NCBI GenBank assembly: GCA_002437105.1 | Contig: DJOB01000002.1 | Location: 8,049-72,048 of the forward strand | Length of the DNA stretch: 64,000 nucleotides | Direction: 5' to 3' | Source of the DNA: Bacillales bacterium UBA6449 | GTDB taxonomy: Bacteria; Bacillota_I; Bacilli_A; RFN20; CAG-288 | Shown: positions 1-64,000 of the stretch, piece after piece | Numbering within the stretch: the first letter of the stretch is position 1 | Layout: the number at the start of each line of letters is the position of its first letter | The notes under the pieces: generated by a model | What the model was told of the DNA's origin: nothing | The model's database searches: none | Seen by the model: only the letters and a program-made list of their open reading frames with translations | Made by a program: the position numbers and the translations under genes

Positions 1-1262
1 GAGTAGCCGAGGAATTCCGCTCCCTCTACGAATCCGTTGATACCGACGGTCAGGTACTGCTTGTCCAGCGAGATGTATCCGGCGTTGTAGATCTGGAGCA
101 GACCGGCGTTGTAGTAGTCCCAGATGATGCTGTTGAAGGCGATCAGGTACTTGTGAACCCGCTCGGTGATCTCGGTAATCCGCTCCTTCAGGGTGACGGG
201 TGAACCCTCGCGCTTCCAATCCTGGACGATCCGGTTCAGGTTCATCGTTATGACTCCCTTCGATCCCGTCTCGATTCCTCCAGCTCCCAGGGTGAAGGAG
301 AAGGGCTCGGTATCGATGGCATTTCTCAGCCGGCAGCAGGAGGCTAGGGCGTCTACGCTGTCCGATTGATAGATGAAGAAGGAGTGTCCTTCGGCGAGCA
401 TCTCAGCGGCGAATTGGGCGGTCTCCTGATCCTTGAAGTCTCCCTGACCATCGGAGAGCAGGTTCATCGTCTCGACGGGGAAGGTCAGCACCTCCTTGGT
501 CCGCTCGCGATTGAACCACTTCATGAACATCTTCTGCAGCACGGCGACGCTCTCGTAGTTCGGACGGTCGCCGTCGGGGAAGTAGAAGCCCTTGAAGATG
601 TTGGCAAAGTAGTACTTATCGAAGTAGGCGATATTCCAGAAGACCGACTGGTTGCCACGGGCGGCCGCTGGCTGATTTATCGTATAGACGACCTGTTGGA
701 AGAGGTTTTCGATCTTCGAGCGCAGGGTCAGATCACCGCTGACCCGCTGCTCGATGACGCGGTCCAGATGGTGGGTGTAGTCGCTACCGTAGTCGATCCG
801 CAGGAAGTGATCCAGATAGGTGAGGAATTCCGGGGTGGAGGTGGCGCCTGCAAACTGGGCGGCCACGCAGAAGATGAGGTTGATGAAAGATCCGCAGAAG
901 GAATCCGCGTGTTTGGGAGCGGCGGAGGTTCCCTGCAAGCTCTTCAGTCCATTGAGCAGGAAGGGGTAGAGGGAGATCGAGCAGCAGTAGGGGAATATCG
1001 AGGTCTCGTCGTGTTTGTAGATGATGTGGTGCTTCAGATCTTTAAAGTACTGCTCCGCCAAGTCAGCTCCGTACATTCCGGTCAGCTTTCTCTTCATCAG
1101 CTCGCGGTTGAGGTCGATGAAGTCCTTCTTCGGCAGCTCGGTTGCTAGCGTAGCTATGTTCTTGGTGGTGACATTAGCATTGGGGTCGTACTTGCTGCCT
1201 GAAGCGGCATTGGATGCTCCTTCATAATCGTTGATAAAGGCTATTTTCTCTTCGATATTCAT
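1..1262 (-). CDS. nrdD: Anaerobic ribonucleoside-triphosphate reductase (class III RNR), N-terminal ~420 codons; the gene runs off the left edge
   Basis: Absent from the ORF track because it is open at the window edge. My translation from ATG 1262..1260 gives MNIEEKIAFINDYEG...FPYCCSISLYPFLLNGL...NQSVFWNIAYFDKYYF...ASCCRLRN...TMNLNRI, which are typical NrdD blocks. The + strand ORF 366..1148 is its antisense shadow. Confidence 0.9.
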   Translation of the reverse strand, partial: MNIEEKIAFINDYEGASNAASGSKYDPNANVTTKNIATLATELPKKDFIDLNRELMKRKLTGMYGADLAEQYFKDLKHHIIYKHDETSIFPYCCSISLYPFLLNGLKSLQGTSAAPKHADSFCGSFINLIFCVAAQFAGATSTPEFLTYLDHFLRIDYGSDYTHHLDRVIEQRVSGDLTLRSKIENLFQQVVYTINQPAAARGNQSVFWNIAYFDKYYFANIFKGFYFPDGDRPNYESVAVLQKMFMKWFNRERTKEVLTFPVETMNLLSDGQGDFKDQETAQFAAEMLAEGHSFFIYQSDSVDALASCCRLRNAIDTEPFSFTLGAGGIETGSKGVITMNLNRIVQDWKREGSPVTLKERITEITERVHKYLIAFNSIIWDYYNAGLLQIYNAGYISLDKQYLTVGINGFVEGAEFLGY

Positions 1263-1488
1263 ATCGATGTCCCCCTGTTGCTCGTTCGTCTCTTCTTTAT
1301 GTTGACTATTTAGAAAATATATATTCAAAGGTGATAAAAATAAATAAATTAATTACTACCGACTTACTAATCATCGGCTTACACTTCGGATACATACAGG
1401 CTTTAAAGCGAGAGTGGTCATGCCATAAATATCTAGTAGATAAGGGAACTACACGGGATTGGTAGCTCTATTCAAAATTTAAGTTGTT

Positions 1489-1515
1489 AAAAAAGAGTGC
1501 GACTATTGGTCGCAC
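1489..1515 (-). terminator. Rho-independent terminator after the lipoprotein gene
   Basis: Minus strand reads GTGCGAC-CAATA-GTCGCAC followed by TCTTTTTTAA, 17 nt after the stop at 1532. Confidence 0.75.
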
Positions 1516-1531
1516 CCTTAACTTATATTTT

Positions 1532-2599
1532 TTAATCGAGCGCCGGAGCAGTCTCGCCGTTCTTAGCATTGAGGAAGATGGCTTTCTGGTAGGGGTCGTT
1601 CAGCTCGTCCAGCATCTCCTCCTCGGTCTTGTCGGCATCCTCGAAGTAGGTGAAGTTCACCGTCAGGGAATTCGTGACGGAGAACAGGTCTCCCTCCATG
1701 CCGGACAGGCCACCGGTGTAGGTCTCTTCGACCTTCATGCTGGTGGGGCGGAAGCTGTCGTTGGGGATCTCCAGCGTGGCGACCATGCTCTTGATGGTGA
1801 TGTTCAGTCCGCCTACGGTGGAGGTCATGTTCTTCATCTGGTTGACGTAGTACTTGGCGGCATCGGTTCCGCTCTTGGGGTCGACATTGAGGGTCACTTT
1901 GAAGGTGCTGCTGCTCTCCGTCTCGCTCAGGAGCTCGGTGCTCTTGACGGCCGAAGCATCGGGCAGATAGTAGGAGGAGAAGCTCCAGGTGGGGCGTCCT
2001 ACCTTCTCGAGGAACATGGGAAAATTAGCGACGCTCTCCCAGTTGTTGGAGCCGAAACCACCATTCTTGACTTCGACTAGACCAGTATTCTCGTCGCGCT
2101 GGAACATCGTGCCCGCCGTTCCGCTGGGGGTGGAGATGGTGCGGTAGGTCGTGTCCGGGGAAGCATAGGAGATCACCGCGGTGTTGAGGTCGACAGCCAG
2201 ACCTACATTACCGTTGGACTTGGTGGTGACTGCGTGATTGACGCTATCATTGTTAATTTTTATATTGAATGAAGAAACATCCTGAACCATCTTCTGACCG
2301 AGGACGCTTATACTGACCGATCCCGAGGTCTTCGATTCCCAGTTGGAATTGGTCATGGCGTGATCTACCAGGATGATGGTGTTATTGTCTCCATCCTTCA
2401 GGTCGAGAGGCGTGATGTTCTCATAGTCTCTCGGCGCCTGTTCCGGCTGATAGAAGCCGTCCAAGGTCTCGTAGCTGATGGGAGTGGAAGACGGAGTAGA
2501 GGAGGTGGGAGCGCTCGAAGACGTGTCCTGACTCTTTTCGCACGCCACCAGCGGCGCTAGCGTGATGGCCAGGAGCGCGATCAGTATGTTCTTTCTCAT
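1532..2599 (-). CDS. Lipoprotein with Ser/Thr-rich stalk, function unknown
   Basis: MRKNILIALLAITLAPLVAC (lipobox LVAC) followed by EKSQDTSSSAPTSSTPSSTP. I take the second Met of the track ORF (1532..2620) as the start because it begins the signal peptide. Confidence 0.8.
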   Translation of the reverse strand: MRKNILIALLAITLAPLVACEKSQDTSSSAPTSSTPSSTPISYETLDGFYQPEQAPRDYENITPLDLKDGDNNTIILVDHAMTNSNWESKTSGSVSISVLGQKMVQDVSSFNIKINNDSVNHAVTTKSNGNVGLAVDLNTAVISYASPDTTYRTISTPSGTAGTMFQRDENTGLVEVKNGGFGSNNWESVANFPMFLEKVGRPTWSFSSYYLPDASAVKSTELLSETESSSTFKVTLNVDPKSGTDAAKYYVNQMKNMTSTVGGLNITIKSMVATLEIPNDSFRPTSMKVEETYTGGLSGMEGDLFSVTNSLTVNFTYFEDADKTEEEMLDELNDPYQKAIFLNAKNGETAPALD

Positions 2600-2749
2600 A
2601 TTTAGATACCTTCCATGCATTCTTTACGACACCAATATAGATGTAAATGTAGTTTTAATAAAGAAACTAAACATCTTTTTAAAATTTCGGGTCTAATAAT
2701 TAGTATTAAACCTTATATATAATAAACAATCGAATAAAATGGAGGCTGG

Positions 2750-5176
2750 ATGATGATAGAGTTAAAAAACCTCGTTAAACGATACAGAGTAGGGCGCAAC
2801 AAGCCGGATGTTGTGGCCCTCAAGGGCATCTCCCTGAAGCTGCCTGATGTCGGATTGATCTTCGTCCTCGGAAAATCCGGATCCGGAAAGTCTACCTTCC
2901 TGAATGTCGTGGGTGGACTGGACAGCTTCGAGGGGGGAGACCTGGAACTCTTCGGTAAGTCCGCTAAGGATTTCACCCCTGCTGACTATGATTCCTACCG
3001 AAATAAGTATGTGGGATTCATCTTCCAGGAGTACAACATCATCAACAGCTTTACGGTGCGGAGAAATGTCGAGCTCGCGATCGAACTTCAGAATCGCGAT
3101 CCCAAGAAGTCTGAGGTCGATGAGATCCTGTCCAGGGTCGGATTGCTCGAGTTGGCCGATCGCCTGCCCAGCCAGCTCTCGGGTGGACAGAAACAGCGTA
3201 TCGCAATCGCGCGTGCTCTTGTTAAACACCCGCAGTTGGTTCTGGCTGATGAGCCGACCGGTGCTTTGGATTCATTCAATACCCAGGAGATATTCAATCT
3301 GCTCAAGGAGATTTCCAGCGATAGGCTGGTGGTCTGCGTCACTCACGATGCTGCCTGCGCCGAGAAGTATGCGGACAGGATCATCAGGATCAAGGATGGT
3401 CATGTGGTCGGAGATCTGACGCGCCGTTTCACCGATGGGGTGAAGCTCGAAGGCAGCGATAATGCCTACCAGCTGAAGAACGGCCTGATCAAGGTCGATG
3501 ATGTGTCGAAGTTCAGCGAGAATGACTATCAGGCTATCAGGAAGGAGACTTCCGGCTCTACTGGTCCAGCCTACTATGCCTATGGTGACCATGTGCGGAT
3601 TCCCTCCGAGCTGGCTGAGGGCGACGATAGCGAGGATATCCCCGTCGGCTTCAGTCCGACCACGGATGAGGATATTGCTATCCGGTGTACTAAGAATAAG
3701 CAGTTCAAGTCGATCAAGTCTCACATGAGATCCAAGACGGTAGCCACCTTTGCCTTCGGTACACTCAAATCGTCACCGGCCCGGTTGGCGATGACGATCA
3801 TCCTCTCGATCCTGTCTTTCTCGATGCTGGGCGCTTCAGTCACTCTCTCGTCCTACGATCAGGCTGATACCTTTGCGGCTTCCTCCTCTATATATCACCC
3901 GTCTGCCTCCGTTCTGACGAAGAGTCTCTCGGGTGATGCGGATATCCCGGTTCAGGACGGTCGGCTGCATGAGAGCGATCTGGCTAGGATAAAGGACGGA
4001 TATTCATCCGAGGCGATCCCGGTCTACCGCTCGCCGCGAGCCTCGCTCATACGCAATCTTCCCGAGGGTGATACGTATAAGAACGATTGGTTTATCCCCT
4101 CCTTCAACAGCGTCGCACCTCTCGAGTCGCTCGATCAGGTTTCAGCCTTCGGGTTCCAGCTTGAGGGAGCCCTCCCCAAACTCGGTGAAGTCGTGCTGCC
4201 TGAATATGCGGTCTGGTATTTCAACAGAGCGGGAATCCAGATTGGCGATCGCGTGATAGAGGCGGGTAGCGTCGATGCCTCTACCTTGATCGGCAGTACC
4301 ATCAAGGTCAATTCTATCGCGGGTCAGAAGGCTGATGAGTTCACGGTCAGCGGAATCCTCGAGACGGATCTCACCGAGTCTCAGGTCGAGCAGGATCTGG
4401 TGAAGGCCCAGACTAGCACAGTTGATAGGTATCTGCTCGAGAGGGAAAATTGGGAAAATGGCCCCTCTAAGATAATGTTCTTCTCTCCTGAACAGATTGC
4501 TTCTTCCGATTTCCAGACTGGAATGAGAGTTGAAGCGGATGACATCAATCGGGTGCTCGTTCCTACCATCGATCAGCGCGAGCTCAAAAATCTCTGGCAC
4601 TATACCCACAACAATCTCTTCACGGCGGTTGACGCCGATCTTTCGGTCGGTTCCTCTCAACTTCCGGGCGGTGCTGATGGATATCGCTATGTGAGTTACA
4701 CTATCGAGTCCAGCGTCGCTTCGCTCTGGCTGGATTCCGATACTTTCTCGAGCTCTATAACCGGGGTTAAGAAGGTGGCTCTCGGTATCGCGATCACCCT
4801 CGCGGTAATCGCGATCCTCGTCACTACTAACTTCCTGTTCACTTCGGTCACCTTCAAGATCCGGGAGATAGGTATCCTCAAGGGACTCGGCAGCTCATCG
4901 CACGAAATATTCGGTATCTTCACCATCGAAGCGGTCATCATCGCGGCGGTCAACTTCATCGCTTCGTGCCTGATCTCCTTCGGTGTGATATACATCTTCA
5001 ACCGAGTGTTCCAGACGCTCTTCTCTATCCCCTTGCAGATCATCTCCTTCGGTTGGCTTCCTGCCCTGGTGCTCTTCCTCGTCTCCTTCGGGGTGTCGAT
5101 CCTGTCCGTCCTCATTCCCTCCTACTCTGCTTCCAGCATGAAGCCGGTCGATGCGATGAAGCGTGGACTCAATTAG
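2750..5176 (+). CDS. Fused ABC transporter, ATP-binding domain plus FtsX/MacB-type permease with a large extracytoplasmic domain
   Basis: Walker [10 protein letters not shown], signature LSGGQKQR, Walker B LVLADEPT. These are followed by one TM, a ~300 aa loop and three C-terminal TMs. GGAGG lies 4 nt (ATG 2750) or 7 nt (ATG 2753) upstream. Confidence 0.85.
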
Positions 5177-5224
5177 CCGATAGTTCCTACTCTATTTGGA
5201 TATTACAGCGTGGAGGTGCCAAAG

Positions 5225-5947
5225 ATGGCAGAGATATATAAGCGCGTGCTTCTCAAGGTCTCCGGTGAGGCTCTGAGGGGAGCTGATGAATACGAGATCT
5301 TCTCTCCGGAGCTGCTGGATGAGCTGGCTGAGGCGGTAAAGGCGCTGCGGTCAGCAGGTACCCAGGTCGGTATCGTCGTGGGGGCCGGCAACATCTGGCG
5401 CGGCAATCGCGCGGCGTTCCTCGGGATGGATGGCGCTGACGCCGATGACATGGGGATGCTGGGAACGATCATCAACAGCTTGGCGATCCGGGCGGTGCTC
5501 AACAAGCACGGGGTTAAGGCGCATGCCTTCTCCTCGGTCCCCTGCCCTAAGTTTATCGATTACTACACCAAGCGGGATGCTATTCGCTCCCTGGAGGAGG
5601 GATTCGTCAACATCTATGGCGGCGGAACCTCCAATCCGTTCTTCACCACGGATTCCGCGGCGGCACTGCGGGCGCTGGAGACGGGTTGCGATGCGATCCT
5701 GATGGCCAAGTCGGGCGTGGATGGCGTCTTCACCGCCGATCCCAAGAAGGATCCTGCGGCGACGCTGATCAAGAAGGCGACCTACCGCGACCTGCTGGCG
5801 CGTAACATCAGGGTGATGGATGCGACGGCCGAAGGTCTACTGATGGATTCCAATATCACTACGCGGGTCTTCAGGATGATCCCCAAGAATTTTGTCGAGG
5901 TGGCCAACGGCTCCGATATCGGTACTTCTATAAAGAAGGGTTGGTAA
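5225..5947 (+). CDS. pyrH: UMP kinase
   Basis: KRVLLKVSGEAL, VVGAGNIWRG and FTTDSAAALRA motifs. GGAGGTG at 5212-5218 sits 6 nt before ATG 5225, so the track start (GTG 5210) overlaps the RBS. Confidence 0.95.
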   Translation: MAEIYKRVLLKVSGEALRGADEYEIFSPELLDELAEAVKALRSAGTQVGIVVGAGNIWRGNRAAFLGMDGADADDMGMLGTIINSLAIRAVLNKHGVKAHAFSSVPCPKFIDYYTKRDAIRSLEEGFVNIYGGGTSNPFFTTDSAAALRALETGCDAILMAKSGVDGVFTADPKKDPAATLIKKATYRDLLARNIRVMDATAEGLLMDSNITTRVFRMIPKNFVEVANGSDIGTSIKKGW

Positions 5948-5985
5948 GGTTATATAATCACAGCGAAGAGAAAAGCGAGGCAAAT

Positions 5986-6537
5986 ATGGAAGAGAAGGAT
6001 ATCATCGACGAAGTTAATAAGAAGATGGATGAGAGTGTCCAGAAGCTCAAGGAGGCGCTGGCGACCGTCAGAGCGGGAGCGGTCAATCCTAACGTGCTGG
6101 ATAAGATCAAGATCGAGTACTATGGAGAGATGACCCCCATCAAAGCGGTGGCTTCGGTCAATGCGGTGAGCGGAACGCAGCTGGTCGTCAAGGCCTTCGA
6201 TCCCACCGCGATCAAGGCGATCATCGCCGCGATCGGAACTTCTGATCTGGGCGTGAATCCCGTTCTGGACAAGAACGTGATCCGTATAAATTTCCCTCCT
6301 CTCTCCGGCGATCGCCGCAAGGAGTTCGTCAAGCAGGCGAAGGGATACTGCGAGGATGGCAAGGTCGCCATCAGGAATATCCGCAAGGATCTGATCAATA
6401 AGACCAAGAAGTCCGACGAGTTCAGCGAGGATATGGAGAAGAGGATCGAGACCTCCATCCAGAAGGCTCACGATGAACACATCAAGGCGATCGACAGCCT
6501 CTTCAAGACCAAGGAGAAAGAGCTGCTTTCTATCTAG
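5986..6537 (+). CDS. frr: Ribosome recycling factor
   Basis: MEEKDIIDEVNKKMDESVQKLKEALATVRAGAVNPNVLDKIKIEYYG...IRINFPPLSGDRRKE is a typical Frr sequence. The internal Met at 5986 is chosen over the track start at 5941. Confidence 0.95.
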   Translation: MEEKDIIDEVNKKMDESVQKLKEALATVRAGAVNPNVLDKIKIEYYGEMTPIKAVASVNAVSGTQLVVKAFDPTAIKAIIAAIGTSDLGVNPVLDKNVIRINFPPLSGDRRKEFVKQAKGYCEDGKVAIRNIRKDLINKTKKSDEFSEDMEKRIETSIQKAHDEHIKAIDSLFKTKEKELLSI

Positions 6538-6555
6538 TCGCCACGGTTGTAACCG

Positions 6556-6587
6556 GGGGATGCACATGGGCATCTCCTTTCTTTTTT
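6556..6587 (+). terminator. Hairpin plus T-run between frr and cdsA (terminator or attenuator)
   Basis: GGGGATGC-ACATGG-GCATCTCC followed by TTTCTTTTTT. Confidence 0.6.
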
Positions 6588-6600
6588 AGGAGGATGATGA

Positions 6601-7608
6601 ATGGCCAATAAACTCTCTCGATCCACGGAGCACTCGATGCTGGTGCGGGTGCTCACGAGCCTCGCCTTCGCGCTGCTGACGGTTCCCTGTGCCATTCTCG
6701 GCGGATGGTTCATGGTCGGGCTGTCCCTGGTGCTGGTGGGCTTTGGCTCCTACGAGCTCCTGACGATGCCGCGGCGGAAGTTCCCGGTGGCAGTCTGGAT
6801 CGCCACTTTTGTCTTCGTGTACGCCATCGTCTATAGCCAGTTCTTCTTGGATGCTGATCTGATTAGACAGTTCTTCAGCTCCAACTTGATATATTTAAAT
6901 GGGTTGCACTATTCTGTTCCCCTCTTGCTCCTCTTCGCCTACCTGATCGTGCTGTTCTTAGTCGAGTTCTTCTGCCGTGATTTCTCCCTGTCCGATCTCC
7001 TGTACCTGTTCGTTGCGGTATTTCTCGTCTCATTCGGATTTCAGTCGATCATCTATCTTCGTTTCGTCCCCGATGGCATGGCTCAGATCGCTGGAGGGGC
7101 CCAGACCATCTGGGGTGGCTTCGCCTACAATCTGACCTCGTGCCTGTTCATGTGGTGGGTGCTCTTCGGGGTGTGGCTCAGCGATATCGGTGCGTATTTC
7201 GTCGGGGTCTTCTTCGGTAAGCACCCGATGAATGTGAGGATCTCTCCGCACAAGACCTGGGAGGGATTCGCTGGCGGTGTCCTGTTCTCCTTCGCCTTCG
7301 CCTTCATCTATGTCGCCATCGTGAATTCCTGGCTGCGCGTGCCTCTTATCCCGGGGGTCATCGATGTCTATAAGGATCCCAGCGACTGGGGCTGGGTGGC
7401 TCTGTTCGCTCTGATGTTCGTCTCGCTGGACAATATCGGAGGCTTCCTCTTCTCCGCGCTGAAGCGGAAGTACGACGCCAAGGATTGGGGGTTCATCCTC
7501 CCGGGTCACGGCGGTATCATCGACCGGTTCGATGGTGTCATGGTCACTTCGATCGCAGCCTCGATCGTGGTCACGCTGCTCGGCAATCCGACTAGCTTTT
7601 TGGCTTGA
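6601..7608 (+). CDS. cdsA: Phosphatidate cytidylyltransferase (CDP-diglyceride synthase)
   Basis: SDIGAYFVGVFFGKHPM...ISPHKTWEGFAGG...GHGGIIDRFDG are CdsA signature blocks. The protein is multi-TM. AGGAGG lies 7 nt upstream. Confidence 0.9.
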   Translation: MANKLSRSTEHSMLVRVLTSLAFALLTVPCAILGGWFMVGLSLVLVGFGSYELLTMPRRKFPVAVWIATFVFVYAIVYSQFFLDADLIRQFFSSNLIYLNGLHYSVPLLLLFAYLIVLFLVEFFCRDFSLSDLLYLFVAVFLVSFGFQSIIYLRFVPDGMAQIAGGAQTIWGGFAYNLTSCLFMWWVLFGVWLSDIGAYFVGVFFGKHPMNVRISPHKTWEGFAGGVLFSFAFAFIYVAIVNSWLRVPLIPGVIDVYKDPSDWGWVALFALMFVSLDNIGGFLFSALKRKYDAKDWGFILPGHGGIIDRFDGVMVTSIAASIVVTLLGNPTSFLA

Positions 7609-7665
7609 TCCGCTCTTTTCCGTTAGATTTCGCTTCTATTGAGTCTTTGGCTGTTATTACGATTG

Positions 7666-7699
7666 GAACCGCAGGGATGAAACCTGCGGTTCATTTTTT
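7666..7699 (+). terminator. Rho-independent terminator after cdsA
   Basis: GAACCGCAGG-GATGAAA-CCTGCGGTTC (10 bp stem) followed by ATTTTTTC. Confidence 0.85.
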
Positions 7700-7757
7700 C
7701 TTATCGGTCGGTCCGTTCCTAGACCGTGAGATCGGTCCTGCAGACTCGAGTCTATCT

Positions 7758-7765
7758 TGTATAAT
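7758..7765 (+). promoter_or_regulatory. Extended -10 element (TGTATAAT) upstream of the Dxr-like gene
   Basis: TGnTATAAT match ~65 nt upstream of the start. No good -35 hexamer seen. Confidence 0.45.
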
Positions 7766-7829
7766 CTATATGTTTTGGTACATCCTTAATTTTTAATAGT
7801 ATCGATAGATTAAGGTGCAAAAATAAGGA

Positions 7830-9734
7830 GTGATTATTTTGGATACTGTAATTCTCGGTGTCGATGAGCCTCTGGGACAGAGGTCTCTTCGTGAGGTCCT
7901 CAGCGCAGGACAGGATAGGGTCGTAGGCGTGGGTGTCTCTTCTCCGTCCTCTCTGACGGCTGAGCTTTTCAAGTCGCTGCCCGATCTCAGGATCGTGTCC
8001 CTCAGAGATGGGACGTTCGATCAGGCGCCTACCGGTGTCTCGGTGTACATCGGAAGTGGATCCGAAGCGAGGATGGTCGAATCTCTGAAGCCCCAGAAGG
8101 TTCTTCTCTGCACCTATGGAATCGACTCGTACAAGGTCTATGCTTCCCTGGTCAAGACGCAGAGTACGATTCTTCTAGGCGATGTCGATTCGACTCTCGT
8201 CGGCAATGTCAATCCGGGCGAGCTGGCTGGTATCGAGTATCTGTCGCCGGCTATCAGGCAGGGCTTGGAGCTGGTGAAGAAGGCGGCTGCGACCGATCGG
8301 ATCATCCTGGTCTACCGCGCTGATGAGAATGTCGAAAAGACTCCTGCGGAGAAGCTCTTCGCGCTGACGGGCAAGACTCTCAGTCAGGCGGGTGAGGACA
8401 CGCGGGGAGCGATCGAATCCGCGCTCATGATCCGCGCTTTCTTCGATCTCGCCATCCTCGCGCGCGTGACCGGTAAGGCGATCGACACTTTTGGCGCCAT
8501 GATCGGCGATCCGGAGAAGACTCCCGCTGTCATCTCTCGGGATGGTGCGTTCATCGATGCGGAGGGGAATCCGGTCACCGGTCTGACCGCGCTCTCCTAC
8601 GAGCTGTATCCCATGTTCTACTTCCTGACGAAGATATCCAGCAAGTTCAAGGTCAGGGGCGATATCGCCATCTGCGGCGCTTCCGAAGTGGCGATCAAGG
8701 CTTGTGCTGAGGATAAGATCGACCTCTCCAGCACGGAGACGGTGATCCGGCAGGTCGCTTCGGCTGTCGCCCATAATCTCAAGACTCCTACCGATGAGAT
8801 CCAGGCGCAGATCGTCTTCGACACGGCGGTCAAGGCGGCTAAATCTCTGGTGGATCGGGTGGTCAATGCTCGCGAGCACGGTACTACCCTAGTTCAGGTG
8901 CGGAAGTCCAAGAAGCTCAACGCTGAGAGGGAGGAGAAGGTCGTCGAGACTAAAGAGGAGCACAAGGAGCACAAGAAGGCGACGCGCTGGAAGAACGATC
9001 CGGACAAGAAGGAGCTCTGGGCTGAGCACGTTCGGGTGAGACAGGCGCGCCAGAAGCGAGAGGCGGAGAACGAGAAGCGTTCCAAGGTGCGGATGCAGCA
9101 GGTGGAGAAGGCGAAGGCCGACCGCGGCGATTTCCCAGTCGAGATAGTCGCGGATGAGAAGAAGGATCGCGATCAGCACAATCGCGAACGGACCCGCTAC
9201 GGATCTCACTCCAGCTATCGCGGACATTCATCTTTCGGCGACCATCGTTCCTTCGGTGGCCACAGGAGCTTCCATCGGGATGGTGAGAGCGGCGAGAGAA
9301 GGTCCTTCAGATCCGCGGGGGAGAGGAAGTTCGGCGCCCACAAGTCCTTCGGTGATCATCGCTCTTTCGGCGATCACAAGAGCTTCCACCGGGACGGTGA
9401 GAGCGGTGAGAGAAAGTCCTTCAGACCCGCAGGCGAGAGGAAGTTCGGCGCCCACAAGTCCTTTGGCGATCATCGTTCCTTCGGTGATCATAAGAGCTTC
9501 CACCGGGATGGTGAGAGTGGCGAGAGAAAGTCCTTCAGGCCTGCGGGCGAGAGGAGGTTCGGTGCCCGCAAATCCTTCGGCAATCATCGTTCCTTCGGCG
9601 GACACAAGTCCTTTGGTGGTCATCGTGGTTCCTACGATGGTGGCAAGAGGAGCTTTGGAGGTAGGAGAAGCAGTTATTCTAGAGGGTCTAGCCGGAGTTC
9701 TTTCCGGAAGCCGTCCACTAAGAGCGAAGAGTAG
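7830..9734 (+). CDS. Degenerate Dxr-like (1-deoxy-D-xylulose-5-phosphate reductoisomerase fold) protein with a K/E-rich segment and a basic His/Arg/Ser/Phe/Gly repeat tail
   Basis: It occupies the dxr slot between cdsA and rseP. By-eye alignment to Dxr: ILGVDEPLGQRSL vs ILGsTGSIGtqTL; QSTILLGDVDSTLV vs KTIaLANKEtLV; DRIILVYRADEN vs ERlIiTASGGsF; GASEVAIKACAEDKI vs aANEvAVaaFLagkI. The catalytic and NADPH motifs are not conserved. The start is ambiguous: GTG 7830 overlaps the AAGGAG RBS, while TTG 7839 has 8 nt spacing. Confidence 0.5.
   Translation: MIILDTVILGVDEPLGQRSLREVLSAGQDRVVGVGVSSPSSLTAELFKSLPDLRIVSLRDGTFDQAPTGVSVYIGSGSEARMVESLKPQKVLLCTYGIDSYKVYASLVKTQSTILLGDVDSTLVGNVNPGELAGIEYLSPAIRQGLELVKKAAATDRIILVYRADENVEKTPAEKLFALTGKTLSQAGEDTRGAIESALMIRAFFDLAILARVTGKAIDTFGAMIGDPEKTPAVISRDGAFIDAEGNPVTGLTALSYELYPMFYFLTKISSKFKVRGDIAICGASEVAIKACAEDKIDLSSTETVIRQVASAVAHNLKTPTDEIQAQIVFDTAVKAAKSLVDRVVNAREHGTTLVQVRKSKKLNAEREEKVVETKEEHKEHKKATRWKNDPDKKELWAEHVRVRQARQKREAENEKRSKVRMQQVEKAKADRGDFPVEIVADEKKDRDQHNRERTRYGSHSSYRGHSSFGDHRSFGGHRSFHRDGESGERRSFRSAGERKFGAHKSFGDHRSFGDHKSFHRDGESGERKSFRPAGERKFGAHKSFGDHRSFGDHKSFHRDGESGERKSFRPAGERRFGARKSFGNHRSFGGHKSFGGHRGSYDGGKRSFGGRRSSYSRGSSRSSFRKPSTKSEE
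9228..9569 (+). repeat. Three in-frame tandem copies of a 114-nt (38-codon) unit inside the Dxr-like ORF, with a degenerate partial fourth copy to ~9630
   Basis: The unit encodes (K/S)SFGDHRSFG(D/G)H(K/R)SFHRDGESGER(K/R)SFR(P/S)AGER(K/R)FGA(H/R). Copy boundaries are 9228, 9342 and 9456. Confidence 0.9.
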
Positions 9735-9762
9735 TTTCTACTTTGGATAGGAGGCCTCTCGG

Positions 9763-11238
9763 ATGAGAATCTTTATCGGAATAATCGTATTCATATTTGG
9801 ATTGGGTATAGTCATCTGTCTCCACGAGGCTGGGCACTTCTCGATGGCTAAGCTCTTCAAGGTCTACTGCGAAGAGTTCTCGATCGGGTTCGGACCACGG
9901 ATCATCTCCATCAATCCTAAGGATAAGAAGACTGGTCAGAAGAAGTGGGAAACCACTTTGAACATCCGTCTGCTGCCTTTGGGCGGGTATGTCTCCATGG
10001 TTGGAGAAGAGGAAGATTCTCAGATGACGGAGGCGGGTCAGACTCCTGTTCCCAAGGAGCGAACCTTCGGCGGGGTGAATCACGGCAAGCAGGCGATCAT
10101 CATGATCGCCGGTATCGTGATGAACGTCATCCTGTCCTATTTCCTGTTCCTCTTCGGCAATGCCTTCGGTCGGCAGCAGGATCCCTATGTCGATAGGATC
10201 GCGCTCGTCGATAATTCTCCCTTAGCGGAGAGGGGGCTATCCTCGGGTGACATCATCGATGGTCTGGTTCTCGAGCTCGGCACCCTGGATATCGACAGTG
10301 ATGGAAATAGGTCGGCCAGCAGCACCTTGATGATCGTCGATGGGGATGGTAATGAGTTGACCCCTCAGCAGTACGTCTCTTTTAAGGATAAATATTCTGG
10401 TATTAAATACAATCAGCTCATCCGGAAGATCGGTAGCTATCCCGAGGTGGAAACCGAGTTTAAGTTCGATACCTACAATTTCTATCGCCTGCAATCTATC
10501 ACGGATATCGCCGTCTTCGATGATCATGGCGCCAATCTGGTAGTCCAGGCGGATTCGGTTGTGGCCTCATCCGATTCGACCGATGCTGATAAGCTGCTTC
10601 GTTACGCGCCGGTCGGGAAGGATGGCGGATTGAAACTGACGGTCGACTACACGAGAAGGAGCGATGGTCAGAAGGGTGAGACGATTCAGGCTCAGATACC
10701 GAATAAGGAGGCGGAGAGGCTGCTGGATGATCATCAGACTCTGCAGAAGTACTATTCCTTCGGTAGTCTCGGCGTCGGTGTCTATATGACCTATATGCCC
10801 GACCTGGCTGCGCAGAAGGCTGGATCCGACCGGATTACTGGAGATACCTTCGGCCGCGCGATCGTCCGGTCCTTCGTCAATCAGGGCGAGGGTATAAGGG
10901 ATGTCTATGTCGCTCTCGGATCGCTCTTTACTCCTAAGGGCTGGAACAATGTCGGCGGTATCGTCTCGATCTTCATGACCAATCAGCAGGCGGTCGATCT
11001 GGGCTTCTACTATGTCATGTGGGTCTGGGGAATCATCTCCATCAATCTCGCGGTCTTGAACCTGCTTCCTATCCCCGGTCTGGATGGTTGGCAGCTGCTG
11101 CTCTGCATCATCGAGTCGATTACGCGCAAGAAGATATCGCAGAAGTTCAAGGGATACGCTTCGATCATCGGTCTATCCTGCCTGATCATCCTCTCGGTCG
11201 TGCTGATCATCCTCGATCTGATCAGGTATCTCGGTTAG
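9763..11238 (+). CDS. rseP: RIP metalloprotease RseP (site-2 protease family)
   Basis: TM1 carries HEAGHF (HExxH), a PDZ-like LAERGLSSGDIIDG segment follows, and the C-terminal motif is NLLPIPGLDGWQLL. AGGAGG lies 8 nt upstream. Confidence 0.85.
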   Translation: MRIFIGIIVFIFGLGIVICLHEAGHFSMAKLFKVYCEEFSIGFGPRIISINPKDKKTGQKKWETTLNIRLLPLGGYVSMVGEEEDSQMTEAGQTPVPKERTFGGVNHGKQAIIMIAGIVMNVILSYFLFLFGNAFGRQQDPYVDRIALVDNSPLAERGLSSGDIIDGLVLELGTLDIDSDGNRSASSTLMIVDGDGNELTPQQYVSFKDKYSGIKYNQLIRKIGSYPEVETEFKFDTYNFYRLQSITDIAVFDDHGANLVVQADSVVASSDSTDADKLLRYAPVGKDGGLKLTVDYTRRSDGQKGETIQAQIPNKEAERLLDDHQTLQKYYSFGSLGVGVYMTYMPDLAAQKAGSDRITGDTFGRAIVRSFVNQGEGIRDVYVALGSLFTPKGWNNVGGIVSIFMTNQQAVDLGFYYVMWVWGIISINLAVLNLLPIPGLDGWQLLLCIIESITRKKISQKFKGYASIIGLSCLIILSVVLIILDLIRYLG

Positions 11239-11269
11239 TTAAGGTGATCTGGTAAGGGAGGGATTATCC

Positions 11270-14200
11270 ATGGCTGCTCAGATACAGATGGATGATGTTC
11301 TTCAAAGATTTCTCAACAGGATCGGGGTTCGCGATCAGGAACCGTTCCGCGAGTGCTGCTTTTCCGACATGTCCTTCGACGATGGGGTCAATCGGGTTTA
11401 TCTGGTGCTGCGCTGCCCCCGCATCCTTCCTCTGTCCGCCTATCGCGAACTGTTCTCCTGTATCGATAAGCTGGCGCGTGCGGCGCCGGAGGAGAGATTC
11501 GATACCACTTTGAACTTCGAGTATGTGAAGCGGCGCGAGGGTCTCGATCAGCTGCTCGATGCCTTCACCGCGGAGAATTCTTTCTACGGGCTCGGCGATG
11601 CGACGCTGCCGGCGGATGAGAACAACCCGATCATCTTCAATGTGCCGGAGTCCAGCGATGAGACGCTCGACAGTCTGAAGGACGAAGCGGATCAGTTTGA
11701 GAAGTTCCTCAAGCAGATCGGACTCAAGTATAAGGTGGCGCTGGTCGAGAGGAAGCCAGATGCGGATACCAGCACCTCTGAGCCGGCGTCCGAGAATGAT
11801 AGTGAAGATGGCATTCCGCCCATCGACGATAGCTATGCCCCTTCGCGGACCGACTACGACATCCCCGATGATTCGGAAGAGGAGGGAGATGGCGATCTCG
11901 AGGATATCCAGAAGTTCAGAAACGAGCAGGCGCAGCGGGCGCAGGAGATGGTGAAGCGCGCCATGGAGCGCGAGAACCGTCTCAAGACCGAGTATGAGCA
12001 ACGCCGGAAGGATATGCTGACCTACTATCCGGCCAAGATCAAGGATATCGACAACCTGAAGCGCGTCCTCGTCGAAGGGACGATCTTCAAGGTCAGCGAT
12101 ATGCGGCAGACCAAGAAGGGTAAGCACTTCTTGACCATCGAGTATTCGGATGGGTCTTCCTCTATCGCTTCGACTCTCTTCGAGAATAAGAAGATCACTC
12201 TCGAGATCCTCAACAGCCTCAAGCCCGGGGTGAAGATACGCGTCAAGGGCGAGGTCCAGGATGATAAGTATCTCCATCAGCTCGCGATCGATGTTCACAA
12301 TATGGAGTTTCTCCCGCCCGATCCTCTGCGGGAGGACAAGAGCGAGGAGAAGCGCGTCGAGCTCCATCTGCACACCAATATGTCCGCGATGGACGGTATC
12401 GCCTCGATCACCAAGTACGCCAGCCTTGCCCACCACTTCGGGATGAAGGCTATCGGAATCACCGATCACGGTGTCGTGCAGGCGTTCCCGGAAGCGCAGA
12501 AGATCGGGAAGAAGCTCGAGATGAAGATGCTCTACGGCTGCGAGCTATACATGGTGGATGAGCATCTGGATATCTGTCTCAACACGAGGGACGAGCCGCT
12601 GGATCAGGCTGACTACGTCATCTTCGATCTCGAGACGACGGGTCTCTCCGCTCACTACGATAGGATCATCGAATTCGGAGCGACTAGGTATTCGCACGGA
12701 CAGCACAAGGACGATATCGACTTCTTTATCAATCCCGATCGCCAGCTTAGGGATTTCATCAAGAAGAAGACTAACATCACCCAGGAGATGGTCGACGCCG
12801 GTCGTCCGATCAAAGAGGCCTTGAAGGCCATCCTCGAGTTCTTTGGCGACTCGGTCATCATCGACCATAACGCCGCCTTCGATATCGGCTTCCTCAACGA
12901 GGCGCTCAAGAATAACGGGCTTCCGCAGATCAAGAATCCAGTGATCGATACGCTGCCCCTCTCGCGCTACATGTATCCGCATCAGCGCTCCCACACCCTC
13001 GAGGATGTGGCGAGAACTCTAGGTATCTCGTACGATGATACGAAGGTCCATCGCGCCATCTACGATGCTCAGGTGCTCGAGAGCGTCTATCTGGGTCTGC
13101 TCTCGGTCCTGGAGCAGACCACGCCCAAGCTCAATATGAAGGACTTGGAGAACCTCACTTCGAAGGACGTCATCCTGACGGCGCGCCCCAAGCACGTCAT
13201 CGCCTACGCTAAGAATGAGCAGGGACTCAAGGATCTGTATAAGATCATCTCCCTGTCCTCGACCGAGTATCTAGCTAATGTTCCTAAGACGCCTCGCAGC
13301 CTGATTGAGAAGTATCGTGAGAATCTCATCATCGGTTCAGCCTGCTTCAACGGCGAGGTCTTCGACTCCGCCCTGACGAAATCCACCGATGTCCTGAAAG
13401 GGGTGATGAAGTTCTACGACTATATCGAGGTCCAGCCCCCTGCCTGCTACTCCTGGCTCATCAACAACGGTCAGATCTCCGACGACGATAGTCTCAAGAT
13501 GATCCTCAAGGATCTGATCGATGCGGCGGAAGATATCGGCAAGATGGTGGTCGCCACCGGAGATTGCCACTACCTGAATCCTGAGGATAAGATCTTCAGA
13601 GATGTCTACATCTTCTCGAAAGGACTAAAAGGTGCTAGACATCCTCTCAATCCTTTCGGACGCGATAAACAGAAGCCGTATCCCAATCCCGATCAGCATT
13701 TTCTCTCCACTGATGAGATGCTCGAGGCCTTCAGTTTTCTAGGCGACCAGGAGCGCATCAAGCGGATCGTCATCACCAATTCGAACAAGATCGCCGACGC
13801 GCTCGGCGAGATCTATCCCTCCAAGGACAGGCTCTACCCTCCCTATATCAAGGACTGCGACACCAACCTGATCAACCTCGTCTATAAGACCGCTAAGGAG
13901 ATCTACGGAGATCCTATTCCGGAGCCTATCAAGAAGCGTCTCGACACCGAGCTGCACGGTATCGGTACCAACGGATACTATGTCATCTACTGGATCGCTT
14001 CCGTCCTGGTGCGAAAGGTCAATCAGACGGGGCATCTGGTCGGCTCGCGCGGTTCGGTCGGCTCCTCGCTGGTGGCGACGATGTCCGGCATCACCGAGGT
14101 CAATCCTCTCCCGCCTCACTGGATCTGTCCGAAGTGCAAGCACCTCATCTGGGCCGATGCGGTAAAGTGCCCCGATGGGTTCGATCTGCCCGATCGCGCG

Positions 14201-15766
14201 TGCCCTCAGTGCGGAACCAAGATGAGAAAGGATGGTCACGATATCCCCTTCGAGACGTTCTTGGGCTTCCACGCTGATAAGGTCCCCGATATCGATCTCA
14301 ATTTCCCTTCCGATTATCAGGCCCAGGCGCACGAGATGACCCGGGAGCTGATGGGGGCGGATAACGTCTTCAAGGCAGGTACCATTCAGACGACCGAGGA
14401 GAAGAACGGTATCGGTTATGCCAAGGGCTATTTCGAGAATCGCGGGATCGATCCTAAGACGATCCGTCCCGCCGAGATCGATCGGCTCGCGATGGGCTGC
14501 GTCGGTGTCAAGCGCACGACGGGTCAGCACCCGGGCGGCATCATCGTCATCCCTTCCAACATGTCGGTATTCGACTTCACCCCGTACCAGTATCCCGCCA
14601 ACTCCGAGGATGCCTCCTGGAAGACGACCCACTACGATTTCCACGCTATTCACGATAACGTTCTGAAGTTTGATGAGCTGGCCCACCTGGATCCGTGGGC
14701 GGTCAAGATGATGTCGGATATGGTGGGGGTCGACTGGAAGAAGATCCCCTTCGACGATCCGGAGGTCATGTCCATCTACACCTCGACTAAGGCTCTCCAT
14801 CTGAAGAAGAATATCCTCAAGCAGAAGACGGGCGCTCTGGGACTGCCCGAGTTCGGAACGAACCTGGGTCGGCAGATCCTCGAGGAGACCAAGCCGAAGG
14901 GCTTTGGTGACCTCGTCAGGATCTCGGGTCTATCCCACGGAACCAATGTCTACGCTGGCAACGCTCAGGATCTGATCCTATCCGGCAAAGCGACGCTGCG
15001 CGATGTTATAGGTTGTCGTGACGATATCATGATCGGTCTCCACAACAACTACGGCGTACCTTCCGATAAGGCCTTTACCATCATGGAATTCGTGCGTCAC
15101 GGCATGTACGCCAAGCCCGGTAACGAGGAGAAGGGCCAGCAGTATATCGACCTGATGAAATCCTACAACGTGCCGGATGACTACATCGAATCGTGCAAGA
15201 AGATCGCCTACCTGTTCCCCAAGGGACACGCGTGCGCCTACGTCATGATGGCCGTGCGCGTCGCCTGGTTCAAGGTCCACTATCCCGAAGTCTACTATGC
15301 GGTCTACTTCTCTCTCCGGTGCGATGCCTACGATCTGAAGATCATGCAGTCCGGCCAGAGCGCTGCTCTCAACTGGATGAAGAACTACGAGAATAGGCGC
15401 CTGAATCGGCTGCCGATCGAGAACAAGGACAAGGCGCTCTACAATACGCTCACCAATTATGTCGAGATGACCGACCGGGGCATAAGGTTCGGTCACCTCT
15501 CGATCGACAAGAGCCAGGGAACCTTCTTCTCGGTCGATCTGGAGACCAAGGAGATCATCCCTCCCTTCTCCGCCGTCGATTCTCTGGGTGAAGTTCTAGC
15601 CAACAAGATCGTCGAGGAGCGGAAGAAGGCTCCGTTTACGACCATCGAGGACTTCGAGCGCCGGTGCCGCATCTCCAAGGCTATCTCGCAGAAGCTCCGG
15701 GAGCTGGGCGCTTATAAGGGAATCCCCGAGGCTGAGCAGATGAGTCTAGACGAGATGCTAGGCTGA
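11270..15766 (+). CDS. polC: DNA polymerase III alpha subunit, PolC type
   Basis: 1498 aa. PHP domain (VELHLHTNMSAMDG, ITDHG), inserted DEDDh exonuclease (YVIFDLETTGL...HNAAFDIGFL...HRAIYDA), Zn-finger CPKC...CPQC and the pol core. Confidence 0.97.
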   Translation: MAAQIQMDDVLQRFLNRIGVRDQEPFRECCFSDMSFDDGVNRVYLVLRCPRILPLSAYRELFSCIDKLARAAPEERFDTTLNFEYVKRREGLDQLLDAFTAENSFYGLGDATLPADENNPIIFNVPESSDETLDSLKDEADQFEKFLKQIGLKYKVALVERKPDADTSTSEPASENDSEDGIPPIDDSYAPSRTDYDIPDDSEEEGDGDLEDIQKFRNEQAQRAQEMVKRAMERENRLKTEYEQRRKDMLTYYPAKIKDIDNLKRVLVEGTIFKVSDMRQTKKGKHFLTIEYSDGSSSIASTLFENKKITLEILNSLKPGVKIRVKGEVQDDKYLHQLAIDVHNMEFLPPDPLREDKSEEKRVELHLHTNMSAMDGIASITKYASLAHHFGMKAIGITDHGVVQAFPEAQKIGKKLEMKMLYGCELYMVDEHLDICLNTRDEPLDQADYVIFDLETTGLSAHYDRIIEFGATRYSHGQHKDDIDFFINPDRQLRDFIKKKTNITQEMVDAGRPIKEALKAILEFFGDSVIIDHNAAFDIGFLNEALKNNGLPQIKNPVIDTLPLSRYMYPHQRSHTLEDVARTLGISYDDTKVHRAIYDAQVLESVYLGLLSVLEQTTPKLNMKDLENLTSKDVILTARPKHVIAYAKNEQGLKDLYKIISLSSTEYLANVPKTPRSLIEKYRENLIIGSACFNGEVFDSALTKSTDVLKGVMKFYDYIEVQPPACYSWLINNGQISDDDSLKMILKDLIDAAEDIGKMVVATGDCHYLNPEDKIFRDVYIFSKGLKGARHPLNPFGRDKQKPYPNPDQHFLSTDEMLEAFSFLGDQERIKRIVITNSNKIADALGEIYPSKDRLYPPYIKDCDTNLINLVYKTAKEIYGDPIPEPIKKRLDTELHGIGTNGYYVIYWIASVLVRKVNQTGHLVGSRGSVGSSLVATMSGITEVNPLPPHWICPKCKHLIWADAVKCPDGFDLPDRACPQCGTKMRKDGHDIPFETFLGFHADKVPDIDLNFPSDYQAQAHEMTRELMGADNVFKAGTIQTTEEKNGIGYAKGYFENRGIDPKTIRPAEIDRLAMGCVGVKRTTGQHPGGIIVIPSNMSVFDFTPYQYPANSEDASWKTTHYDFHAIHDNVLKFDELAHLDPWAVKMMSDMVGVDWKKIPFDDPEVMSIYTSTKALHLKKNILKQKTGALGLPEFGTNLGRQILEETKPKGFGDLVRISGLSHGTNVYAGNAQDLILSGKATLRDVIGCRDDIMIGLHNNYGVPSDKAFTIMEFVRHGMYAKPGNEEKGQQYIDLMKSYNVPDDYIESCKKIAYLFPKGHACAYVMMAVRVAWFKVHYPEVYYAVYFSLRCDAYDLKIMQSGQSAALNWMKNYENRRLNRLPIENKDKALYNTLTNYVEMTDRGIRFGHLSIDKSQGTFFSVDLETKEIIPPFSAVDSLGEVLANKIVEERKKAPFTTIEDFERRCRISKAISQKLRELGAYKGIPEAEQMSLDEMLG

Positions 15767-15797
15767 TAGTCTCGCAGTGAGATCTTCCGTTCTGTTC

Positions 15798-15841
15798 GGG
15801 TGAAGCGTGCTCGGCTGGAGCATGCCTCACCCATCTTTTTT
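15798..15841 (+). terminator. Rho-independent terminator after polC
   Basis: GGGTGAAGCGTGC...GCATGCCTCACCC forms a 13-bp stem (one mismatch, one GU) followed by ATCTTTTTT. Confidence 0.75.
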
Positions 15842-15877
15842 GAGGCGGGGGTAATATATAGAAAGAAGGAGAGATAT

Positions 15878-16636
15878 ATGAAGAAGATAGCAATTGTTAC
15901 CGGCGCTTCCTCGGGATTGGGCCGGGCTTACGCTGAGACGATCCTCAGCACCCGCAAGGATCTTGATGAGGTCTGGATCATCGCCAGGCGCACGGAGCGG
16001 CTCCTCGCGATCAAGGAGAAGTTCGCTAGGGCGCGTCCGCTCACGATGGATCTCACAAATCTGGATAGCTTTGCCGAACTGAAGAGCCTTCTGGAGACGG
16101 AGAAACCCGAGGTGCGGATCCTAGTCAACTGCGCGGGTTCAGCGGCCAATGGGTCCTTTGCCAACACTTCGGAGAAACAGATCCTGTCCATCATAGATGT
16201 CAATATCATCGGGGTGACTATGATGCTGAAGACCGTGGTTCCCTTCATGAGCCGGGGCAGCTTCGCTATCGATGTCTCCTCGATCACCGGACTGATCCCC
16301 ACGGCTAATCTGACCGTCTATTCCGCCTCCAAGTCCTACGTTCAGTTCATCACGCGCGGCCTGCGTGAGGAGTACAGGAAGAAGGGTATAAACTTCCTCT
16401 CTGTTCACCCGGGAAATATGGATACCGAAATGAATAGAAAGGACAATCCAAATCATTCTAAGATTGTAAAGATGCTTCCTTATACCCCCGTGTCTAAAGT
16501 CGTTAAGGTCTCGCTGAGAAGGGCGGCGCACGGCAAGGCGATGTACACGCCGGGCGCTTTCTACAAGTACTTCAGGTTCCTCACCAAGGTTCTTCCCTGG
16601 TCGCTTCTGATTCCAGTCTTCAAGGTGAATGGCTGA
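15878..16636 (+). CDS. Short-chain dehydrogenase/reductase (SDR) family oxidoreductase
   Basis: IAIVTGASSGLGRAY (TGxxxGxG) and YSASKSYV (YxxxK). AAGGAGAG lies 4-5 nt before ATG 15878. The track start at 15800 falls inside the polC terminator. Confidence 0.85.
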   Translation: MKKIAIVTGASSGLGRAYAETILSTRKDLDEVWIIARRTERLLAIKEKFARARPLTMDLTNLDSFAELKSLLETEKPEVRILVNCAGSAANGSFANTSEKQILSIIDVNIIGVTMMLKTVVPFMSRGSFAIDVSSITGLIPTANLTVYSASKSYVQFITRGLREEYRKKGINFLSVHPGNMDTEMNRKDNPNHSKIVKMLPYTPVSKVVKVSLRRAAHGKAMYTPGAFYKYFRFLTKVLPWSLLIPVFKVNG

Positions 16637-16660
16637 GAGGCCTACAATCTGCCTTGAATA

Positions 16661-16687
16661 AGGGTGGCGTTCATGCTACCCTTTTTC
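16661..16687 (+). terminator. Terminator after the SDR gene
   Basis: GGGTGGC-GTTCAT-GCTACCC followed by TTTTTC. Confidence 0.6.
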
Positions 16688-16709
16688 GGTTTAAAAAAGA
16701 AAAGAGATA

Positions 16710-18323
16710 ATGATCATGTTAAAGAAAAAGTACCTTTCGCTCCTTTTAGCTGGACTACTTATGTCGTGCCAGGGAACGGTGACTGATTCCAGCACCTCCA
16801 CCGGCTCCTCGGTGGGCAGCAGTGATTCTGCTACCTCCTCCTCGGTGGCTTCCTCTTCCTCGGTTACTTCGTCTGCGAGCAGCTCCTCCGCGGAGACGGT
16901 CGATTTTGAGAGTATGTTCGCGGCTCTGACCGCAGCGGATTCCCTGACCCTCACCGGCACTTCGACGCGGATCTACTCCTCAGCTGATTCCTCCTCTGAG
17001 GCGGTGCCTGACGAGGTCAGTTCTACGGTCATAAAATTCTCGCCCGATAGCTACAGCTACACGGCGACCGGGGCGCATCCTACCCAGCTGGGGGTCTGGA
17101 ATGAGGATGGCAAACCCGTTCAGTACTATGTCGATTCTCAGAACCAGATCTCCAGCAAGGAGATCTCTCTGAATGGCTCCACTTTAAACGACTTCGATTT
17201 TTTTGCTAACCCGTTCAAGAAGTTTGAGGGTGGCTTCCTCAAGGAGACCGATCAGGAGGGCGTCTACGATATCGACCTGACCTCTGACGCTGCCAAGGCG
17301 GTTCTTACGGCGGCGGCGCCGGTTCTCACCCTCTATACCCTGACCGAATTCAGCCAGTTCCGTCTCTCCTATGTTGATGGGGTCTTCTCCCTGGATTTCT
17401 CGACTCCCTCCTTCAGTGCCGACTACGAGCAGTTCGCCCTTCGATCTCACTTCACCATCGATCTCAGCGCGGAGACCGATCACACCACTCCCAAACCCGA
17501 GCCTCTGCCTCACTACGATTACCAGGATCGGGTGAAAGCGGCTTTTGATCAGCTAAGCACCTCCCCCTATAAGCTCAGCTACGTGTATAAGATCACGGAT
17601 AACAGCTACGATTTTATCGGCGACTACTATAAGACTGAGAAGGTGAACCTCGTCGTCACCTCCACTACTGAGGCGGATGCTACGAAGAGCGTCAGCGGCT
17701 ACTACGAGGTCGAGGACAAGTGGCACGAGATCAAGAAGCTGCCGAAGCGGGAGGCTTATTGCTATTCCAGCGAGGAGGCTAGCTATCCTCTCCCCAAAGA
17801 TGTCCATCTGGCGATCGCTCCTGAATTCTTTATTCAGGATGGTGAGTCCTATACCGTGAGCGATCTGAATGCCAACGCCGATTTCGCTGAGGGTATCTCC
17901 CCCTTCCTCATCGCTTACGCCCAGGTGACGAAGACCGTCATCACGCTGGACGCGGAGAATCGGGTCTCGACGATGAGGATGACGGGCACCACGATCGATA
18001 TCAGCTTTACCTTCAGTTACGATGCTGCGAGCTATGGTGTCTTTGACAGCCTCAAGATGATGGATCCGCTGAGCTTCTACGATGGTAAATACACTTTCTC
18101 CACTACGCCGGAGCAGACCTTTACGATCGTGGTCGCTGGCAGCTCCGTTACTCTCAACGGCAAATCTGGAACGGATGTGAAGATAAACAATTTTAAAAAC
18201 TATTCATTCATGATCGGAAATGACACGTACGAGATCAACTATTCTTCCTATTCGGATTCTTTCACTATCTTCTTCAATGATGGCACTCTTTCTAATAACG
18301 TTACTTTCACCCCTAACGACTAG
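16710..18323 (+). CDS. Lipoprotein with Ser/Thr-rich stalk, function unknown
   Basis: MLKKKYLSLLLAGLLMSC lipobox followed by QGTVTDSSTSTGSSVGSSDSATSSSVASSSSVTSSASSSS. The start may be 16710 or 16716. Confidence 0.8.
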   Translation: MIMLKKKYLSLLLAGLLMSCQGTVTDSSTSTGSSVGSSDSATSSSVASSSSVTSSASSSSAETVDFESMFAALTAADSLTLTGTSTRIYSSADSSSEAVPDEVSSTVIKFSPDSYSYTATGAHPTQLGVWNEDGKPVQYYVDSQNQISSKEISLNGSTLNDFDFFANPFKKFEGGFLKETDQEGVYDIDLTSDAAKAVLTAAAPVLTLYTLTEFSQFRLSYVDGVFSLDFSTPSFSADYEQFALRSHFTIDLSAETDHTTPKPEPLPHYDYQDRVKAAFDQLSTSPYKLSYVYKITDNSYDFIGDYYKTEKVNLVVTSTTEADATKSVSGYYEVEDKWHEIKKLPKREAYCYSSEEASYPLPKDVHLAIAPEFFIQDGESYTVSDLNANADFAEGISPFLIAYAQVTKTVITLDAENRVSTMRMTGTTIDISFTFSYDAASYGVFDSLKMMDPLSFYDGKYTFSTTPEQTFTIVVAGSSVTLNGKSGTDVKINNFKNYSFMIGNDTYEINYSSYSDSFTIFFNDGTLSNNVTFTPND

Positions 18324-18347
18324 TACTGGTGTGATCTAGCATTGAAA

Positions 18348-18381
18348 AGAGGTGGGGCTATGGACCCGCCTCTTTATCTTT
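18348..18381 (+). terminator. Probable terminator after the lipoprotein gene
   Basis: AGAGGTGGG-loop-CCCGCCTCT followed by TTATCTTT, a weak T-run. Confidence 0.5.
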
Positions 18382-18613
18382 AGGCGTTGAATTTCCACTC
18401 GAGCGGGTAGGAAGCCAGGATCCCTCTTGGGTGTTAAGCGAGGGGGACGGTGAGGAGATGCATGGATCAGTTCGGATTCATCTGACATCAGCTCGCCTCC
18501 TGGCGCATCCGGTGGGCGATCTGCGTCTGCGGGATTCGGTCTTTGGAGACAGCGCTGCCTCCGGTCGCTTAAACGGGTGGGAAAATGCTAAAAGCTAGTT
18601 TATTTAAGCGGTT

Positions 18614-18621
18614 TGTATAAT
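18614..18621 (+). promoter_or_regulatory. Extended -10 element (TGTATAAT) upstream of the aldolase gene
   Basis: TGnTATAAT match 54 nt upstream of ATG 18675. Confidence 0.45.
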
Positions 18622-18674
18622 CAATTCCCCGGGTTTTTGCTATCATTAACGACGGAGGAAATTTCCAAGTTAAT

Positions 18675-19607
18675 ATGAAACTCATTCATCCTATCGATCC
18701 CGCTAAGCTCGAGCAGGCGGGTCACGGCAATGGATTCATCGCCGCTCTTGATCAGTCCGGTGGATCTACTCCTAAGGCTCTGAAGGGCTATGGTGTCGAC
18801 GAGTCCATGTACACCGTTAACGGTGTCAGGGACGATGCGAAGATGTTCGACCTGGTTCACGAGATGAGGACCCGTGTCATCAAGTCTCCCGAGTTCAATG
18901 GCTCCAAGATCATGGGCGCCATCCTGTTCGAGCAGACTATGGACAGGACCATCGACGGCAAGGGCACTGCTGAGTTCCTTTGGGAGAACAAGCACGTCGT
19001 TCCCTTCCTGAAGTGCGATAAGGGTCTCGCTGAGGAGGAGCACGGCGTCAAGCTGATGAAGCCCATTCCCCACCTCGATGAGACTCTGGAGAAGGCCGTC
19101 TCTCACGGTGTCTTCGGAACCAAGATGAGATCCGTTATCGACAGCTTCGACGAGATCGGTATCCGTGCCATCGTCGACCAGCAGTTTGCGGTCGGTATGC
19201 AGATCTGCGAGCATGGACTCGTTCCTATCCTCGAGCCCGAGACCACCATCACTTCTCCCGACAGGGAGAAGTCCGAGGCTCTGCTCCACGATCTGTTCGT
19301 CCAGAAGATCAAGGAGCTGCCCGCCGAGGCCAAGATCATGATCAAGATCTCCATCCCTGTTAATCCCCACCTTTGGGATGATCTGATCGGCAATGAGCAC
19401 GTGGTCAGAATCGTTGCTCTGTCCGGTGGATTCAGCCGCGATGTCGCCAATGAGAAGCTCAAGCACTGCAAGGGAGTCATCGCTTCCTTCTCGCGTGCTC
19501 TGCTTGAGGAGCTCCGCTATCAGCAGACTGAGGCTGAGTTCGACGCGGCCATCAAGACTGCCATCGATTCCATCTACGACGCTTCCGTCAACAAGATCGC
19601 TGACTAG
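18675..19607 (+). CDS. fda: Fructose-bisphosphate aldolase, class I
   Basis: GNGFIAALDQSGGSTPKALKGYGV...MRTRVIKSPEF...GAILFEQTMDR...VVPFLKCDKGLAEE...FGTKMRS...ASFSRAL...IYDASVNK is near-collinear with staphylococcal-type class I Fda as I remember it. Confidence 0.9.
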   Translation: MKLIHPIDPAKLEQAGHGNGFIAALDQSGGSTPKALKGYGVDESMYTVNGVRDDAKMFDLVHEMRTRVIKSPEFNGSKIMGAILFEQTMDRTIDGKGTAEFLWENKHVVPFLKCDKGLAEEEHGVKLMKPIPHLDETLEKAVSHGVFGTKMRSVIDSFDEIGIRAIVDQQFAVGMQICEHGLVPILEPETTITSPDREKSEALLHDLFVQKIKELPAEAKIMIKISIPVNPHLWDDLIGNEHVVRIVALSGGFSRDVANEKLKHCKGVIASFSRALLEELRYQQTEAEFDAAIKTAIDSIYDASVNKIAD

Positions 19608-19635
19608 TTCTATCCAGTCGGCTATCGCTTGTCAG

Positions 19636-19662
19636 GACTCCGGGAAACCGGAGTCTTTCTTA
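19636..19662 (+). terminator. Rho-independent terminator after fda
   Basis: GACTCCGG-GAAA-CCGGAGTC followed by TTTCTTA. Confidence 0.75.
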
Positions 19663-19738
19663 TGCTCTTCTTGAGCATGAGGTGGGCAGATGTGGGCCTG
19701 TCCGTGTTAATATTCCTTCGGTATATAAGGAGAGTAAT

Positions 19739-20464
19739 ATGGAACTGAATAATAAGACCCCTACACCCCACAACGGGGCGCGATTCGGCGATTTCGCCGC
19801 TACGGTGCTGATGCCTGGCGATCCGCTGCGTGCGAAGTTCATCGCGGAGAACTTCCTGGAGAATCCTCGGCTCGTCACCTCGGTCCGGAACATGTTCGGA
19901 TACACGGGAACCTACCAGGGCAAGAAGGTCTCGGTGATGGGATCCGGTATGGGTATGCCTTCTCTGGGTATCTATGCGACTGAGCTCTTCTCCTTCTACG
20001 GCGTCAAGAGGATCATCAGGGTCGGTACCTGCGGTTCCTTCCGCCCCGATATCAAGGTGTTCGACACCCTGTTAGCCGGTTCGGCTTCGACCAATTCCGC
20101 CTGGGCTGATCAGTACCACCTGGAGGGTACCTTCTCCGCGGCGCCGGATTTCTCCACCCTTCTCGAGGCCTATCAGGCGAGCCAGAAGCTCGGCATCCAC
20201 GCCAAAGTCGTCGATATCCTGTCCGAGGATAACTTCTACGATGAGAACCCTGATTTCTTCAAGAACTGGGCTAGGATGGGAATCGCGGCGGCCGAGATGG
20301 AGTCGTACGCCCTCTACAGCATCGCTAAGCGGCTCGGTAAGCAGGCTCTGACGATCCTCTCTGTCTCCGACAGTCTGGTCAGTCACGAGGCGACGACGGC
20401 TGAGCAGCGCGTGAACGCCTTCACCGATATGATGAAGGTGGCGCTCTCCTGCATCGCCGAGTAG
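19739..20464 (+). CDS. deoD: Purine nucleoside phosphorylase, DeoD type
   Basis: TPHNGARFGDFAATVLMPGDPLRAKFIAENFL...GYTGTYQGKKVSVMGSGMGMPS...AAEMESYALY. AAGGAGAG lies 4 nt before ATG 19739. Confidence 0.9.
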   Translation: MELNNKTPTPHNGARFGDFAATVLMPGDPLRAKFIAENFLENPRLVTSVRNMFGYTGTYQGKKVSVMGSGMGMPSLGIYATELFSFYGVKRIIRVGTCGSFRPDIKVFDTLLAGSASTNSAWADQYHLEGTFSAAPDFSTLLEAYQASQKLGIHAKVVDILSEDNFYDENPDFFKNWARMGIAAAEMESYALYSIAKRLGKQALTILSVSDSLVSHEATTAEQRVNAFTDMMKVALSCIAE

Positions 20465-20470
20465 GCGAGC

Positions 20471-21130
20471 ATGAACATCGTCTTCGCTGTCGTGATCATC
20501 CTGGTGGGTCTCGCTGCCCTAGTCGGCTTGGGATATAGCCTCTGGATGATTTTCGACCGGAGATCGCCGGCTCGGAGTCCACGCTCTTTCAGCCGGAGGG
20601 TCGGCCGGGTGTTGAAGGATCTCTGCCGCGAGCATCAAGGGTGGGTCTGCGAGTCGGATATCCCACTCTACTTTCCTGGTTCCGATAAAGTTGTCAATAT
20701 AAATTATGTCTTAATCGCCGATAAGTTCTGCTACTGCATAGTCTGCCAGACGCTGACTGGTGCTCTCGCGGGTCAGGTCGATGATGGCTTCTGGACCCTC
20801 TACGATCTCAAAGGGCAGTCCATCAACCTGAAGAATCCTATGTCTCTGAATGCCGAGAATGCCAAGGATCTGGAATACGTGCTCATCGACGGTCGCCCTA
20901 TCGAGGGCGATCAGATCGTTCTGCCGGTGATGGTGGTCTCTCGACAGCTGAGGGTGGATCCGCGGATCGTCACCCGCGAGAAGGGAAACTACCTCTTCAG
21001 TCTGCGGTACCTGGCGCGCGGTATCTCCCATATCGAGGCTTCTGCCGTCGATACCAGCGTGCTGTGCGATCGTCCGCGCTTGATCGAGACGCTGCAGCGC
21101 GCGAAAGGAAAAGCCCATGACGCTAGCTGA
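20471..21130 (+). CDS. Membrane-anchored NERD-like domain protein
   Basis: N-terminal TM (IVFAVVIILVGLAALVGLGYSLWMI), then a NERD-like layout (VVNINYVLIADKFCYCIVCQTLTGALAGQVDDGFW...NPMSLN). The usual ExK position reads CQT. Confidence 0.4.
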   Translation: MNIVFAVVIILVGLAALVGLGYSLWMIFDRRSPARSPRSFSRRVGRVLKDLCREHQGWVCESDIPLYFPGSDKVVNINYVLIADKFCYCIVCQTLTGALAGQVDDGFWTLYDLKGQSINLKNPMSLNAENAKDLEYVLIDGRPIEGDQIVLPVMVVSRQLRVDPRIVTREKGNYLFSLRYLARGISHIEASAVDTSVLCDRPRLIETLQRAKGKAHDAS

Positions 21131-23249
21131 TTTTCAGGTTCAGGGGATGACCTGTGCCAACTGTACGAAGACCGTGAGTCAGGCCATCGCGAAGGTCGAT
21201 GGTGTCAAGTCGTGTCGGGTGGATCTCTCGAAGGAGAGGGTCCACCTCTTTTACGATGAGTCCAAGGTCTCTCCGGAATACCTGCAGAAGGCGGTGCGGA
21301 GTGTCGGTTACGATCTGGTCATCGATACGGCGAAGAGCCGTCGGCAAGCGCGGATCCGGAACATCGTCACTCTCGTCTTCGCTTCGATCTTCCTGGTCTT
21401 AGGCATCCTGCTCTCCCTCGCGCACATTCCGGGGATCGAACATTCTAGCTACGGGCACTTCTTCCATAACGATATCCTGGGAATCGTGCTGGGGACGCTC
21501 GCTCTGGTCATACTCGGCTTCCCCATCATCCGGCGCGCCTTCTTCACCCTGCTCTCCAAGAGGGCGGGTATGGACGCGCTGATCTCCCTCTCCGCGCTCT
21601 CCTCCTATGCTGTCTCTCTCTATATTTCAATTGCTAACCTAGTCTATGGCCGGATGGAGATGTCGTATTTCGATGCGCTGCTCATGGTTCTCTCCGTCGT
21701 CTCAATCGGTTCCTTTCTCGAAGCGAAAGTCAAAGCTCTCTCCGGCAGTCAGACCCGAAGCAAGGGTCTGAGCAGCGGAGGGATGGCGCGGATCAAGGCG
21801 GGGAGCCGCTTCGCTGATGTCCCCTTCGAGCAGGTCTTAAAGGGCGATGTCTGCTTGGTCTCCCCGGGTGCCGCTATCCCGGCGGACGGGACGGTGATCG
21901 AGGGTGAAGCGCTGATCGACAGCTCGTCTTTCACCGGCGAGTCGACCCCGAAGAAGGTCGCGATCGGTGATCGTGTCTTCGCTTCTACGCTCTGCGTCGA
22001 CGGCCATCTCTCCATCCGGGCGGATGTCGGAGCGATGGATTCTACCGCTATCAGGATCGAGCGCGATTCCTATGCTCTCAACTACAGCAAGGGAAAGCTG
22101 GGCAAGCTCTCCGATCGGATCGCCGCCTGGTTTGTCCCGGTGGCGATCATCCTCGCGATAGCGGGCTTCTTTATCAGCTTCTTCGCTATCTACGCGCCGG
22201 ACGCGAGCCTCACCCGGGCGCAGGTCTGGGAGAAGTCGATCGTCAATGCTGCCTCGGTACTGGTCGTCTCCTGCCCCTGCGCTTTCGGTCTGGCGGTGCC
22301 ACTGACCAGCCTGAACGGGTACTATCTCGCCCTGAAGAAGGGGATCATCTTCCGGGATGGTGCCACCTTCGAGCGAGTCAAGGGGATCGACGCTTTCATC
22401 TTCGACAAGACGGGAACCCTCACCGATGGGAAGATGAAGGTGGTGAGTTTCACCGGCGACGATCGGGCTCTGTCCCTCGCTAAGGGGTTGGAGGCCTACT
22501 CGTTCCACCCGATCGCCAAGGGGATACTCGCCTATCGCACGGAGGTTAAGCCTCTCGCTCTCCAGGATGTCCGGGAGGTGGCGGGGCAGGGCGTATTCTC
22601 CGCTGCCGGCTCCCTGGTTGCTCTCAGGGGCGGGAGCGAGGATGGATACACCCGGGTCGCCCTCGCGGACGGCGAGGGGAAGCCGCTGGGGGTCTTCGCG
22701 CTCGAGGATTCCCTCGCCCGCGGAGCTAAAGAGGCACTGGCGCAGATTCGGCAGAGTGGAATTCGGACCTACATCCTCACCGGAGATGGGAAGGATTCGG
22801 CGCTGAGACTGGGGAGCAAGCTCGGGTTTGATCCCGCATCGATCAGGTATGCCCTCAGCCCTGCGGACAAGGAGAAGCTGGTCGGGGAGATCGCTAGCCA
22901 GGGAGTCGCGGCCTATGTGGGCGATGGCATCAACGACCTCGGGGCGATGGCGGCGTCTTCCCTGTCCATCGCGACCGCTTCCGCGGTGCCTCTCGCCCGG
23001 GAGAGAGCCGACTGCTCGTTGGTGGGGGATGGTCTGGCCCCTCTGCTCTCGGCGGTGAAGATATCGCAGCGCTGCTATCGCATCATCGTCGAGAATTTCA
23101 TCTGGGCCTTCCTCTACAACTTGGTGCTCATCCCGCTCGCGATGGTCGGTCTGCTGTTCATGTGGCTCTGCTCGCTGGCGATGATCCTCAGCAATATCAC
23201 GCTGATGCTCAATAGCCTCCGTGCTTCAAGGCTGCCGCAAGGAAAATAG
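21117..23249 (+). CDS. copA: Heavy-metal (Cu+-type) translocating P1B-type ATPase
   Basis: N-terminal HMA domain GMTCANC, TM CPC motif (VSCPCAFGL), DKTGTLT, SFHPIA and GDGINDLGA. It overlaps the upstream ORF by 14 nt. Confidence 0.9.
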   Translation: MTLADFQVQGMTCANCTKTVSQAIAKVDGVKSCRVDLSKERVHLFYDESKVSPEYLQKAVRSVGYDLVIDTAKSRRQARIRNIVTLVFASIFLVLGILLSLAHIPGIEHSSYGHFFHNDILGIVLGTLALVILGFPIIRRAFFTLLSKRAGMDALISLSALSSYAVSLYISIANLVYGRMEMSYFDALLMVLSVVSIGSFLEAKVKALSGSQTRSKGLSSGGMARIKAGSRFADVPFEQVLKGDVCLVSPGAAIPADGTVIEGEALIDSSSFTGESTPKKVAIGDRVFASTLCVDGHLSIRADVGAMDSTAIRIERDSYALNYSKGKLGKLSDRIAAWFVPVAIILAIAGFFISFFAIYAPDASLTRAQVWEKSIVNAASVLVVSCPCAFGLAVPLTSLNGYYLALKKGIIFRDGATFERVKGIDAFIFDKTGTLTDGKMKVVSFTGDDRALSLAKGLEAYSFHPIAKGILAYRTEVKPLALQDVREVAGQGVFSAAGSLVALRGGSEDGYTRVALADGEGKPLGVFALEDSLARGAKEALAQIRQSGIRTYILTGDGKDSALRLGSKLGFDPASIRYALSPADKEKLVGEIASQGVAAYVGDGINDLGAMAASSLSIATASAVPLARERADCSLVGDGLAPLLSAVKISQRCYRIIVENFIWAFLYNLVLIPLAMVGLLFMWLCSLAMILSNITLMLNSLRASRLPQGK

Positions 23250-23300
23250 ATATACCGCTTAGCATATAATATTATTTTGCAGATTGTAGGAGGTAATGTG

Positions 23301-23483
23301 ATGGTCGAAATCAGTGTTCCTGATATCAGATGCCAGGGCTGCTGCAATAAGATTCTTTCCGCTCTCGCTCAGCAGGGTATACACGCGACGGCGGATGCCC
23401 GCTTCAAGATCGTTACCGTCGAGGCGAAGGATGAGAAGGCGGCGCGCGAGGTGATCATCGATGCAGGCTACAAGCCGGAGTAG
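23301..23483 (+). CDS. copZ: Small HMA-domain metallochaperone-like protein
   Basis: 60 aa, MVEISVPDIRCQGCCNKILSAL...VEAKDEKAAREVIIDAGYKPE, with a ferredoxin-like HMA pattern and a CxxC. AGGAGG lies 7 nt before ATG 23301. Confidence 0.65.
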   Translation: MVEISVPDIRCQGCCNKILSALAQQGIHATADARFKIVTVEAKDEKAAREVIIDAGYKPE

Positions 23484-24750
23484 CGGCTGGGGACCTCTCC
23501 GGGAAGGCTGGGCGGATTTCCGGAAGAACTGGTGGCGGGGTATTTCCATCTTTGCCCTCCCCATCATCGGCCTCTCTCTGATCCTGTTCCTCGGGATGTC
23601 GACCAGCTACCTCTCCCTGATCATGGTCCCCGTCATGCTTCCCTTCCTCTACTGCGCGTATCGGTTCTTCTGGACCAGCCGCGACAGCAAGCGCACCTTC
23701 GGGATCAACTACACCGATTATGGTGTCCGGGGTAACGGGTGTTTCGGCTTCCTCAATTCATCCCTGATCGGTGCGCTGGTCACCGTCTTCATCTACTACA
23801 TCCTCGCGGTCACCATCACGCCGGCCCTCATGAAGCTCTTCGGGGGTGGCGCCTACGTGCAGCAGATCGAGGATCTGATCAAATCGAGCAATATTCAGGA
23901 TCTGTTCAGCCTGCTGAATGACTCTTCCTTCCAGGTGGCTCTCTCCAAGCCGCTGACGATCATCAACGGCATCTCCCTGTATGTCGGTGGCTCGATAATG
24001 CTAATCCTGTTGGATATGAGGAGGGCCGAGTATGTAGCGGGCTTCCGGATTCTGCCCGATGCCGATGTCAACATCCCCGGCTCGATGATCCGGAGTATCG
24101 GCAAGTCGTTTACCCGGGGACTATACTGGGAGAGGATCAAGCTCAAAGCGCCGGTGGCGATTCCTGCATTCCTTCTGCTCAGCGTCCTCTATGCCGGTTT
24201 CGTGGCGGCCTTCTGCTTTGTCGACATCCCTCTGGCGACGATCGCGGGCTCGCTTCCCGTCCTCTGTCTAGCTCCCTTCCTCATCGTCTCCTACGCGGTC
24301 GATGCCTCGTTCGATGTCCCGGTGATCGACAGCCTGATGAAGGCCTACTACAGTGCAGCTACGCAGGAGATGAAGGATGGGATCGTGAAGACCTTCTACA
24401 ACACCCAGTACCGTCACACGTCCGAGCGGTTCGGTCAGGTGCCCTTTCAGGGAGTGATTCTTTCCTTCGATCAGAGCCAGTCTGATAACAGCAACATCTT
24501 CACGGTCGACGCGGAAGATATCAAGACGGAGACCAAGCCTACCAATCCGGTCGATCACGGCGCTTCCGCTTCCACCACCCCTGAGGATACTCAGGGTAGT
24601 TCGAAGGAAAAAGAGGCCGCTAGACCAGCGGAGCCGGCGAGCAGAAACTACGGAGTTCTCGATTTCTCGGCGCTCGATGATCAGAATCATAAGACCGGTT
24701 CGGGTGATGGAAACGATGGAGGAGGGAACGCTCATGGATCGCAGGAGTAA
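23461..24750 (+). CDS. Polytopic membrane protein with a disordered acidic/Ser-Thr C-terminus, function unknown
   Basis: Several hydrophobic helices and a C-terminal low-complexity tail. It overlaps the copZ-like ORF by 23 nt. No family recognised with confidence. Confidence 0.55.
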   Translation: MQATSRSSGWGPLREGWADFRKNWWRGISIFALPIIGLSLILFLGMSTSYLSLIMVPVMLPFLYCAYRFFWTSRDSKRTFGINYTDYGVRGNGCFGFLNSSLIGALVTVFIYYILAVTITPALMKLFGGGAYVQQIEDLIKSSNIQDLFSLLNDSSFQVALSKPLTIINGISLYVGGSIMLILLDMRRAEYVAGFRILPDADVNIPGSMIRSIGKSFTRGLYWERIKLKAPVAIPAFLLLSVLYAGFVAAFCFVDIPLATIAGSLPVLCLAPFLIVSYAVDASFDVPVIDSLMKAYYSAATQEMKDGIVKTFYNTQYRHTSERFGQVPFQGVILSFDQSQSDNSNIFTVDAEDIKTETKPTNPVDHGASASTTPEDTQGSSKEKEAARPAEPASRNYGVLDFSALDDQNHKTGSGDGNDGGGNAHGSQE

Positions 24751-25447
24751 ATCGAATAATCCTCTCGGCTATTTCCGAGAGATCCTGAAGAATCCTCGGG
24801 ACCTCTGGACGATCCCCAATCTGCTCGTCTACCTGAGGATCCTGATGTCCATCGCCTTTCTCGTCATCTACATAGGTGGGGTCAACGTGCTCTATGCGGA
24901 CCACTCCTGGCACTGGGGAATCCTGCCTCCCGATTCGGCTGATCGGGGCTTCCAGATCGAGGGATACCTCGCCTGTGCGCTGATTTTGACCTGTGGCTTC
25001 ACCGACTTCCTCGATGGTTACATCGCCCGGAAGTTCGATCAGCAGACCGAGCTGGGTGTGCTGCTCGACCCCGTCGGCGATAAGCTCCTTCAGCTCTTCA
25101 TCATCCTGGCGGTGGCGGTGCGCTGGTCCGACGTCACCTGGCTGGTCTGGGTTCTGCTGGGGGTCCTGCTCGGCAAGGAGTCCACGATGGTGTTCGCCAA
25201 CCTGCTCATCTATGCGCGGCGCGGTATAAGGTTTCACCGCGCTTACTGGTACGGAAAGATGTCGACCCTGATCCTCTATCTGACGATGGGGATCATGCTG
25301 TTCTTCGTCAATTACCTCGGTTCGAGTCTTGAATTGTTCATCGAGGTCCTCTGCGCTATCTGCAGTTTGACCCTCGTCTTCGCCTGGATCATGTACTGCA
25401 TCAAGTATGTCGATATGTTCCGTCATCCCGATCGATATCGGAACTGA
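24734..25447 (+). CDS. pgsA: CDP-alcohol phosphatidyltransferase (phosphatidylglycerophosphate synthase-like)
   Basis: DFLDGYIARKFDQQTELGVLLDPVGDKLLQ matches D(x)2DG(x)2AR(x)8G(x)3D(x)3D. GGAGGAGGG lies 7 nt before ATG 24734. Confidence 0.8.
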   Translation: MDRRSKSNNPLGYFREILKNPRDLWTIPNLLVYLRILMSIAFLVIYIGGVNVLYADHSWHWGILPPDSADRGFQIEGYLACALILTCGFTDFLDGYIARKFDQQTELGVLLDPVGDKLLQLFIILAVAVRWSDVTWLVWVLLGVLLGKESTMVFANLLIYARRGIRFHRAYWYGKMSTLILYLTMGIMLFFVNYLGSSLELFIEVLCAICSLTLVFAWIMYCIKYVDMFRHPDRYRN

Positions 25448-25463
25448 CGAAAGGAGGTGTCCC

Positions 25464-25979
25464 GTGGTCAAGATATTCGTATCGCCCTACTGCCAGTCCT
25501 GCCGGAAGGCGCAGAGATTCTTGGATCACATGATGGTTCCTCATCAGGTGATAAATATTTTCTCTAAGGATCTGAAGAAGGAGGATCTGTTAGAGATCCT
25601 CAAGCTGAGCGAGAATGGGACCGACGACATCATCTCGCCTCGCTCCAAGGTCTATAAGAGCGGGGGTGTGGATCTGGAGAGTATGACGCTGAATCAGCTC
25701 CTGGATTTCGTCCTGGCGAACCCCACGATCATGAAGCGTCCCATCATCATCGACGATCGCAAGATGGAGGTCGGATACGATCCTGATGAGATAACTGCCT
25801 TCCTGCCTAAGGCGACTAAGAAGCTGCTCGAGATGTGCGCTGATTGCCCCATGACGGCGGACTGCAATCTGGGCAAGGCGCTCATCGAGGCTCGCAACGC
25901 GATCGAGGCTGACCGTGGCAAGGGAGCGAGCGTATGTGTGGGCAAGGATGTCGCGTGCAATAAAAAGAGGGGCGCTTAG
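25464..25979 (+). CDS. spx: Spx/ArsC-family redox-sensing regulator with a ~40-aa Cys-rich C-terminal extension
   Basis: VKIFVSPYCQSCRKAQRFL (CxxC), NGTDDIISPRSKVYK, MKRPIIIDDRKMEVGYDPDEITAFLP. AGGAGG lies 6 nt before GTG 25464. Confidence 0.8.
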   Translation: MVKIFVSPYCQSCRKAQRFLDHMMVPHQVINIFSKDLKKEDLLEILKLSENGTDDIISPRSKVYKSGGVDLESMTLNQLLDFVLANPTIMKRPIIIDDRKMEVGYDPDEITAFLPKATKKLLEMCADCPMTADCNLGKALIEARNAIEADRGKGASVCVGKDVACNKKRGA

Positions 25980-25992
25980 CCTCTCTTTTTTT
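25966..25992 (+). terminator. Terminator overlapping the spx stop codon
   Basis: AGAGGGGC-GCTTA-GCCTCTCT followed by TTTTTTT. An A-run on the left flank may let it act on the convergent gene as well. Confidence 0.7.
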
Positions 25993-26038
25993 ATCTGCTT
26001 TAATCGCTGCTCAGGGATGATTTTTGATGATCTATCGC

Positions 26039-26611
26039 TTACTTCTTCAGAGCGTTCAGGCAGCGGGTCTGCTTGGAGTCCTTGTTGAAGGTGAACTTAT
26101 ATCCCTTGAGGATCTCCTTGGCGACCTGTTCGGCCTTGTCCATGGAGTCGGCGTCGATCTCCAGCTCGTAGTCGGTGTGACCCAGGTAGGTATTCTTATC
26201 GAGGGCGATACGGGCGACATTCTCCTCGTGGAAGCCGCGGCGCCTCTCGGTTTCGAGCTTGGCGAGGGTCTTGAGCGTGGAGCTATCGAAGTCGAGCAGA
26301 TCGAGGAAATCCTTTATTCCGCCCTCGGGGAACTTGTTATCGGCGATCATGCTCTCCGCCTCGGAGGGGGACAGCAGCTGTTCCTTCTCGAACAGTCCGA
26401 CGGCCAGAGGGCTCTTGAGGGTGAGCAGGTACTCGCCGTTGACGTGCCTGATCCGCAGTCCCATTCCCTGCTTAGCCAGGTTTCTATCCGCCGAATCGAT
26501 GTACCAGTTGGTCTGCAGGAAGGGCTCATTGAGTTTGAGTTTCTTGTTGAGCTTATCGTATTCCTTCTTATCGATCAGTATCTTCGCTTCGATCTCAACC
26601 GTGTTAGCCAT
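26039..26611 (-). CDS. CYTH-domain protein (triphosphate tunnel metalloenzyme, YjbK-like)
   Basis: N-terminal VEIEAKIL (EXEXK), LRIRHVNGEYLLTLKSP and TDYELEID. It sits next to nadK, as yjbK does in Bacillus. Confidence 0.75.
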   Translation of the reverse strand: MANTVEIEAKILIDKKEYDKLNKKLKLNEPFLQTNWYIDSADRNLAKQGMGLRIRHVNGEYLLTLKSPLAVGLFEKEQLLSPSEAESMIADNKFPEGGIKDFLDLLDFDSSTLKTLAKLETERRRGFHEENVARIALDKNTYLGHTDYELEIDADSMDKAEQVAKEILKGYKFTFNKDSKQTRCLNALKK

Positions 26612-26675
26612 TTTCCACCTCCAAATCGTGGTCTGTTTCTATGATACAATAACTAGCTGAAAACAGGTTTCCCGC

Positions 26676-27458
26676 ATGCATACTTTCGCTTTAGACGGGA
26701 GGTTTTCCGATATCTCCCGCTTCTCCATCGCCAGGACGATCAAGGACGCGCTGATCAAGGGAGGGATGGTCTATGAGGAGGACCATCCTGACCTCGTCGT
26801 CTGTCTGGGTGGTGATGGTTCACTCCTCCGCTCATGTAACTCGCGCGGTTATGTGGGCGATTTCATGCTGATCAATGGCGGTACGCTCGGCTTCCTCTCC
26901 GACTTTAAGATCTCCGAGTGGGATAAGGCGGTCTACGCGATCCTGCACAGCGAACCCATCTACGATGTCCACCGCCCTCTGGTGATCGAGGACCGTCTCG
27001 GTCACCACGCCTTTGCAGCCAACGATATCTCGCTGGTGGCCCCGGTGCGGACTCTCAACTACGAGATCAATGTCGACGGGGTGAAGCTCGTGAACGCGCA
27101 GGGTTCGGGCCTCGTCGTCTCGACCGCGCTCGGCTCCACCGCTTTCTCGCACTCCATGGATGGACCGATCCTCTTCACCGCTGACGATGTTTTCGCGCTC
27201 AATCTGCTCGCTCCGGTGAACAATCGGATCAATCGGGCTCCGTTCAGGCACGCTGTCTTTCGATCCAACACGATCTTAAAGATCAAAATCGAACAGAATT
27301 TTAAGATATACCGGGTCGGTATCGATGGTATCGATACCCCGCAGCTGGCCAGCCACGAGCTGAGCATCTACATGTCGAAGTTCAAGGAGTTCCGGATCCT
27401 TCACTTCCGCGATTGGAATAAGTATAAAGTAGTCGCCGATGCCTTCGGGCAGCTTTAA
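26676..27458 (+). CDS. nadK: NAD kinase
   Basis: DLVVCLGGDGSLLRS (GGDG), GTLGFLSDF, NDISL and GLVVSTALGSTAFSHSMDGPIL. Confidence 0.9.
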   Translation: MHTFALDGRFSDISRFSIARTIKDALIKGGMVYEEDHPDLVVCLGGDGSLLRSCNSRGYVGDFMLINGGTLGFLSDFKISEWDKAVYAILHSEPIYDVHRPLVIEDRLGHHAFAANDISLVAPVRTLNYEINVDGVKLVNAQGSGLVVSTALGSTAFSHSMDGPILFTADDVFALNLLAPVNNRINRAPFRHAVFRSNTILKIKIEQNFKIYRVGIDGIDTPQLASHELSIYMSKFKEFRILHFRDWNKYKVVADAFGQL

Positions 27459-27471
27459 GGGAGGTTTACCT

Positions 27472-27951
27472 ATGGAGATCTGGCAGATCGCAATCGAAGT
27501 TATCGTGGATGTCGCTCTCATCATCGGGGCTGGTTTGACTATCTGTCTACCTCTCATCCACCCGAATCGTGACGAGGAGGCGGAAGAGAAGAAGGGTGAG
27601 GCGGCGGAACAGCCGAAATCCCCGGAGGCGGTAGAAGCTCCTGTCCCCCCGGTCTCTCACACCTTCAAGGAGAAGGAGAGGATCGAGGCGAAGAAGACCG
27701 CTGCCCAGAAGGAGGAGGAGACGGAGAACGCGATCGCCGTCCTCTTCGGTGGCAAGTCCAATATCGTCGCGGTTACCGCGCGGGGTTCCCGGGTTACTGT
27801 GGCTGTCAAGGATACCTCCCTGCTGCGGAGCCAGGACTTCGACCGGGCCGGCCTCAAGGGTGCCATGATCATGTCCGATCGGATCGTGTTCCTCGTCGGT
27901 AGCAATGCGGAGGAGTTCGCAAGCAATCTGAAGCGGAAGGTCGGCATCTAG
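27472..27951 (+). CDS. Membrane-anchored protein with a PTS EIIB(Glc)-like C-terminal domain lacking the phospho-Cys
   Basis: One N-terminal TM, an acidic/Lys-rich linker, then LFGGKSNIVAVTARGSRVTVAVKD...IVFLVGSNAEEF, which resembles lGGkeNI....CaTRLR..vkD with Arg in place of Cys. GGGAGG lies 8 nt before ATG 27472. Confidence 0.5.
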   Translation: MEIWQIAIEVIVDVALIIGAGLTICLPLIHPNRDEEAEEKKGEAAEQPKSPEAVEAPVPPVSHTFKEKERIEAKKTAAQKEEETENAIAVLFGGKSNIVAVTARGSRVTVAVKDTSLLRSQDFDRAGLKGAMIMSDRIVFLVGSNAEEFASNLKRKVGI

Positions 27952-28058
27952 ACTCCGATCGAAAGAGGACCTCGAGTCTTCTTTTTTATTTGGAGTTCAC
28001 CTGTGCGGAGCGAGCTTGAATTCCGCCAATCGGTCGATACGATATCTATCGAGGAGTA

Positions 28059-28460
28059 TTGGGTATGAGCACATTTATCAGTTTTCTGCTGGTCTTTGTC
28101 GGTGGTGGCTTGGGTGCGTCCCTGAGGTACGCGATCACCCTGATCCCGGTACCGGAGGGTACTCTCGGTGGTTTTCCTATCCTCACCATGGTGATAAATT
28201 TCCTGGGGAGCTTCGTCATTGGAGTCGTCGCTGCGCTCGCTTCACACCACCTGGTGGATAAGAACCTTGTGACTCTGATCAAGGTCGGGTTTCTAGGTGG
28301 ATTCACCACCTTCTCGTCCTTCGCGCTCGATAGCATCACGCTGTTCCGGGAGCAGAAGTACCTCGTCGGTGGCCTCTATGTTCTGCTCTCGGTCGGCTGC
28401 TGTCTGCTCGGCTGCTTCTGCGGTGAGCTGCTAGTTGAAGGAATCACGCGTAAGGAATAA
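28059..28460 (+). CDS. crcB: Fluoride ion channel CrcB/FluC
   Basis: FVGGGLGASLRY...GFLGGFTTFSSF, with four TM helices in 133 aa. Confidence 0.9.
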   Translation: MGMSTFISFLLVFVGGGLGASLRYAITLIPVPEGTLGGFPILTMVINFLGSFVIGVVAALASHHLVDKNLVTLIKVGFLGGFTTFSSFALDSITLFREQKYLVGGLYVLLSVGCCLLGCFCGELLVEGITRKE

Positions 28461-28563
28461 GGAATATTAGCTTTATATCTTCCTTGAGAACAAAGCTTAT
28501 TCACGAGAAACCATCTTTATTTTTTCAAGGATGAACGAGTTCTATTTGTATCGGTAGTCAAAC

Positions 28564-28591
28564 AAAAAAAGGAGGTTGAACCTCCTTTTTT
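28564..28591. terminator. Bidirectional terminator between convergent crcB and rnj
   Basis: AAAAAAA-GGAGGTTGAACCTCC-TTTTTT: a perfect hairpin flanked by A- and T-runs. Confidence 0.8.
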
Positions 28592-28700
28592 ATATACATC
28601 AGGGATCGAGGTTATCTGAACGATATCAATCCTCTATCTGACTTATCGGCTAGCGACTAATTTTAATAATGATCTCTGACAGTAGGAGTTATTCTGCGAC

Positions 28701-30521
28701 CTATATTCCCTCTTTGCCAGGGGCGATCGGATCCTTGGGCTGAGTGGGGGAGAACTTGGGGAAGGAGGTATATCCGATGGTCTTCACATTGGCTCTGGGG
28801 GCTTCGGCGCTGCCGATGGAGGCGATGACGGAGACGATCATGGGGTTGCGGTGGATCTCCCGATAGATGAAGTGGCTCGCCGTGTTGCGGATGGTCTCCT
28901 TGACCAGGCTGTAGGTCACCTTCTGTCCCGAGGAGAAGACCCGATCGAGCTCCATGGAGACTGCTTCTTCGGTCTTGCGCTCGAGGGAGGACTTGTTGGA
29001 TATCAGGATACCTCTCGACTCGACGGTGGGCCGGAACAGGAGCTTGTTAGCCTTGGGATCGATGCTGACGAACACGCCGACGATACCCTCATTGATCAGG
29101 ATATTGCGATCCCTGATGACCGAGGAGAGGACTCCCATGGGCGATTTGCCATCGATGTAGAGAGCTTCGCAGGTGAACGGTTTACCGCGCGTGATCTCGT
29201 GCTTGTACATGACCAGAGTCTCGCCGTTCCGCATCACGAACGTGTGCGAGGGATCGAGACCGCACTCCTGGGCGATCTGGCAGTGGATGACCAGCATGCG
29301 GTACTCGCCGTGGATGGGCATGAAGTACTTGGGACGAGCCAGCTTCTGAAGGAGCCGGAGCTCGACCTTGGAGGCGTGACCGGAGGAGTGCAGGGCCAGC
29401 GCGGGCGTGTCGGTGATGACATTGGCGCCGGCGCGGATCAGATCATCGACCACCTTGTTGACCGAGGCGGTATTGCCGGGAATGGGGTGGGAGGAGAAGA
29501 CGATGGTATCGCCCGGCAGAATCCTGATGTAGCGGTGCGTGCCGGTGGCGATCCGTGAGAGGGCGGCGAGGGGTTCACCCTGGCTGCCGGTGCAGAGGAT
29601 GCAGACCTGCGAAGCGGGCAGGTGCTGGACTCGATCGGGGTCGACGAGCGAGGAATCCGAGATCTTGATGATGCCCAGATCACGGGCGATCTTGAGGTTT
29701 CCCTCCATGGAGCGACCCATGACACACACCTTGCGACCATGCTTGATGGCGCACTGGGTGATCTGGGTGATACGCGACAGGTTCGAGGCGAAGGTGGAGA
29801 TGATCAGTCGGCCCATAGCGCGGCTGAAAACCTCGTCGATACCTTTCTTTACGTTCTTCTCGCTGGGGGTATAGCCCTCCTTCTCCGCATTGGTCGAATC
29901 GGCCATCAGCAGGTCGATTCCCTGATCGCCGAAGCGGGTGAGGCGCGACATATCGAAGTCGTGATCCACCGGGGTTAGGTCGATCTTGAAGTCTCCGGTG
30001 GTCGCGACGGTACCCTGCGGGGTGGTCACATAGATGCCGAAAGCATCGGGGATGGAGTGGGTGACGTGGAAGAACTGTACCTTGAACGATCCGCACACGA
30101 GGTTGGAGTTCTCATCCACCTCGACGACCTGAGTCTTGGAGCCCAGGTTGTATTCGGCCAATTTATTTTTTATTAGGGCGCAGGCTAGTCTAGGCGCGTA
30201 GATGACAGGAACCCTGACGGTCTGGAGCAGGAAGGGGATGGATCCGATGTGGTCCTCGTGTCCGTGGGTGATGCAGAGGGCCCGGATTTTGCGCTCGTTC
30301 TGCGCTAGATGGGTGAAATCGGGAATGATGTAGCTGACTCCCGGGTCGTTGTACTCGGGGAATTTGACGCCGGAATCCAGGATGACGATGTCGTTGTCAT
30401 TCTCGATGCAGTAGCAGTTCTTACCGATCTCACCGAGTCCGCCGAGGGCGTAGATGAGGACGGGAGAGTCTCCGGGATCGGCGACGGTCTGGACCTCGCT
30501 CTGAAGCTTGGTATCGCTCAT
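28701..30521 (-). CDS. rnj: Ribonuclease J
   Basis: Metallo-beta-lactamase/beta-CASP protein with ITHGHEDHIGSIP, DSTNAEKEG and HSSGHAS, 606 aa. Confidence 0.92.
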   Translation of the reverse strand: MSDTKLQSEVQTVADPGDSPVLIYALGGLGEIGKNCYCIENDNDIVILDSGVKFPEYNDPGVSYIIPDFTHLAQNERKIRALCITHGHEDHIGSIPFLLQTVRVPVIYAPRLACALIKNKLAEYNLGSKTQVVEVDENSNLVCGSFKVQFFHVTHSIPDAFGIYVTTPQGTVATTGDFKIDLTPVDHDFDMSRLTRFGDQGIDLLMADSTNAEKEGYTPSEKNVKKGIDEVFSRAMGRLIISTFASNLSRITQITQCAIKHGRKVCVMGRSMEGNLKIARDLGIIKISDSSLVDPDRVQHLPASQVCILCTGSQGEPLAALSRIATGTHRYIRILPGDTIVFSSHPIPGNTASVNKVVDDLIRAGANVITDTPALALHSSGHASKVELRLLQKLARPKYFMPIHGEYRMLVIHCQIAQECGLDPSHTFVMRNGETLVMYKHEITRGKPFTCEALYIDGKSPMGVLSSVIRDRNILINEGIVGVFVSIDPKANKLLFRPTVESRGILISNKSSLERKTEEAVSMELDRVFSSGQKVTYSLVKETIRNTASHFIYREIHRNPMIVSVIASIGSAEAPRANVKTIGYTSFPKFSPTQPKDPIAPGKEGI

Positions 30522-30647
30522 TATTAATCTCCTTGAAAATGCACTAAAAAAGTGCGGTTTTTAAATTCGTTGATATTATAAAACAATACAGTTTGCCTAT
30601 AAAGTATATCTTCTCGAAATACTGGAAACGAGAAGCAGACCGCGACT

Positions 30648-31199
30648 CTAGATCTTGAGAACGGTCGGGTCTTCCTTCCAGGGGTTGATGGCATCGATCC
30701 TATCGTAGTAGAGGTGACCATCGAGATGGTCGAGCTCGTGCTGGAAGATGATGGCGGGGTAACCCTTCTGGGTCACCTCGACATCCTGCCCGGTCAGAGC
30801 GTCGTAGCCCTTGACGGTGATACGGAAGGAGCGGGGAACGTAGCCGTCCCTATCCACGGCGACCGACAGGCAGCCCTCGCCGTTCTTCAGCGCGCAGAGC
30901 TTCGCGGATTGACGGACGACGACGGGGTTGATCAGACCGTAGGCGATCTCCTTTCCCTCCACGATGACGTAGACGGCGAAGAAGCGCTCGGGGATGCCGA
31001 TCTGCGGGGCGGCTAGACCGACGCCCGCTCGGACATGGTGGCGCTTGGCCCACCGGTCGTCCTGGCTATCCTTGAGGTATTGAACCATATCCTTGAGAAG
31101 CTGAGCCATCTCCGGGGAGCGAGGATCTTTCACCGGGGTGCAGACTGTGCGGATGACTCCCTCGTCATCGAAGTGCATCTTGAATACCTTATTTGCCAT
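30648..31199 (-). CDS. def: Peptide deformylase
   Basis: GVGLAAPQIG, EGCLS and HELDHLDG motifs. Confidence 0.93.
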   Translation of the reverse strand: MANKVFKMHFDDEGVIRTVCTPVKDPRSPEMAQLLKDMVQYLKDSQDDRWAKRHHVRAGVGLAAPQIGIPERFFAVYVIVEGKEIAYGLINPVVVRQSAKLCALKNGEGCLSVAVDRDGYVPRSFRITVKGYDALTGQDVEVTQKGYPAIIFQHELDHLDGHLYYDRIDAINPWKEDPTVLKI

Positions 31200-31301
31200 C
31201 TTTGATTCCTCTTTTCACTCCGTATATCTTACTACCCTCACCTGTCCCCACGGTGCATTCGCATTTCCTTTCATATCCGCTTTCGTCTAGAATCTCCGTG
31301 T

Positions 31302-31685
31302 ATGAAAAGCAGTGATATCAGTGTTCAGGAAGCTCTGCTGGAGCTCGAGGATGCGATCCGGGACAGCTATGAGTTTCAGCGGCTCCGCTTCCTCATCCTG
31401 CGCGAGCGGAAGGATCCGGAGATAGGTGCTCTCAAGGCGAGGCAGCACGCGCTGGAGGAGCGCCTGGCCCAAGCGGGACGCCAGTCGCTTCCCCCGGAGG
31501 TCCTAGTCGCGCTCTCGCAGGTTCAGCAGGAGCTGGCCGATAATCCGGTGCGGGCGGAGATGCGCACGATGGAGAAGAGGCTGGAGCGGTATCTGTCGCC
31601 CCTGGCCTATGCGCTGCACGAGCTGCCGGGCCAGGAGTATGAGGACGTGATGGGCAACGATCCGAGAGGAGGTGGAATATGCTGA
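31302..31685 (+). CDS. YlbF/YmcA-like (UPF0342) helical protein
   Basis: A helical 127-aa protein directly upstream of rsmD-coaD, the position ylbF holds in Bacillus. Sequence resemblance is weak and it ends in GGGIC. Confidence 0.4.
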   Translation: MKSSDISVQEALLELEDAIRDSYEFQRLRFLILRERKDPEIGALKARQHALEERLAQAGRQSLPPEVLVALSQVQQELADNPVRAEMRTMEKRLERYLSPLAYALHELPGQEYEDVMGNDPRGGGIC

Positions 31686-32236
31686 GGATCATCGGTGGAG
31701 AGTATAGACATAGACATCTGGAGGTGCCTGAGAGCGAGGAGTGCCGCCCGACGATGGATAAGGTGAGGGAGGCGGTCTTCTCCTCTCTGGGCGAGAAGAT
31801 CATCAATGCCCGCTTCCTCGATCTGTTCGCTGGCAGCGGAGCGGTGGGACTCGAAGCTTATTCCCGCGGGGCGAAGAGCGTCGTCTTCAACGAGAAGGAC
31901 ACCATGGTCATGCGGACTCTGGTCAAGAATATCGCTTCGCTCGATCCCGAGAGGCGCGTCTGCCTCACCCTGAAGAAGAACTGGACCGATGCGATGGTTC
32001 AGCTCTCCGCTCGCGGGATGTCCTTCGACGTGGTCTACCTCGATCCTCCCTATGCTCTCGATATCAATGCGGAAGCGATTCAGCGGATGCGCGAGCTGGG
32101 TCTCATCGGTCCGGGGAGCGTGGTGGTCGCGGAGCAGACGACTCCGCTCAAGGAGCTCGAGGGCTTCACGCTGAAGGCGAAGAAGTATGGGAAGAAGCAC
32201 GTGGGAATCTATGTCCTCGGGGGAGCCGCAGAATGA
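31679..32236 (+). CDS. rsmD: 16S rRNA (guanine966-N2)-methyltransferase
   Basis: RIIGGEYRHRHLEVPESEECRPTMDKVREAVFS, LDLFAGSGAVGLEAYSRGA and VYLDPPY. Confidence 0.85.
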   Translation: MLRIIGGEYRHRHLEVPESEECRPTMDKVREAVFSSLGEKIINARFLDLFAGSGAVGLEAYSRGAKSVVFNEKDTMVMRTLVKNIASLDPERRVCLTLKKNWTDAMVQLSARGMSFDVVYLDPPYALDINAEAIQRMRELGLIGPGSVVVAEQTTPLKELEGFTLKAKKYGKKHVGIYVLGGAAE

Positions 32237-32721
32237 GCGTGGGACTGTTTCCCGGGAGCTTTGACCCGCTGACTCTCGGCCACGTGGATATCGTGAAGAA
32301 GGCGCTGACCGTCTTCGATCGCGTCATCGTGCTCGTGGCGGACGACCCGTTCAAGAAGTACACCTTCTCCGGCGAGGAGCGGATGCGGATCTGCCGTGAG
32401 GATCTGGAGCCGCTGGGGAGCGTGGAGGTGGTGAGAGGTGCCGGTCTCACCGCGCAGTTCGCGGAGCAGCATGGCTGCTGCGCTCTGATCAGGGGGATGA
32501 GAGCGGAATCCGACTTCTCCTCCGAGTACCGTATGGCCCAGCTCAATCAGCAGATCGGTCACGGTCTTCAGACTGTCTTCTTTCTGACCTCCCCGCAGTT
32601 CAGCTATCTCTCCTCCGCGGTCGTCAAGAATCTCTATATATCCGGTGCCGATGTTTCGGACATGGTGCCCGAGAATGCTTATAGAGCTATGCAGAGCAAG
32701 CTAAAAAAGACTTCTTTATAG
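32233..32721 (+). CDS. coaD: Phosphopantetheine adenylyltransferase
   Basis: GLFPGSFDPLTLGHVDIV and the ISSAVVKN-type C-terminal block. It has a 4-nt overlap with rsmD. Confidence 0.92.
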   Translation: MSVGLFPGSFDPLTLGHVDIVKKALTVFDRVIVLVADDPFKKYTFSGEERMRICREDLEPLGSVEVVRGAGLTAQFAEQHGCCALIRGMRAESDFSSEYRMAQLNQQIGHGLQTVFFLTSPQFSYLSSAVVKNLYISGADVSDMVPENAYRAMQSKLKKTSL

Positions 32722-32768
32722 CCGTTTTTAATCTATTAGCAACTTATTTTTACCGCTAGATGCAATAT

Positions 32769-32799
32769 AAAAAAGCCCCGCAGATCTGCGAGGCTTTTT
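32769..32799. terminator. Bidirectional terminator between coaD and the lipoprotein array
   Basis: AAAAAA-GCCCCGCAGATCTGCGAGGC-TTTTT. Confidence 0.8.
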
Positions 32800-32813
32800 C
32801 GGTATTGGTGTTC

Positions 32814-34253
32814 CTATCGGAGCGAGTATTTCTCGATGAAGTCTTCCATCGGTTTGAAGGCGGTGGTTCCGAAGCTGGTGAAGGTGAAGACATAGGGGGA
32901 GAGAGGGGCATGTGTCTCCGCGTTGAAGACGTTGGCGGTGAAGGTCACCTTAACTTCACTCGAATCGATATCGCCCTCTATCTTCATATCGATGGTGGAC
33001 CAACCCATCGTCAGATCGTCGGATGAGGTGATTCCGAAATTCTTGAAGAAGTCGACGCCGATATCGTAGTCGTCGGTGCTGTATACCCCGTCCGCGTAGG
33101 TGAGGTACTGCATCCGCTTGAAGAGGAGCAGGTTCTTCGGATAGTTCATCACCGCTGAGACATCGTCCTGCTTCGTGGTGAAAGCGCCGCGCGCGTATCC
33201 GGGCTTCTCGGAGTTCTCCTGGGTGATGAGCTTGATCTTCTGCTGCGAGTCGGTATAGGTCAGGAAGACATCATCGTAGATCAGCGGACCGGAGGTTCCT
33301 TCGATGTTGATAGCTTCGGGCTTGGAGATGTGGATATATCCTCGGTTAGCGTACTGCACGAGTTCCGGGTAGGTGGAAATGTATTTGCTCGAAGCGTAGT
33401 TGAAATAGTACTGATCGGTGAAGTACTCGAGCACGCCGGTGCTGCCGTCGCTGAGCGGCTCTTCGCGCAGATAGTTATCGGCGGCGAAAAGATCGCGAAC
33501 CTTGGTCTCCTCCGCGGTGGGAGTGAAGGGGGTACCACCCTCTGCGACGAAGCTATCGAGCAGGTCGACTCGGGCGGTGTAGAAATCGGTTAGAACCAGC
33601 TGATAGGCCGCATTGGTATCGCTCAGGGTAAAGCTGATCGTCAGAGTCTGCGTAGCCGTATCCAGCTTGAAATCCATCACATCCTTGAGGAATAGATAGG
33701 AGGAGTCGGATAGGTCGATGAGGTTCATCACCTTGGTGCAGACATTGCGCTTGGAGGTGGAGACTTCGGTTCCGTCCTTCAGAGATGAGAAATCTACATC
33801 GAACAGGGAGACGACGGTGGAGTTGTCATAGAGGGAGGTGATCGGATCAGCACCCGACTTCAAAACTTCGCCAGCGAGCACATAATCCTTCTTATTTTCA
33901 TCGGACTCGATGCTGTAGGAGGCGACACCAGCAGCGGTTTTGACATACCCGCTCTGGTAGTCATCGTCGTCCTGCATCCAGGTGTAATCGGCGGTGAAGA
34001 TCAGATTTGGACGAGCTGCTCTCTTGTTGATGTAGGTCTTGAGCGAGTAGCGGGCTTCCTCTCGGTTCAAGTAGTTCAAAGCCTCTTTGACCGTATGGAA
34101 GGATGATTGCTCCGCCGATGATGAACTCGCATCGGTGGTCGTTCCGCTCGTGGAGACCAGAGAGGAAGCTGGGGTGGAGTCAGGAGTACGGCTGCAGGAA
34201 GTCATGAGTGTGAGTGCGAGCAGCGGAAGGATGAGAATCTTGTTCTTAGTCAT
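32814..34253 (-). CDS. Lipoprotein with Ser/Thr stalk (array member 4)
   Basis: MTKNKILILPLLALTLMTSC followed by SRTPDSTPASSLVSTSGTTTDASSSS. Confidence 0.8.
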   Translation of the reverse strand: MTKNKILILPLLALTLMTSCSRTPDSTPASSLVSTSGTTTDASSSSAEQSSFHTVKEALNYLNREEARYSLKTYINKRAARPNLIFTADYTWMQDDDDYQSGYVKTAAGVASYSIESDENKKDYVLAGEVLKSGADPITSLYDNSTVVSLFDVDFSSLKDGTEVSTSKRNVCTKVMNLIDLSDSSYLFLKDVMDFKLDTATQTLTISFTLSDTNAAYQLVLTDFYTARVDLLDSFVAEGGTPFTPTAEETKVRDLFAADNYLREEPLSDGSTGVLEYFTDQYYFNYASSKYISTYPELVQYANRGYIHISKPEAINIEGTSGPLIYDDVFLTYTDSQQKIKLITQENSEKPGYARGAFTTKQDDVSAVMNYPKNLLLFKRMQYLTYADGVYSTDDYDIGVDFFKNFGITSSDDLTMGWSTIDMKIEGDIDSSEVKVTFTANVFNAETHAPLSPYVFTFTSFGTTAFKPMEDFIEKYSLR

Positions 34254-34258
34254 ATCTC

Positions 34259-36862
34259 TTAAGCTTTGGTGAAGTAGTCGTAGGTGTATTCGTTGAAATC
34301 ATCATCGCCGCTCTCATCGCCCAAAATGTAGGTGGTGGAGCCGGAATCCTGGCCTTCCCAGGTAGAGGTGGAGAGGCAGAATCCTAATCCTTCGGCCTGG
34401 CTGTAGGTCATCCTCAGCGAGTAGGTGCTGAGGGTCTTGTTATCAGCATCGATGATGCGAGAATAGGAGAACTTGCCGCTTCCCGCATCGACGAGGAAGG
34501 CGAAGTTGAAGGTCTGACCAGCGACGACCAGAGTGCCGTGGTTCGCCGAGGTCTGACCATCGACCTCGATATTGTCTTCCGCGATGACGGCGGTAGCGCT
34601 CTTCTCGGTGTTCTTCCAAGTGCCCTTTAAAGCGGAGATTGTGGCGCCCTGGCTGGGCTTGACGGTGATGGAGAAATCGGTGCTGCCGAAATTGTTGCGC
34701 TTGTGCTCTGTGGAGATGGTCAGGTTGACGGTGACCGGGGAGGTGATCTCCATCTTCGAGGTGTCGAAGGTCAGTTTGCTGTTGACCGCATCGACATAGG
34801 AGAGGAGGCCGTGAGAATCGTTGGTGTAGGTGACCTTGGTGTCGGGAGGAAGGGCGACATCGCCAGTGGGCTCATCGCCAGATGCGCTCAGCATGAAGCG
34901 GTACTGACCGCCGGCATAGATGGTAGCGGAAGTGGAAGTGTCGACATCGTAGTCGGTCTCGCTGTATGAGAAACGCTGGATGTAGAAGTTCCTGACGAGG
35001 ATGTTGTAGACGACCGTCAGGTCTACAGTAGCAGTTACCGTCTTATCAGAGAGGTTGGAAATCGTCACTTTCGCCTTTCCTTCGCTCGCCGCTTCGAAGC
35101 GATTGTAGTCATCGTTCCATCTCACCACGGACTTGTTGTCGCTCTCGGTGACGACATACTGCCAGGAATCGAGAGCGGTGGTGGGAGCATAGTCGAACTT
35201 CAGCAGGTCGGAATCGGAGGAGAGCTTATCGCCGCTGTTGATGGTATTTCCCTGTCCCGCCTGAGGATTGTTGATGGTGACGTTGGAGAGGCTGGTGATG
35301 AAGTAGGGGGTCGCATCGAACTCCACATCGTTCTTCTGGTTGTATTCACAGTTGATGGCGATCTTCTTCAGGATGGTTCCAGTATTGGCAAAATTTTCAT
35401 CCGGAGTGCCGTTGATGAAGGAATCGGAGCTGAAATCGTAGGTGTTGGTGTCGTATATCTTGCTGGTGTAGTCGACGGACTTGAGCGCACCGTTAGCCAG
35501 GAATTCGAAGCTGACCCGGTACTCGGTGTGTTCCTTCTTCTTGACGATGCTCGAATCGGTAGCTCCCGAGGAGTCGTAGGTCTTGGACGAGACGAGCTTG
35601 GTGGTGAACCCGCTATCGGTCTTCTCGGAGGTTATCTCGACCTTGGCGGATTTGACATAGTCCTCGACCACCATGCCCACTCGGTATGAATCCATGAACT
35701 TGAATTCGATGTTGTACATATCGAATCCGGAGTCCTGGACTTCGAACTTGGAGAGCAGCGGGCTGATGAACTGGCTGTCGTCGTTCCAGTCGACGTTGTC
35801 GATCTCGCTGCCGGTCTGCGTATTGACATTGCTGACCTTATACTTTCCCGCCTTGCCCGCTCTTCCTTCGAAGCTCGCGGTGGTGTCGATAAACTTGAAG
35901 ATGCTATTGTTCGCATCGAGCGAGCGATAGACGATACCGGTATCCTTATTGAAATTGTCAGTGTATTTAGTCAGGGAGGTTAGACCGTCGGCGGAGAGGG
36001 TGTAATCAGCCTTGGTGCCCTCCTCGGTGTTGGAATAGGTCAGCTTCGTGAGTCCGGGGGCGAAGTTCGCCGGGCTGGACTGGACGCGACCGTAGAAGAG
36101 GTTGTACAGGGTAGAAGCGGAGTTGGGGAGAACATTCACCGCCGTCCTCTGGAAGTAGAGCGGCTTAGCGGAGGAAGGATCGTAGAAGAAATCGTAGGTG
36201 CCTCCGTCCTCCAACCTTCCCGTGCTGGTTCCGACATCGAAGTTGCCGAAGCACTTGGTGCGGTCGATATCGGCGGGGCTGAGCTCTGTCTGACCGCCCT
36301 CCTTGTTCTTGATCACGAGGGAGAAGTTTCCATCGCCGAGGACTTTGACGCCCTTGGCGGTGTAGATCCCATCTTCCCCTTTGGTCAGGGCAGCCGTGAA
36401 GTCGCCCTGGATGGTGACATCGCCGCTGACGGATAGGCGAGCGGTCACCAGTACGGAGGTGGCAGGCATCACGAAGGTGTAGGTCGTGTCGTTGACCTTG
36501 GTCAGAGCTACCTCGTTGGCCCGGATCTCGACGAGGGTGAATCCCTTCTCGACTCCGACGGTGACGGTGACGGTCTCTCCCGCCTTGGCTTTGGTCTTAT
36601 CGGCGGTCATGGTGATGCCGGTGGCTTTAGAGATGCGGATCACGAATTCCTCTTGGACGGAGGTGCTGGAACTGGGAGTGGAGGAATCGCCGGTTCCCGA
36701 GCTGACCGGAGTCGAGACGCCGGTGTCGGAAGGAGTGGAGACGGAGCTGTCGGGAGTGGAGACAGAAGAGGAGGGAGTGGAAGAAGTGGCGGGATTATTG
36801 CATCCGGCCAATGTAAAAGTCAACAATCCAGCGAGCGCGAGCAGGGATTTTCTAGTTTTCAT
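34259..36862 (-). CDS. Large lipoprotein with Ser/Thr stalk and Ig-like beta-rich repeats (array member 3)
   Basis: MKTRKSLLALAGLLTFTLAGC (canonical LAGC) followed by NNPATSSTPSSSVSTPDSSVSTPSDTG.... It contains Big-like segments, for example GKAKVTISNLSDKTVTATVDLTVV. Confidence 0.8.
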   Translation of the reverse strand: MKTRKSLLALAGLLTFTLAGCNNPATSSTPSSSVSTPDSSVSTPSDTGVSTPVSSGTGDSSTPSSSTSVQEEFVIRISKATGITMTADKTKAKAGETVTVTVGVEKGFTLVEIRANEVALTKVNDTTYTFVMPATSVLVTARLSVSGDVTIQGDFTAALTKGEDGIYTAKGVKVLGDGNFSLVIKNKEGGQTELSPADIDRTKCFGNFDVGTSTGRLEDGGTYDFFYDPSSAKPLYFQRTAVNVLPNSASTLYNLFYGRVQSSPANFAPGLTKLTYSNTEEGTKADYTLSADGLTSLTKYTDNFNKDTGIVYRSLDANNSIFKFIDTTASFEGRAGKAGKYKVSNVNTQTGSEIDNVDWNDDSQFISPLLSKFEVQDSGFDMYNIEFKFMDSYRVGMVVEDYVKSAKVEITSEKTDSGFTTKLVSSKTYDSSGATDSSIVKKKEHTEYRVSFEFLANGALKSVDYTSKIYDTNTYDFSSDSFINGTPDENFANTGTILKKIAINCEYNQKNDVEFDATPYFITSLSNVTINNPQAGQGNTINSGDKLSSDSDLLKFDYAPTTALDSWQYVVTESDNKSVVRWNDDYNRFEAASEGKAKVTISNLSDKTVTATVDLTVVYNILVRNFYIQRFSYSETDYDVDTSTSATIYAGGQYRFMLSASGDEPTGDVALPPDTKVTYTNDSHGLLSYVDAVNSKLTFDTSKMEITSPVTVNLTISTEHKRNNFGSTDFSITVKPSQGATISALKGTWKNTEKSATAVIAEDNIEVDGQTSANHGTLVVAGQTFNFAFLVDAGSGKFSYSRIIDADNKTLSTYSLRMTYSQAEGLGFCLSTSTWEGQDSGSTTYILGDESGDDDFNEYTYDYFTKA

Positions 36863-36881
36863 TTATGGTTTTCCTTTTAGC

Positions 36882-37748
36882 TTAGTCTTTTTCGAATATG
36901 GGCTTAAAGAAGTTGATCAGGCCGTTGTTGTCGAGGAGGTGGACTATATCTAGGGTGACGGATATGTTGACCTCGGTCACATTGACGGGTGCGGCCGTGC
37001 CATCCTCGAGCTTAGCGACGACGGTGAAAAGGTATTCATCGTAGTCGGAGGTGCTCGATTCGGTGCTGTAGGTGAGAGTCAGGTAGATAGGGTTGTATCT
37101 AGTTCCGGAGACGAGGGCCTGCAGCACACCGGTCAGATCCGAGTTGAAGTAGACGATGTAGTCCTCGGATCCGGTGACGCTGTACTGAGCTTTCCAGTAG
37201 TCTGGCAAGGAAAGGTAAGCGGTGGCCTCTTCCAGCGTCGCTTTGTTCCTCGCGTTGACCGCATCTTTGAAGAAGATGAAGTCCCCCTCGTCCTTGGCGG
37301 TCACGATCGATCCACCGGCCTTCTTAGCTTTGATCGTGTACGTCTCACCCGAGACGTGAGAGATTTCCAGGATGCTCTCGTCGTACTCGAATTTGAGGAC
37401 AGTTCCCTGAGGATCGTACTGGGCGGAGGGAGTCATAGTGAAGGTGTAGGTCTTGCCTACGACCAAGTGCGATCCGACTGCGGTATCGAGGAAGACACCG
37501 CTCATCGACACCCGGTTCACCTTCTCTTTATCATCGATAGTGACATCGGCTGGGAAATCGAAGTTGTAATCCGCGGATGAACTAGAGGAATCACTAGTGC
37601 TGGAGCTGGGGGTGTCAGAGGAGACGACCGATGAATTCGGAGTGGAGGAGTCCGGTGTGGTGCTAGAGGAGGAGCTGGGGGTAGCGGGGGTGCAACTGGC
37701 GAGTGAGAGGGCAGCAAGGACAGCGCCGAAGAGACGTATTTTTTTCAT
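36882..37748 (-). CDS. Lipoprotein with Ser/Thr stalk (array member 2)
   Basis: MKKIRLFGAVLAALSLASC followed by TPATPSSSSSTTPDSSTPNSSVVSSDTPSSSTSDSSSSS. Confidence 0.8.
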   Translation of the reverse strand: MKKIRLFGAVLAALSLASCTPATPSSSSSTTPDSSTPNSSVVSSDTPSSSTSDSSSSSADYNFDFPADVTIDDKEKVNRVSMSGVFLDTAVGSHLVVGKTYTFTMTPSAQYDPQGTVLKFEYDESILEISHVSGETYTIKAKKAGGSIVTAKDEGDFIFFKDAVNARNKATLEEATAYLSLPDYWKAQYSVTGSEDYIVYFNSDLTGVLQALVSGTRYNPIYLTLTYSTESSTSDYDEYLFTVVAKLEDGTAAPVNVTEVNISVTLDIVHLLDNNGLINFFKPIFEKD

Positions 37749-37792
37749 AGCTTTTCTATTTCCTATCGTAAAACCAAGCTATTATACTTTTT

Positions 37793-39970
37793 TTATTTCC
37801 CTTCGGTGACAGCGGTGAAGGTGGTTCCAGATTTGATAATCGTGTAGTCTTCATAAGATTCATAGTCAAAGTACTGCACATCAGAGTTGACCTTTAGATT
37901 GGGGAATCCAGCTTCCTGCTCTGCGCTATTGAGTCCCAGCTTGAAATCGAATTCACCATCCGAGGTTCCGCTGTAGCCAGCGTCTATTTCGCAGTGGATA
38001 GTAAAGGTTATGGTGCTCTTGGAGACCTTGTAGTCTACAATCAGAGTCTTAGGCTCGTGTCCGGTTATAGCCTTGAATTTGCCCTTAGGATCAGCTAAGG
38101 TTACCTTTCCGTTATTGAAAGTGAGTTCTAGTCCCGTGGTGCTCTCAGCATACTTATGATCCTTGCCATCGGTGAAGGGATCGGAATCTATATATACGAC
38201 CGTTGTGGCTGTCTTGGCGGTAAAGTCGATTGCATACTCGGTTTCGGTACCATCCTGCCAAGTTACAGTATAATTCTTGGTCTTATAATCCTGTTCGTAG
38301 GTTCCGTGTTTGTCGCCGAGTGTAGCGAGCTCATATCCGTCGAATACGAGCTTGTTTCCCTTGGTGTTTCCATCGACCACGAATTCACCGGCGGTCTTAT
38401 CAGGCAATTCTAATCTGCCGTTGCTATTGTATTGTCTGCCGATCAAGAGCCTTCCTTTGTCTTTTCCATTACTAGTGATCTTATCTCCCTCGGCGAGGGT
38501 GAAGTAGTAGTAAGTGGTGTTGTTATCGTACTTGAAATCGGTGTAGGTGACCCCTTTGTGAATTATTCCATTGTAGGTGAGGAGGGTTCCCTTCTCTTCT
38601 TTAGCCGACCAATTCCAGGCGAAAGAATTGTCGGTATCTGATACTAGTCTAGTTATGCCGTCTACCTCTTTTCCAGCTAGATAGAGTCCTTTGATAGTGT
38701 GATAACTAGTATCGCCGGTATTGAGCTTTCCGTAGAATTTAACACTGATGTCTCCGCTCTCGTTAAAGAAGATGTATCCGCTTGCAATCTGCTTGTCAGA
38801 AGTATAAGGAATCTGTAGAGTGTTGCTATCACTTACTTTGTAATTGAAACTCATGCCCGCGAAGGAGCCGGTCCCATTGGTGTCGAGCTTCAGATCGAAG
38901 TTCTTCTGATCCATCGAATCGATCTTCTTATTATTGTTGTCCGCACTGATCGTGAATATGCTGTGAGTACCGATGTAGGAGGGGATAGTAGTGATGAAGG
39001 AGGTTAAATCGATCGTCACATCTCCTCCTATATTGTCGATGCAGATGGCGTCTTTAGCTGTGGTCAGGTGACCGGTGATGCCATTACCTAGGTCGATATC
39101 ATTGTCGCTCAGCTTAGAGGAATCCAGGACGTAGTTACCCGCATCGTCAGGGTCATCGGTCAGTGCGAGGATGATGTTGGCCTTCGCAGGCACTTTAGCT
39201 AAGTCTATCGCTTCACCTATCTCGGGATCGTACCAGGTGCCGCCAGTGCGGAGGTGGGCACTCACCTTCATGTGCGGAGCGGTGACTGTGACCTGATACG
39301 TTACGACGGGGGCTTTTATGTAGCTCGTGAAATCCAGGGTAGTCGCGCTGTTAGGCATCGTCATCATCGCGATGCCCTCCTTCACATTGACCTGAACGGC
39401 GACTGCGCCCAGCATGACCTGGGCGATACCATCGGTCGCGTCGGCGAAATCGAGGGTATACACGCCTTCCTCCTCGGGATCGTCAACCAGCTTGAGAAGC
39501 ACCGTGGCGTCTTCCTCGATCGCGCTGAGATCCAGCGCGTCTCCGGTAAGAGGCTTCTCGATGGTAGAACCCTCAGCGGGAGCAAAGGCGGTCACCGTGA
39601 AGTGCGGAGCGGTGACGGTCAGCGCAAAGGTCTTCTTGGCGACGGAGCTGCTCGTGGAGGACTCGCCGGTGGAGCTGGTGGTGCCAGAGGAGAGGGAGCT
39701 CGAATCCGAGGCGGGGGTGGAGACTGGACCTTCCGAAGAGGAAGCCGGGGTAGAAGAAGTGGGCTCGGATGAGGAGTCAGGTGTAGTGGTGGAAGTCTGA
39801 GAAGAGTCAGGTGTGCTATCTATCGTCGAAGAGGCGCCGGCGCTGGAAGCCGGGGTGGTGTCTGTCACGGGCGTAGAGACGCTGCTCGCGGGGGTGATGG
39901 TAGGCTGACAGGAGGCTAGTCCTAGAGTTAAGCCTAGCAGGCTAAGAATAGAGATTTTCTTTAATTTCAT
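37793..39970 (-). CDS. Large lipoprotein with a ~90-aa Ser/Thr/Pro stalk and an internal domain duplication (array member 1)
   Basis: MKLKKISILSLLGLTLGLASC, then a stalk to about residue 110, then two homologous ~105-aa modules. Confidence 0.8.
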   Translation of the reverse strand: MKLKKISILSLLGLTLGLASCQPTITPASSVSTPVTDTTPASSAGASSTIDSTPDSSQTSTTTPDSSSEPTSSTPASSSEGPVSTPASDSSSLSSGTTSSTGESSTSSSVAKKTFALTVTAPHFTVTAFAPAEGSTIEKPLTGDALDLSAIEEDATVLLKLVDDPEEEGVYTLDFADATDGIAQVMLGAVAVQVNVKEGIAMMTMPNSATTLDFTSYIKAPVVTYQVTVTAPHMKVSAHLRTGGTWYDPEIGEAIDLAKVPAKANIILALTDDPDDAGNYVLDSSKLSDNDIDLGNGITGHLTTAKDAICIDNIGGDVTIDLTSFITTIPSYIGTHSIFTISADNNNKKIDSMDQKNFDLKLDTNGTGSFAGMSFNYKVSDSNTLQIPYTSDKQIASGYIFFNESGDISVKFYGKLNTGDTSYHTIKGLYLAGKEVDGITRLVSDTDNSFAWNWSAKEEKGTLLTYNGIIHKGVTYTDFKYDNNTTYYYFTLAEGDKITSNGKDKGRLLIGRQYNSNGRLELPDKTAGEFVVDGNTKGNKLVFDGYELATLGDKHGTYEQDYKTKNYTVTWQDGTETEYAIDFTAKTATTVVYIDSDPFTDGKDHKYAESTTGLELTFNNGKVTLADPKGKFKAITGHEPKTLIVDYKVSKSTITFTIHCEIDAGYSGTSDGEFDFKLGLNSAEQEAGFPNLKVNSDVQYFDYESYEDYTIIKSGTTFTAVTEGK
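38990..39634 (-). repeat. Intragenic protein-level tandem duplication (two ~105-aa modules) in the 725-aa lipoprotein
   Basis: TFALTVTAPHFTVTAF...DLSAIEEDATVLLKLVDDPEEEGVYTLD...TLDFTSYIKA versus TYQVTVTAPHMKVSAH...DLAKVPAKANIILALTDDPDDAGNYVLD...TIDLTSFITT. Confidence 0.75.
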
Positions 39971-40137
39971 TTTAAAATTCCTTTAATCCTTTGTAGTCTA
40001 CTACCATTTTGATTAAATTAAATATTTTTTTGATGCTCCGAGAGTGAAAAATCTAACATTTCATCGATCCGTTTCGCCCTTTTTATGGGGAGAATCAGCC
40101 TTTTTTATTGCTTTTTATTCGCTTAAAAAAGTTCATT

Positions 40138-40171
40138 AAAAATAGAGGGGCTGCACGGTGCAACCCCTCTA
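40138..40171 (-). terminator. Terminator after the small membrane-protein gene; it separates the ABC operon from the lipoprotein array
   Basis: Minus strand reads TAGAGGGGTTGCACCGTGCAGCCCCTCTA followed by TTTTTAATG. Confidence 0.75.
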
Positions 40172-40184
40172 TTCCTTTGAGTTT

Positions 40185-40409
40185 TTAGGCCAGGACCAGA
40201 TGGTTGAACAGCAGAGTCCAAACCAGATCGATCCAACCCAGGATACCGAAGGAGAAGATAGCGACGATGAGCATCAGGAGGTTGACGATGCCACCCTCCT
40301 TGAAGAACTTCTCGCCGCGGACGAACAGCTCGACTAGCCAGTTGACCACCGGGATCAGCAGAAGGAGGAATTGGACTAGTCTAGATTGTTTATTGAACCA
40401 AGCCTGCAT
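40185..40409 (-). CDS. Small two-TM membrane protein, function unknown
   Basis: 74 aa with two hydrophobic helices. It starts 45 nt downstream of the ABC exporter pair on the same strand. Confidence 0.55.
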   Translation of the reverse strand: MQAWFNKQSRLVQFLLLLIPVVNWLVELFVRGEKFFKEGGIVNLLMLIVAIFSFGILGWIDLVWTLLFNHLVLA

Positions 40410-40454
40410 TGTTTTTTTTCCTTTCGTCTATATACTAACGCAATTCTATTCTTT

Positions 40455-42428
40455 TTATTGCAGCTCGGTCGCTCCGGAGTAGAGCTGATAGTAGAGACCC
40501 TTCTGGGCGAGAAGCTGCTCGTGGGTACCGCGCTCGATGATGCGACCGTGCTCCATGACGAGGATGACGTTGGAATTCCTGATGGTGGATAGACGGTGCG
40601 CGATCGCGAAGGTGGTGCGGCCGTTCATCAGCTTGTCCATACCGTCGGTGACGATGGCCTCGGTGCGGGTATCGATCGAGGAAGTAGCCTCATCGAGGAT
40701 CAGGACGGGCGGATTGGCCACCGCGACCCTCGCGATGGAGAGCAGCTGGCACTGTCCCTGCGAGAGGGAGCTGCCATCTCCCTCGATAACCGTGTTGTAG
40801 CCCTCGGGCAGCATCCGGATGAAGGAGTCGGCGTTGGAGAGCTTGGCCGCTTCGATACACTCCTCATCGGTGGCGTTCAGGCGTCCGAAGCGGATGTTTT
40901 CCAAGATGGTACCCGTGAATAGCGAAGTGTCCTGAAGGACCATACCCAGCGACTGCCGGAGGTCCTTCTTTTTTATCTTATTGATGTTTATACCGTCGTA
41001 TCTGATCTTTCCATCGGCGATATCGTAGAAGCGGTTGAGCAGGTTGGTGATGGTGGTCTTGCCAGCTCCGGTGGCGCCGACGAGGGCCACTTTCTGCCCG
41101 GGCTTCGCATAGACGGAGACATCGGTCAGCACCTGTTTACCCGGCTCGTAGGAGAAGTCGACATCCTTCATGACGATGTCGCCTTTCAGGGGCGTATAGG
41201 TCACGGTTCCATCGGCCTGGTGAATGTGTTTCCAGGCCCAGCTGTCGGTGGGGAGAGGAGTGGGGTGAACCTCGAAGGAACCCTCGTCTAGCCAGCGTCC
41301 CTGCACCAGGGTCACATAGCCCTTATCCTCCTCGGATTCCTTATCCATCATCGAATAGATTCGGCCAGCTCCTGCTGCGGACATGGCGAAGTAGGGGATC
41401 TGCTGACCGACCTGGTTGACGTTGCCAGTGGTCTGCTGGGCGAGCGGGACGAAGCCGAGAACGACACCGATCGTCATCGGAGACCACAGATCCAGCAGGC
41501 CGAAGTTCATACCGCCGGTGGAGGCGACAGCGGTGCCGACGATCACGATCAGGACGTAGGACAGGATGCCGATGTGGTTGAGGATGGGACCGAGGGCGAA
41601 GGCGGACACGGTACCGCTGGTCTCGGCGGCACGGTGGAGCTCGTTGATCGCGTTGAAGTCGGATCGCGCTTTCTCCTCGTGATTGAAGGATTTGACGACC
41701 TTCAGTCCACCCATCATCTCCTCTACCACACCCTCCTGCACGCCGATCCAGTGCTGGGTCTCATCGAAGTGCTTGGACGCCTTGCGGCCCATGAACTTGG
41801 AGACGAGGATCATGACGACTATCGCGGCGACGGAGATGAGCATGAGGAAGATCGAGTAGGCGAGCATGGCGGCGGTGAGGAAGGCGAGGGTGATGCTGCA
41901 GGAGAGGAAGGACTGGAGGCACTGGATGATGAACTGGCGGATCGTCTCGATATCGTTGGTGTAGATCGACATGATATCGCCCTTCTGGTTGCGGTCGAAG
42001 AAGGGAAGGGGCAGAGTCTCCATGTGGACGAACAGCCGGTTCCTCAGCTCGGTCATGAAGTTCTGACCCAGCCAGGCCATACCGATGGAGTAGGTGACCA
42101 TGGCGATGAGGCCGATCGCATAGGCGACGACCATGAAGATGACTACGGGCACCAGCGTGTTGTCGATGAAGCTCTGGCTCTCTACCGCCCAATCGGCGGT
42201 GTTGCGGAACGGTTCGAGCGCCTTGAGACCATCGATGATCTTCACCATGGCCAGCGAGGGCACGATGGTGGCGATTCCGCTGATGGCGATGCAGGCGATG
42301 ATGAGGGCGGTCAGCCAGGGTTTGAAGCTGAGGTATTCCTTGATCAGTCTTTTCAGCGGGTGCTTGGCTGGGGTCAGAGCGAACTTCTCTCTGAATTTCT
42401 CCAGCTCCTTGATATCTTTTTCACTCAT
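40455..42428 (-). CDS. ABC exporter subunit (fused permease plus ATPase), heterodimer partner B
   Basis: Six-TM ABC_membrane region, then GATGAGKTT, LSQGQCQLLSIAR and ILDEATSSID. ATG 42428 overlaps the upstream stop (ATGA) and is preceded by GGAGGAG. Confidence 0.88.
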   Translation of the reverse strand: MSEKDIKELEKFREKFALTPAKHPLKRLIKEYLSFKPWLTALIIACIAISGIATIVPSLAMVKIIDGLKALEPFRNTADWAVESQSFIDNTLVPVVIFMVVAYAIGLIAMVTYSIGMAWLGQNFMTELRNRLFVHMETLPLPFFDRNQKGDIMSIYTNDIETIRQFIIQCLQSFLSCSITLAFLTAAMLAYSIFLMLISVAAIVVMILVSKFMGRKASKHFDETQHWIGVQEGVVEEMMGGLKVVKSFNHEEKARSDFNAINELHRAAETSGTVSAFALGPILNHIGILSYVLIVIVGTAVASTGGMNFGLLDLWSPMTIGVVLGFVPLAQQTTGNVNQVGQQIPYFAMSAAGAGRIYSMMDKESEEDKGYVTLVQGRWLDEGSFEVHPTPLPTDSWAWKHIHQADGTVTYTPLKGDIVMKDVDFSYEPGKQVLTDVSVYAKPGQKVALVGATGAGKTTITNLLNRFYDIADGKIRYDGININKIKKKDLRQSLGMVLQDTSLFTGTILENIRFGRLNATDEECIEAAKLSNADSFIRMLPEGYNTVIEGDGSSLSQGQCQLLSIARVAVANPPVLILDEATSSIDTRTEAIVTDGMDKLMNGRTTFAIAHRLSTIRNSNVILVMEHGRIIERGTHEQLLAQKGLYYQLYSGATELQ

Positions 42429-44281
42429 CTCAGCTCCTCCTTCTTTACGCCCTGCAGGTCGCACACCTCGCGGAAGATCCGGGATGAGTCGAAGAGGTGC
42501 GAGGGGGTATCGAAATCGACGACCCTTCCATCGTCCATGACGATGACGCGATCGGCATCGGCGACCGACGAGATCCGTTGGGCGACGATGATCTTGGTCA
42601 CGCCGGGGATGGATTCCCGGAGGCTATTCCTGATCTTCTTGTCGGTCTTGGTATCCACCGCGGAGGTGGAGTCGTCGAAGATCAGAACCTTGGGCGACTT
42701 GAGGATGGCGCGGGCGATGCAGAGACGCTGCTTCTGTCCGCCCGAGAAGTTCGCACCGCCCTGGTCGACGATGTAGTCCAAACGCCCAGGCAGCTGGTCG
42801 ACGAACTCGGAGGCGCAGGCGATCGCCAGCGCTCTATCGATCTGAGCGTCGGTCGCCTGGGGATCGCCCCAGCGCATGTTGTCCCGCAGGGTTCCCGAGA
42901 AGAGCACGTTCTTCTGTAGGACCATCGAGACGGAGTCGCGGAGCGGGACCAGATCGTACGAGCGGACATCCCTTCCCGCTACCTTTACCGTCCCGATCTG
43001 GGGATCGTAGAAGCGAGGAATCATGTTGACCAGGGTGGACTTGGCCGAACCGGTTCCGCCGATGATACCGATCACCTCGCCGGAGGCGATCTTGAGGTTG
43101 ATACCCTTCAGACACTCCTCGTCGGCGAGCTTATCTCCCCTCTTATCCCGGAATGAGAAGTGGACGTCATCGAATTCGATGGAACCGTTCTCGATGGTCT
43201 CGCAGCCATTCTGGGGATTGGTGAGGGTGGGAACCTCGTTCAGAACCTCGCAGACGCGCTTACCGGAGGCGAAAGACATCGCGATATTGACGGCGATGAA
43301 GGCGACCATCATCACGGCTGTCAGGGTGTTGATACCGTAGGAGATGAGAGCCTGGAAGTTTCCGATGTCGATGATGCCGTCGATGAAGGCGAGGCTGCCG
43401 AGGCTGATGAACAGCGTCAGGGAGATGTTGATGGTGCAGACGAGGACGGGGTTGGTCAGACCACCGTAGATCTCACCCTTGGTCATGAGCTGCTTAATCT
43501 CCGCGGCCTTGTCCTTGAACTTCTTATCCTCGAATTCCTCGCGGGTGTAGCTCTTGACGGTGCGGATACCTCTGACATTCTCCTCGACGATCTTGTTTAT
43601 CTCATCGAACTTCGGGAAAGCTTTGGTATAGATCTTGGTGGCGAGGAAGATGATGGTGCTGAGGGAGGCGACGATCAGGGGAAGGACGATGCAGTATATC
43701 CACGATAGCTGCCAGCCGACGACGAAGGTGCAGACCAGGGAGAAGATGATGGTGAAAGGAGCGAGGATGCCGAATCTGATGATCATCAGGAAGGCGTTCT
43801 GGATGTTGAAGACATCGGTGGTGGTCCTGGTCACCAGCGAGGCCTTGGAGAAGCGGTCGATGTTCTCGAAGGAGAATTCCGTGGTCCGATAGAACAGGTC
43901 CTGCCTTATGTTGGCGGCCAGTCCTACCGCGGCGATGGCGGAGTGCTTAGCCGCGAGATAGGAGGAGATGAAAGAGAAAACAGCCAGCACGAGGAGGATG
44001 GCAGCAAAGATACCGACGGTGGGCATTATCTGGGCCGCCGAGGTCATATTCTGTGCATTCAATTCGCTCAGCCTGTTGATGAGGATCATCATCACCAGCG
44101 GGATGAGGCACTCGAACAGGGCCTGTGCCGTGGAGAAGCCCAAGCATAGCCAAGCGTTCTTCCTGTAGTTTCTAAGGCTCTTCAGCAGGGTTTTGAACAT
44201 GGGGAGGAGGCCTAGTTTCCCCCGTTTTTTAGATTTTGCTGGTTCGGCTTTGATCGCCGTCGCAGTTCTCTTCTTCAGCAT
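42425..44281 (-). CDS. ABC exporter subunit (fused permease plus ATPase), heterodimer partner A
   Basis: Six-TM region, then GGTGSAKST, FSGGQKQRLCIARA and LIFDDSTSAVD. Confidence 0.88.
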   Translation of the reverse strand: MLKKRTATAIKAEPAKSKKRGKLGLLPMFKTLLKSLRNYRKNAWLCLGFSTAQALFECLIPLVMMILINRLSELNAQNMTSAAQIMPTVGIFAAILLVLAVFSFISSYLAAKHSAIAAVGLAANIRQDLFYRTTEFSFENIDRFSKASLVTRTTTDVFNIQNAFLMIIRFGILAPFTIIFSLVCTFVVGWQLSWIYCIVLPLIVASLSTIIFLATKIYTKAFPKFDEINKIVEENVRGIRTVKSYTREEFEDKKFKDKAAEIKQLMTKGEIYGGLTNPVLVCTINISLTLFISLGSLAFIDGIIDIGNFQALISYGINTLTAVMMVAFIAVNIAMSFASGKRVCEVLNEVPTLTNPQNGCETIENGSIEFDDVHFSFRDKRGDKLADEECLKGINLKIASGEVIGIIGGTGSAKSTLVNMIPRFYDPQIGTVKVAGRDVRSYDLVPLRDSVSMVLQKNVLFSGTLRDNMRWGDPQATDAQIDRALAIACASEFVDQLPGRLDYIVDQGGANFSGGQKQRLCIARAILKSPKVLIFDDSTSAVDTKTDKKIRNSLRESIPGVTKIIVAQRISSVADADRVIVMDDGRVVDFDTPSHLFDSSRIFREVCDLQGVKKEELR

Positions 44282-44435
44282 GATAGATCCACCTCTAATA
44301 TATATTGGGAAAGTTATCTGTCGACAGGATTAAAATAACAGCAAGTTTTTCTCGAATGTAGTGAAAGCGGTTTATACTGTTATGTTTTTACAGAGATTTT
44401 AGAGTTCTTTTCGCTGGCATCTCTGTCTATGAATC

Positions 44436-44462
44436 AAAAAGGGGAGGGGATTTCCCCTCCTC
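44436..44462 (-). terminator. Terminator after the FMN reductase gene
   Basis: Minus strand reads GGAGGGG-AAAT-CCCCTCC followed by CCTTTTTG. Confidence 0.75.
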
Positions 44463-44484
44463 TCACATTCGATGATTCTCTAGG

Positions 44485-45027
44485 CTAAAGGCTGGCTAAG
44501 AAAGCCGAAAGTTCGCTGTTCAGCTTCTTCGCATCCTCAGTGCTCAGGCTGTAGATGTCGGTCATCCAAGCGGAGTTGGGCAGGACGAATCCCTCACCCT
44601 TGACCGGGACCACGGAACCGATGTATCTGAGGTTTCTCTCGACCTCAGCGATCGATCCCCTGCAGGCGTTCTTGCCTCCCACTCCGGTGACTAGAACCTT
44701 GCGGCCGTACATGACATTGCTCTTGAAGTCTCCGGGGATCTCGCTTCTAGAGACCCAGTCCAGCAGGTTCTTGAGCACGCCGGTGACGCTGCCGTTGTAC
44801 TCGGGGCTGAAGATGACGATACCATCGTTCTCTCTGATCTGGTTCTTGACCTTGCCCAGCGTCTCCGCCTCCGATTTCTCCAGGTCCTGGTTGAAGAGGG
44901 GAACACGGCTGAAGTCGAGGAATTCGACCGCGGCCTTGTCCTCTAGGAGTTCCTGAGCCTTCTCGGCTAGCTGCCTGTTGAAGCTGTGCTTCCTCAGTGA
45001 GCCGACGATGAAGAGTATCTTTTTCAC
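44485..45027 (-). CDS. NAD(P)H-dependent FMN reductase family oxidoreductase
   Basis: KKILFIVGSLRKHSFNRQLAEKA...IVIFSPEYNGSVTGVLKNLLDW matches the flavodoxin-like FMN_red pattern. The start is GTG. Confidence 0.8.
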   Translation of the reverse strand: MKKILFIVGSLRKHSFNRQLAEKAQELLEDKAAVEFLDFSRVPLFNQDLEKSEAETLGKVKNQIRENDGIVIFSPEYNGSVTGVLKNLLDWVSRSEIPGDFKSNVMYGRKVLVTGVGGKNACRGSIAEVERNLRYIGSVVPVKGEGFVLPNSAWMTDIYSLSTEDAKKLNSELSAFLASL

Positions 45028-45149
45028 TATGCGTTTTTCCTCCCGCGAGGCCCTATTATTCCTAGCGTCCGGAGAGCCTGCAAGGAATATGCTCAGCCGG
45101 TTGTATATTCCAGAAGAGGGATACCAGGCTCGGTCTCGCTTCTACCGCC

Positions 45150-45158
45150 GGGGGGGGG
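45150..45158. repeat. G9 homopolymer in the divergent intergenic region
   Basis: CCG GGGGGGGG AAAG: nine consecutive G residues read directly. Confidence 0.9.
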
Positions 45159-45298
45159 AAAGCCGTCGTTCACCGCTCAGCTCTAGAAGGAAATCGCGCA
45201 GGTTTTTTAATATTAGCTCTCTAGCTCTACTGTCAGGTCGGAGTTCGTGATATTGTCTACACCCAGCGGAAACGCTGCTTATAATTTTTAAGGAGAAG

Positions 45299-46180
45299 AT
45301 GATGAGACAGAATCGAGTTCTTTCGATGCAGGATATCTCCTGCACTGGTCGCTGCTCTCTGACGGTCGCGCTGCCTATCTTCAGTGCGGCGGGTCTGGAG
45401 TGCGCCATCCTTCCTACGGCGGTGCTCTCGACCCATACCGGTGGTTTCACCGGTTACACCTTCCGTGATTTGACCGCCGATCTCGAGCCGATCATGAATC
45501 ACTGGAGTAAGCTGAGCCGGGGATTCGACGCTATTTCCACCGGCTATCTTGCTAAGGATCAGGTGCCTCTAGCGGTCGAGCTGATAGAGAGGTTCAAGGG
45601 TCCTAGCACCCAGGTGCTTGTCGATCCCGCGATGGCGGACGGGGGAAAGATGTACCCTGGTTTCGACCTAGCTTTTGCCCGGTCGATGGCCCAGCTGGTC
45701 TCCAAGGCTGAGATCACTGTTCCCAACTACACCGAAGCCTGCTTCCTCCTCGGGGAGGACTACATTCCGCACCCGGATCGTTCACGGGTCGAGTATCTGT
45801 TGAAGAAGCTGGGAGCTCTCGGACCTAGATACGCGCTGATTTCCGGCGTCCACTTTACTCCTGGTAAGGTTGGCGTCCTCTCTTACGATAGTAAGGATGG
45901 TTCCTTCGATTTCTTTGAGACCAAGGATATCGAGGGATACTTCCACGGCTCGGGCGATATCTTTGCTGCCGGTCTGCTCTCCGGCCTTCAGTGCGGACTG
46001 AGCTTTAAGCTCTCCGTTAGATTGGCGCACGATCTGGTGCACACTTCGATACTCAAGACTCTGGAGGATGGTGAGACCGATCTGAAGTTCGGACTGCACT
46101 TCGAGCGGGCTCTGCCTACTTTTATCGCTGAGATCCAGAAGATGAAGGCTGGCGAGCAGGTCGATTCCATGTACGAGTAG
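45299..46180 (+). CDS. pdxK: Pyridoxal/pyridoxine/pyridoxamine kinase
   Basis: VLSMQDISCTGRCSLTVALPIFSAAGLECAILPTAVLSTHTGGF...GSGDIFAAGL. AAGGAG gives 3 nt spacing to ATG 45299 and 6 nt to ATG 45302. Confidence 0.85.
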   Translation: MMRQNRVLSMQDISCTGRCSLTVALPIFSAAGLECAILPTAVLSTHTGGFTGYTFRDLTADLEPIMNHWSKLSRGFDAISTGYLAKDQVPLAVELIERFKGPSTQVLVDPAMADGGKMYPGFDLAFARSMAQLVSKAEITVPNYTEACFLLGEDYIPHPDRSRVEYLLKKLGALGPRYALISGVHFTPGKVGVLSYDSKDGSFDFFETKDIEGYFHGSGDIFAAGLLSGLQCGLSFKLSVRLAHDLVHTSILKTLEDGETDLKFGLHFERALPTFIAEIQKMKAGEQVDSMYE

Positions 46181-46366
46181 TTCCGGGCGATCCGAGAGCA
46201 GGAATACTATTTATAGAGTTCCCCAGGGAGCAATCCACACCTTCAGCGATTGCGGTGGGGGAATCCTTGGTTGCCTATGTTTTTCGCCTCATAACATTAA
46301 AGGCTGGATAAAACTTTCCCGCCTTTTTTGTGTGTAGAATAAAAGAACACAGGCAGGAGGTAGAAA

Positions 46367-47062
46367 ATGAGGATACTTCTTATCGAGGACTCGGCCCAGC
46401 TGGCGGATGCTATCCGCGAATTCTTCAGGATAAAGGGCAGCGAAGTGATAGTGGAGGGTGATGGAAAGAAAGGGTATGAGCAGGCGCAGCGGGAAAAGTA
46501 TGACGCCATCATCCTCGATCTTATGCTCCCCTCGATGAATGGCATCGATATCCTTCGTAACCTCCGGAACAAGGGAATCGAGACCCCGGTCATCATCCTT
46601 ACCGCTAAGACGCAGGAGGAGGATATCCTCAAGGGCTTCGACGCCGGAACCGATGACTATCTCGGTAAACCCTTCAAGATGAATGAGCTTTTAGCTCGCG
46701 TCAACGCGATCGTGCGCCGCCACGTGGCTCCTGAGGAGAAGGATCTTCTCTCTTTCAACGATCTGTCGTTGGACAAGTCTACCCATGAACTGGTCGGTGC
46801 GGATCAGCGCATCACCCTCTCCTCTCACGAGTATGAGATCATGAAGAATCTAATCGAGAAACAGGGAGGGTTGGTCGATAAGGAGCTGCTCGACGAACGG
46901 GTCTGGGGCTATTCAGGACCTAATATGTATAACGGGGTTGAGGTTTATATATCGTTTCTGCGAAAGAAATTGAAGGCCTTGAATTCGATTACGGAGATCA
47001 AGGTTTTGAGGGGAGCTGGGTATCGTCTCAGCGCAGCGGCGGATGAAGCCAAGAAAGACTAA
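46367..47062 (+). CDS. OmpR-family response regulator
   Basis: MRILLIEDS...DAIILDLMLP receiver domain plus a winged-helix C-terminus (VYISFLRKKL...LRGAGYRL). Confidence 0.9.
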   Translation: MRILLIEDSAQLADAIREFFRIKGSEVIVEGDGKKGYEQAQREKYDAIILDLMLPSMNGIDILRNLRNKGIETPVIILTAKTQEEDILKGFDAGTDDYLGKPFKMNELLARVNAIVRRHVAPEEKDLLSFNDLSLDKSTHELVGADQRITLSSHEYEIMKNLIEKQGGLVDKELLDERVWGYSGPNMYNGVEVYISFLRKKLKALNSITEIKVLRGAGYRLSAAADEAKKD

Positions 47063-48341
47063 TCAGTACTGGAGGGAAGAGGCCTCCCTCTCTCAGGGGG
47101 ATCAGGAGTCGCTGAAGAAGTCCAAGAACAGCCTGCGGTACATAATCTTCTTCGGCGTGTTCCTCCTGACTCTCATCATCGGTATCGCTGTCCCTGTTGT
47201 TCAGGATGGTATCCATCAGGATTCTGTTCAGAACGGCTTAAAAATGACTTTGGATAATGCTGGTGATATGGATTGGAACAGCTCGAAAACCAATCTGGTG
47301 ACTGAGCATATAGATACCGTTATCGCCCGCTTTGATCGCACCGCTCTCGACGATGGGAAACTCGAGCCATCGGAGTATGCGGTGATAGGGAACGGTAATC
47401 TTCTCAAGGCGCTCTCCGACGGTGACCTCAATAGTCTCAAAGCTCTCTTCGACTCGAGCCGATACGATGATGGCTATCTGACATTCAGCTGTCGTGAGGT
47501 GGGGGACTATATATATCTAGCCGGTCAAGATTCTACCGAGTTCTACCGCTCTTTTGTGCCGGGGACCATCACGCTCGAGATCCTGCTTTCGCTCTCCTAT
47601 CTCGTGATCTGCTTGGTCTCCAATCATCTCATCGATAAGGCGTTTCGGCCCGTCATCGATTCTATGATCACGCAACACAAGTTCGTGGGAGATGTCTCTC
47701 ATGAGCTCAAGACCCCTCTCGCGGTCATCTCGGCTTCTACCGATCTTCTGATGAATTCGGCTAAAGATGGCTCGGATCAGAAGAAGTGGTTGAATTCCAT
47801 CCAGGACCAGACGGATAGGATGTCTCACACGATCAAGGATCTGGTCACCATTTCGTCTCTCGAGTCCTCGTTCCGACTGCAGAAGGTGGAGGATATGTCG
47901 ACGATCGTGCGGGATGTGTCCCTCTCGTTCGATGCGGTTTGCTTCGAGCGGGGAATCTACTATACATTCGAACGGATAGATTCCGGCTGCATGGTGAATT
48001 GCAACAGCGATGATGCGAGAAAGCTGTTTGAAGAATTGCTGGGTAATGCGGTCAAGTATGCTGAAGGCAATCCGCCTTCGATCACCGCTTCTTTTGTCCG
48101 AAATAAAAATAAGGCGATCCTGACCATAACGAATACGGGGTGCACCATCAAGGAAGAGGAGAAGAATCGCGTCTTCGATCGCTTCTATCGTACCTCGCTC
48201 ATGCGGGCTGAAGGACGCAATGGTTCGGGTCTCGGACTGTCGATCTGTCAGTCGATCTGCGAGAAGAATGGTTTCCGTATATCCTGCCTTCCCGAGTATG
48301 GTAAGCAGACCACCTTCGAGGTGGAGATGAACCTGGCGTGA
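47043..48341 (+). CDS. Sensor histidine kinase with an extracytoplasmic loop
   Basis: Two TMs flank a ~130-aa loop. H-box SHELKTPLAVI, N-box LGNAVKYA, and G-boxes DRFYR and GSGLGLSI. It overlaps the RR gene by 20 nt. Confidence 0.88.
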   Translation: MKPRKTNQYWREEASLSQGDQESLKKSKNSLRYIIFFGVFLLTLIIGIAVPVVQDGIHQDSVQNGLKMTLDNAGDMDWNSSKTNLVTEHIDTVIARFDRTALDDGKLEPSEYAVIGNGNLLKALSDGDLNSLKALFDSSRYDDGYLTFSCREVGDYIYLAGQDSTEFYRSFVPGTITLEILLSLSYLVICLVSNHLIDKAFRPVIDSMITQHKFVGDVSHELKTPLAVISASTDLLMNSAKDGSDQKKWLNSIQDQTDRMSHTIKDLVTISSLESSFRLQKVEDMSTIVRDVSLSFDAVCFERGIYYTFERIDSGCMVNCNSDDARKLFEELLGNAVKYAEGNPPSITASFVRNKNKAILTITNTGCTIKEEEKNRVFDRFYRTSLMRAEGRNGSGLGLSICQSICEKNGFRISCLPEYGKQTTFEVEMNLA

Positions 48342-48348
48342 TGCGATC

Positions 48349-49290
48349 ATGATTCTCACTAGAACATATCGAACTCTTCTAGATATCCTGGAGTCGGTAG
48401 CGGAGAGGACTGGCGATCATCAGCTCGATGATTACCTATCTGAGATAGATATCCGACCCAACGGGCTGAAGTATGGGATTCTCGAGAGTGAGAATCCTGA
48501 TTTTACCCTGCAGTGGAAGAGGTGTACGGAAGGAAAGAGACGGGATCGATTGGATTCCGGTTTTAGTTTTGCAAAGGATTTCTTGAAGCGCACCCTCGAT
48601 CCTGAACGATCAGCTGAGATCGCCGATCATCTTTCTGAGGATATTTTTACTGCCCAGTATCGGAAGAAGCTGGCGATCGACCTCGCTAGAGAGGGACTAT
48701 ACCTTCTGGGACTCTTAGATATTCCAGCGGCGAAAGAGGAAGTGAATCTGCTGCGGCACACTATCGACAATCCTGCGGGTCTAGTCCGGTTTATCCATGA
48801 TAGAAGTGGGGACTATCCCTCCGATTTCGACTTGCTGAGCGGATATCTGAAGTCTCTCGTTCCCGGAGAGATCTGCCTCTCTAGAGCCGGCAAGGTGCTG
48901 TTCGGTCTACTAGCTGATCACTGGTTTATCTATCAGCCGGAGGTATCGAAGGACAATCCTGTCTTCTGGGAGCTCCGAGATCTCGATCGGGTTCCGGATT
49001 ATCCCTCTCCCCTCTGGATAGCATCTCGCCTCTTTCAAGGATATGGACTGGAATTTACCGTGGCGGATAGAAGGTATTTTGCCCTTTATCCACTAGATTC
49101 ATCCATCGCCTTGTTATATGAAGATGGTAAATTGATCGCCCGCCGATCCATCGATGGTTTTATGACTGCCGCCCGCTATCGGATGGACCCCGGTTCATCC
49201 AAGCGGCTGGATCTTTTCAAAGCCTTTAAAGCCAGTAAGCAAAGAAGGATCATCGCACCTAGAGAAGCGCTAGCTCGGATCAGCAGCTAG
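48349..49290 (+). CDS. Hypothetical soluble protein, apparently co-transcribed with the two-component system
   Basis: 313 aa, starts 8 nt after the kinase stop, and has no TM or recognisable motif. Confidence 0.55.
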   Translation: MILTRTYRTLLDILESVAERTGDHQLDDYLSEIDIRPNGLKYGILESENPDFTLQWKRCTEGKRRDRLDSGFSFAKDFLKRTLDPERSAEIADHLSEDIFTAQYRKKLAIDLAREGLYLLGLLDIPAAKEEVNLLRHTIDNPAGLVRFIHDRSGDYPSDFDLLSGYLKSLVPGEICLSRAGKVLFGLLADHWFIYQPEVSKDNPVFWELRDLDRVPDYPSPLWIASRLFQGYGLEFTVADRRYFALYPLDSSIALLYEDGKLIARRSIDGFMTAARYRMDPGSSKRLDLFKAFKASKQRRIIAPREALARISS

Positions 49291-50504
49291 ATCTTAAGAT
49301 CGTAGGTGAGGATGCTGGTGATCGGCTTCCCCTGGGGCGCTTTCATATCGGCTGCCACCTTTTTAGAGTCGTTACCGTAGGTCTGTTCCAGCCGGATGAA
49401 AGTGTTCTCGAGGTCGAGCCGGAGGAAGAGGTATAGACCGAAGAGATTGATATTTATCTTGTCGCTGGGGAATCTCGCCTTCAGGTATGATGCGACAAAC
49501 ATGGTGCAGATGGCGGTTCGCTGTTCATCCTGCTGTGGGAGGGGAACGCCGGAGGCGGTATAGCTAGTGAGGGCCTGGACACGGAAATTCAGGATATCGC
49601 TGTTGGTAAAGGTTCCGTGGAACAGATTCTTGAGCCTGGGTTTGAGGATCGACCAGTTCTTTTCTGCTTCGGCCTCGTAGGGCAGGAGGGCGAGCGAGAA
49701 ATTCTTAGCTAGTTCGGTCAAGGTGTTTCCGGGGATCTCTCGGAGCCGCTTCCAGTTTGTCTGGTGCGGCTTCTCATCCTCTCCATTTTTAAATTCTCTC
49801 TCCCGTGCCTCCTCGACGTATCCGAGGGTTCGGTCGACCTGTTTAGCCTCATCTTCATCTACAGGCTGAGCGGCGAACTTCGGACAGGCGATGATTACGC
49901 CCTGAGGGGAGATGCGCTGAAAGACCAGGTTGGGAATGAACTCTTTTAGATCGGCGAGGATGGGGTAATTATCCTGGCTCAGATCCTTCTTGTGGTCCGC
50001 TTGGAACTTTGTTAGATCTTCGGTGGTGTCGAAGCAGGCATCGTAGATGAGGATCAATCCGCCATCTGCGAGGACTTCGAAATTCAGGTAATTGATGAAG
50101 GCAGGCTGCAGCGCTCTGGGGAGCCGATGCAGGAATAGGGAGGAGGTTATCACCTTGAACTTCTTCCCCTTGAGCGAAGCCGGCAGGAATCCTGAGGACA
50201 GGTCGTGCTGGATGAAGATAGCCCCAGCTGCCTTCTCTCGAGCGATAGCGAGCATGGCGGACGAGAAGTCGATTCCGGTCACCTGGTGTCCTCTCTGGAG
50301 GAGAATCTGCTCTAGGTCGCCAGTTCCGCATCCGAGGTCGAGCACCTCCGCGTCCTTCGCGAAGCCGTCGATCGTCTTCGCTAGAGTCTCGAGGGCGATA
50401 CTCCATCCCTGAAAGGGAAACTCCCCCTTCTTTTCGCTATCGGCCGCGAAGCTGTCGTAATCTCTAGCCCAAGCATCGTATTGAGCGCTGTCCTTATAAG
50501 CCAT
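49287..50504 (-). CDS. Class I SAM-dependent methyltransferase fused to a ~200-aa C-terminal domain of unknown function
   Basis: VLDLGCGTGDLEQILLQRGHQVTGIDFSSAMLAIAREK (motif I and post-I). No match recalled for the C-terminal half. Confidence 0.7.
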   Translation of the reverse strand: MAYKDSAQYDAWARDYDSFAADSEKKGEFPFQGWSIALETLAKTIDGFAKDAEVLDLGCGTGDLEQILLQRGHQVTGIDFSSAMLAIAREKAAGAIFIQHDLSSGFLPASLKGKKFKVITSSLFLHRLPRALQPAFINYLNFEVLADGGLILIYDACFDTTEDLTKFQADHKKDLSQDNYPILADLKEFIPNLVFQRISPQGVIIACPKFAAQPVDEDEAKQVDRTLGYVEEAREREFKNGEDEKPHQTNWKRLREIPGNTLTELAKNFSLALLPYEAEAEKNWSILKPRLKNLFHGTFTNSDILNFRVQALTSYTASGVPLPQQDEQRTAICTMFVASYLKARFPSDKININLFGLYLFLRLDLENTFIRLEQTYGNDSKKVAADMKAPQGKPITSILTYDLKI

Positions 50505-50553
50505 AGTGGAGACCTCCCATAACTATGAATATTCTATTATCTATCGGATACTT

Positions 50554-51465
50554 TTATCCTTCGGCAAGCGCTTTGGCTGAAAAGATAGCTGATCCTCTGC
50601 CGCCTTGGAAGTCGTTTGAACAGATGAGGAGAGTGTCGGTGCCCGGGATGATTTTGGGATGGGTGGAGCGGAGGAAGGCTCCGTTCCAACTGTCGGGCAG
50701 AAGGATCTGCTTAACCGGTATACCAGCCGGCGAGAAACATAGCACTCTTCCCTGTTGATAGATTGCTACATACAGATTTCCATCCTTATCCAGCGTGCAG
50801 GAATCGGGTCCGTTTAAACCAGTGAAGGTATATGGGGTTAAATCCCCGTAATCGGATATGGTCAGACCATCTTGTTCCAGCTCGAGGAAGTGCAGAGTGT
50901 TGGTCCCCATCTCGGTGACCCAGAGGCTTCTCTCGTCGCTCGTGAGAGATAGTCCGTTGGGCACACCTAAAAAGCCACAGACCCGCCGTATATCCTTTCC
51001 GTCCAGCGAGGAGAGGAAGATTCCACCGCTTCTATCGGTGGCCCCGCCGATGAAGTTGGAGAAGTAGAAGCGACCATCATGTCTGAAAGCGAGGTCGTCG
51101 ATCACGTAACCGGAAGCGCTGGAGATGATGGTTTGCCGAGTGAGCGATATGGGATCGATCCTCTCGAGCGAACCGGTCGAGTGAAAATCTCCTAGGCAGG
51201 CGACGTATAGCTGGTGGTCGGGACCGCTTTTGATAGCCGCGGGGTTTCTGCCCTTAAGCGAGAGGATCCTCTTTGCTACTCTAGTGCCCCGTTCCACCCT
51301 CCAGATTCCGCCCTGAAAGACATCGCAGAAATAGAGATTCGCTTCTTCGTCAAAACATAGTCCCTCCAGCTGGAGGAAGTCCGGTGAGACGGATAGATAT
51401 TCCTCCGCTATCTCGACGGGAATCTGACGCTCGGAGTATGGGATTCGATCAAGAAAGTTCGCCAT
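50554..51465 (-). CDS. SMP-30/gluconolactonase/LRE-like beta-propeller protein
   Basis: EGLCFDEEANLYFCDV, PNGLSLTSDERSLWVTE and GPDSCTLDKDGNLYVA repeats. Confidence 0.75.
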   Translation of the reverse strand: MANFLDRIPYSERQIPVEIAEEYLSVSPDFLQLEGLCFDEEANLYFCDVFQGGIWRVERGTRVAKRILSLKGRNPAAIKSGPDHQLYVACLGDFHSTGSLERIDPISLTRQTIISSASGYVIDDLAFRHDGRFYFSNFIGGATDRSGGIFLSSLDGKDIRRVCGFLGVPNGLSLTSDERSLWVTEMGTNTLHFLELEQDGLTISDYGDLTPYTFTGLNGPDSCTLDKDGNLYVAIYQQGRVLCFSPAGIPVKQILLPDSWNGAFLRSTHPKIIPGTDTLLICSNDFQGGRGSAIFSAKALAEG

Positions 51466-51543
51466 ATAAAAGCCCCTGCCAAATGATAAGGGAGAGGCGG
51501 GTCAAAATGAAACATGATTTGTAGCGAAGTATGTTATGTAGAG

Positions 51544-52542
51544 CTATTTATAGGTTTTCTCTAGTTTATTTATGTGTTCCTTGATCCGATCTATCAACTC
51601 GGGGCAGCCGATGACTTTCATGTGGTCATCGGAGTACTGAATGGCCCAGATGGTTGCGCTGTTGATATCCGACTTAGTGTGGCAGATCCAGTGATTATCC
51701 TTCTTCTCGATGAAGGTATTGCTGCTGCCGAAAGAATTGCTGATGCGGATTGCTTTGGACGGATCGTCGTACCAGATTTCCATATCGATCGTATTTCCGA
51801 CAAAGGAATAGGGGTGAGACTTGATATAGTCGTGCAGCTTTATCCCTTTGATCTCCGGGATATCGTCGAGTGAGACCTGCTGTTTATCCGGTAGTATTTT
51901 GAGATTTCTAATCTTCTCTAAGTTGAAGGAATATAGTCTCTTGCCTCGGGAATAGGTGGCGAATAGGTGCTGGTTTCCGTGCTGATTGGCGATGAAGTGA
52001 GGATTGACTTGGAATGATCGTCCCGTGGGGACAAGATTGAGATCGGCGTCGTAATCGTAGTAATCGAATGTGATCATCGCATTCGTATCTATGGCGCTGA
52101 GGACCTGCTCTATCGTATAGAAGAACTCTTGGTTATTGGTTTTCCCGCAAGACAGATCAGTGTAGAAATCCAAGGTGTTTTTGTGATTGACTCGAAAGTA
52201 CTTGCTGGTGAAGGAGAGAAGCTTATTTATCAGTTCGTCGGTCTGTTTGGTAGTGATGTATTGGGCGGAGACGATCATATCGATCAAGAAGAGAATCTCT
52301 GAATCGTCGAAGGTTCGCTCGATAAAGGCGAAGCCTTTTCCGTTGTTGCCTACATCGATTCCATAGTTCATTTCGTTTGAAAGAAGATACAGGGTATTTC
52401 CGATGGTCTTTCGATCCAGCTTGCAGTTATATTCGGTCTCCAAGTACGATTTGATCTGCGGTTGACTCAAGTAGTGATCGGCATCGCTGTATTTGTTTAG
52501 TATCTTCAGTATGTATAGCGGCGAAAGCTTTTTGTTAGACAT
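51544..52542 (-). CDS. wHTH-WYL-domain transcriptional regulator (BrxR/CapW/PafBC-like architecture)
   Basis: N-terminal wHTH (YILKILNKYSDADHYLSQPQIKSYLE), central WYL-like block (MITFDYYDYDADLNLVPTGRSFQVNPHFIANQHGNQHLFATY...FNLEKIRNLKIL) and a C-terminal extension. Confidence 0.65.
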   Translation of the reverse strand: MSNKKLSPLYILKILNKYSDADHYLSQPQIKSYLETEYNCKLDRKTIGNTLYLLSNEMNYGIDVGNNGKGFAFIERTFDDSEILFLIDMIVSAQYITTKQTDELINKLLSFTSKYFRVNHKNTLDFYTDLSCGKTNNQEFFYTIEQVLSAIDTNAMITFDYYDYDADLNLVPTGRSFQVNPHFIANQHGNQHLFATYSRGKRLYSFNLEKIRNLKILPDKQQVSLDDIPEIKGIKLHDYIKSHPYSFVGNTIDMEIWYDDPSKAIRISNSFGSSNTFIEKKDNHWICHTKSDINSATIWAIQYSDDHMKVIGCPELIDRIKEHINKLEKTYK

Positions 52543-53136
52543 AATTTTTTCAATCCTTGAATTCCTGTTTGCACAAATATTTATAGTCTATCTATAGAGT
52601 AAAAAAACGGACACACACTTTTAATCTGCCATAGCTATTCTATGTTTTGGATACTGCTAACATTTCTTTTTGCACATACTATCAATGTATAACGTTATTA
52701 AACCTTTTTATAACCCTTTGCTGAACAGAGAATATTATAGAGCAGCTATCCTTCATTTAAAAAATTAAGTTTGTTTTATACCTTTAAATATAGTCTTCCT
52801 AGATTAATTCATTCTTATGTCTTAATTTAATTGAGGTGGATTTATTAATCTTTCATGTCGATTGAAAGCGTCATTGAATAATCTTTAGATTTATTAAATT
52901 CTACTGTTAGGAAAAGTTGAGAAGCGTGAATTCTAAATGGCTACAGTCAGTATATGCAAACGATGTGAAAAGTATTCTCAGTATGGATTTGAGCGGATAG
53001 ATGATGATAGTAATAACTGATATAGGAATAGGTTATATCGATTTAAAGTTTAATTATCGGTAGTGATATGTATGTTGCGCAGACAAAAAAAGACAAGTCC
53101 GCTGACGATTCATATGTAGGAACTTGTCTATGAGTT

Positions 53137-53907
53137 CTACTTTTCTTGGAGGTATTTCTTATTCTTTTCCTTCAATTGTTCTTTTACGTATGCAGGATCG
53201 AGGAACTGGTAGGTGATGGTATCGCACTCGGGTAGGATCCTGTCGAAGACATCCTTATTCTCGATTGTCCACGCATTGACGAAGTGATTTCGGTAGTAGG
53301 ACTTCACCCGTGGATTATCTAGCAGGGTATTCTCGATATCGATTGCTTCGAAGAAATACCGCAACTTAAAGACCCAGAAATGTCCCTGACATACGAGGAG
53401 CTGTCTTAGAATGCCAAGCTTTTTTAAGGGGAACAGGGCTCGTGGATCGAAGGAGATGATATTGTAGTTTTCCTTGTTCTTTACTCCCTTCATGGCTTGG
53501 AGGAATCGCTTGGTTAAAGGCCGGTAGTTCTTCCTATAGACCTTGAGTTCGATGACCATCGGAAAGTCATCGTGTCCCAGGGCGAGTACCTCTTCAAAGG
53601 AAGGAATCTTCGCTCCGTTCAGCAGGGTGTAGTTCTCCTTAAGCTCCTTCAGGGTTAGATCTTCTACTATTCCGTCCTTGCCGGTGAGTCGCTTGAGGTC
53701 CGAGTCGTGGATGACTGCCAGCTGGTTATCCTTGGTGAGATGGATATCGAATTCGAAGGCGACCTGGTGGGCAATCGCATTCTTGAAGGCCTCGATGGAA
53801 TTCTCAGTTATGCCCTTTTCGTTGTTATACAGCCCGCGGTGTGCGACACCGAGAGAGAATAGAGGATTGCATGATTGAATGTACTTCTCTTTATCGATCT
53901 TTGACAT
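53137..53907 (-). CDS. glpQ: Glycerophosphodiester phosphodiesterase
   Basis: VAHRGLYNNEKGITENSIEAFKNA...FEFDIHLTKDNQLAVIHD carries the GDPD catalytic H-R, E and D-H pattern. Confidence 0.85.
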   Translation of the reverse strand: MSKIDKEKYIQSCNPLFSLGVAHRGLYNNEKGITENSIEAFKNAIAHQVAFEFDIHLTKDNQLAVIHDSDLKRLTGKDGIVEDLTLKELKENYTLLNGAKIPSFEEVLALGHDDFPMVIELKVYRKNYRPLTKRFLQAMKGVKNKENYNIISFDPRALFPLKKLGILRQLLVCQGHFWVFKLRYFFEAIDIENTLLDNPRVKSYYRNHFVNAWTIENKDVFDRILPECDTITYQFLDPAYVKEQLKEKNKKYLQEK

Positions 53908-53939
53908 TTTTAAAATCTCCTTACCAGGATGTTTTACTC

Positions 53940-55328
53940 TTATTTACCTTCGACAATCTTAGAACTTTTTCTGTGGACGTTTTTCACGAACATGAAGACG
54001 ATCAGCGACAGGCAGAGGCAGGCGAGCGCATAGATAGGAAGGAAGGAGAAACCGAAGCCGGGTATTAGTATAAGAAGTCCGACGAGGATCGGTGTGATAG
54101 TTTGGGCAGCCATGCTGGAGGCGTAGTAGTATCCCGTGAATTTGCCTATCTTCTTAGAGGAGCAGAGCTCTACCACCATCGGGAAGGAGTTCACGTGGAC
54201 CAAGCTCATGCCGAGTCCCTTGAAGAACCACACTATATATAGGTAGATGGGGAAGGGGTTGACCGCGCTTCCAGTGACCTGTTTCACGGGGATCGTGTAC
54301 GAGCAGATGACCCAGACCAGAGAAGCGGCCAAGGCCAAGCTGAGTCCCGACACTATGGTGTATTTTTTTCCTATCTTGCCAGCGATAATACCGCCGATGG
54401 CGAAACCTAAAACCGAACCGACACCACCGACGATGGTGTTTATCATTGCACCCTGGGTACCAGAGTGAAGGTGGTAGTTGGAGTAATTGACCATGAAGGT
54501 GGATACGCCGCTATCAGCCATAAACCAGAGGAATTCAGCCCCCAGGATCAGGAGAAGCATGATCCTATTGGCCTTGGTGAGGGGTTTGTCATCGTTGGCT
54601 CGGTCGGCCGATTCGCTCATCTCCTCACCGAGTTTCATCTGCGGCTCCATCTCCTTCTCGATCTTGTTCTCGTTGATGGAGAAGACCAGTACTAGAGCTG
54701 ATATGACCATCAGGGCTGAGGCGATAAGGAAGGGAGCTTCGATGATCCAGATGTTTGAAGTGTGGTCGGCCCAGCTCTTTCCATCCGATGATTTCAGATA
54801 TTTGGAGAGGACGAAGATTATTCCTACGGCAGTCGCGAAGGCTCCGCCGATGTATCCCATGATGTTGATGATTCCGTTGGCTTTGGACCTGAGCGGCTTA
54901 GGCGTGATATCGGGCATCAAGGCGACCGCAGGATTCCTGTACATCATGGCGAAGATGATAACGATGAACATGAATATGAGGGTTCCGGCAAGGCTGTGGA
55001 GGTGGAAGAAGACGGGGATGAAGGGGAAGGCGATAGCGCAGACCAGGGTGCCCACTATGATGTACGGCATTCTCTTTCCAATCTTTGTATGCGTCTTATC
55101 CGAGAGGTGACCGAAGATCGGAAGAAGGATCAGAGCGGCGAGATTATCTAGCGCCATCATGACACCGACGAGATACTGCACTTGGGTAGCATCGTTTGCT
55201 CCGAGCGCTTCCTTGAAGAGCTCAGTGAGGAAGGTGGGGGTCCAAGAATCGTAGACCTGCCAGAGGAGCAGGATACTGAAGAAGGCAAAACCGATGATGA
55301 TCGTTCGCTTGTAATTGAGTTTTAACAT
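53940..55328 (-). CDS. MFS/GPH-type transporter
   Basis: About 12 TMs. GHLSDKTHTKIGKRMPYIIVG resembles the GPH/MFS loop 2-3 motif. It lies between the HAD and GDPD genes. Confidence 0.8.
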   Translation of the reverse strand: MLKLNYKRTIIIGFAFFSILLLWQVYDSWTPTFLTELFKEALGANDATQVQYLVGVMMALDNLAALILLPIFGHLSDKTHTKIGKRMPYIIVGTLVCAIAFPFIPVFFHLHSLAGTLIFMFIVIIFAMMYRNPAVALMPDITPKPLRSKANGIINIMGYIGGAFATAVGIIFVLSKYLKSSDGKSWADHTSNIWIIEAPFLIASALMVISALVLVFSINENKIEKEMEPQMKLGEEMSESADRANDDKPLTKANRIMLLLILGAEFLWFMADSGVSTFMVNYSNYHLHSGTQGAMINTIVGGVGSVLGFAIGGIIAGKIGKKYTIVSGLSLALAASLVWVICSYTIPVKQVTGSAVNPFPIYLYIVWFFKGLGMSLVHVNSFPMVVELCSSKKIGKFTGYYYASSMAAQTITPILVGLLILIPGFGFSFLPIYALACLCLSLIVFMFVKNVHRKSSKIVEGK

Positions 55329-55330
55329 AG

Positions 55331-55969
55331 CTATTCCTCTTTAAACAATTTTTCGATATACGAAGGAAGTTCTTTTAAATTGTTCAATTCAGTCACCTTT
55401 CTGTCTATCTTTCCGAAACCGTAATTAGCGTGGATGAATTTCACTCTGGCTTTTAGTGCGGCATCAAAATCCTTCTGGGTATCTCCAACATAGATGACCT
55501 CATCGACACCAGCTTTTTCCATCATGACCCTGATGTTGGTACCTTTATCTTTTCCGGTATCGCCAGCGCAGAGATGACCTTTGAAAAGATGCTGGAGCTT
55601 ATACGCTTCCAGATAATCTTCGATATAGCCTTTATCCGCATTCGACACTATGTAGAGCGGGTATTCGGTGACTAATCGGTTCAAAACATCTATTTCATCT
55701 GGATACAGCTTTCCAGGATGGCTTTTGAGGTAGACCAGTTGATCCTTGAGGCAGAGCAGGAAGAGTTTTCTAGCCTCTTCCTGCTTCAGACCGGGGAACG
55801 CGATGGGAAGGGTCTCATCTGGGGTTAATCCCATCATTGAAGTGATAGTCTTGAGGCTGAATCTATACTTGAATTCGTGCTTCTCCATCGTATTGTTCCA
55901 GGAATCTTTAATCGGTTCCAACGCATCCCATAAAGTCCCGTCTAGATCGAAGAAAATAGCTCGTTTCAT
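55331..55969 (-). CDS. HAD-superfamily phosphatase
   Basis: AIFFDLDGTLWD (motif I), SNAD (motif II region) and VGDTQKD (motif IV). Confidence 0.8.
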   Translation of the reverse strand: MKRAIFFDLDGTLWDALEPIKDSWNNTMEKHEFKYRFSLKTITSMMGLTPDETLPIAFPGLKQEEARKLFLLCLKDQLVYLKSHPGKLYPDEIDVLNRLVTEYPLYIVSNADKGYIEDYLEAYKLQHLFKGHLCAGDTGKDKGTNIRVMMEKAGVDEVIYVGDTQKDFDAALKARVKFIHANYGFGKIDRKVTELNNLKELPSYIEKLFKEE

Positions 55970-56270
55970 ACTTGATCCTCTTAGAGATTAAAAAGCACTA
56001 AAATTTTAAAACATCTAGTTTCTTGGGAATTTTAAGAAACTGAAAAACTATCTCTCTAAGATATGCATTGTTTTTGATCTATCAGCAAACTTTTATTTTG
56101 AGTTGGCAGTGTATTGACTTTACACAGTATTAAAGTCGATCTGGTAATTCAGTTATATATAGGATTGTGTTAAGAGAATTTTTAAAGATATTGATACCGG
56201 CGTTAATTTAGAGATCACTAAATTAGTTACACTTTAAAAGAAAGAGTTGTTGTAATTTTTGTCAATAATT

Positions 56271-56780
56271 TTAGACGTTGGCTTCTGTATTTTTTATTCT
56301 TGGAACATAGATGAAGGTAATGGTGAGTATATAGAGGGTGAGATAGATTAAAAGAAGTGCACTGGCTATACAGGTCAGGGTTATGCTTTGAGTCATATTG
56401 CTAGAATCAGCCCCTATGTCCATAGCGAAGGCTTTTATGAAATACGCGGCGGTTCCAATACTCAAAAGGCTGGTCAAAGACATGTTGGCAATCATGAGAC
56501 TGCTCAAGGTCTTGCCGGAGGGCTTTTTCCTAAAACCGCAGATCAAGTTGATGACATCGAGTATGATTATTAATGCCAGCAAGATGTCTATTAAGTAACC
56601 GACACTAATAAATTTTTCCATCGCATCGCTTCCGGCTTCAGATCCTCCGATGCTGCTTATCGATCCGACAAAAATACCACCGATGGTAAAGAAGAGGAAG
56701 ATAAGAATTATTATGGCTAGGATGCCAACAATTCCTATGATGTGTCCGATCAGTAGTGGGGTGCGAGCCTTTTTATTCAT
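56271..56780 (-). CDS. Hypothetical polytopic membrane protein
   Basis: MNKKARTPLLIGHIIGIVGILAIIILIF... with 4-5 TMs. AGGAGG lies 8 nt before ATG 56780. The track start at 56909 adds an implausible leader. Confidence 0.6.
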   Translation of the reverse strand: MNKKARTPLLIGHIIGIVGILAIIILIFLFFTIGGIFVGSISSIGGSEAGSDAMEKFISVGYLIDILLALIIILDVINLICGFRKKPSGKTLSSLMIANMSLTSLLSIGTAAYFIKAFAMDIGADSSNMTQSITLTCIASALLLIYLTLYILTITFIYVPRIKNTEANV

Positions 56781-57071
56781 TATAATTTCCTCCTTATAAA
56801 TTAATTTATCATAGATTTTTGCGTATTTGCATTTAGTACAAATATAAAGATGGATAAAGAGATTAATTAAATATTGGCAAAACATATATCTATGAAATAA
56901 ATGTAACAATCTGTATGGGTGAAAATTTAAAGAAGGAAGCTAATCTGTTTTTTATGAGTTGGGAATAAATTTAACTAAAAGATTTATAGTTTGCAAAACT
57001 ATATAAATCATATTAGGAGGAAAAGGATTTCCTCAGTAGACGGGACGGAAGCCTAGATGCAAAGGACTACC

Positions 57072-57093
57072 AAGAAAGAAAGAAAGAAAGAAG
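57072..57093. repeat. (AAAG)n microsatellite at the 5' edge of the transposase remnant
   Basis: AAG AAAG AAAG AAAG AAAG AAGG read directly. Confidence 0.85.
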
Positions 57094-57108
57094 GCTTTCG
57101 TCACCATA

Positions 57109-57393
57109 GTGCTCGAGTCAAACAGGAATTTTGATCTCAAGACCGCCTATGACTGCTATGCGTTTAGGTGGCAGATAGAACTCATATTTTGTTACTACAA
57201 GAACTTGCAGCGCCTGGACCAGACAATGGAGCATGGCAATGCGTTTGCCGCGGGGAGAGTTCGAAATTTCATATCCATGCTCGTTATGTCAAGGTTCCTT
57301 AAGAGACTTTCCGAGACAGGCGTTATGTATGTGGAGTCGTACAGCGATATCATGGACAAACTTAATCTCTCAATGAAGGGAAAGAAAAAATAA
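57109..57393 (+). pseudogene. C-terminal remnant of a DDE transposase (IS4/IS1634-like)
   Basis: YAFRWQIELIFCYYKNL matches the Y-x2-R-W-x-I-E-x2-F-x3-K block at the C-terminus of IS4-type transposases. Only 94 codons remain, with no catalytic N-terminal part and no inverted repeats seen. Confidence 0.6.
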
Positions 57394-57548
57394 GTGGGAG
57401 ACAGCAAAGACGACAAAGCACGTATCCGATATCCTCGATGCCATTCAAATGGAATGCAAGCATGTGGTAGTCAAAAGAAAAAAGGATGCCCTCCAAGGGC
57501 TTCCTTAGCAATGCATAGCTCTATTTATGACAAAACTTTTAATTAACT

Positions 57549-58585
57549 TTATTTATATTTCTTGCCTAATTCTTTTTCGATTTCGTTAATAGAAGGAAGT
57601 TTATCCTTAATATCTTTGGGTATCATGTTTCTAAAATGATATTCAGAGATCTCAATAGTAGTAGTGACAGCGTCAGCAGAATATTTAGTTAGCATATTGT
57701 CTTTGCTCTTGTAGATAAGGAGATCAATAGTTTTATTATCACTATCTTTCTTTAGCATTCCGTTTACAGCTGAAACATAGCTTGAAAGTTGTACCATATC
57801 TTCTGGTATGAATTCTCTAGTCTTTATTTCTATAACCCTAGATCTATGAAGAGAGAAATTATGGAAAATAATATCAATAAATTGTTCTGTTTTACCAACG
57901 AGAAGATGATATTCTCTTCTGGCGAATGAAAAAACCGTTTCGAGTTCGAGAAGGAATTTTTGGAGGTTATCCATTAAGGCGTCTTTCAGTTGCTTTTCGC
58001 TGGAAGTCTCGGAAAGCAATAGGAAGTCGAATTGGTAGGGATCCTTGGTGACTTCCTGGGCTAGGTCGTTTTCGGGCTTGGGCAAGGTCAATGAGAAATT
58101 GGATATCGCTTTGCCCTCCTCTTTGTAGAGGTCGGTATCGAGGAAATTCAAAAGGATCGCCCTCGACTAGCTCTTGGCGATGGTCTTTCTCATGAAGAAG
58201 ACCATCTTTTCGCGATTCTCTTCGCAGGCGTCTATTATGGTTTTCAGATGCCCTAGGGGAGGCTGAAAGCGATTTTTGCCACAGCTTGTGGCAGGTTTTC
58301 CAAATCTTTCTCGAAGCGGTAGAACTACCACATGTAGCGGATGTTCGTCGGACTGAAAGACTGCGCACTGGGAATTTTCTCCTTCAGGTCGTTGCTTATC
58401 TTCTCGTAGGCGTGGGTCCTGAACCTCATCTTTGGGAGAAGCCCATCGAGTTTCTTATCGATCCTGAAGTAGAATCACAGTATCCCGGAATTCACGCTTA
58501 TGGCTGCCTGCAACTGGCTCTTCCTGAAGTCCTTCGGCACCCCGTTGATGAAATCGAGGCATTCTTTTTCTGTTAGCTCGTTTAT
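57549..58585 (-). pseudogene. Decayed YhcG-like (DUF1016) PD-(D/E)XK nuclease gene
   Basis: The C-terminal 200 codons are intact (KDPYQFDFLLL...FLLELETVFSFARREYHL...IDIIFHNFSLHRSRVIEIK). The N-terminal half is recognisable (AISVNSGIL*FYFRID; SFSPTNIRYMW*FYRF) but broken by several in-frame stops and has no start. Confidence 0.7.
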
Positions 58586-58626
58586 ATTAGTTACCTATTA
58601 TCATTGCTTTTAGGAATTATTCCACG

Positions 58627-58986
58627 CTACTTGTTGCTGATCTTCTCAGATACTATCTTATCAACTATGTTCTTCAATCTCTCGTATCCAACGGTCCCTT
58701 CCTTGAATATGCTGTCGGCGAGGCTCCTTATCTCGGATTCCTTGTCGGAGTTGACGCCACTATAGAGCCTGCCTTCCATGTTGGAGCATCTTCCGAAGAG
58801 CCAATCTAGAGAAAAACTGAAATAATCCGCGTATTTGATGAGTATCTTCTTTGGAGGGAAGTTGATGTCCGACTCGTACTTGAACACGGAGTTCTGGGTG
58901 CATCCTAGCATCTTGCCTAACTTTGCCTGAGATATACCTGCATTCTCTCTGAGTTCTTTTAGTTTTTGACCAATCGTCTTTTCCAT
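58627..58986 (-). CDS. XRE/Cro-C1-type HTH transcriptional regulator
   Basis: IGQKLKELRENAGISQAKLGKMLGCTQNSVFKYESD is a classic HTH_3 sequence. Confidence 0.85.
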   Translation of the reverse strand: MEKTIGQKLKELRENAGISQAKLGKMLGCTQNSVFKYESDINFPPKKILIKYADYFSFSLDWLFGRCSNMEGRLYSGVNSDKESEIRSLADSIFKEGTVGYERLKNIVDKIVSEKISNK

Positions 58987-59260
58987 ATATGCGTCCCTTC
59001 TGCCATTAACTAGGTATAGTATATATTCTTAATAGGATATAAAGCAATATCTTTTAAGATATATTTTGATATAACAAGGTAAAAATAGAGGGACTATAGA
59101 ATTAGACGTCAGGAGATACGAGACGTTCAGATTTGGTCTGGATTCCTACTTCATAGGATATGGTGTCCTGCTGCTTATACCTGAGATCATAGAACTTTCG
59201 ATTAACATAATTAGTGATGGTTCGGTATTTGCAAGGATTCCTTTTTGGCTTTTAACCTGC

Positions 59261-59605
59261 ATGGTTGTGGCGATGTTCGTATCCCTCATTATTCGGACAG
59301 CTTTCGTGAATCGTAAAAACGGCGGAAGGAAGTTCAAGGCAACTCCGGTTCTCGCCGTTGCTTTCATAGTGGGGATTGTATATGCGATTGTTGGGTCTAT
59401 TGCTTTTGTCATGTTAGAGATTACTCTTTTACTACTAATTACCTTGATAGTCGGATTTACTGGACTAGTTGTTCTTAGCATTCAGAGAAAAAACTGGGTA
59501 AGTTTTTTTCTAACTAGTATCGCAGTGGTTTGGGGCGTGATCAGTGTCTCTCAATTTAAGGAAACAAAGAATAAGTGTCTAATTACATTGAGTCCTATGA
59601 ATTGA
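59261..59605 (+). CDS. Hypothetical three-TM membrane protein, possibly N-terminally truncated
   Basis: Hydrophobic 114-aa ORF divergent from the XRE gene. The frame stays open ~62 codons upstream (from 59075) with no ATG/GTG/TTG, and no SD precedes ATG 59261. Confidence 0.35.
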   Translation: MVVAMFVSLIIRTAFVNRKNGGRKFKATPVLAVAFIVGIVYAIVGSIAFVMLEITLLLLITLIVGFTGLVVLSIQRKNWVSFFLTSIAVVWGVISVSQFKETKNKCLITLSPMN

Positions 59606-59650
59606 GTGGTTTAAGTAGTAATAATCATTTTTATAATCCCAAAAATCCTT

Positions 59651-59842
59651 CTAATCATCTTTTAAATCATATAGTAAGGACCTAATTTCAGGTGTTTTTA
59701 ATTTTCTCAAAGCTTTTGCCTCGATTTGGCGAACTCTTTCTCTAGTAACTTTTAAATCATTTCCGATTTCCTCTAATGTTCTCTCAGCACGTCCAAATAA
59801 ACCGAATCTTTCGCAAATAACATTAAATTCACGTTCATTTTT
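59651..59842 (-). pseudogene. Orphan 3' fragment of a sigma-70 family gene (region 4 only)
   Basis: My translation gives [61 protein letters not shown], a clear region 4.1/4.2 HTH. There is no start codon, and a stop lies 2 codons upstream in frame. Confidence 0.75.
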
Positions 59843-60224
59843 CTAAATCATATTTTTTTAAGTTCTCAAAAATTTTGTTCATTCCGACTTTTTTCATTTG
59901 TTCCATTGACAAAGAAATTTTATGACCCGCGACAAAAAACTTTTGTGGGCCTATATTCCACATTTGCTCTCCGGCGAATTTCATAGGTTGCCCTAAAATG
60001 ATTTCAATCAAAAGTCTTTCTTTAGCGAACACAGGGCGAATATCCGAACCAATTCTTTCACATGAACCACCACAAGCTTCGCACTTGTCATAAAAAGAAG
60101 GAGCATCGCACTTCTTGCAATAAAAAATATCACTACTTGCAAGAGTTGTTCTTTTGTGGCAAACAGGGCAAATACTAGTTTCGCACGATAAATCATTGCA
60201 ATTAATGCATTTATAGGTAATCAT
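59835..60224 (-). CDS. Cys-rich double zinc-ribbon protein, possibly the N-terminal stub of a larger gene
   Basis: CINCN...CPVCH and CKKCD...CEACGGSC, then [19 protein letters not shown]. It ends abruptly 1 nt out of frame with the sigma fragment. Confidence 0.4.
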
Positions 60225-61067
60225 AGTTTGATTTTATTGGGTCAAAACTAGTTAATTTTCATTTTTTACCCAACGACGAGAATTATATTATGTTAGCTGT
60301 AAATTACACAGCTTACTCTTAGTCATAGAATCTCCCGATGAGGTCTTTTTTATTAACATACACTTAAGAACAAATGATTAGCACTTGAGTAAAGATGTCA
60401 AATAAGCCTGTGCAAGCGGTTTCAAGCTTAGAAAATCATTTGAAAATTGTCTTATCTCTAAACTTGAATGTCAAATGGTGTTTTGAATTTGTTTATCAAT
60501 ATTTATTTTAGCGTCTTTTGCCTAATGTGTCCAAGAGGACATATATTTTGTTCATAAAACCGATGAGTATTTTTAATGCTGTTTTTTACAACCGCGTATG
60601 GAGTTATGCTTCCATCTACATTTAGAATAGTTTTATTAAAATTTCTTTGAAATTCTTTTGCTGTGGTTTCTACCAAGCAAAGGAACTGCTGCAAGCAATA
60701 TAGAATTCTCAATGTTGTTGGTGGGTTACGTTTTAGCTCCCCCTTTTTAATGCAGGTCAAGGCTTCTTTCTCAATCTATATGATAAATATTTAGGAATTA
60801 GTATAAGTTTATCTAGGTTGCGCCTCTTTAGCCAGGTATCTATTGCAATTATTTTATTATTGAGGTTAATGCCATTAATAAATGAATGGTAAATATGGAG
60901 ATTTTTTCGACTCTACTATTAATGTAGATGCTTTCACAATTCATCTTGGAATTGGATTTCTTTTAGATATATTAAAGATATCAAGCATCATCAATACAAT
61001 TCATTTTTCAGATCTATGCTTTTGATTCCAACATTTTATTTGGGTTCAACATTTTAAAAGAGAGTAC

Positions 61068-61095
61068 AAAAAATCGGCACTCAATAAGTACCGAT
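61068..61095 (-). terminator. Terminator after tRNA-Glu
   Basis: Minus strand reads ATCGGTAC-TTATTGA-GTGCCGAT followed by TTTTTTG. Confidence 0.7.
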
Positions 61096-61110
61096 CAATT
61101 AAGTTCTAAT

Positions 61111-61186
61111 TGGTGACCCGTACCAGGTTCGAACTGGTGAATGAAGCCTTGAAAGGGCTTTGAGTTAACCGCTTCTCCAACGGGCC
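61111..61186 (-). tRNA. tRNA-Glu (anticodon UUC), CCA encoded
   Basis: GGCCCGT-TG-GAGAAGCGGTTAACTCA-AAGCC-CTTTCAA-GGCTT-CATTC-ACCAG-TTCGAAC-CTGGT-ACGGGTC-A-CCA. The acceptor stem and 3' end are very close to Bacillus tRNA-Glu as I remember it. Confidence 0.9.
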
Positions 61187-61247
61187 AGTCAAATGCTTTT
61201 GCAAGCTTGATAATTCTAATACAAAAATTCTTTATTTCAACAGAAAA

Positions 61248-61273
61248 CCCCGGGGTTACCGGGGCATTTTTTC
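61248..61273. terminator. GC hairpin between the two tRNA genes (terminator-like; the stronger T-run is on the + strand)
   Basis: CCCCGG-GGTTA-CCGGGG flanked by AAAA and CATTTTTTC. Confidence 0.45.
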
Positions 61274-61275
61274 TA

Positions 61276-61351
61276 TGGCGCTAACTGTAAGACTCGAACT
61301 TACGACCACCCGGTTAACGGCCGGGAGCTCTACCAACTGAGCTAAGTTAGC
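61276..61351 (-). tRNA. tRNA-Asn (anticodon GUU), CCA encoded
   Basis: GCTAACT-TA-GCTC-AGTTGGTA-GAGC-T-CCCGG-CCGTTAA-CCGGG-TGGTC-GTAAG-TTCGAGT-CTTAC-AGTTAGC-G-CCA. All four stems are perfect, and position 33 reads C. Confidence 0.85.
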
Positions 61352-61366
61352 TTGAAAGCGAATGGG

Positions 61367-61395
61367 ATTATAAACATATCTGTTCCTCGTTGCAA
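61367..61395 (-). promoter_or_regulatory. Near-consensus sigma-70 promoter for the tRNA-Asn/tRNA-Glu operon
   Basis: Minus strand reads TTGCAA, a 17-nt spacer, then TATAAT. The -10 ends ~15 nt before the tRNA-Asn 5' end. Confidence 0.8.
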
Positions 61396-61449
61396 GACCA
61401 AGATGAAATATTATCCGCTGGGTGGTTTATACTTCTAGGAGATTAGGAG

Positions 61450-63333
61450 ATGGTTTGTAATGGCTTCAGGTTCCATCGATCCGTACCTGAGGGAGGAGGG
61501 CCTTCTATGTTGAGTGGTATCTTGAACCCCGCGAGCCTAGATAAACCATATGTCATTGTTGGAATCTGTCTGGTGGTGTTCTTTTTTATCCTCGGCGCGG
61601 TCCTCTTTCCTATCTATCTATATTTCAGGCGCAGAAAAGCGCGGCACGAGAATCTAAAGACTGAGATCTACTTTTGCTCCTATGAGGGAGGAAACGAGAA
61701 GATCCATGTGATTCCCCGCCACGAGATCACCTCGAAGGACGACGATTTCATCGGTGGGTTCGATGTCTCGCTCGATCAATTTCTGCGGATCTTCTCCATC
61801 GTGGACAGCGATGCTGATATGACGGTCGAGGATTGGCTCAAGGGTCTTCTGAAGCAGAAGAAGCAGCCGCTGGTCGTCTCAGCTCATGTGGCTCTGGATG
61901 AGTTCGGATCCGTTTTCCCTCCCAGCCTTCAGAGCTACGCTAGCCGAGCCATCCTCTACGGGGGAGAGGATGATGTGGATCCCATGGATGCTACGGCCGG
62001 TTTCCTTATCAGTATGCAGCCTTCTATCTCTAGAGCGGTAGCGCACAAGCGATCGAGATTCTTGTCCTATCGGCAGTATCTGCGGACTTTCAGGTATCTC
62101 ATGAAGCGCGGAAGGCGAGCTCAGTTCATCTATGTATCTCTGAGTCCCGACGCTAAGGCGAAGAAGTTCCTGTCCGGCACTGAGGAGCAGGAGTACCAGA
62201 CGGCGAAGCTGGGTGATTACCTCGCCCGCGGGCTGGTCAAGAACACCTATCTGGTCAAGGTCGATGCGCGATCGCTGATGTTGATAGATCTGCGTCCTCA
62301 GCCGGATCCCAAGTATGATGCGCGCGTCAATAGAGTCATCGAGGATGTCGAGTTCTTCCTCAAGGTCAATTCGGTCGAGGATCGCTACACTCCGACGATC
62401 GGTCAGACCATCTACGCCCCCGGCAAGAGCATCGAGTCTCTCGATATCGCCCCGTTGGCTTACTACGTCAGTGAGGCGCGGAAGGATGCCGAGGACAATC
62501 TGGCGAATACGATTTTCTTGAAACCCGACTCCAACACCAGCACCACGAGCGGTCGGGAGGTGCGTCAGAGTTTTATTAGAGCGATCGACGACGGCACCTA
62601 CCGGCTATACTTCAATCCCTATTTCACTCTTAATAGCGGTGATCCCTACATGTATGTGCTCTCTATCGCTCCGTTCTTCTCTTACGATGCAGGGTATCTG
62701 AACATCGATGGGGAGGCCTTCCTGGAGGAGGCGAAGAGGCTGAATAGGCTGTCTTCGCTTCTCGATAGCCTTGCTGTTCGGATTGCGCAGCGGAATGTCA
62801 GCGGTGGTCGGCTGCGTCTCGTCGTCCCCTGGAAGCTCGGTTTGATCGACGATATGCTCGATTCCGACTTCGTGCAGAAGATCGGGAATTTCGATCTGTA
62901 TCTATCCTTCTCTCAAGCTGAGATCGAGCGCTATGGGGGCCGGAGGCTCGAGGATCAGATATCCCGGGTCAATTCCGAGGGGATCAAGACCATTCTGTCC
63001 CTCAACAATCGACCTCCGGCGGTCGACGATTCGACGATGAAGCTGTTCTCGATGTTCGAGGTAAGGTATCGCTACAGCGACTCACCGGTCTCGGATATGC
63101 GCGGACGCGCCAATACCCTCTCGGCACTCAGCTTTCTCAAGCCTTACAATAAACCGGTCGCGCTGGGCGGGTTGACCCGGGGAGACGAGACCTACTTCGC
63201 TCTCATCCACGGTATCTGCTGCGTATCCTCGAATGCGCTCTGCCCTCCATCCAGCATCTTCGAGACGCTGAACTCGGAGGGACGGGACATCATCAGCAGG
63301 ATAAATTCAGCCAGGTCGATACGTAAGCAGTAG
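61450..63333 (+). CDS. Membrane-anchored protein with degenerate GGDEF-like and EAL-like domains
   Basis: One TM (YVIVGICLVVFFFILGAVLFPIYLYF). GGDEF-like layout with LVKVDARSLMLIDL in place of vaRlGGDEFavll. EAL-like layout with YRLYFNPYF...VLSIAPFF, DLYLSFSQAEI, IKTILSLNNRPP and PVALGGLTRGDETYFALIHGICCVSSNALCPP. An alternative start at ATG 61507 has GGAGGAGGG 6 nt upstream. Confidence 0.45.
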   Translation: MVCNGFRFHRSVPEGGGPSMLSGILNPASLDKPYVIVGICLVVFFFILGAVLFPIYLYFRRRKARHENLKTEIYFCSYEGGNEKIHVIPRHEITSKDDDFIGGFDVSLDQFLRIFSIVDSDADMTVEDWLKGLLKQKKQPLVVSAHVALDEFGSVFPPSLQSYASRAILYGGEDDVDPMDATAGFLISMQPSISRAVAHKRSRFLSYRQYLRTFRYLMKRGRRAQFIYVSLSPDAKAKKFLSGTEEQEYQTAKLGDYLARGLVKNTYLVKVDARSLMLIDLRPQPDPKYDARVNRVIEDVEFFLKVNSVEDRYTPTIGQTIYAPGKSIESLDIAPLAYYVSEARKDAEDNLANTIFLKPDSNTSTTSGREVRQSFIRAIDDGTYRLYFNPYFTLNSGDPYMYVLSIAPFFSYDAGYLNIDGEAFLEEAKRLNRLSSLLDSLAVRIAQRNVSGGRLRLVVPWKLGLIDDMLDSDFVQKIGNFDLYLSFSQAEIERYGGRRLEDQISRVNSEGIKTILSLNNRPPAVDDSTMKLFSMFEVRYRYSDSPVSDMRGRANTLSALSFLKPYNKPVALGGLTRGDETYFALIHGICCVSSNALCPPSSIFETLNSEGRDIISRINSARSIRKQ

Positions 63334-63359
63334 GCTAGATAGGAAGGAAAAGCAAACAT

Positions 63360-64000
63360 ATGGAAAACAACAGGAAGAATGACAGTATTACGAGGCAGGA
63401 AGACAATTTTGCGCAGTGGTATACCGATATCTGTCTCAAGGCTGAGCTGATGTCCTATGCTCGCACCAAAGGCTTCATCGTCTATCGCCCCTACGGTTAC
63501 GCCATGTGGGAGATGATCCAGGACTGGTTCAACCGGGAGATCAAGAAGACGGGGCACAGCAACGTGTATCTGCCCTGCCTCATCCCCGAGTCGCTTCTGA
63601 ACATGGAGAAGGAGCACGTCGAGGGGTTCGCTCCCGAGTGTGCCATCGTCACCATCGGAGGAAATAAGCCTCTGACGGAGCGGCTCTATGTGCGTCCCAC
63701 CTCGGAGACTCTGTTCTGCGACTACTTCAAGGATATCGTCCACTCCTTCCGCGATCTGCCGGTCAAGTGCAATCAGTGGTGCTCGGTCGTCAGGTGGGAG
63801 AAGACTACCCGTCCCTTCCTGAGAGGCGCGGAGTTCCTCTGGCAGGAGGGACACACCCTGCACGCCACCAAGGAGGAGGCCGAGGCAGAGACCCTGGGAC
63901 AGCTGCACCTCTACGAGAGGTTGGGTAAGGAGCTGCTCGCCATCCCCTTCACCTCGGGTCGGAAGACCGAGTCGGAGAAGTTCGCTGGCGCGATTGCCAC
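63360..64000 (+). CDS. proS: Prolyl-tRNA synthetase, archaeal/eukaryote-like type, N-terminal 213 codons; runs off the right edge
   Basis: Not in the track because it is open at the edge. My translation gives MENNRKNDSITRQEDNFAQWYTDICLKAELMSYARTKGFIVYRPYGYAMWEMIQDWFN...VRPTSETLFCDYF...RWEKTTRPFLRGAEFLWQEGHTLH. Confidence 0.9.
   Translation, partial: MENNRKNDSITRQEDNFAQWYTDICLKAELMSYARTKGFIVYRPYGYAMWEMIQDWFNREIKKTGHSNVYLPCLIPESLLNMEKEHVEGFAPECAIVTIGGNKPLTERLYVRPTSETLFCDYFKDIVHSFRDLPVKCNQWCSVVRWEKTTRPFLRGAEFLWQEGHTLHATKEEAEAETLGQLHLYERLGKELLAIPFTSGRKTESEKFAGAIA

Follow-up and report, generated by a model that had tools for sequence, protein, structure and literature searches.

In Bacillota the gene order frr-(uppS)-cdsA-dxr-rseP is conserved, and the locus considered here follows it with a protein in the dxr position that NCBI labels only as a 'hypothetical protein'. 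This raises the question of what that protein is and why it has been kept. The window (the whole stretch of DNA that was analysed, 64,000 nucleotides of contig DJOB01000002.1 from Bacillales bacterium UBA6449) had been described in a sequence-only reading as carrying a catalytically degenerate homologue of Dxr (IspC, 1-deoxy-D-xylulose-5-phosphate reductoisomerase) fused to a long basic repeat tail, which was taken to be a retained pseudoenzyme rather than a dying gene.

The reading frame at 7830..9734 on the forward strand is present, and Pfam matches to both flanking genes confirm its placement in the dxr slot (Table 1). No uppS lies between frr, which ends at 6537, and cdsA in the window; bona fide Dxr fills the same slot in loci L004 and L016. 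Counted from the GTG at 7830 the product has 634 aa. The TTG at 7839 is the likelier start (631 aa), as judged from ribosome-binding-site (RBS) spacing and public gene calls: the GTG overlaps the AAGGAG motif, the TTG lies 8 nt downstream of it, and the public call P0002 is a 631-aa product from the TTG start. The sequence of P0014 matches the window protein exactly. The stop codon is 28 nt from rseP, with GGAGG in the gap and no terminator downstream of the frame, which suggests that the two genes are probably co-transcribed. An earlier attribution of an own promoter and terminator context to the gene holds only in part; a TATAAT hexamer and a hairpin lie upstream, but no complete -35/-10 pair turned up on the forward strand in a promoter scan. 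The hairpin is only suggestive because such sites are about as frequent in the scan as in shuffled sequence, and folding of the 5' leader is not significant (z=0.44).

Table 1. Coordinates of features at the dxr locus (window positions; residues counted from the TTG start)
Feature	Position	Strand	Basis and remarks
cdsA	6601..7608	+	PF01148; upstream neighbour marking the dxr slot
Terminator-like hairpin and T-run after cdsA	7666..7692	+	10-bp stem, 7 G-C pairs, ATTTTTTCTT tail
Perfect -10 hexamer TATAAT, with TTG before it	7760..7765	+	Read from sequence; possible own promoter
RBS AAGGAG (7825-7830) and start codon TTG (7839-7841)	7825..7841	+	Read from sequence; public products begin MDTVILG
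Degenerate Rossmann (ex-NADPH) domain, residues 1-125	7839..8213	+	Alignments, AF2, Foldseek, profile
Degenerate catalytic/dimerisation domain, residues 126-255	8214..8603	+	D150/E152/H153, S186-G-G, H209/W212/M214, N227 and K228 replaced or deleted
Dxr C-terminal helical domain, residues 256-345	8604..8873	+	(R/L)YP and family-specific ETxIR(R/Q/K) conserved
K/E/R-rich helical module, residues 346-455	8874..9203	+	Three long helices, net charge +9; in 10/10 family members
Module core KKATRWKNDPDKKELWAEH, residues 379-397, at turn between two helices	8973..9029	+	Nine invariant residues
Disordered basic low-complexity tail, residues 456-631 and stop	9204..9734	+	pLDDT <50; composition
114-bp (38-aa) in-frame tandem repeat, 3.3 copies	9234..9608	+	Differences between copies mostly synonymous
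rseP, M50 protease	9763..11238	+	PF02163; downstream neighbour

Profile comparisons and a predicted structure indicate that the window protein is a true Dxr homologue, by common descent and by its three-domain fold. The Dxr models PF02670, PF08436 and PF13288 (Pfam) and TIGR00243 (NCBIfam) do not match it, even at E<=1. A phmmer comparison aligns it with T. maritima DXR (3a06) in two collinear stretches at E=4.4e-4, and a profile built solely from five fully degenerate family members finds 3a06 in a PDB search at E=1.2e-13 (residues 4-346 against 6-367). Three less degenerate relatives (P0005, P0006 and P0008), all of them above the PF02670 and PF13288 thresholds, link it to Dxr with E-values from 3e-13 to 2e-7. 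The AF2 (AlphaFold) model has a pLDDT of about 90 over residues 1-345, and the top 50 Foldseek matches are DXR structures only (E 5e-18 to 1e-13, target TM 0.55-0.68, about 370-415 aligned columns). The by-eye alignment from which the Dxr assignment had started is essentially right when compared with a MAFFT alignment that includes E. coli Dxr, except that one of its five paired segments is about five residues out of register: ALMIRAFFDL pairs with ATMMNKGLEY, not with GLEvIEAhwLF. Two other candidate assignments were rejected as compositional, namely HxsA4 (NF038313, His-Xaa-Ser repeat proteins; 15.7 bits against a 55-bit cutoff, E=0.021) and an NCBIfam ribosomal L10 match.

The window protein is almost certainly inactive as a Dxr enzyme, to judge from its aligned residues. 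The same MAFFT alignment bears out the reported loss of the functional motifs, with GSTGSIG replaced by GVDEPLG, LANKES by LGDVDS, DSEH by SPAI, SGGPF by ADENV and NAANE by GASE. In the NADPH loop T10, G11 and S12 are replaced and the glycines G8 and G14 alone are retained. Metal-ligand positions D150, E152 and E231 (E. coli numbering) have become S, A and D, and the substrate or phosphonate contacts K125, S151, H153, S186, N227, K228 and H257 have become V, P, I, A, R, A and P, with S222 kept. In the lid loop H209 is replaced by A, W212 is deleted and M214 is replaced by E. Compared with canonical Dxr (PF02670 + PF08436 + PF13288; TIGR00243), the window protein thus shares the fold, profile homology, the cdsA-dxr-rseP slot, (R/L)YP, G8 and G14, but falls below all model thresholds, lacks the NADPH loop, metal ligands, phosphate-binding residues and lid loop, and carries about 285 additional C-terminal residues that begin where E. 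coli Dxr stops.

Orthologues of the fusion occur in relatives. The family consists of ten clusters among 1.84 billion representatives; all lie in the slot upstream of rseP and their hosts are closely related uncultured Bacilli (Frr 67-81% and PolC 61-70% identical, for full-length or near-full-length genes only). Genome and metagenome locus scans returned one confirmed locus each, with about 300 other pattern matches per scan, roughly as many as expected by chance. The ten members form a graded series. Two metagenome-only proteins, P0009 and P0010, are near-canonical: each retains the three Pfam Dxr domains and the catalytic residues that were tabulated, the one exception being Cys at S222 in P0010. 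They score 314 and 305 bits on TIGR00243 (curated cutoff 315.7 bits) and on the basis of their motifs are presumably active enzymes. In three (P0008, P0006 and P0005, with 156, 122 and 108 bits) the GxxGxxG Rossmann loop is still present and the active site is gone. Five are fully degenerate, with no TIGR00243 score at all in P0007, P0004 and the window protein. P0009 and P0010 nevertheless share with the window protein the helical module (KKASRWKNDPSKK...), a basic Ser/His/aromatic tail and the slot, with host Frr 67% identical; they differ from it in their intact Dxr domains, their catalytic residues and an adjoining uppS. The assumption that a tail was added to an already dead enzyme is therefore reversed. 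Because the module occurs in all ten members, including near-canonical Dxr, the add-on predates loss of catalysis; the analysis demonstrates this relative age, as it does the Dxr ancestry and fold, the loss of catalytic residues and the constraint on module and repeats. At the locus level uppS is absent from its position in the window, L002, L009 and L011. P0005 has a dead active site and yet lies beside uppS, so that catalytic loss is not strictly tied to uppS loss; a mevalonate route could supply IPP in such a case.

The appended region, first estimated at about 280 residues, is confirmed as helices followed by a disordered H/R/S/F/G-rich tail. Its module holds the most conserved stretch of the whole protein (consensus KKASRWKNDPxKKELWxEH), with 61% mean pairwise identity compared with 21% for the ex-catalytic domain (residues 126-255), which is the least conserved region in the family. 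The module is a new, unannotated domain: over residues 335-452 no single member has a Pfam match better than E=0.026, there is no PDB sequence match at E<=10, and a module-only AF2 model has no Foldseek match at E<=10. In a word-indexed protein search the 118-aa module alignment returned one fragment only, P0012, probably because K/E-rich words swamped the candidates, and the duplicated 22-aa module core had no match. The tail, counted from residue 458 (174 aa), has a net charge of +22, is rich in S, G, R, F and H, and contains 15 basic-(S/P)-aromatic triplets; a scan found nothing similar on any other protein of the window. Charge is partitioned in the same way across the family, with an acidic body (-7, pI 5.1), a basic module (+9) and a more basic tail (+22). 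Tail length ranges from 0 to 184 aa with highly variable sequence, and P0005 and P0007 have almost no low-complexity tail, so the tail is not the essential element everywhere. The emphasis once placed on the repeat tail therefore shifts to the helical 'RWKNDP' module as the conserved element, although the constraint between repeat copies stands: dN/dS between copies is 0.02-0.10, in agreement with the purifying selection first claimed for them.

At least five independent assemblies of this species have the reading frame intact, as do relatives with 24-48% identity, where it occupies the same slot. In a sister cluster 13 of 16 members are intact, and two of the remaining three are halves of one frameshifted copy. 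Within the species there are 0-4 synonymous and 3 non-synonymous differences, which are too few, and dN/dS between the window protein and its orthologues in L001, L002 and L011 is uninformative because synonymous sites are saturated. The body is 22-48% identical across relatives compared with 42-60% for RseP and 61-70% for PolC, and evolves much faster than its neighbours; with synonymous sites saturated, constraint on the body is therefore weak. Taken with the 61% conservation of the module core and the repeat dN/dS, intact frames in diverged lineages support the view that selection retains the window protein. Three outcomes had been named beforehand as able to overturn the idea, namely no significant Dxr match in profile or structure searches, conserved cofactor and catalytic residues in a proper alignment, and absence or frameshift of the frame in relatives. 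Each was examined and the idea survived, and a retained pseudoenzyme is therefore supported by homology, lost catalytic residues and intact frames in relatives. The protein is apparently kept because of its conserved, strongly basic C-terminal add-on.

We consider it probable that the orthologous dxr of this lineage turned into a pseudoenzyme by first acquiring the basic add-on and later losing catalysis, so that it is now a Dxr-fold scaffold presenting polyanion-binding arms. An unlikely variant starts from the same pseudoenzyme and has the basic module and tail anchor it to the anionic membrane surface near CdsA, UppS and RseP; the anchor would once have placed Dxr close to where lipid-linked isoprenoids are used, and the protein would now be a membrane-associated scaffold or a regulator of membrane proteins. 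Basic-plus-aromatic tails bind acidic lipids, the gene always lies between the membrane-protein genes cdsA and rseP, with the latter of which it is probably co-transcribed, and the tail is already present on active-looking Dxr proteins beside uppS, which fits a localisation role. Against this, the synteny is the ancestral Bacillota order and therefore says little about function, the helices, made up of K, E and R, are extremely polar and their sequence shows no hydrophobic face of an amphipathic helix, and a dead enzyme has no evident use at the membrane once its pathway is gone.

Somewhat more doubtful still is a neofunctionalised ligand-binder or enzyme in which a remodelled pocket (GxD(E/T)PxG, ILLGD and others) takes a new molecule or reaction and the tail is accessory. 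In its favour, the loop that once bound NADPH has changed in a non-random way: a new G-x-D-(E/T)-P-x-G motif is kept there in all five fully degenerate members, whose bodies are 23-48% identical to the window protein, and the fold is predicted with high confidence. However, none of the known ligands for cofactor, metal or substrate survives apart from S222, the flexible lid loop is deleted, and the ex-catalytic domain is the least conserved part. A Rossmann-fold loop that contains acidic residues and a proline, as the new motif does, cannot bind a dinucleotide. It is very improbable that the gene is a slowly decaying dxr relic, held open by chance or operon polarity while its tail grows by replication slippage, because the fast-evolving body, the single frameshifted sister-cluster copy, the variable tail and the bare NCBI label that would suit such a relic are set against a frame of about 1.9 kb that is intact in at least five deeply diverged lineages, a confident AF2 fold, a conserved module core, a protein identical across independent assemblies bar a few substitutions, and repeat copies whose dN/dS is the opposite of that expected for neutral slippage products.

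The favoured history, a Dxr scaffold with polyanion-binding arms, can be set out as follows. In the ancestor of a small clade of uncultured gut Bacilli related to Mollicutes, Dxr would have gained a C-terminal add-on consisting of a highly charged helical module with the RWKNDPxKKELWxEH turn and, in most cases, a disordered basic tail behind it that is rich in Ser, His and aromatic residues. The add-on would have conferred a second job independent of catalysis. The enzymatic job may later have become dispensable, probably on loss of the MEP-dependent supply of bactoprenol, and uppS is missing from its usual position here. Lineages RF39, RFN20 and ML615J-28 have repeatedly lost peptidoglycan and show decaying bactoprenol synthesis (PMC7301438, PMC10868615). 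No MEP, mevalonate or cell-wall genes were seen among window genes at 16.7-55.3 kb, in a survey of about 48 kb of the window that is silent on the rest of the genome. The active site would then have decayed stepwise, with the metal and substrate site first and the NADPH loop next, while selection continued to preserve the fold, the C-terminal helical domain and the add-on. Today the acidic body (pI ~5) would serve as a scaffold, probably dimeric like Dxr, with two basic module-plus-tail arms that make multivalent contact with a polyanion, RNA or ribosomes being the likeliest and DNA the alternative. RNA is a best guess from charge and composition, and the nucleic-acid-binding or scaffold role suggested at the outset is plausible on the same grounds.

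Known systems resemble this protein in parts. HisZ is an inactive HisRS paralogue that regulates HisG, and pseudoenzymes of this type likewise combine an enzyme fold without catalytic residues with selection for a non-catalytic role. HisZ and most known cases are paralogues beside an active enzyme, whereas here the orthologous copy was converted in its original locus, and the function that was kept seems to reside in the added module and not in the ancestral fold. DRL, the Dxr-like class II DXP reductoisomerase of Brucella and others, is an active enzyme of a different family that replaces Dxr; it shares a similar name and the MEP step only, while the window protein is a true Dxr descendant and almost certainly inactive. 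Basic low-complexity regions also occur in bacterial RNA-handling proteins, as in the C-terminal half of RNase E and the tails of DEAD-box helicases. Like these, the window tail is disordered, rich in Arg, Lys, Ser and Gly with scattered aromatics, conserved in composition over sequence, and built from multivalent repeats. No sequence or profile relationship to them was found, and the window tail sits on a dead enzyme behind a conserved helical module.

Dxr has been validated as a target for antibiotics and antimalarials and is generally treated as a single-function enzyme, and literature searches found no description of a Dxr pseudoenzyme or of a C-terminal extension of Dxr. A Dxr whose conserved extra module outlasts its chemistry suggests that in at least one bacterial clade the protein does something besides making isoprenoids. 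One slot in closely related genomes holds Dxr with an intact active site and the add-on, forms with a dead site and an intact Rossmann loop, and fully dead forms; this rare natural series allows a direct test of how a moonlighting enzyme becomes a pseudoenzyme. Because degenerate forms are labelled 'hypothetical' and intermediates still match Dxr models, the MEP pathway could be wrongly scored as present in RF39-, RFN20- and ML615J-28-like gut MAGs. A bolder possibility, which we hold tentatively, is that Dxr in this clade gained an essential non-metabolic function through its hitherto undescribed helical module and basic, sticker-rich tail (e.g., as an RNA or ribosome organiser, possibly a condensate scaffold) that has outlived the whole MEP pathway. 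If this is true, it would be the first case known in which an enzyme of the MEP pathway has given rise to a pseudoenzyme, and living relatives in the gut would still display each intermediate stage of the change.

The open reading frame (ORF) that the sequence-only reading had placed between cdsA and rseP is present on the plus strand. Public gene calls begin at an in-frame TTG and give a protein of 631 aa (P0002; P0014 is identical to the window protein), in which residues are counted here from that codon. Upstream lie pyrH, frr and cdsA (PF01148) and downstream rseP (PF02163) and polC, which is the setting of dxr in Bacillota; the usual order is frr-uppS-cdsA-dxr-rseP-proS-polC. The cdsA-to-ORF spacer is 230 nt; a promoter scan scored no full -35/-10 pair 5' of the ORF, and no significant fold was found in its leader. 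The ORF and rseP are probably co-transcribed because the 28 nt between them, which contain GGAGG, hold no terminator. Several large window ORFs without Pfam matches represent lineage-specific gene content.

Positions of the Dxr-like ORF, its signals and other features in the window
Feature	Position	Strand	Remark
Dxr-like ORF	7830-9734	+	
GTG	7830	+	overlaps Shine-Dalgarno AAGGAG
Shine-Dalgarno AAGGAG	7825-7830	+	
In-frame TTG	7839	+	start used by public gene calls; 8 nt past AAGGAG
Terminator-like hairpin	7666-7692	+	between cdsA and ORF; sequence scan
Perfect TATAAT	7760-7765	+	between cdsA and ORF; by inspection
In-frame tandem repeat	9234-9608	+	114 bp, 3.3 copies; window tail
frr-cdsA gap	6537-6601		64 nt, without uppS
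rseP-polC gap	11238-11270		31 nt, without proS
frr ORF	5941-6537		listed from TTG 5941, overlapping pyrH; gene callers on contigs identical to the window give 183 aa, start ~5986
ABC ATPase and FtsX-type permease, one-chain fusion	2750-5176		808 aa; directly upstream of pyrH; annotation via equivalents at locus L012
ORF	1532-2620	opposite	362 aa; no Pfam match; annotation via L012 equivalents
Large ORFs in a row	32814-39970	-	479, 867, 288, 725 aa; no Pfam match at 1e-5
ORF	16710-18323	+	537 aa; no Pfam match at 1e-5
ORF	18675-19607	+	310 aa; no Pfam match at 1e-5
ORF	23461-24750	+	429 aa; no Pfam match at 1e-5
tRNA-Glu(ttc)	61111-61186	-	called by ARAGORN; absent from Rfam output at gathering threshold
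tRNA-Asn, neighbouring	61276-61351		found by both ARAGORN and Rfam, the only one of the pair so supported

Pfam and NCBIfam returned no Dxr match for the window protein even at E<=1, and its proposed homology to Dxr was confirmed by phmmer, a family profile and Foldseek. Among PDB sequences, phmmer found Thermotoga maritima DXR (3a06) at E=4.4e-4 in two collinear stretches, and a profile built solely from the five proteins without a Pfam match (window protein, P0001, P0003, P0004 and P0007) gave E=1.2e-13 with 3a06 across residues 4-346. The body (residues 1-345) was modelled by AlphaFold2 from the ten-sequence family alignment with pLDDT ~90, and each of the best 50 Foldseek matches in the PDB was a DXR structure (E 5e-18 to 1e-13, target-normalised TM 0.55-0.68, ~370-415 aligned columns). 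By descent and fold the window protein belongs to the Dxr superfamily. When residues 1-360 were searched exhaustively with HMMER against 1.84 billion cluster representatives, just 11 proteins matched, namely the window protein itself, the marginal P0011 (2067 aa) and nine proteins of 464-675 aa. P0005, P0006 and P0008 align with the entire query (E 3e-13 to 2e-7) and pass the Pfam thresholds for PF02670, the N-terminal Dxr domain, and PF13288, the C-terminal one; the match of P0009 and P0010 is limited to the C-terminal part (E about 5e-5), yet both carry all three Dxr domains.

Alignment of the family with E. coli Dxr, with P0009 and P0010 as independent references, bears out the suspected catalytic degeneracy: NADPH-loop and catalytic residues are replaced. 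Four of the five motif pairs earlier matched by eye were correct and one was ~5 residues out of register. The E. coli sequence used has the expected residue at every catalytic position compared. In the window protein G-S-T-G-S-I-G has become G-V-D-E-P-L-G, LANKES has become LGDVDS, and S186-G-G has become A-D-E; D150, S151, E152 and H153 are replaced by S, P, A and I, N227 and K228 by R and A, E231 by D and H257 by P, and in the lid loop H209 is A, W212 is deleted and M214 is E. Nothing survives but S222 and (R/L)YP, a structural motif. On each feature tested, the protein falls short of a functional Dxr and therefore should not be annotated as one.

Family members form a graded series in one genomic slot. 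P0009 and P0010 are near-canonical and keep all compared catalytic residues (apart from S222C in P0010), with TIGR00243 scores of 314 and 305 bits for a cutoff of 315.7. The intermediate P0008, P0006 and P0005 (156, 122 and 108 bits) retain GxxGxxG and have lost the metal, substrate and lid residues, and in the fully degenerate P0007, P0004, P0003, P0001 and window protein the Rossmann loop is gone too (no TIGR00243 match for P0007, P0004 and the window protein, the three tested). Every member on a readable contig has rseP directly downstream, and cdsA lies upstream wherever the contig extends far enough, except at locus L007, where an opposite-strand polC precedes the family gene. The hosts are closely related: they share 67-81% identity with the window in Frr and 61-70% in PolC (four loci with most or all of the gene), compared with only 22-48% in the Dxr-like body. 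The host of one genome match is an "uncultured Bacilli bacterium", and NCBI annotates "hypothetical protein [Firmicutes bacterium]". uppS lies between frr and cdsA at the loci of both near-canonical members (L004, L016) and of P0005 (L010); the window, L002, L009 and L011 have no uppS there. Gut orders RF39, RFN20 and ML615J-28 have repeatedly lost peptidoglycan, with bactoprenol synthesis decaying (PMC7301438, PMC10868615), and these published losses fit the uppS pattern of the family. P0005 (L010 5086-8269), with its Rossmann loop intact, cuts against a simple story, as its dead active site adjoins an intact-looking uppS; its organism must either obtain IPP without this Dxr or have been caught mid-decay.

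All ten family proteins extend past the end of E. coli Dxr. The first part of this add-on, a module of ~110 residues (346-455), is predicted to form three long K/E/R-rich helices (pLDDT ~80), carries a net charge of +9 to +21 over the family and is the most conserved element throughout the series. Its core, KKASRWKNDPxKKELWxEH, lies at the turn between helices 1 and 2 with nine invariant residues, and its mean pairwise identity is the highest of the whole protein (61% versus 21% in the ex-catalytic domain). In most members another small motif, FPVxIVxDE, comes next. No relatives of the module were found in Pfam, PDB sequences or Foldseek. The tail that follows is disordered (pLDDT <50), 0-184 residues long and unconserved in sequence, with a conserved composition rich in Ser, Arg/Lys, Gly and His and up to 15% aromatics, often in basic-(S/P)-aromatic triplets; where present, its net charge is +5 to +26. 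P0005 and P0007 lack this low-complexity tail, which also cuts against a simple story. The three full repeat copies in the window tail differ by 11-14 synonymous and 2-6 non-synonymous changes (dN/dS 0.02-0.10), so that the repeat is translated in the frame of the ORF and constrained in protein sequence. An acidic body (pI ~5) and a basic add-on make the protein strongly charge-segregated; a similar tail occurs in no other gene of the window. Ribosomal protein S2 of relatives (360-364 aa; L011 4410-5492, L016 4864-5958) is extended at both ends, by an acidic stretch at the N-terminus and, at the C-terminus, by a basic patch (KRKGxKRRK) that leads into an Ala/Pro/Glu-rich tail; the clade therefore has housekeeping proteins other than Dxr with charged extensions, and the RWKNDP module has no similarity to those of S2.

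The window protein is very probably a retained Dxr-derived pseudoenzyme whose add-on is older than its decay. This order is read from the graded series because the add-on already occurs on Dxr with an intact-looking active site; loss of the active site would have come next and loss of the Rossmann loop later. Most simply, the add-on would have given Dxr a second, non-catalytic function that kept the gene alive when catalysis became unnecessary. We tentatively suggest that the add-on may bind a polyanion multivalently, most likely RNA or ribosomes, its basic module and tail being presented by a scaffold that is probably dimeric like Dxr. RNA or polyanion binding is favoured because of charge and disorder, a composition of Arg/Lys-aromatic "stickers", and the analogous tails of bacterial proteins that handle RNA; that the same basic regions serve instead as a membrane anchor is unlikely. 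Slightly less likely again is a new ligand-binding or catalytic role for the remodelled pocket. The former NADPH loop has not decayed at random: all five fully degenerate members share G-x-D-(E/T)-P-x-G.

The earlier view that the gene is not dying is upheld by intact copies in independent assemblies and by the constrained module. The 631-aa protein recurs, exactly or with 1-4 substitutions, in at least five independent assemblies, and 13 of the 16 members of the sister cluster (that of P0004) are full-length; variable sites in this cluster are fewest in the module (4/112) and most frequent in the tail (14/113). Two of its other three entries (P0024 and P0026, which share a 32.9-kb ENA contig) are halves of one copy frameshifted near residue ~258 (DERYPM to DERSWS), for which a sequencing error and a strain-level pseudogene are both possible. 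Synonymous sites are saturated in dN/dS comparisons between orthologues. Slow decay of the gene, to which such a split copy might point, is very improbable beside these intact copies.

Retention as a Dxr-derived pseudoenzyme places the protein in a general class, within which it is unusual: it was the orthologous copy at the original locus, and not a paralogue, that was converted, an appended, previously undescribed module appears to hold the retained function, and all intermediate stages survive in related genomes. DRL, which replaces Dxr in some bacteria, is an unrelated enzyme, and the window protein is not DRL. Neither a Dxr pseudoenzyme nor a C-terminal extension of Dxr turned up in full-text literature searches. 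The family is taxonomically very narrow; specialists in pseudoenzymes and in the MEP pathway would not expect the finding, which lends itself to direct tests.

Follow-up and report, generated by a model that had tools for sequence, protein, structure and literature searches.

The disordered, strongly basic C-terminal tail of a protein from an uncultured gut-type Bacillota bacterium holds three old copies of a 38-residue block, and purifying selection has kept these copies nearly constant as peptide. The tail is carried by a degenerate Dxr, an enzyme whose active site has decayed while its extension has been retained. On balance, we favor reading the tail as a multivalent, disordered binder of RNA or another polyanion; unrelated RNA enzymes from different phyla carry tails built on the same grammar.

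The gene runs from 7839 to 9734 on the forward strand, to which all coordinates below refer unless the minus strand is named, within the window, by which we mean the whole stretch of 64,000 nucleotides that was analyzed. It encodes 631 residues if translation begins at TTG 7839 and 634 if it begins at GTG 7830. The TTG is the likelier start because the Shine-Dalgarno sequence (AAGGAG, 7825 to 7830, 8 nucleotides before the TTG) overlaps the GTG, and public gene calls begin there too (P0001 starts MDTVIL). Residue numbers are nevertheless counted from GTG 7830.

The repeat array

Tandem Repeats Finder (TRF) reports a single array in this gene, from 9234 to 9608, with a period of 114, 3.3 copies, 85% matches and a score of 554. 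Compared codon by codon, it resolves into unit 1 (9228 to 9341, SSFGDHRSFGGHRSFHRDGESGERRSFRSAGERKFGAH), unit 2 (9342 to 9455, KSFGDHRSFGDHKSFHRDGESGERKSFRPAGERKFGAH) and unit 3 (9456 to 9569, KSFGDHRSFGDHKSFHRDGESGERKSFRPAGERRFGAR), each of 114 nucleotides or 38 codons, followed by a degenerate unit 4 (9570 to 9683) that is recognizable over its first 18 or so codons only (KSFGNHRSFGGHKSFGGH) and thereafter retains just the hexapeptide grammar described below. Three full units and a decayed fourth were what the preliminary description had proposed, and its count of 13 synonymous codons and 2 conservative replacements between units 2 and 3 came out exactly the same on recounting (15 nucleotide differences in all, the replacements being K/R at codon 34 and H/R at codon 38). 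Units 1 and 2 differ at 11 synonymous and 5 non-synonymous codons, and units 1 and 3 at 9 and 7, respectively. Between any two units, 15 to 20 sites differ, which is 13 to 18% of bases.

Two places in the array are polymorphic. At the end of unit 1 (9337 to 9340), the allele in the window is GCC CAC (A H), which is also what unit 2 has at the corresponding codons, and the alternative is GGA CGC (G R); both are present in several independent assemblies, and the pattern suggests that a short stretch was converted between units. The other site, 9556, is AGG or AAG (R or K) at codon 34 of unit 3. Run over the 64-kb window, Rfam matched a single tRNA and nothing within the array.

Selection on the peptide

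Nei-Gojobori estimates of dN/dS, with significance from Fisher tests, are 0.023 for units 2 and 3, 0.075 for units 1 and 2, and 0.123 for units 1 and 3; pS between units is 0.48 to 0.55, and the Fisher p values range from 5e-9 to 4e-5. By codon position, the differences between units 2 and 3 number 0, 2 and 13. All 15 are transitions, and under a transitions-only model, in which one third of changes are synonymous, 13 synonymous changes of 15 still gives p = 4e-5. Across the units, Phe, Gly, His, Asp and Glu positions are all invariant, and the swaps that are tolerated are mostly between K and R. Codon identity at conserved residues is 0.64 to 0.71, compared with 0.44 to 0.48 expected under full synonymous randomization, which means that the units have covered roughly two thirds of the distance to synonymous saturation. 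Two other reading frames are open across the array, a minus-strand ORF (9228 to 9623) and an ORF in the +1 frame (9154 to 9750). Reasoning from the coordinates, the constraint lies only in the 634-residue frame; the other two ORFs would take the changes at non-synonymous positions.

Gene length and copy number are the same in four independent metagenome contigs and in five further members of the sequence cluster, from which it follows that the array is not an artefact of assembly. Copy number is identical in at least nine independent assemblies from different samples, and strains that differ at up to 6 nucleotides of 1896 never differ in it. A recent coding minisatellite or contingency repeat of the slippage type is thereby excluded, given units that differ by 13 to 18%, a pS of about 0.5 and no polymorphism in copy number. 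By contrast, the tail of the RluB-type protein P0040, with the same type of peptide, is a truly young array, and its units are near-identical in DNA (pS 0.18, pN/pS 0.34). The proposal of an old array whose peptide is selectively maintained therefore gains support from low dN/dS (0.02 to 0.12), silent sites well on the way to saturation and a fixed copy number.

That support stops at the edge of the lineage. The databases searched contained no relative between 43% and 99% identity. In P0002, the nearest orthologue at 43% identity, the tail is basic and rich in R, K, S, D, Y and P, with neither the 38-residue unit nor a DNA repeat, and three distant members, P0005, P0007 and P0009, have no tail at all, so the tail is dispensable in some lineages. 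The 114-nucleotide array is likewise specific to the window lineage, since TRF finds no long DNA repeat in the orthologues L001 and L006 to L008. On these alignments, the 38-residue unit belongs to the window lineage, and what the family conserves is grammar, not peptide. Maintenance of the peptide thus holds within the lineage and fails across the family.

A disordered tail and its look-alikes

The tail comprises residues 459 to 634 (9204 to 9731), which AlphaFold leaves unstructured, with pLDDT below 50 throughout; this agrees with the earlier view of a disordered tail rather than an enzyme domain. Its composition is Ser 19%, Gly 18%, Arg 16%, Phe 11%, His 9% and Lys 7%, with a net charge of +22 and a pI of 11.3. 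Acidic residues make up 11%, and the chain is a well-mixed polyampholyte. An aromatic residue occurs about every six residues, with the spacing 6, 6, 6, 6, 12, 8 repeated, and there are 16 His in 179 residues. The pieces follow a hexapeptide grammar, in short [KR][SP][FY]G[DE][RKH]: position 1 is basic, position 2 Ser, position 3 aromatic, position 4 Gly, position 5 acidic or small, and position 6 basic or His. The His/Arg/Lys/Phe/Gly/Ser-rich composition and regular motifs first noted in the sequence are borne out by these figures.

Searching with the tail by itself gave 36 non-self matches (E 2e-18 to 9e-3), although HMMER E-values are inflated for low-complexity repeats and the likeness may be convergent. 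Thirty-three are RluB-type pseudouridine synthases (PF00849 and PF01479), two are 2-thiouracil desulfurases and one is a DEAD-box helicase. The matched tails carry motifs such as FHKDGESGEER and SFGDRPAGERKPFGERK, so that the same grammar appears on unrelated RNA enzymes from different phyla. The suggestion that the tail resembles RNA-binding tails is supported by this outcome, the matches being almost exclusively tails of RNA-acting enzymes. In its disorder, its hexapeptide grammar and its regular aromatics, the window tail has the features of that class; its carrier, a Dxr-derived domain, is no RNA or nucleobase enzyme. Neither is such an enzyme encoded nearby, as tblastn with RluB, DEAD-box and TudS cores had no match within the 64-kb window. 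The literature searched yielded nothing relevant on either the peptide motifs or extensions of Dxr.

The RluB-type tails (P0040, P0041, P0048 from Bradyrhizobium sp. WD16 and P0055 from a Bacteroidales MAG) are the closest likeness. They are terminal, predicted to be disordered and made of long runs of the hexapeptide grammar, with 34 to 53% identity over 47 to 99% of the window tail. They differ in that the window tail is borne by a dead Dxr, has His where most inspected tails have Arg, Lys or Glu, is built from a 38-residue composite unit instead of one of 6 or 12 residues, and is old in its copies, unlike P0040. The C-terminal tail of Escherichia coli RluB is disordered and poorly conserved (PMC3919597). 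In RhlE helicases, it is the basic disordered C-terminal extensions that account for most of the affinity for RNA and that drive condensate formation (PMC11260450). Like the window tail, the DEAD-box extensions (RhlE1 and RhlE2 of Pseudomonas aeruginosa; P0062) are basic, disordered, clade-specific and C-terminal, and the P0062 tail (ERKSFGDRPAGERKPFGERK) comes close to KSFRPAGERKFG of the window. The RhlE extensions, however, are poly-Lys or contain Gln and have no sequence likeness to the window tail; the resemblance is confined to P0062, which is uncharacterized, and the window protein has no helicase core. More distant is the likeness to eukaryotic RGG, FG and [G/S]Y[G/S] domains of the FUS, hnRNPA and LAF-1 type, which are also Gly/Ser/Arg-rich disordered chains with evenly spaced aromatics. 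The comparison is not meant as one of homologues: the window tail comes from a bacterium, is far shorter, is heavily interspersed with acidic residues and His, and sits on a folded pseudoenzyme. Low-complexity domains have a sticker-and-spacer logic. Shared by RluB-type, TudS-type and DEAD-box proteins across phyla, the hexapeptide grammar may point to a widespread class of RNA-associated disordered repeats in bacteria.

The carrier and its family

More surprising than the tail is its carrier. Upstream of the tail is a degenerate Dxr domain (residues 4 to 353, approximately; 7839 to 8888), recognized by phmmer, Foldseek, AlphaFold and alignment with intact Dxr. Dxr, also called IspC, is the 1-deoxy-D-xylulose 5-phosphate reductoisomerase of the MEP pathway to isoprenoids. 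The AlphaFold model has pLDDT 85 to 97 here, and the top 50 Foldseek matches in the PDB are all DXR (E 7e-19; TMt 0.68 to 0.71); phmmer matches the N-terminal domain to PDB 3a06 (E = 4e-4). The three-domain fold of the family (PF02670, PF08436, PF13288) is therefore present, and the gene sits in the dxr slot. What makes Dxr an enzyme is not. Where the NADPH loop should read G-[AS]-[ST]-G-S-I-G, the window protein has GVDEPLG for GSTGSIG, a replacement conserved in P0002 and slightly changed in P0003 and P0004; the intact Dxr rows of the alignment have GATGSIG or GASGSIG. LANKE is replaced by LGDVD and DSEH by LSPA, the HPxWxMG substrate loop (HPTW.MG) is deleted, and N-K of the catalytic domain aligns with R-A. 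Dxr needs a divalent metal, and two of its three metal ligands, which we take to be D150, E152 and E231 in the E. coli enzyme, are lost; the survivor is the last acidic ligand, present as Asp. Judging by its sequence, then, the window protein is a cytoplasmic descendant of Dxr that has lost its catalytic machinery. Pfam, run on the whole protein, matched no family at E ≤ 1, leaving the Dxr gathering score unreached, and NCBIfam gave nothing above threshold; its matches to HxsA4 and L10 were sub-threshold and were rejected as low-complexity. A further difference from ordinary Dxr proteins such as P0013 and P0074 is an extension of 280 residues that they do not have.

The extension begins with a charged helical module (residues 354 to 458; 8889 to 9203), defined by the AF2 model and the family alignment, in which helices 354-388 and 394-431 form a hairpin that is followed by helix 441-458. 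This is the best-conserved part of the family: K382, R386, W387, N389, P391, K393, L396 and H400 are invariant. The RWKNDP motif (R386 to P391; 8985 to 9002) forms the turn of the hairpin, and a scan of genome contigs with a pattern based on it found three related loci. The module alone had no match in Pfam, in a profile search of the PDB or in Foldseek, and these searches gave no analogue of the RWKNDP hairpin.

The combination of Dxr, helical hairpin and tail defines a small uncultured family with 13 representatives. PF02670 and PF13288 match 7 of 12 members and PF08436 matches 2 of 12, the window protein not being among them. In P0010, P0012 and L008 (Clostridium sp. CAG:568), every Dxr motif is kept and the same extension is present. 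The extension therefore preceded the death of the enzyme.

What the tail may do

The scheme we favor, on balance, has a 38-residue block of hexapeptide pieces triplicated long ago in the window lineage, after which the copies would have been held almost constant as protein as their silent sites drifted. Spaced aromatic stickers within a well-mixed cationic polyampholyte would engage a polyanion through numerous weak interactions, with RNA the most probable candidate, either rRNA or ribosome-assembly intermediates. Dxr is normally a dimer, and a dimeric Dxr fold with its RWKNDP hairpin would present two tails per particle. The tail could then concentrate the protein on RNA or tether it there, in the manner of the basic disordered extensions on DEAD-box helicases. 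The argument for RNA is one of guilt by association, with RNA-enzyme tails that are mostly uncharacterized. Weighing against it are a carrier that is not an RNA enzyme, low-complexity similarity that may be convergent, and a His content above that of most inspected RluB-type tails, which could point to metal or pH sensing.

Could the tail have no specific ligand at all? It might be an entropic spacer, a solubility tag or a region constrained only in composition, and the synonymous divergence might itself be favored, dissimilar DNA guarding a needed repeat from recombinational loss. The family offers some encouragement, keeping composition and grammar while length and sequence vary: there is a 26-residue indel between P0006 and P0033, and three members are tailless. 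In the CAG:568 population, where tail length is almost invariant (one deletion of a single residue), the tail is under purifying selection yet less constrained than the enzyme domain (pN/pS 0.21 versus 0.067). Constraint on composition only would, however, allow many replacements, and between units 2 and 3 just 2 residues of 38 have been replaced at a pS of 0.55; the aromatic register is also exact, and the recurrence of the grammar on unrelated RNA enzymes is not what a mere spacer would lead one to expect. We regard this explanation as unlikely.

Also unlikely, in our judgment, is a His-rich tail for metal binding or pH sensing, whose D-H and H-[RK]-S pairs would act as ligands of Zn, Ni, Co or Mn or would change protonation around neutral pH. 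Such a tail might have begun as a metal reservoir for Dxr, itself metal-dependent, like the His-rich tails of SlyD, HypB and UreE. The positions of the 16 His, the still more His-rich tails of P0011/L007 and P0010, and a weak, sub-threshold match to the His-Xaa-Ser repeat model NF038313 (E 0.021) speak for it. Yet the tail has persisted after the NADPH loop and all but one of the Dxr metal ligands had gone, the tail of the closest orthologue, P0002, has only 3% His, the His residues are isolated with no HxH or HH clusters and no Cys, and the best sequence matches are to RNA-enzyme tails, not metallochaperones. HxsA (NF038313) was itself rejected as an identity for the protein, at 15.7 bits against a cut-off of 55 and with cdsA and rseP as neighbors in place of the radical-SAM genes HxsB and HxsC.

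The regular basic-Ser-Phe triads (KSF/RSF) recall the MARCKS effector domain, and with a net charge of +22 they could bind anionic phospholipids and hold the protein near CdsA, UppS and RseP, the more so as the gene lies between those for the membrane enzymes CdsA and RseP. That gene order is the ancestral dxr slot of the Bacillota, however, and predates the extension. The tail is well mixed with acidic residues and has no polybasic patch, AlphaFold predicts no amphipathic helix in it, and its look-alikes are on soluble RNA enzymes; a membrane tether is thus unlikely as well. Least credible of all, and already contradicted by the data at hand, is an array that is artefactual or untranslated in the 634-residue frame, for although 114-nucleotide repeats can be mis-assembled from short reads (by collapse or by expansion of a recent slippage array) and the array can be read through in two other frames, assemblies made independently from different samples agree in length and nearly in sequence, the 15 to 20 differing sites let short reads resolve the units, it is in a single frame that the differences occupy third positions, and that frame is continuous with a conserved upstream protein of 455 residues.

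To return to the RNA-binding or polyanion-binding tail, since the extension is also present in members whose Dxr is intact, it would have given Dxr a second role, one that outlived enzyme activity in the window lineage. We would go further only tentatively, with an idea that may well prove wrong: that proteins combining Dxr, the RWKNDP hairpin and a tail form an undescribed RNA- or ribosome-associated family in genome-reduced, uncultured gut Bacilli. The moonlighting extension would have been gained while the enzyme was active, as in CAG:568, and catalysis then lost in several lineages as the scaffold of the second function was kept; the exact tail sequence (dN/dS 0.02), beyond its composition, would matter. 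The carriers form a series from an enzyme of an essential pathway to a pseudoenzyme, with an intact Dxr plus extension in CAG:568, partly decayed forms, and the fully decayed form in the window. The added module is apparently what selection keeps in these Dxr-derived proteins. The usual view of disordered tails is that selection acts on their composition and not on their sequence. Three paralogous copies in one gene, with 36 of 38 residues kept and most silent sites randomized, amount to a clean natural experiment on how strongly the sequence of a disordered region is constrained.

Gene context

The order cdsA-dxr-rseP is older than the extension, and the gene occupies the middle place in it. 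An element resembling an extended -10 (TGTATAAT, 7757 to 7764) was read from the sequence upstream of the gene and may serve as its promoter; a consensus promoter scan that needs both hexamers did not report it. Just 3' of cdsA, at 7666 to 7701, a hairpin resembling an intrinsic terminator, with a 10-pair stem (7 GC; GAACCGCAGG...CCTGCGGTTC) and then a T-run (ATTTTTTCTT), separates cdsA from the repeat-bearing gene.

An old repeat that keeps its peptide

The repeats lie in a 634-aa reading frame (7830-9734; residues are numbered from GTG 7830). The only array reported by Tandem Repeats Finder spans 9234-9608 (period 114, 3.3 copies, 85% matches, score 554). Compared codon by codon, the units start at 9228, 9342, 9456 and 9570, and the last keeps only its first ~18 codons, which agrees with the three full units and degenerate fourth of the preliminary description. 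Its count for the second and third copies was also exact: 15 base differences, 13 synonymous and two replacements (K/R and H/R). These differences fall 0/2/13 at codon positions 1/2/3 and all 15 are transitions; with the model restricted to transitions, so high a share of synonymous changes still has p = 4e-5. Unit 1 stands somewhat further from units 2 and 3 than these do from each other, with 5 non-synonymous and 11 synonymous codons against unit 2, and 7 and 9 against unit 3. Nei-Gojobori dN/dS between units is 0.023, 0.075 and 0.123, at pS 0.48-0.55 (Fisher p 5e-9 to 4e-5). Two other frames are open across the array, a minus-strand ORF (9228-9623) and a +1 ORF (9154-9750). In either one the differences between units would change amino acids, which leaves the long frame as the only constrained one.

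How old is the array? Where the units agree in residue, their codons agree as well in 64-71% of cases, versus 44-48% expected from random local codon usage. The units are therefore old: they have come roughly two thirds of the distance to synonymous saturation, short of full randomisation. Near-identical copies of the gene, equal in length and differing at no more than 6 of 1896 bases, occur on four independent metagenome contigs, and five further cluster members match in copy number. Between 43% and 99% identity, the databases we searched hold no relatives. Judged from dN/dS, codon identity and constant copy number, these comparisons bear out the earlier claim of an old coding repeat whose peptide is maintained by selection. 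The repeat is translated, as the disordered tail of a Dxr-derived pseudoenzyme. Selection for dissimilar DNA, which guards a needed repeat against recombination, may contribute to the synonymous pattern as a second-order effect, but it is no substitute for purifying selection at the peptide level.

The array has two polymorphic sites. At 9336-9341 the window reads GCC CAC, as at the homologous place of unit 2, and GGA CGC is the alternative allele. In the window allele, unit 1 thus ends exactly as unit 2 does, through three linked changes that all fall within 4 nt (9337-9340), a pattern suggestive of a short gene-conversion tract from unit to unit. Each allele is present in several assemblies, which rules out assembly error. 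The second site is 9556. A young array offers a contrast: the tail of P0040, an RluB-type pseudouridine synthase (L030, 3001-4548), has 14 near-identical 36-nt units of RSFGDRKGFGER at pS 0.18 and pN/pS 0.34. That array is young and of the slippage type, whereas ours is old and encodes the same type of peptide.

A Dxr fold, a helical module and a tail

A Pfam search of the protein gave no match. Its N-terminus matches the Thermotoga Dxr 3a06 by phmmer (E 4e-4), and in the AlphaFold model, where pLDDT is 85-97 over residues 1-350, the top 50 PDB structure matches are all DXR (E 7e-19, TMt 0.68-0.71). Aligned with intact Dxr, GATGSIG of the NADPH loop is replaced by GVDEPLG, LANKE by LGDVD and DSEH by LSPA; the substrate loop, HPxWxMG, has been deleted. 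On these motifs, the Dxr-derived domain (residues 1-353) is a pseudoenzyme.

Residues 354-458 (8889-9203) are predicted to form two long helices joined by an invariant R-W-K-N-D-P turn, then a third helix. This helical module is common to all family members and is their best-conserved part (K382, R386, W387, N389, P391, K393, L396 and H400 are invariant). It found no match in Pfam, among PDB sequences or by fold; the RWKNDP hairpin stands as an undescribed module of its own.

Searched exhaustively with HMMER, 1.84 billion representatives yielded only 13 proteins of the family. Further loci turned up when genome and metagenome contigs were scanned for the pattern RW[KR]NDP; they come from "uncultured Bacilli", "uncultured Bacillales", Clostridium sp. 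CAG:568, many human-gut contigs and a contig from sage-grouse caecum. Every Dxr motif and the PF08436 match are kept in P0010, P0012 and the CAG:568 protein, while the domain has decayed to varying degrees in the rest. Since these three combine full Dxr motifs with the extension, the extension was gained while Dxr was still active, and the loss of catalysis came afterwards.

The preliminary description's idea of a maintained peptide holds with one limit among orthologues: the exact 38-aa peptide belongs to this lineage alone. S-[FY]-G-x-H and SFH[RK]D(G)ER-type motifs occur in the tails of P0006, P0010, P0011 and CAG:568. P0002, the nearest orthologue, P0003 and P0004 have basic tails rich in R/K/S/D/Y/P or H, with neither the 38-aa unit nor DNA repeats, and P0005, P0007 and P0009 end just past the helical module. 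P0006 and P0033, of the same 90% cluster, differ by a 26-aa indel in their SSYGH/SYGH repeats; the short-period tails of this relative vary in copy number, whereas the window array does not. In CAG:568 the gene is 661 aa in 19 strains, with a 1-aa deletion in one more, and pN/pS rises from 0.067 in the enzyme domain through 0.15 in the helical module to 0.21 in the tail. What the family keeps is therefore a grammar, along with basic and disordered character; the window's lineage keeps one 38-aa version very tightly.

What the tail resembles

The tail (residues 459-634) has pLDDT below 50 throughout, so the AlphaFold model shows the array-encoded region as disordered. The unit reads KSFGDH-RSFGDH-KSFHRDGESGER-KSFRPAGER-KFGAH. 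An aromatic residue falls about every six positions, charges are well mixed, and the whole tail has a net charge of +22 and pI 11.3. Residues 456-634, searched alone, matched 36 proteins besides the window's own, although E-values between such low-complexity repeats overstate homology: 33 RluB-type enzymes (PF00849+PF01479), two 2-thiouracil desulfurases (PF04463) and one DEAD-box helicase. The matched regions are N- or C-terminal tails, and the hosts are unrelated bacteria, including Bradyrhizobium, Bacteroidales and a DsbD-bearing metagenome organism. The window unit is a composite of pieces also found in the tails of P0040, P0041 (KSFGDHKPAFGEHKSFGERK), P0042 (FHKDGESGEER...YGERKSFGDRK) and the helicase P0062 (ERKSFGDRPAGERKPFGERK). 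The shared grammar may be convergent. Our literature search found no paper mentioning the motifs.

P0045 (L032, 2419-3606) and P0042, both of the desulfurase family, carry a 250-residue tail whose motifs, FH[KR]DGE(S/N)GEER and YGERKSFGDRK, hardly differ from parts of the window unit. The grammar thus either moves from one unrelated nucleic-acid enzyme to another or arises on them time and again.

Because its nearest look-alikes are found almost exclusively on enzymes that act on RNA, the likeness to RNA-binding tails rather than any enzyme domain holds up, and by analogy we infer that the tail would bind a polyanion, RNA being the most probable, in multivalent sticker-and-spacer fashion. In RhlE helicases, basic disordered extensions account for most of the affinity for RNA and drive condensate formation (PMC11260450); E. 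coli RluB ends in 40 disordered, poorly conserved residues (PMC3919597). The tail may instead bind metal or sense pH through its histidines, or may tether the protein to anionic lipid. A ligand-free spacer constrained in composition alone fits poorly with 36 of 38 residues identical at pS 0.55. What we have is a disordered repeat tail of the RNA-enzyme type on a carrier that was not expected, a pseudoenzyme.

The gene and its surroundings

With pyrH, frr and cdsA upstream and rseP and polC downstream, the gene occupies the dxr slot of the Bacillota cluster. In CAG:568 and L007 uppS lies between frr and cdsA; it is absent from the operon in the window and L006, and the window's frr/cdsA gap, only 63 nt (6537-6601), leaves no uppS at that place. 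Translation probably starts at TTG 7839, which public gene calls use and which lies 8 nt after AAGGAG (7825-7830), not at GTG 7830. The 230-nt spacer after cdsA (7609-7838) contains a terminator-like hairpin (7666-7692) with a T-run and a TGTATAAT element (7757-7764); from these signals, the Dxr-like gene probably has its own promoter. Elsewhere in the window, G+C drops from about 0.55 to 0.36-0.49 over 52000-62000, a stretch that includes a tRNA gene (61279-61351, minus strand) and may be a horizontally acquired island.
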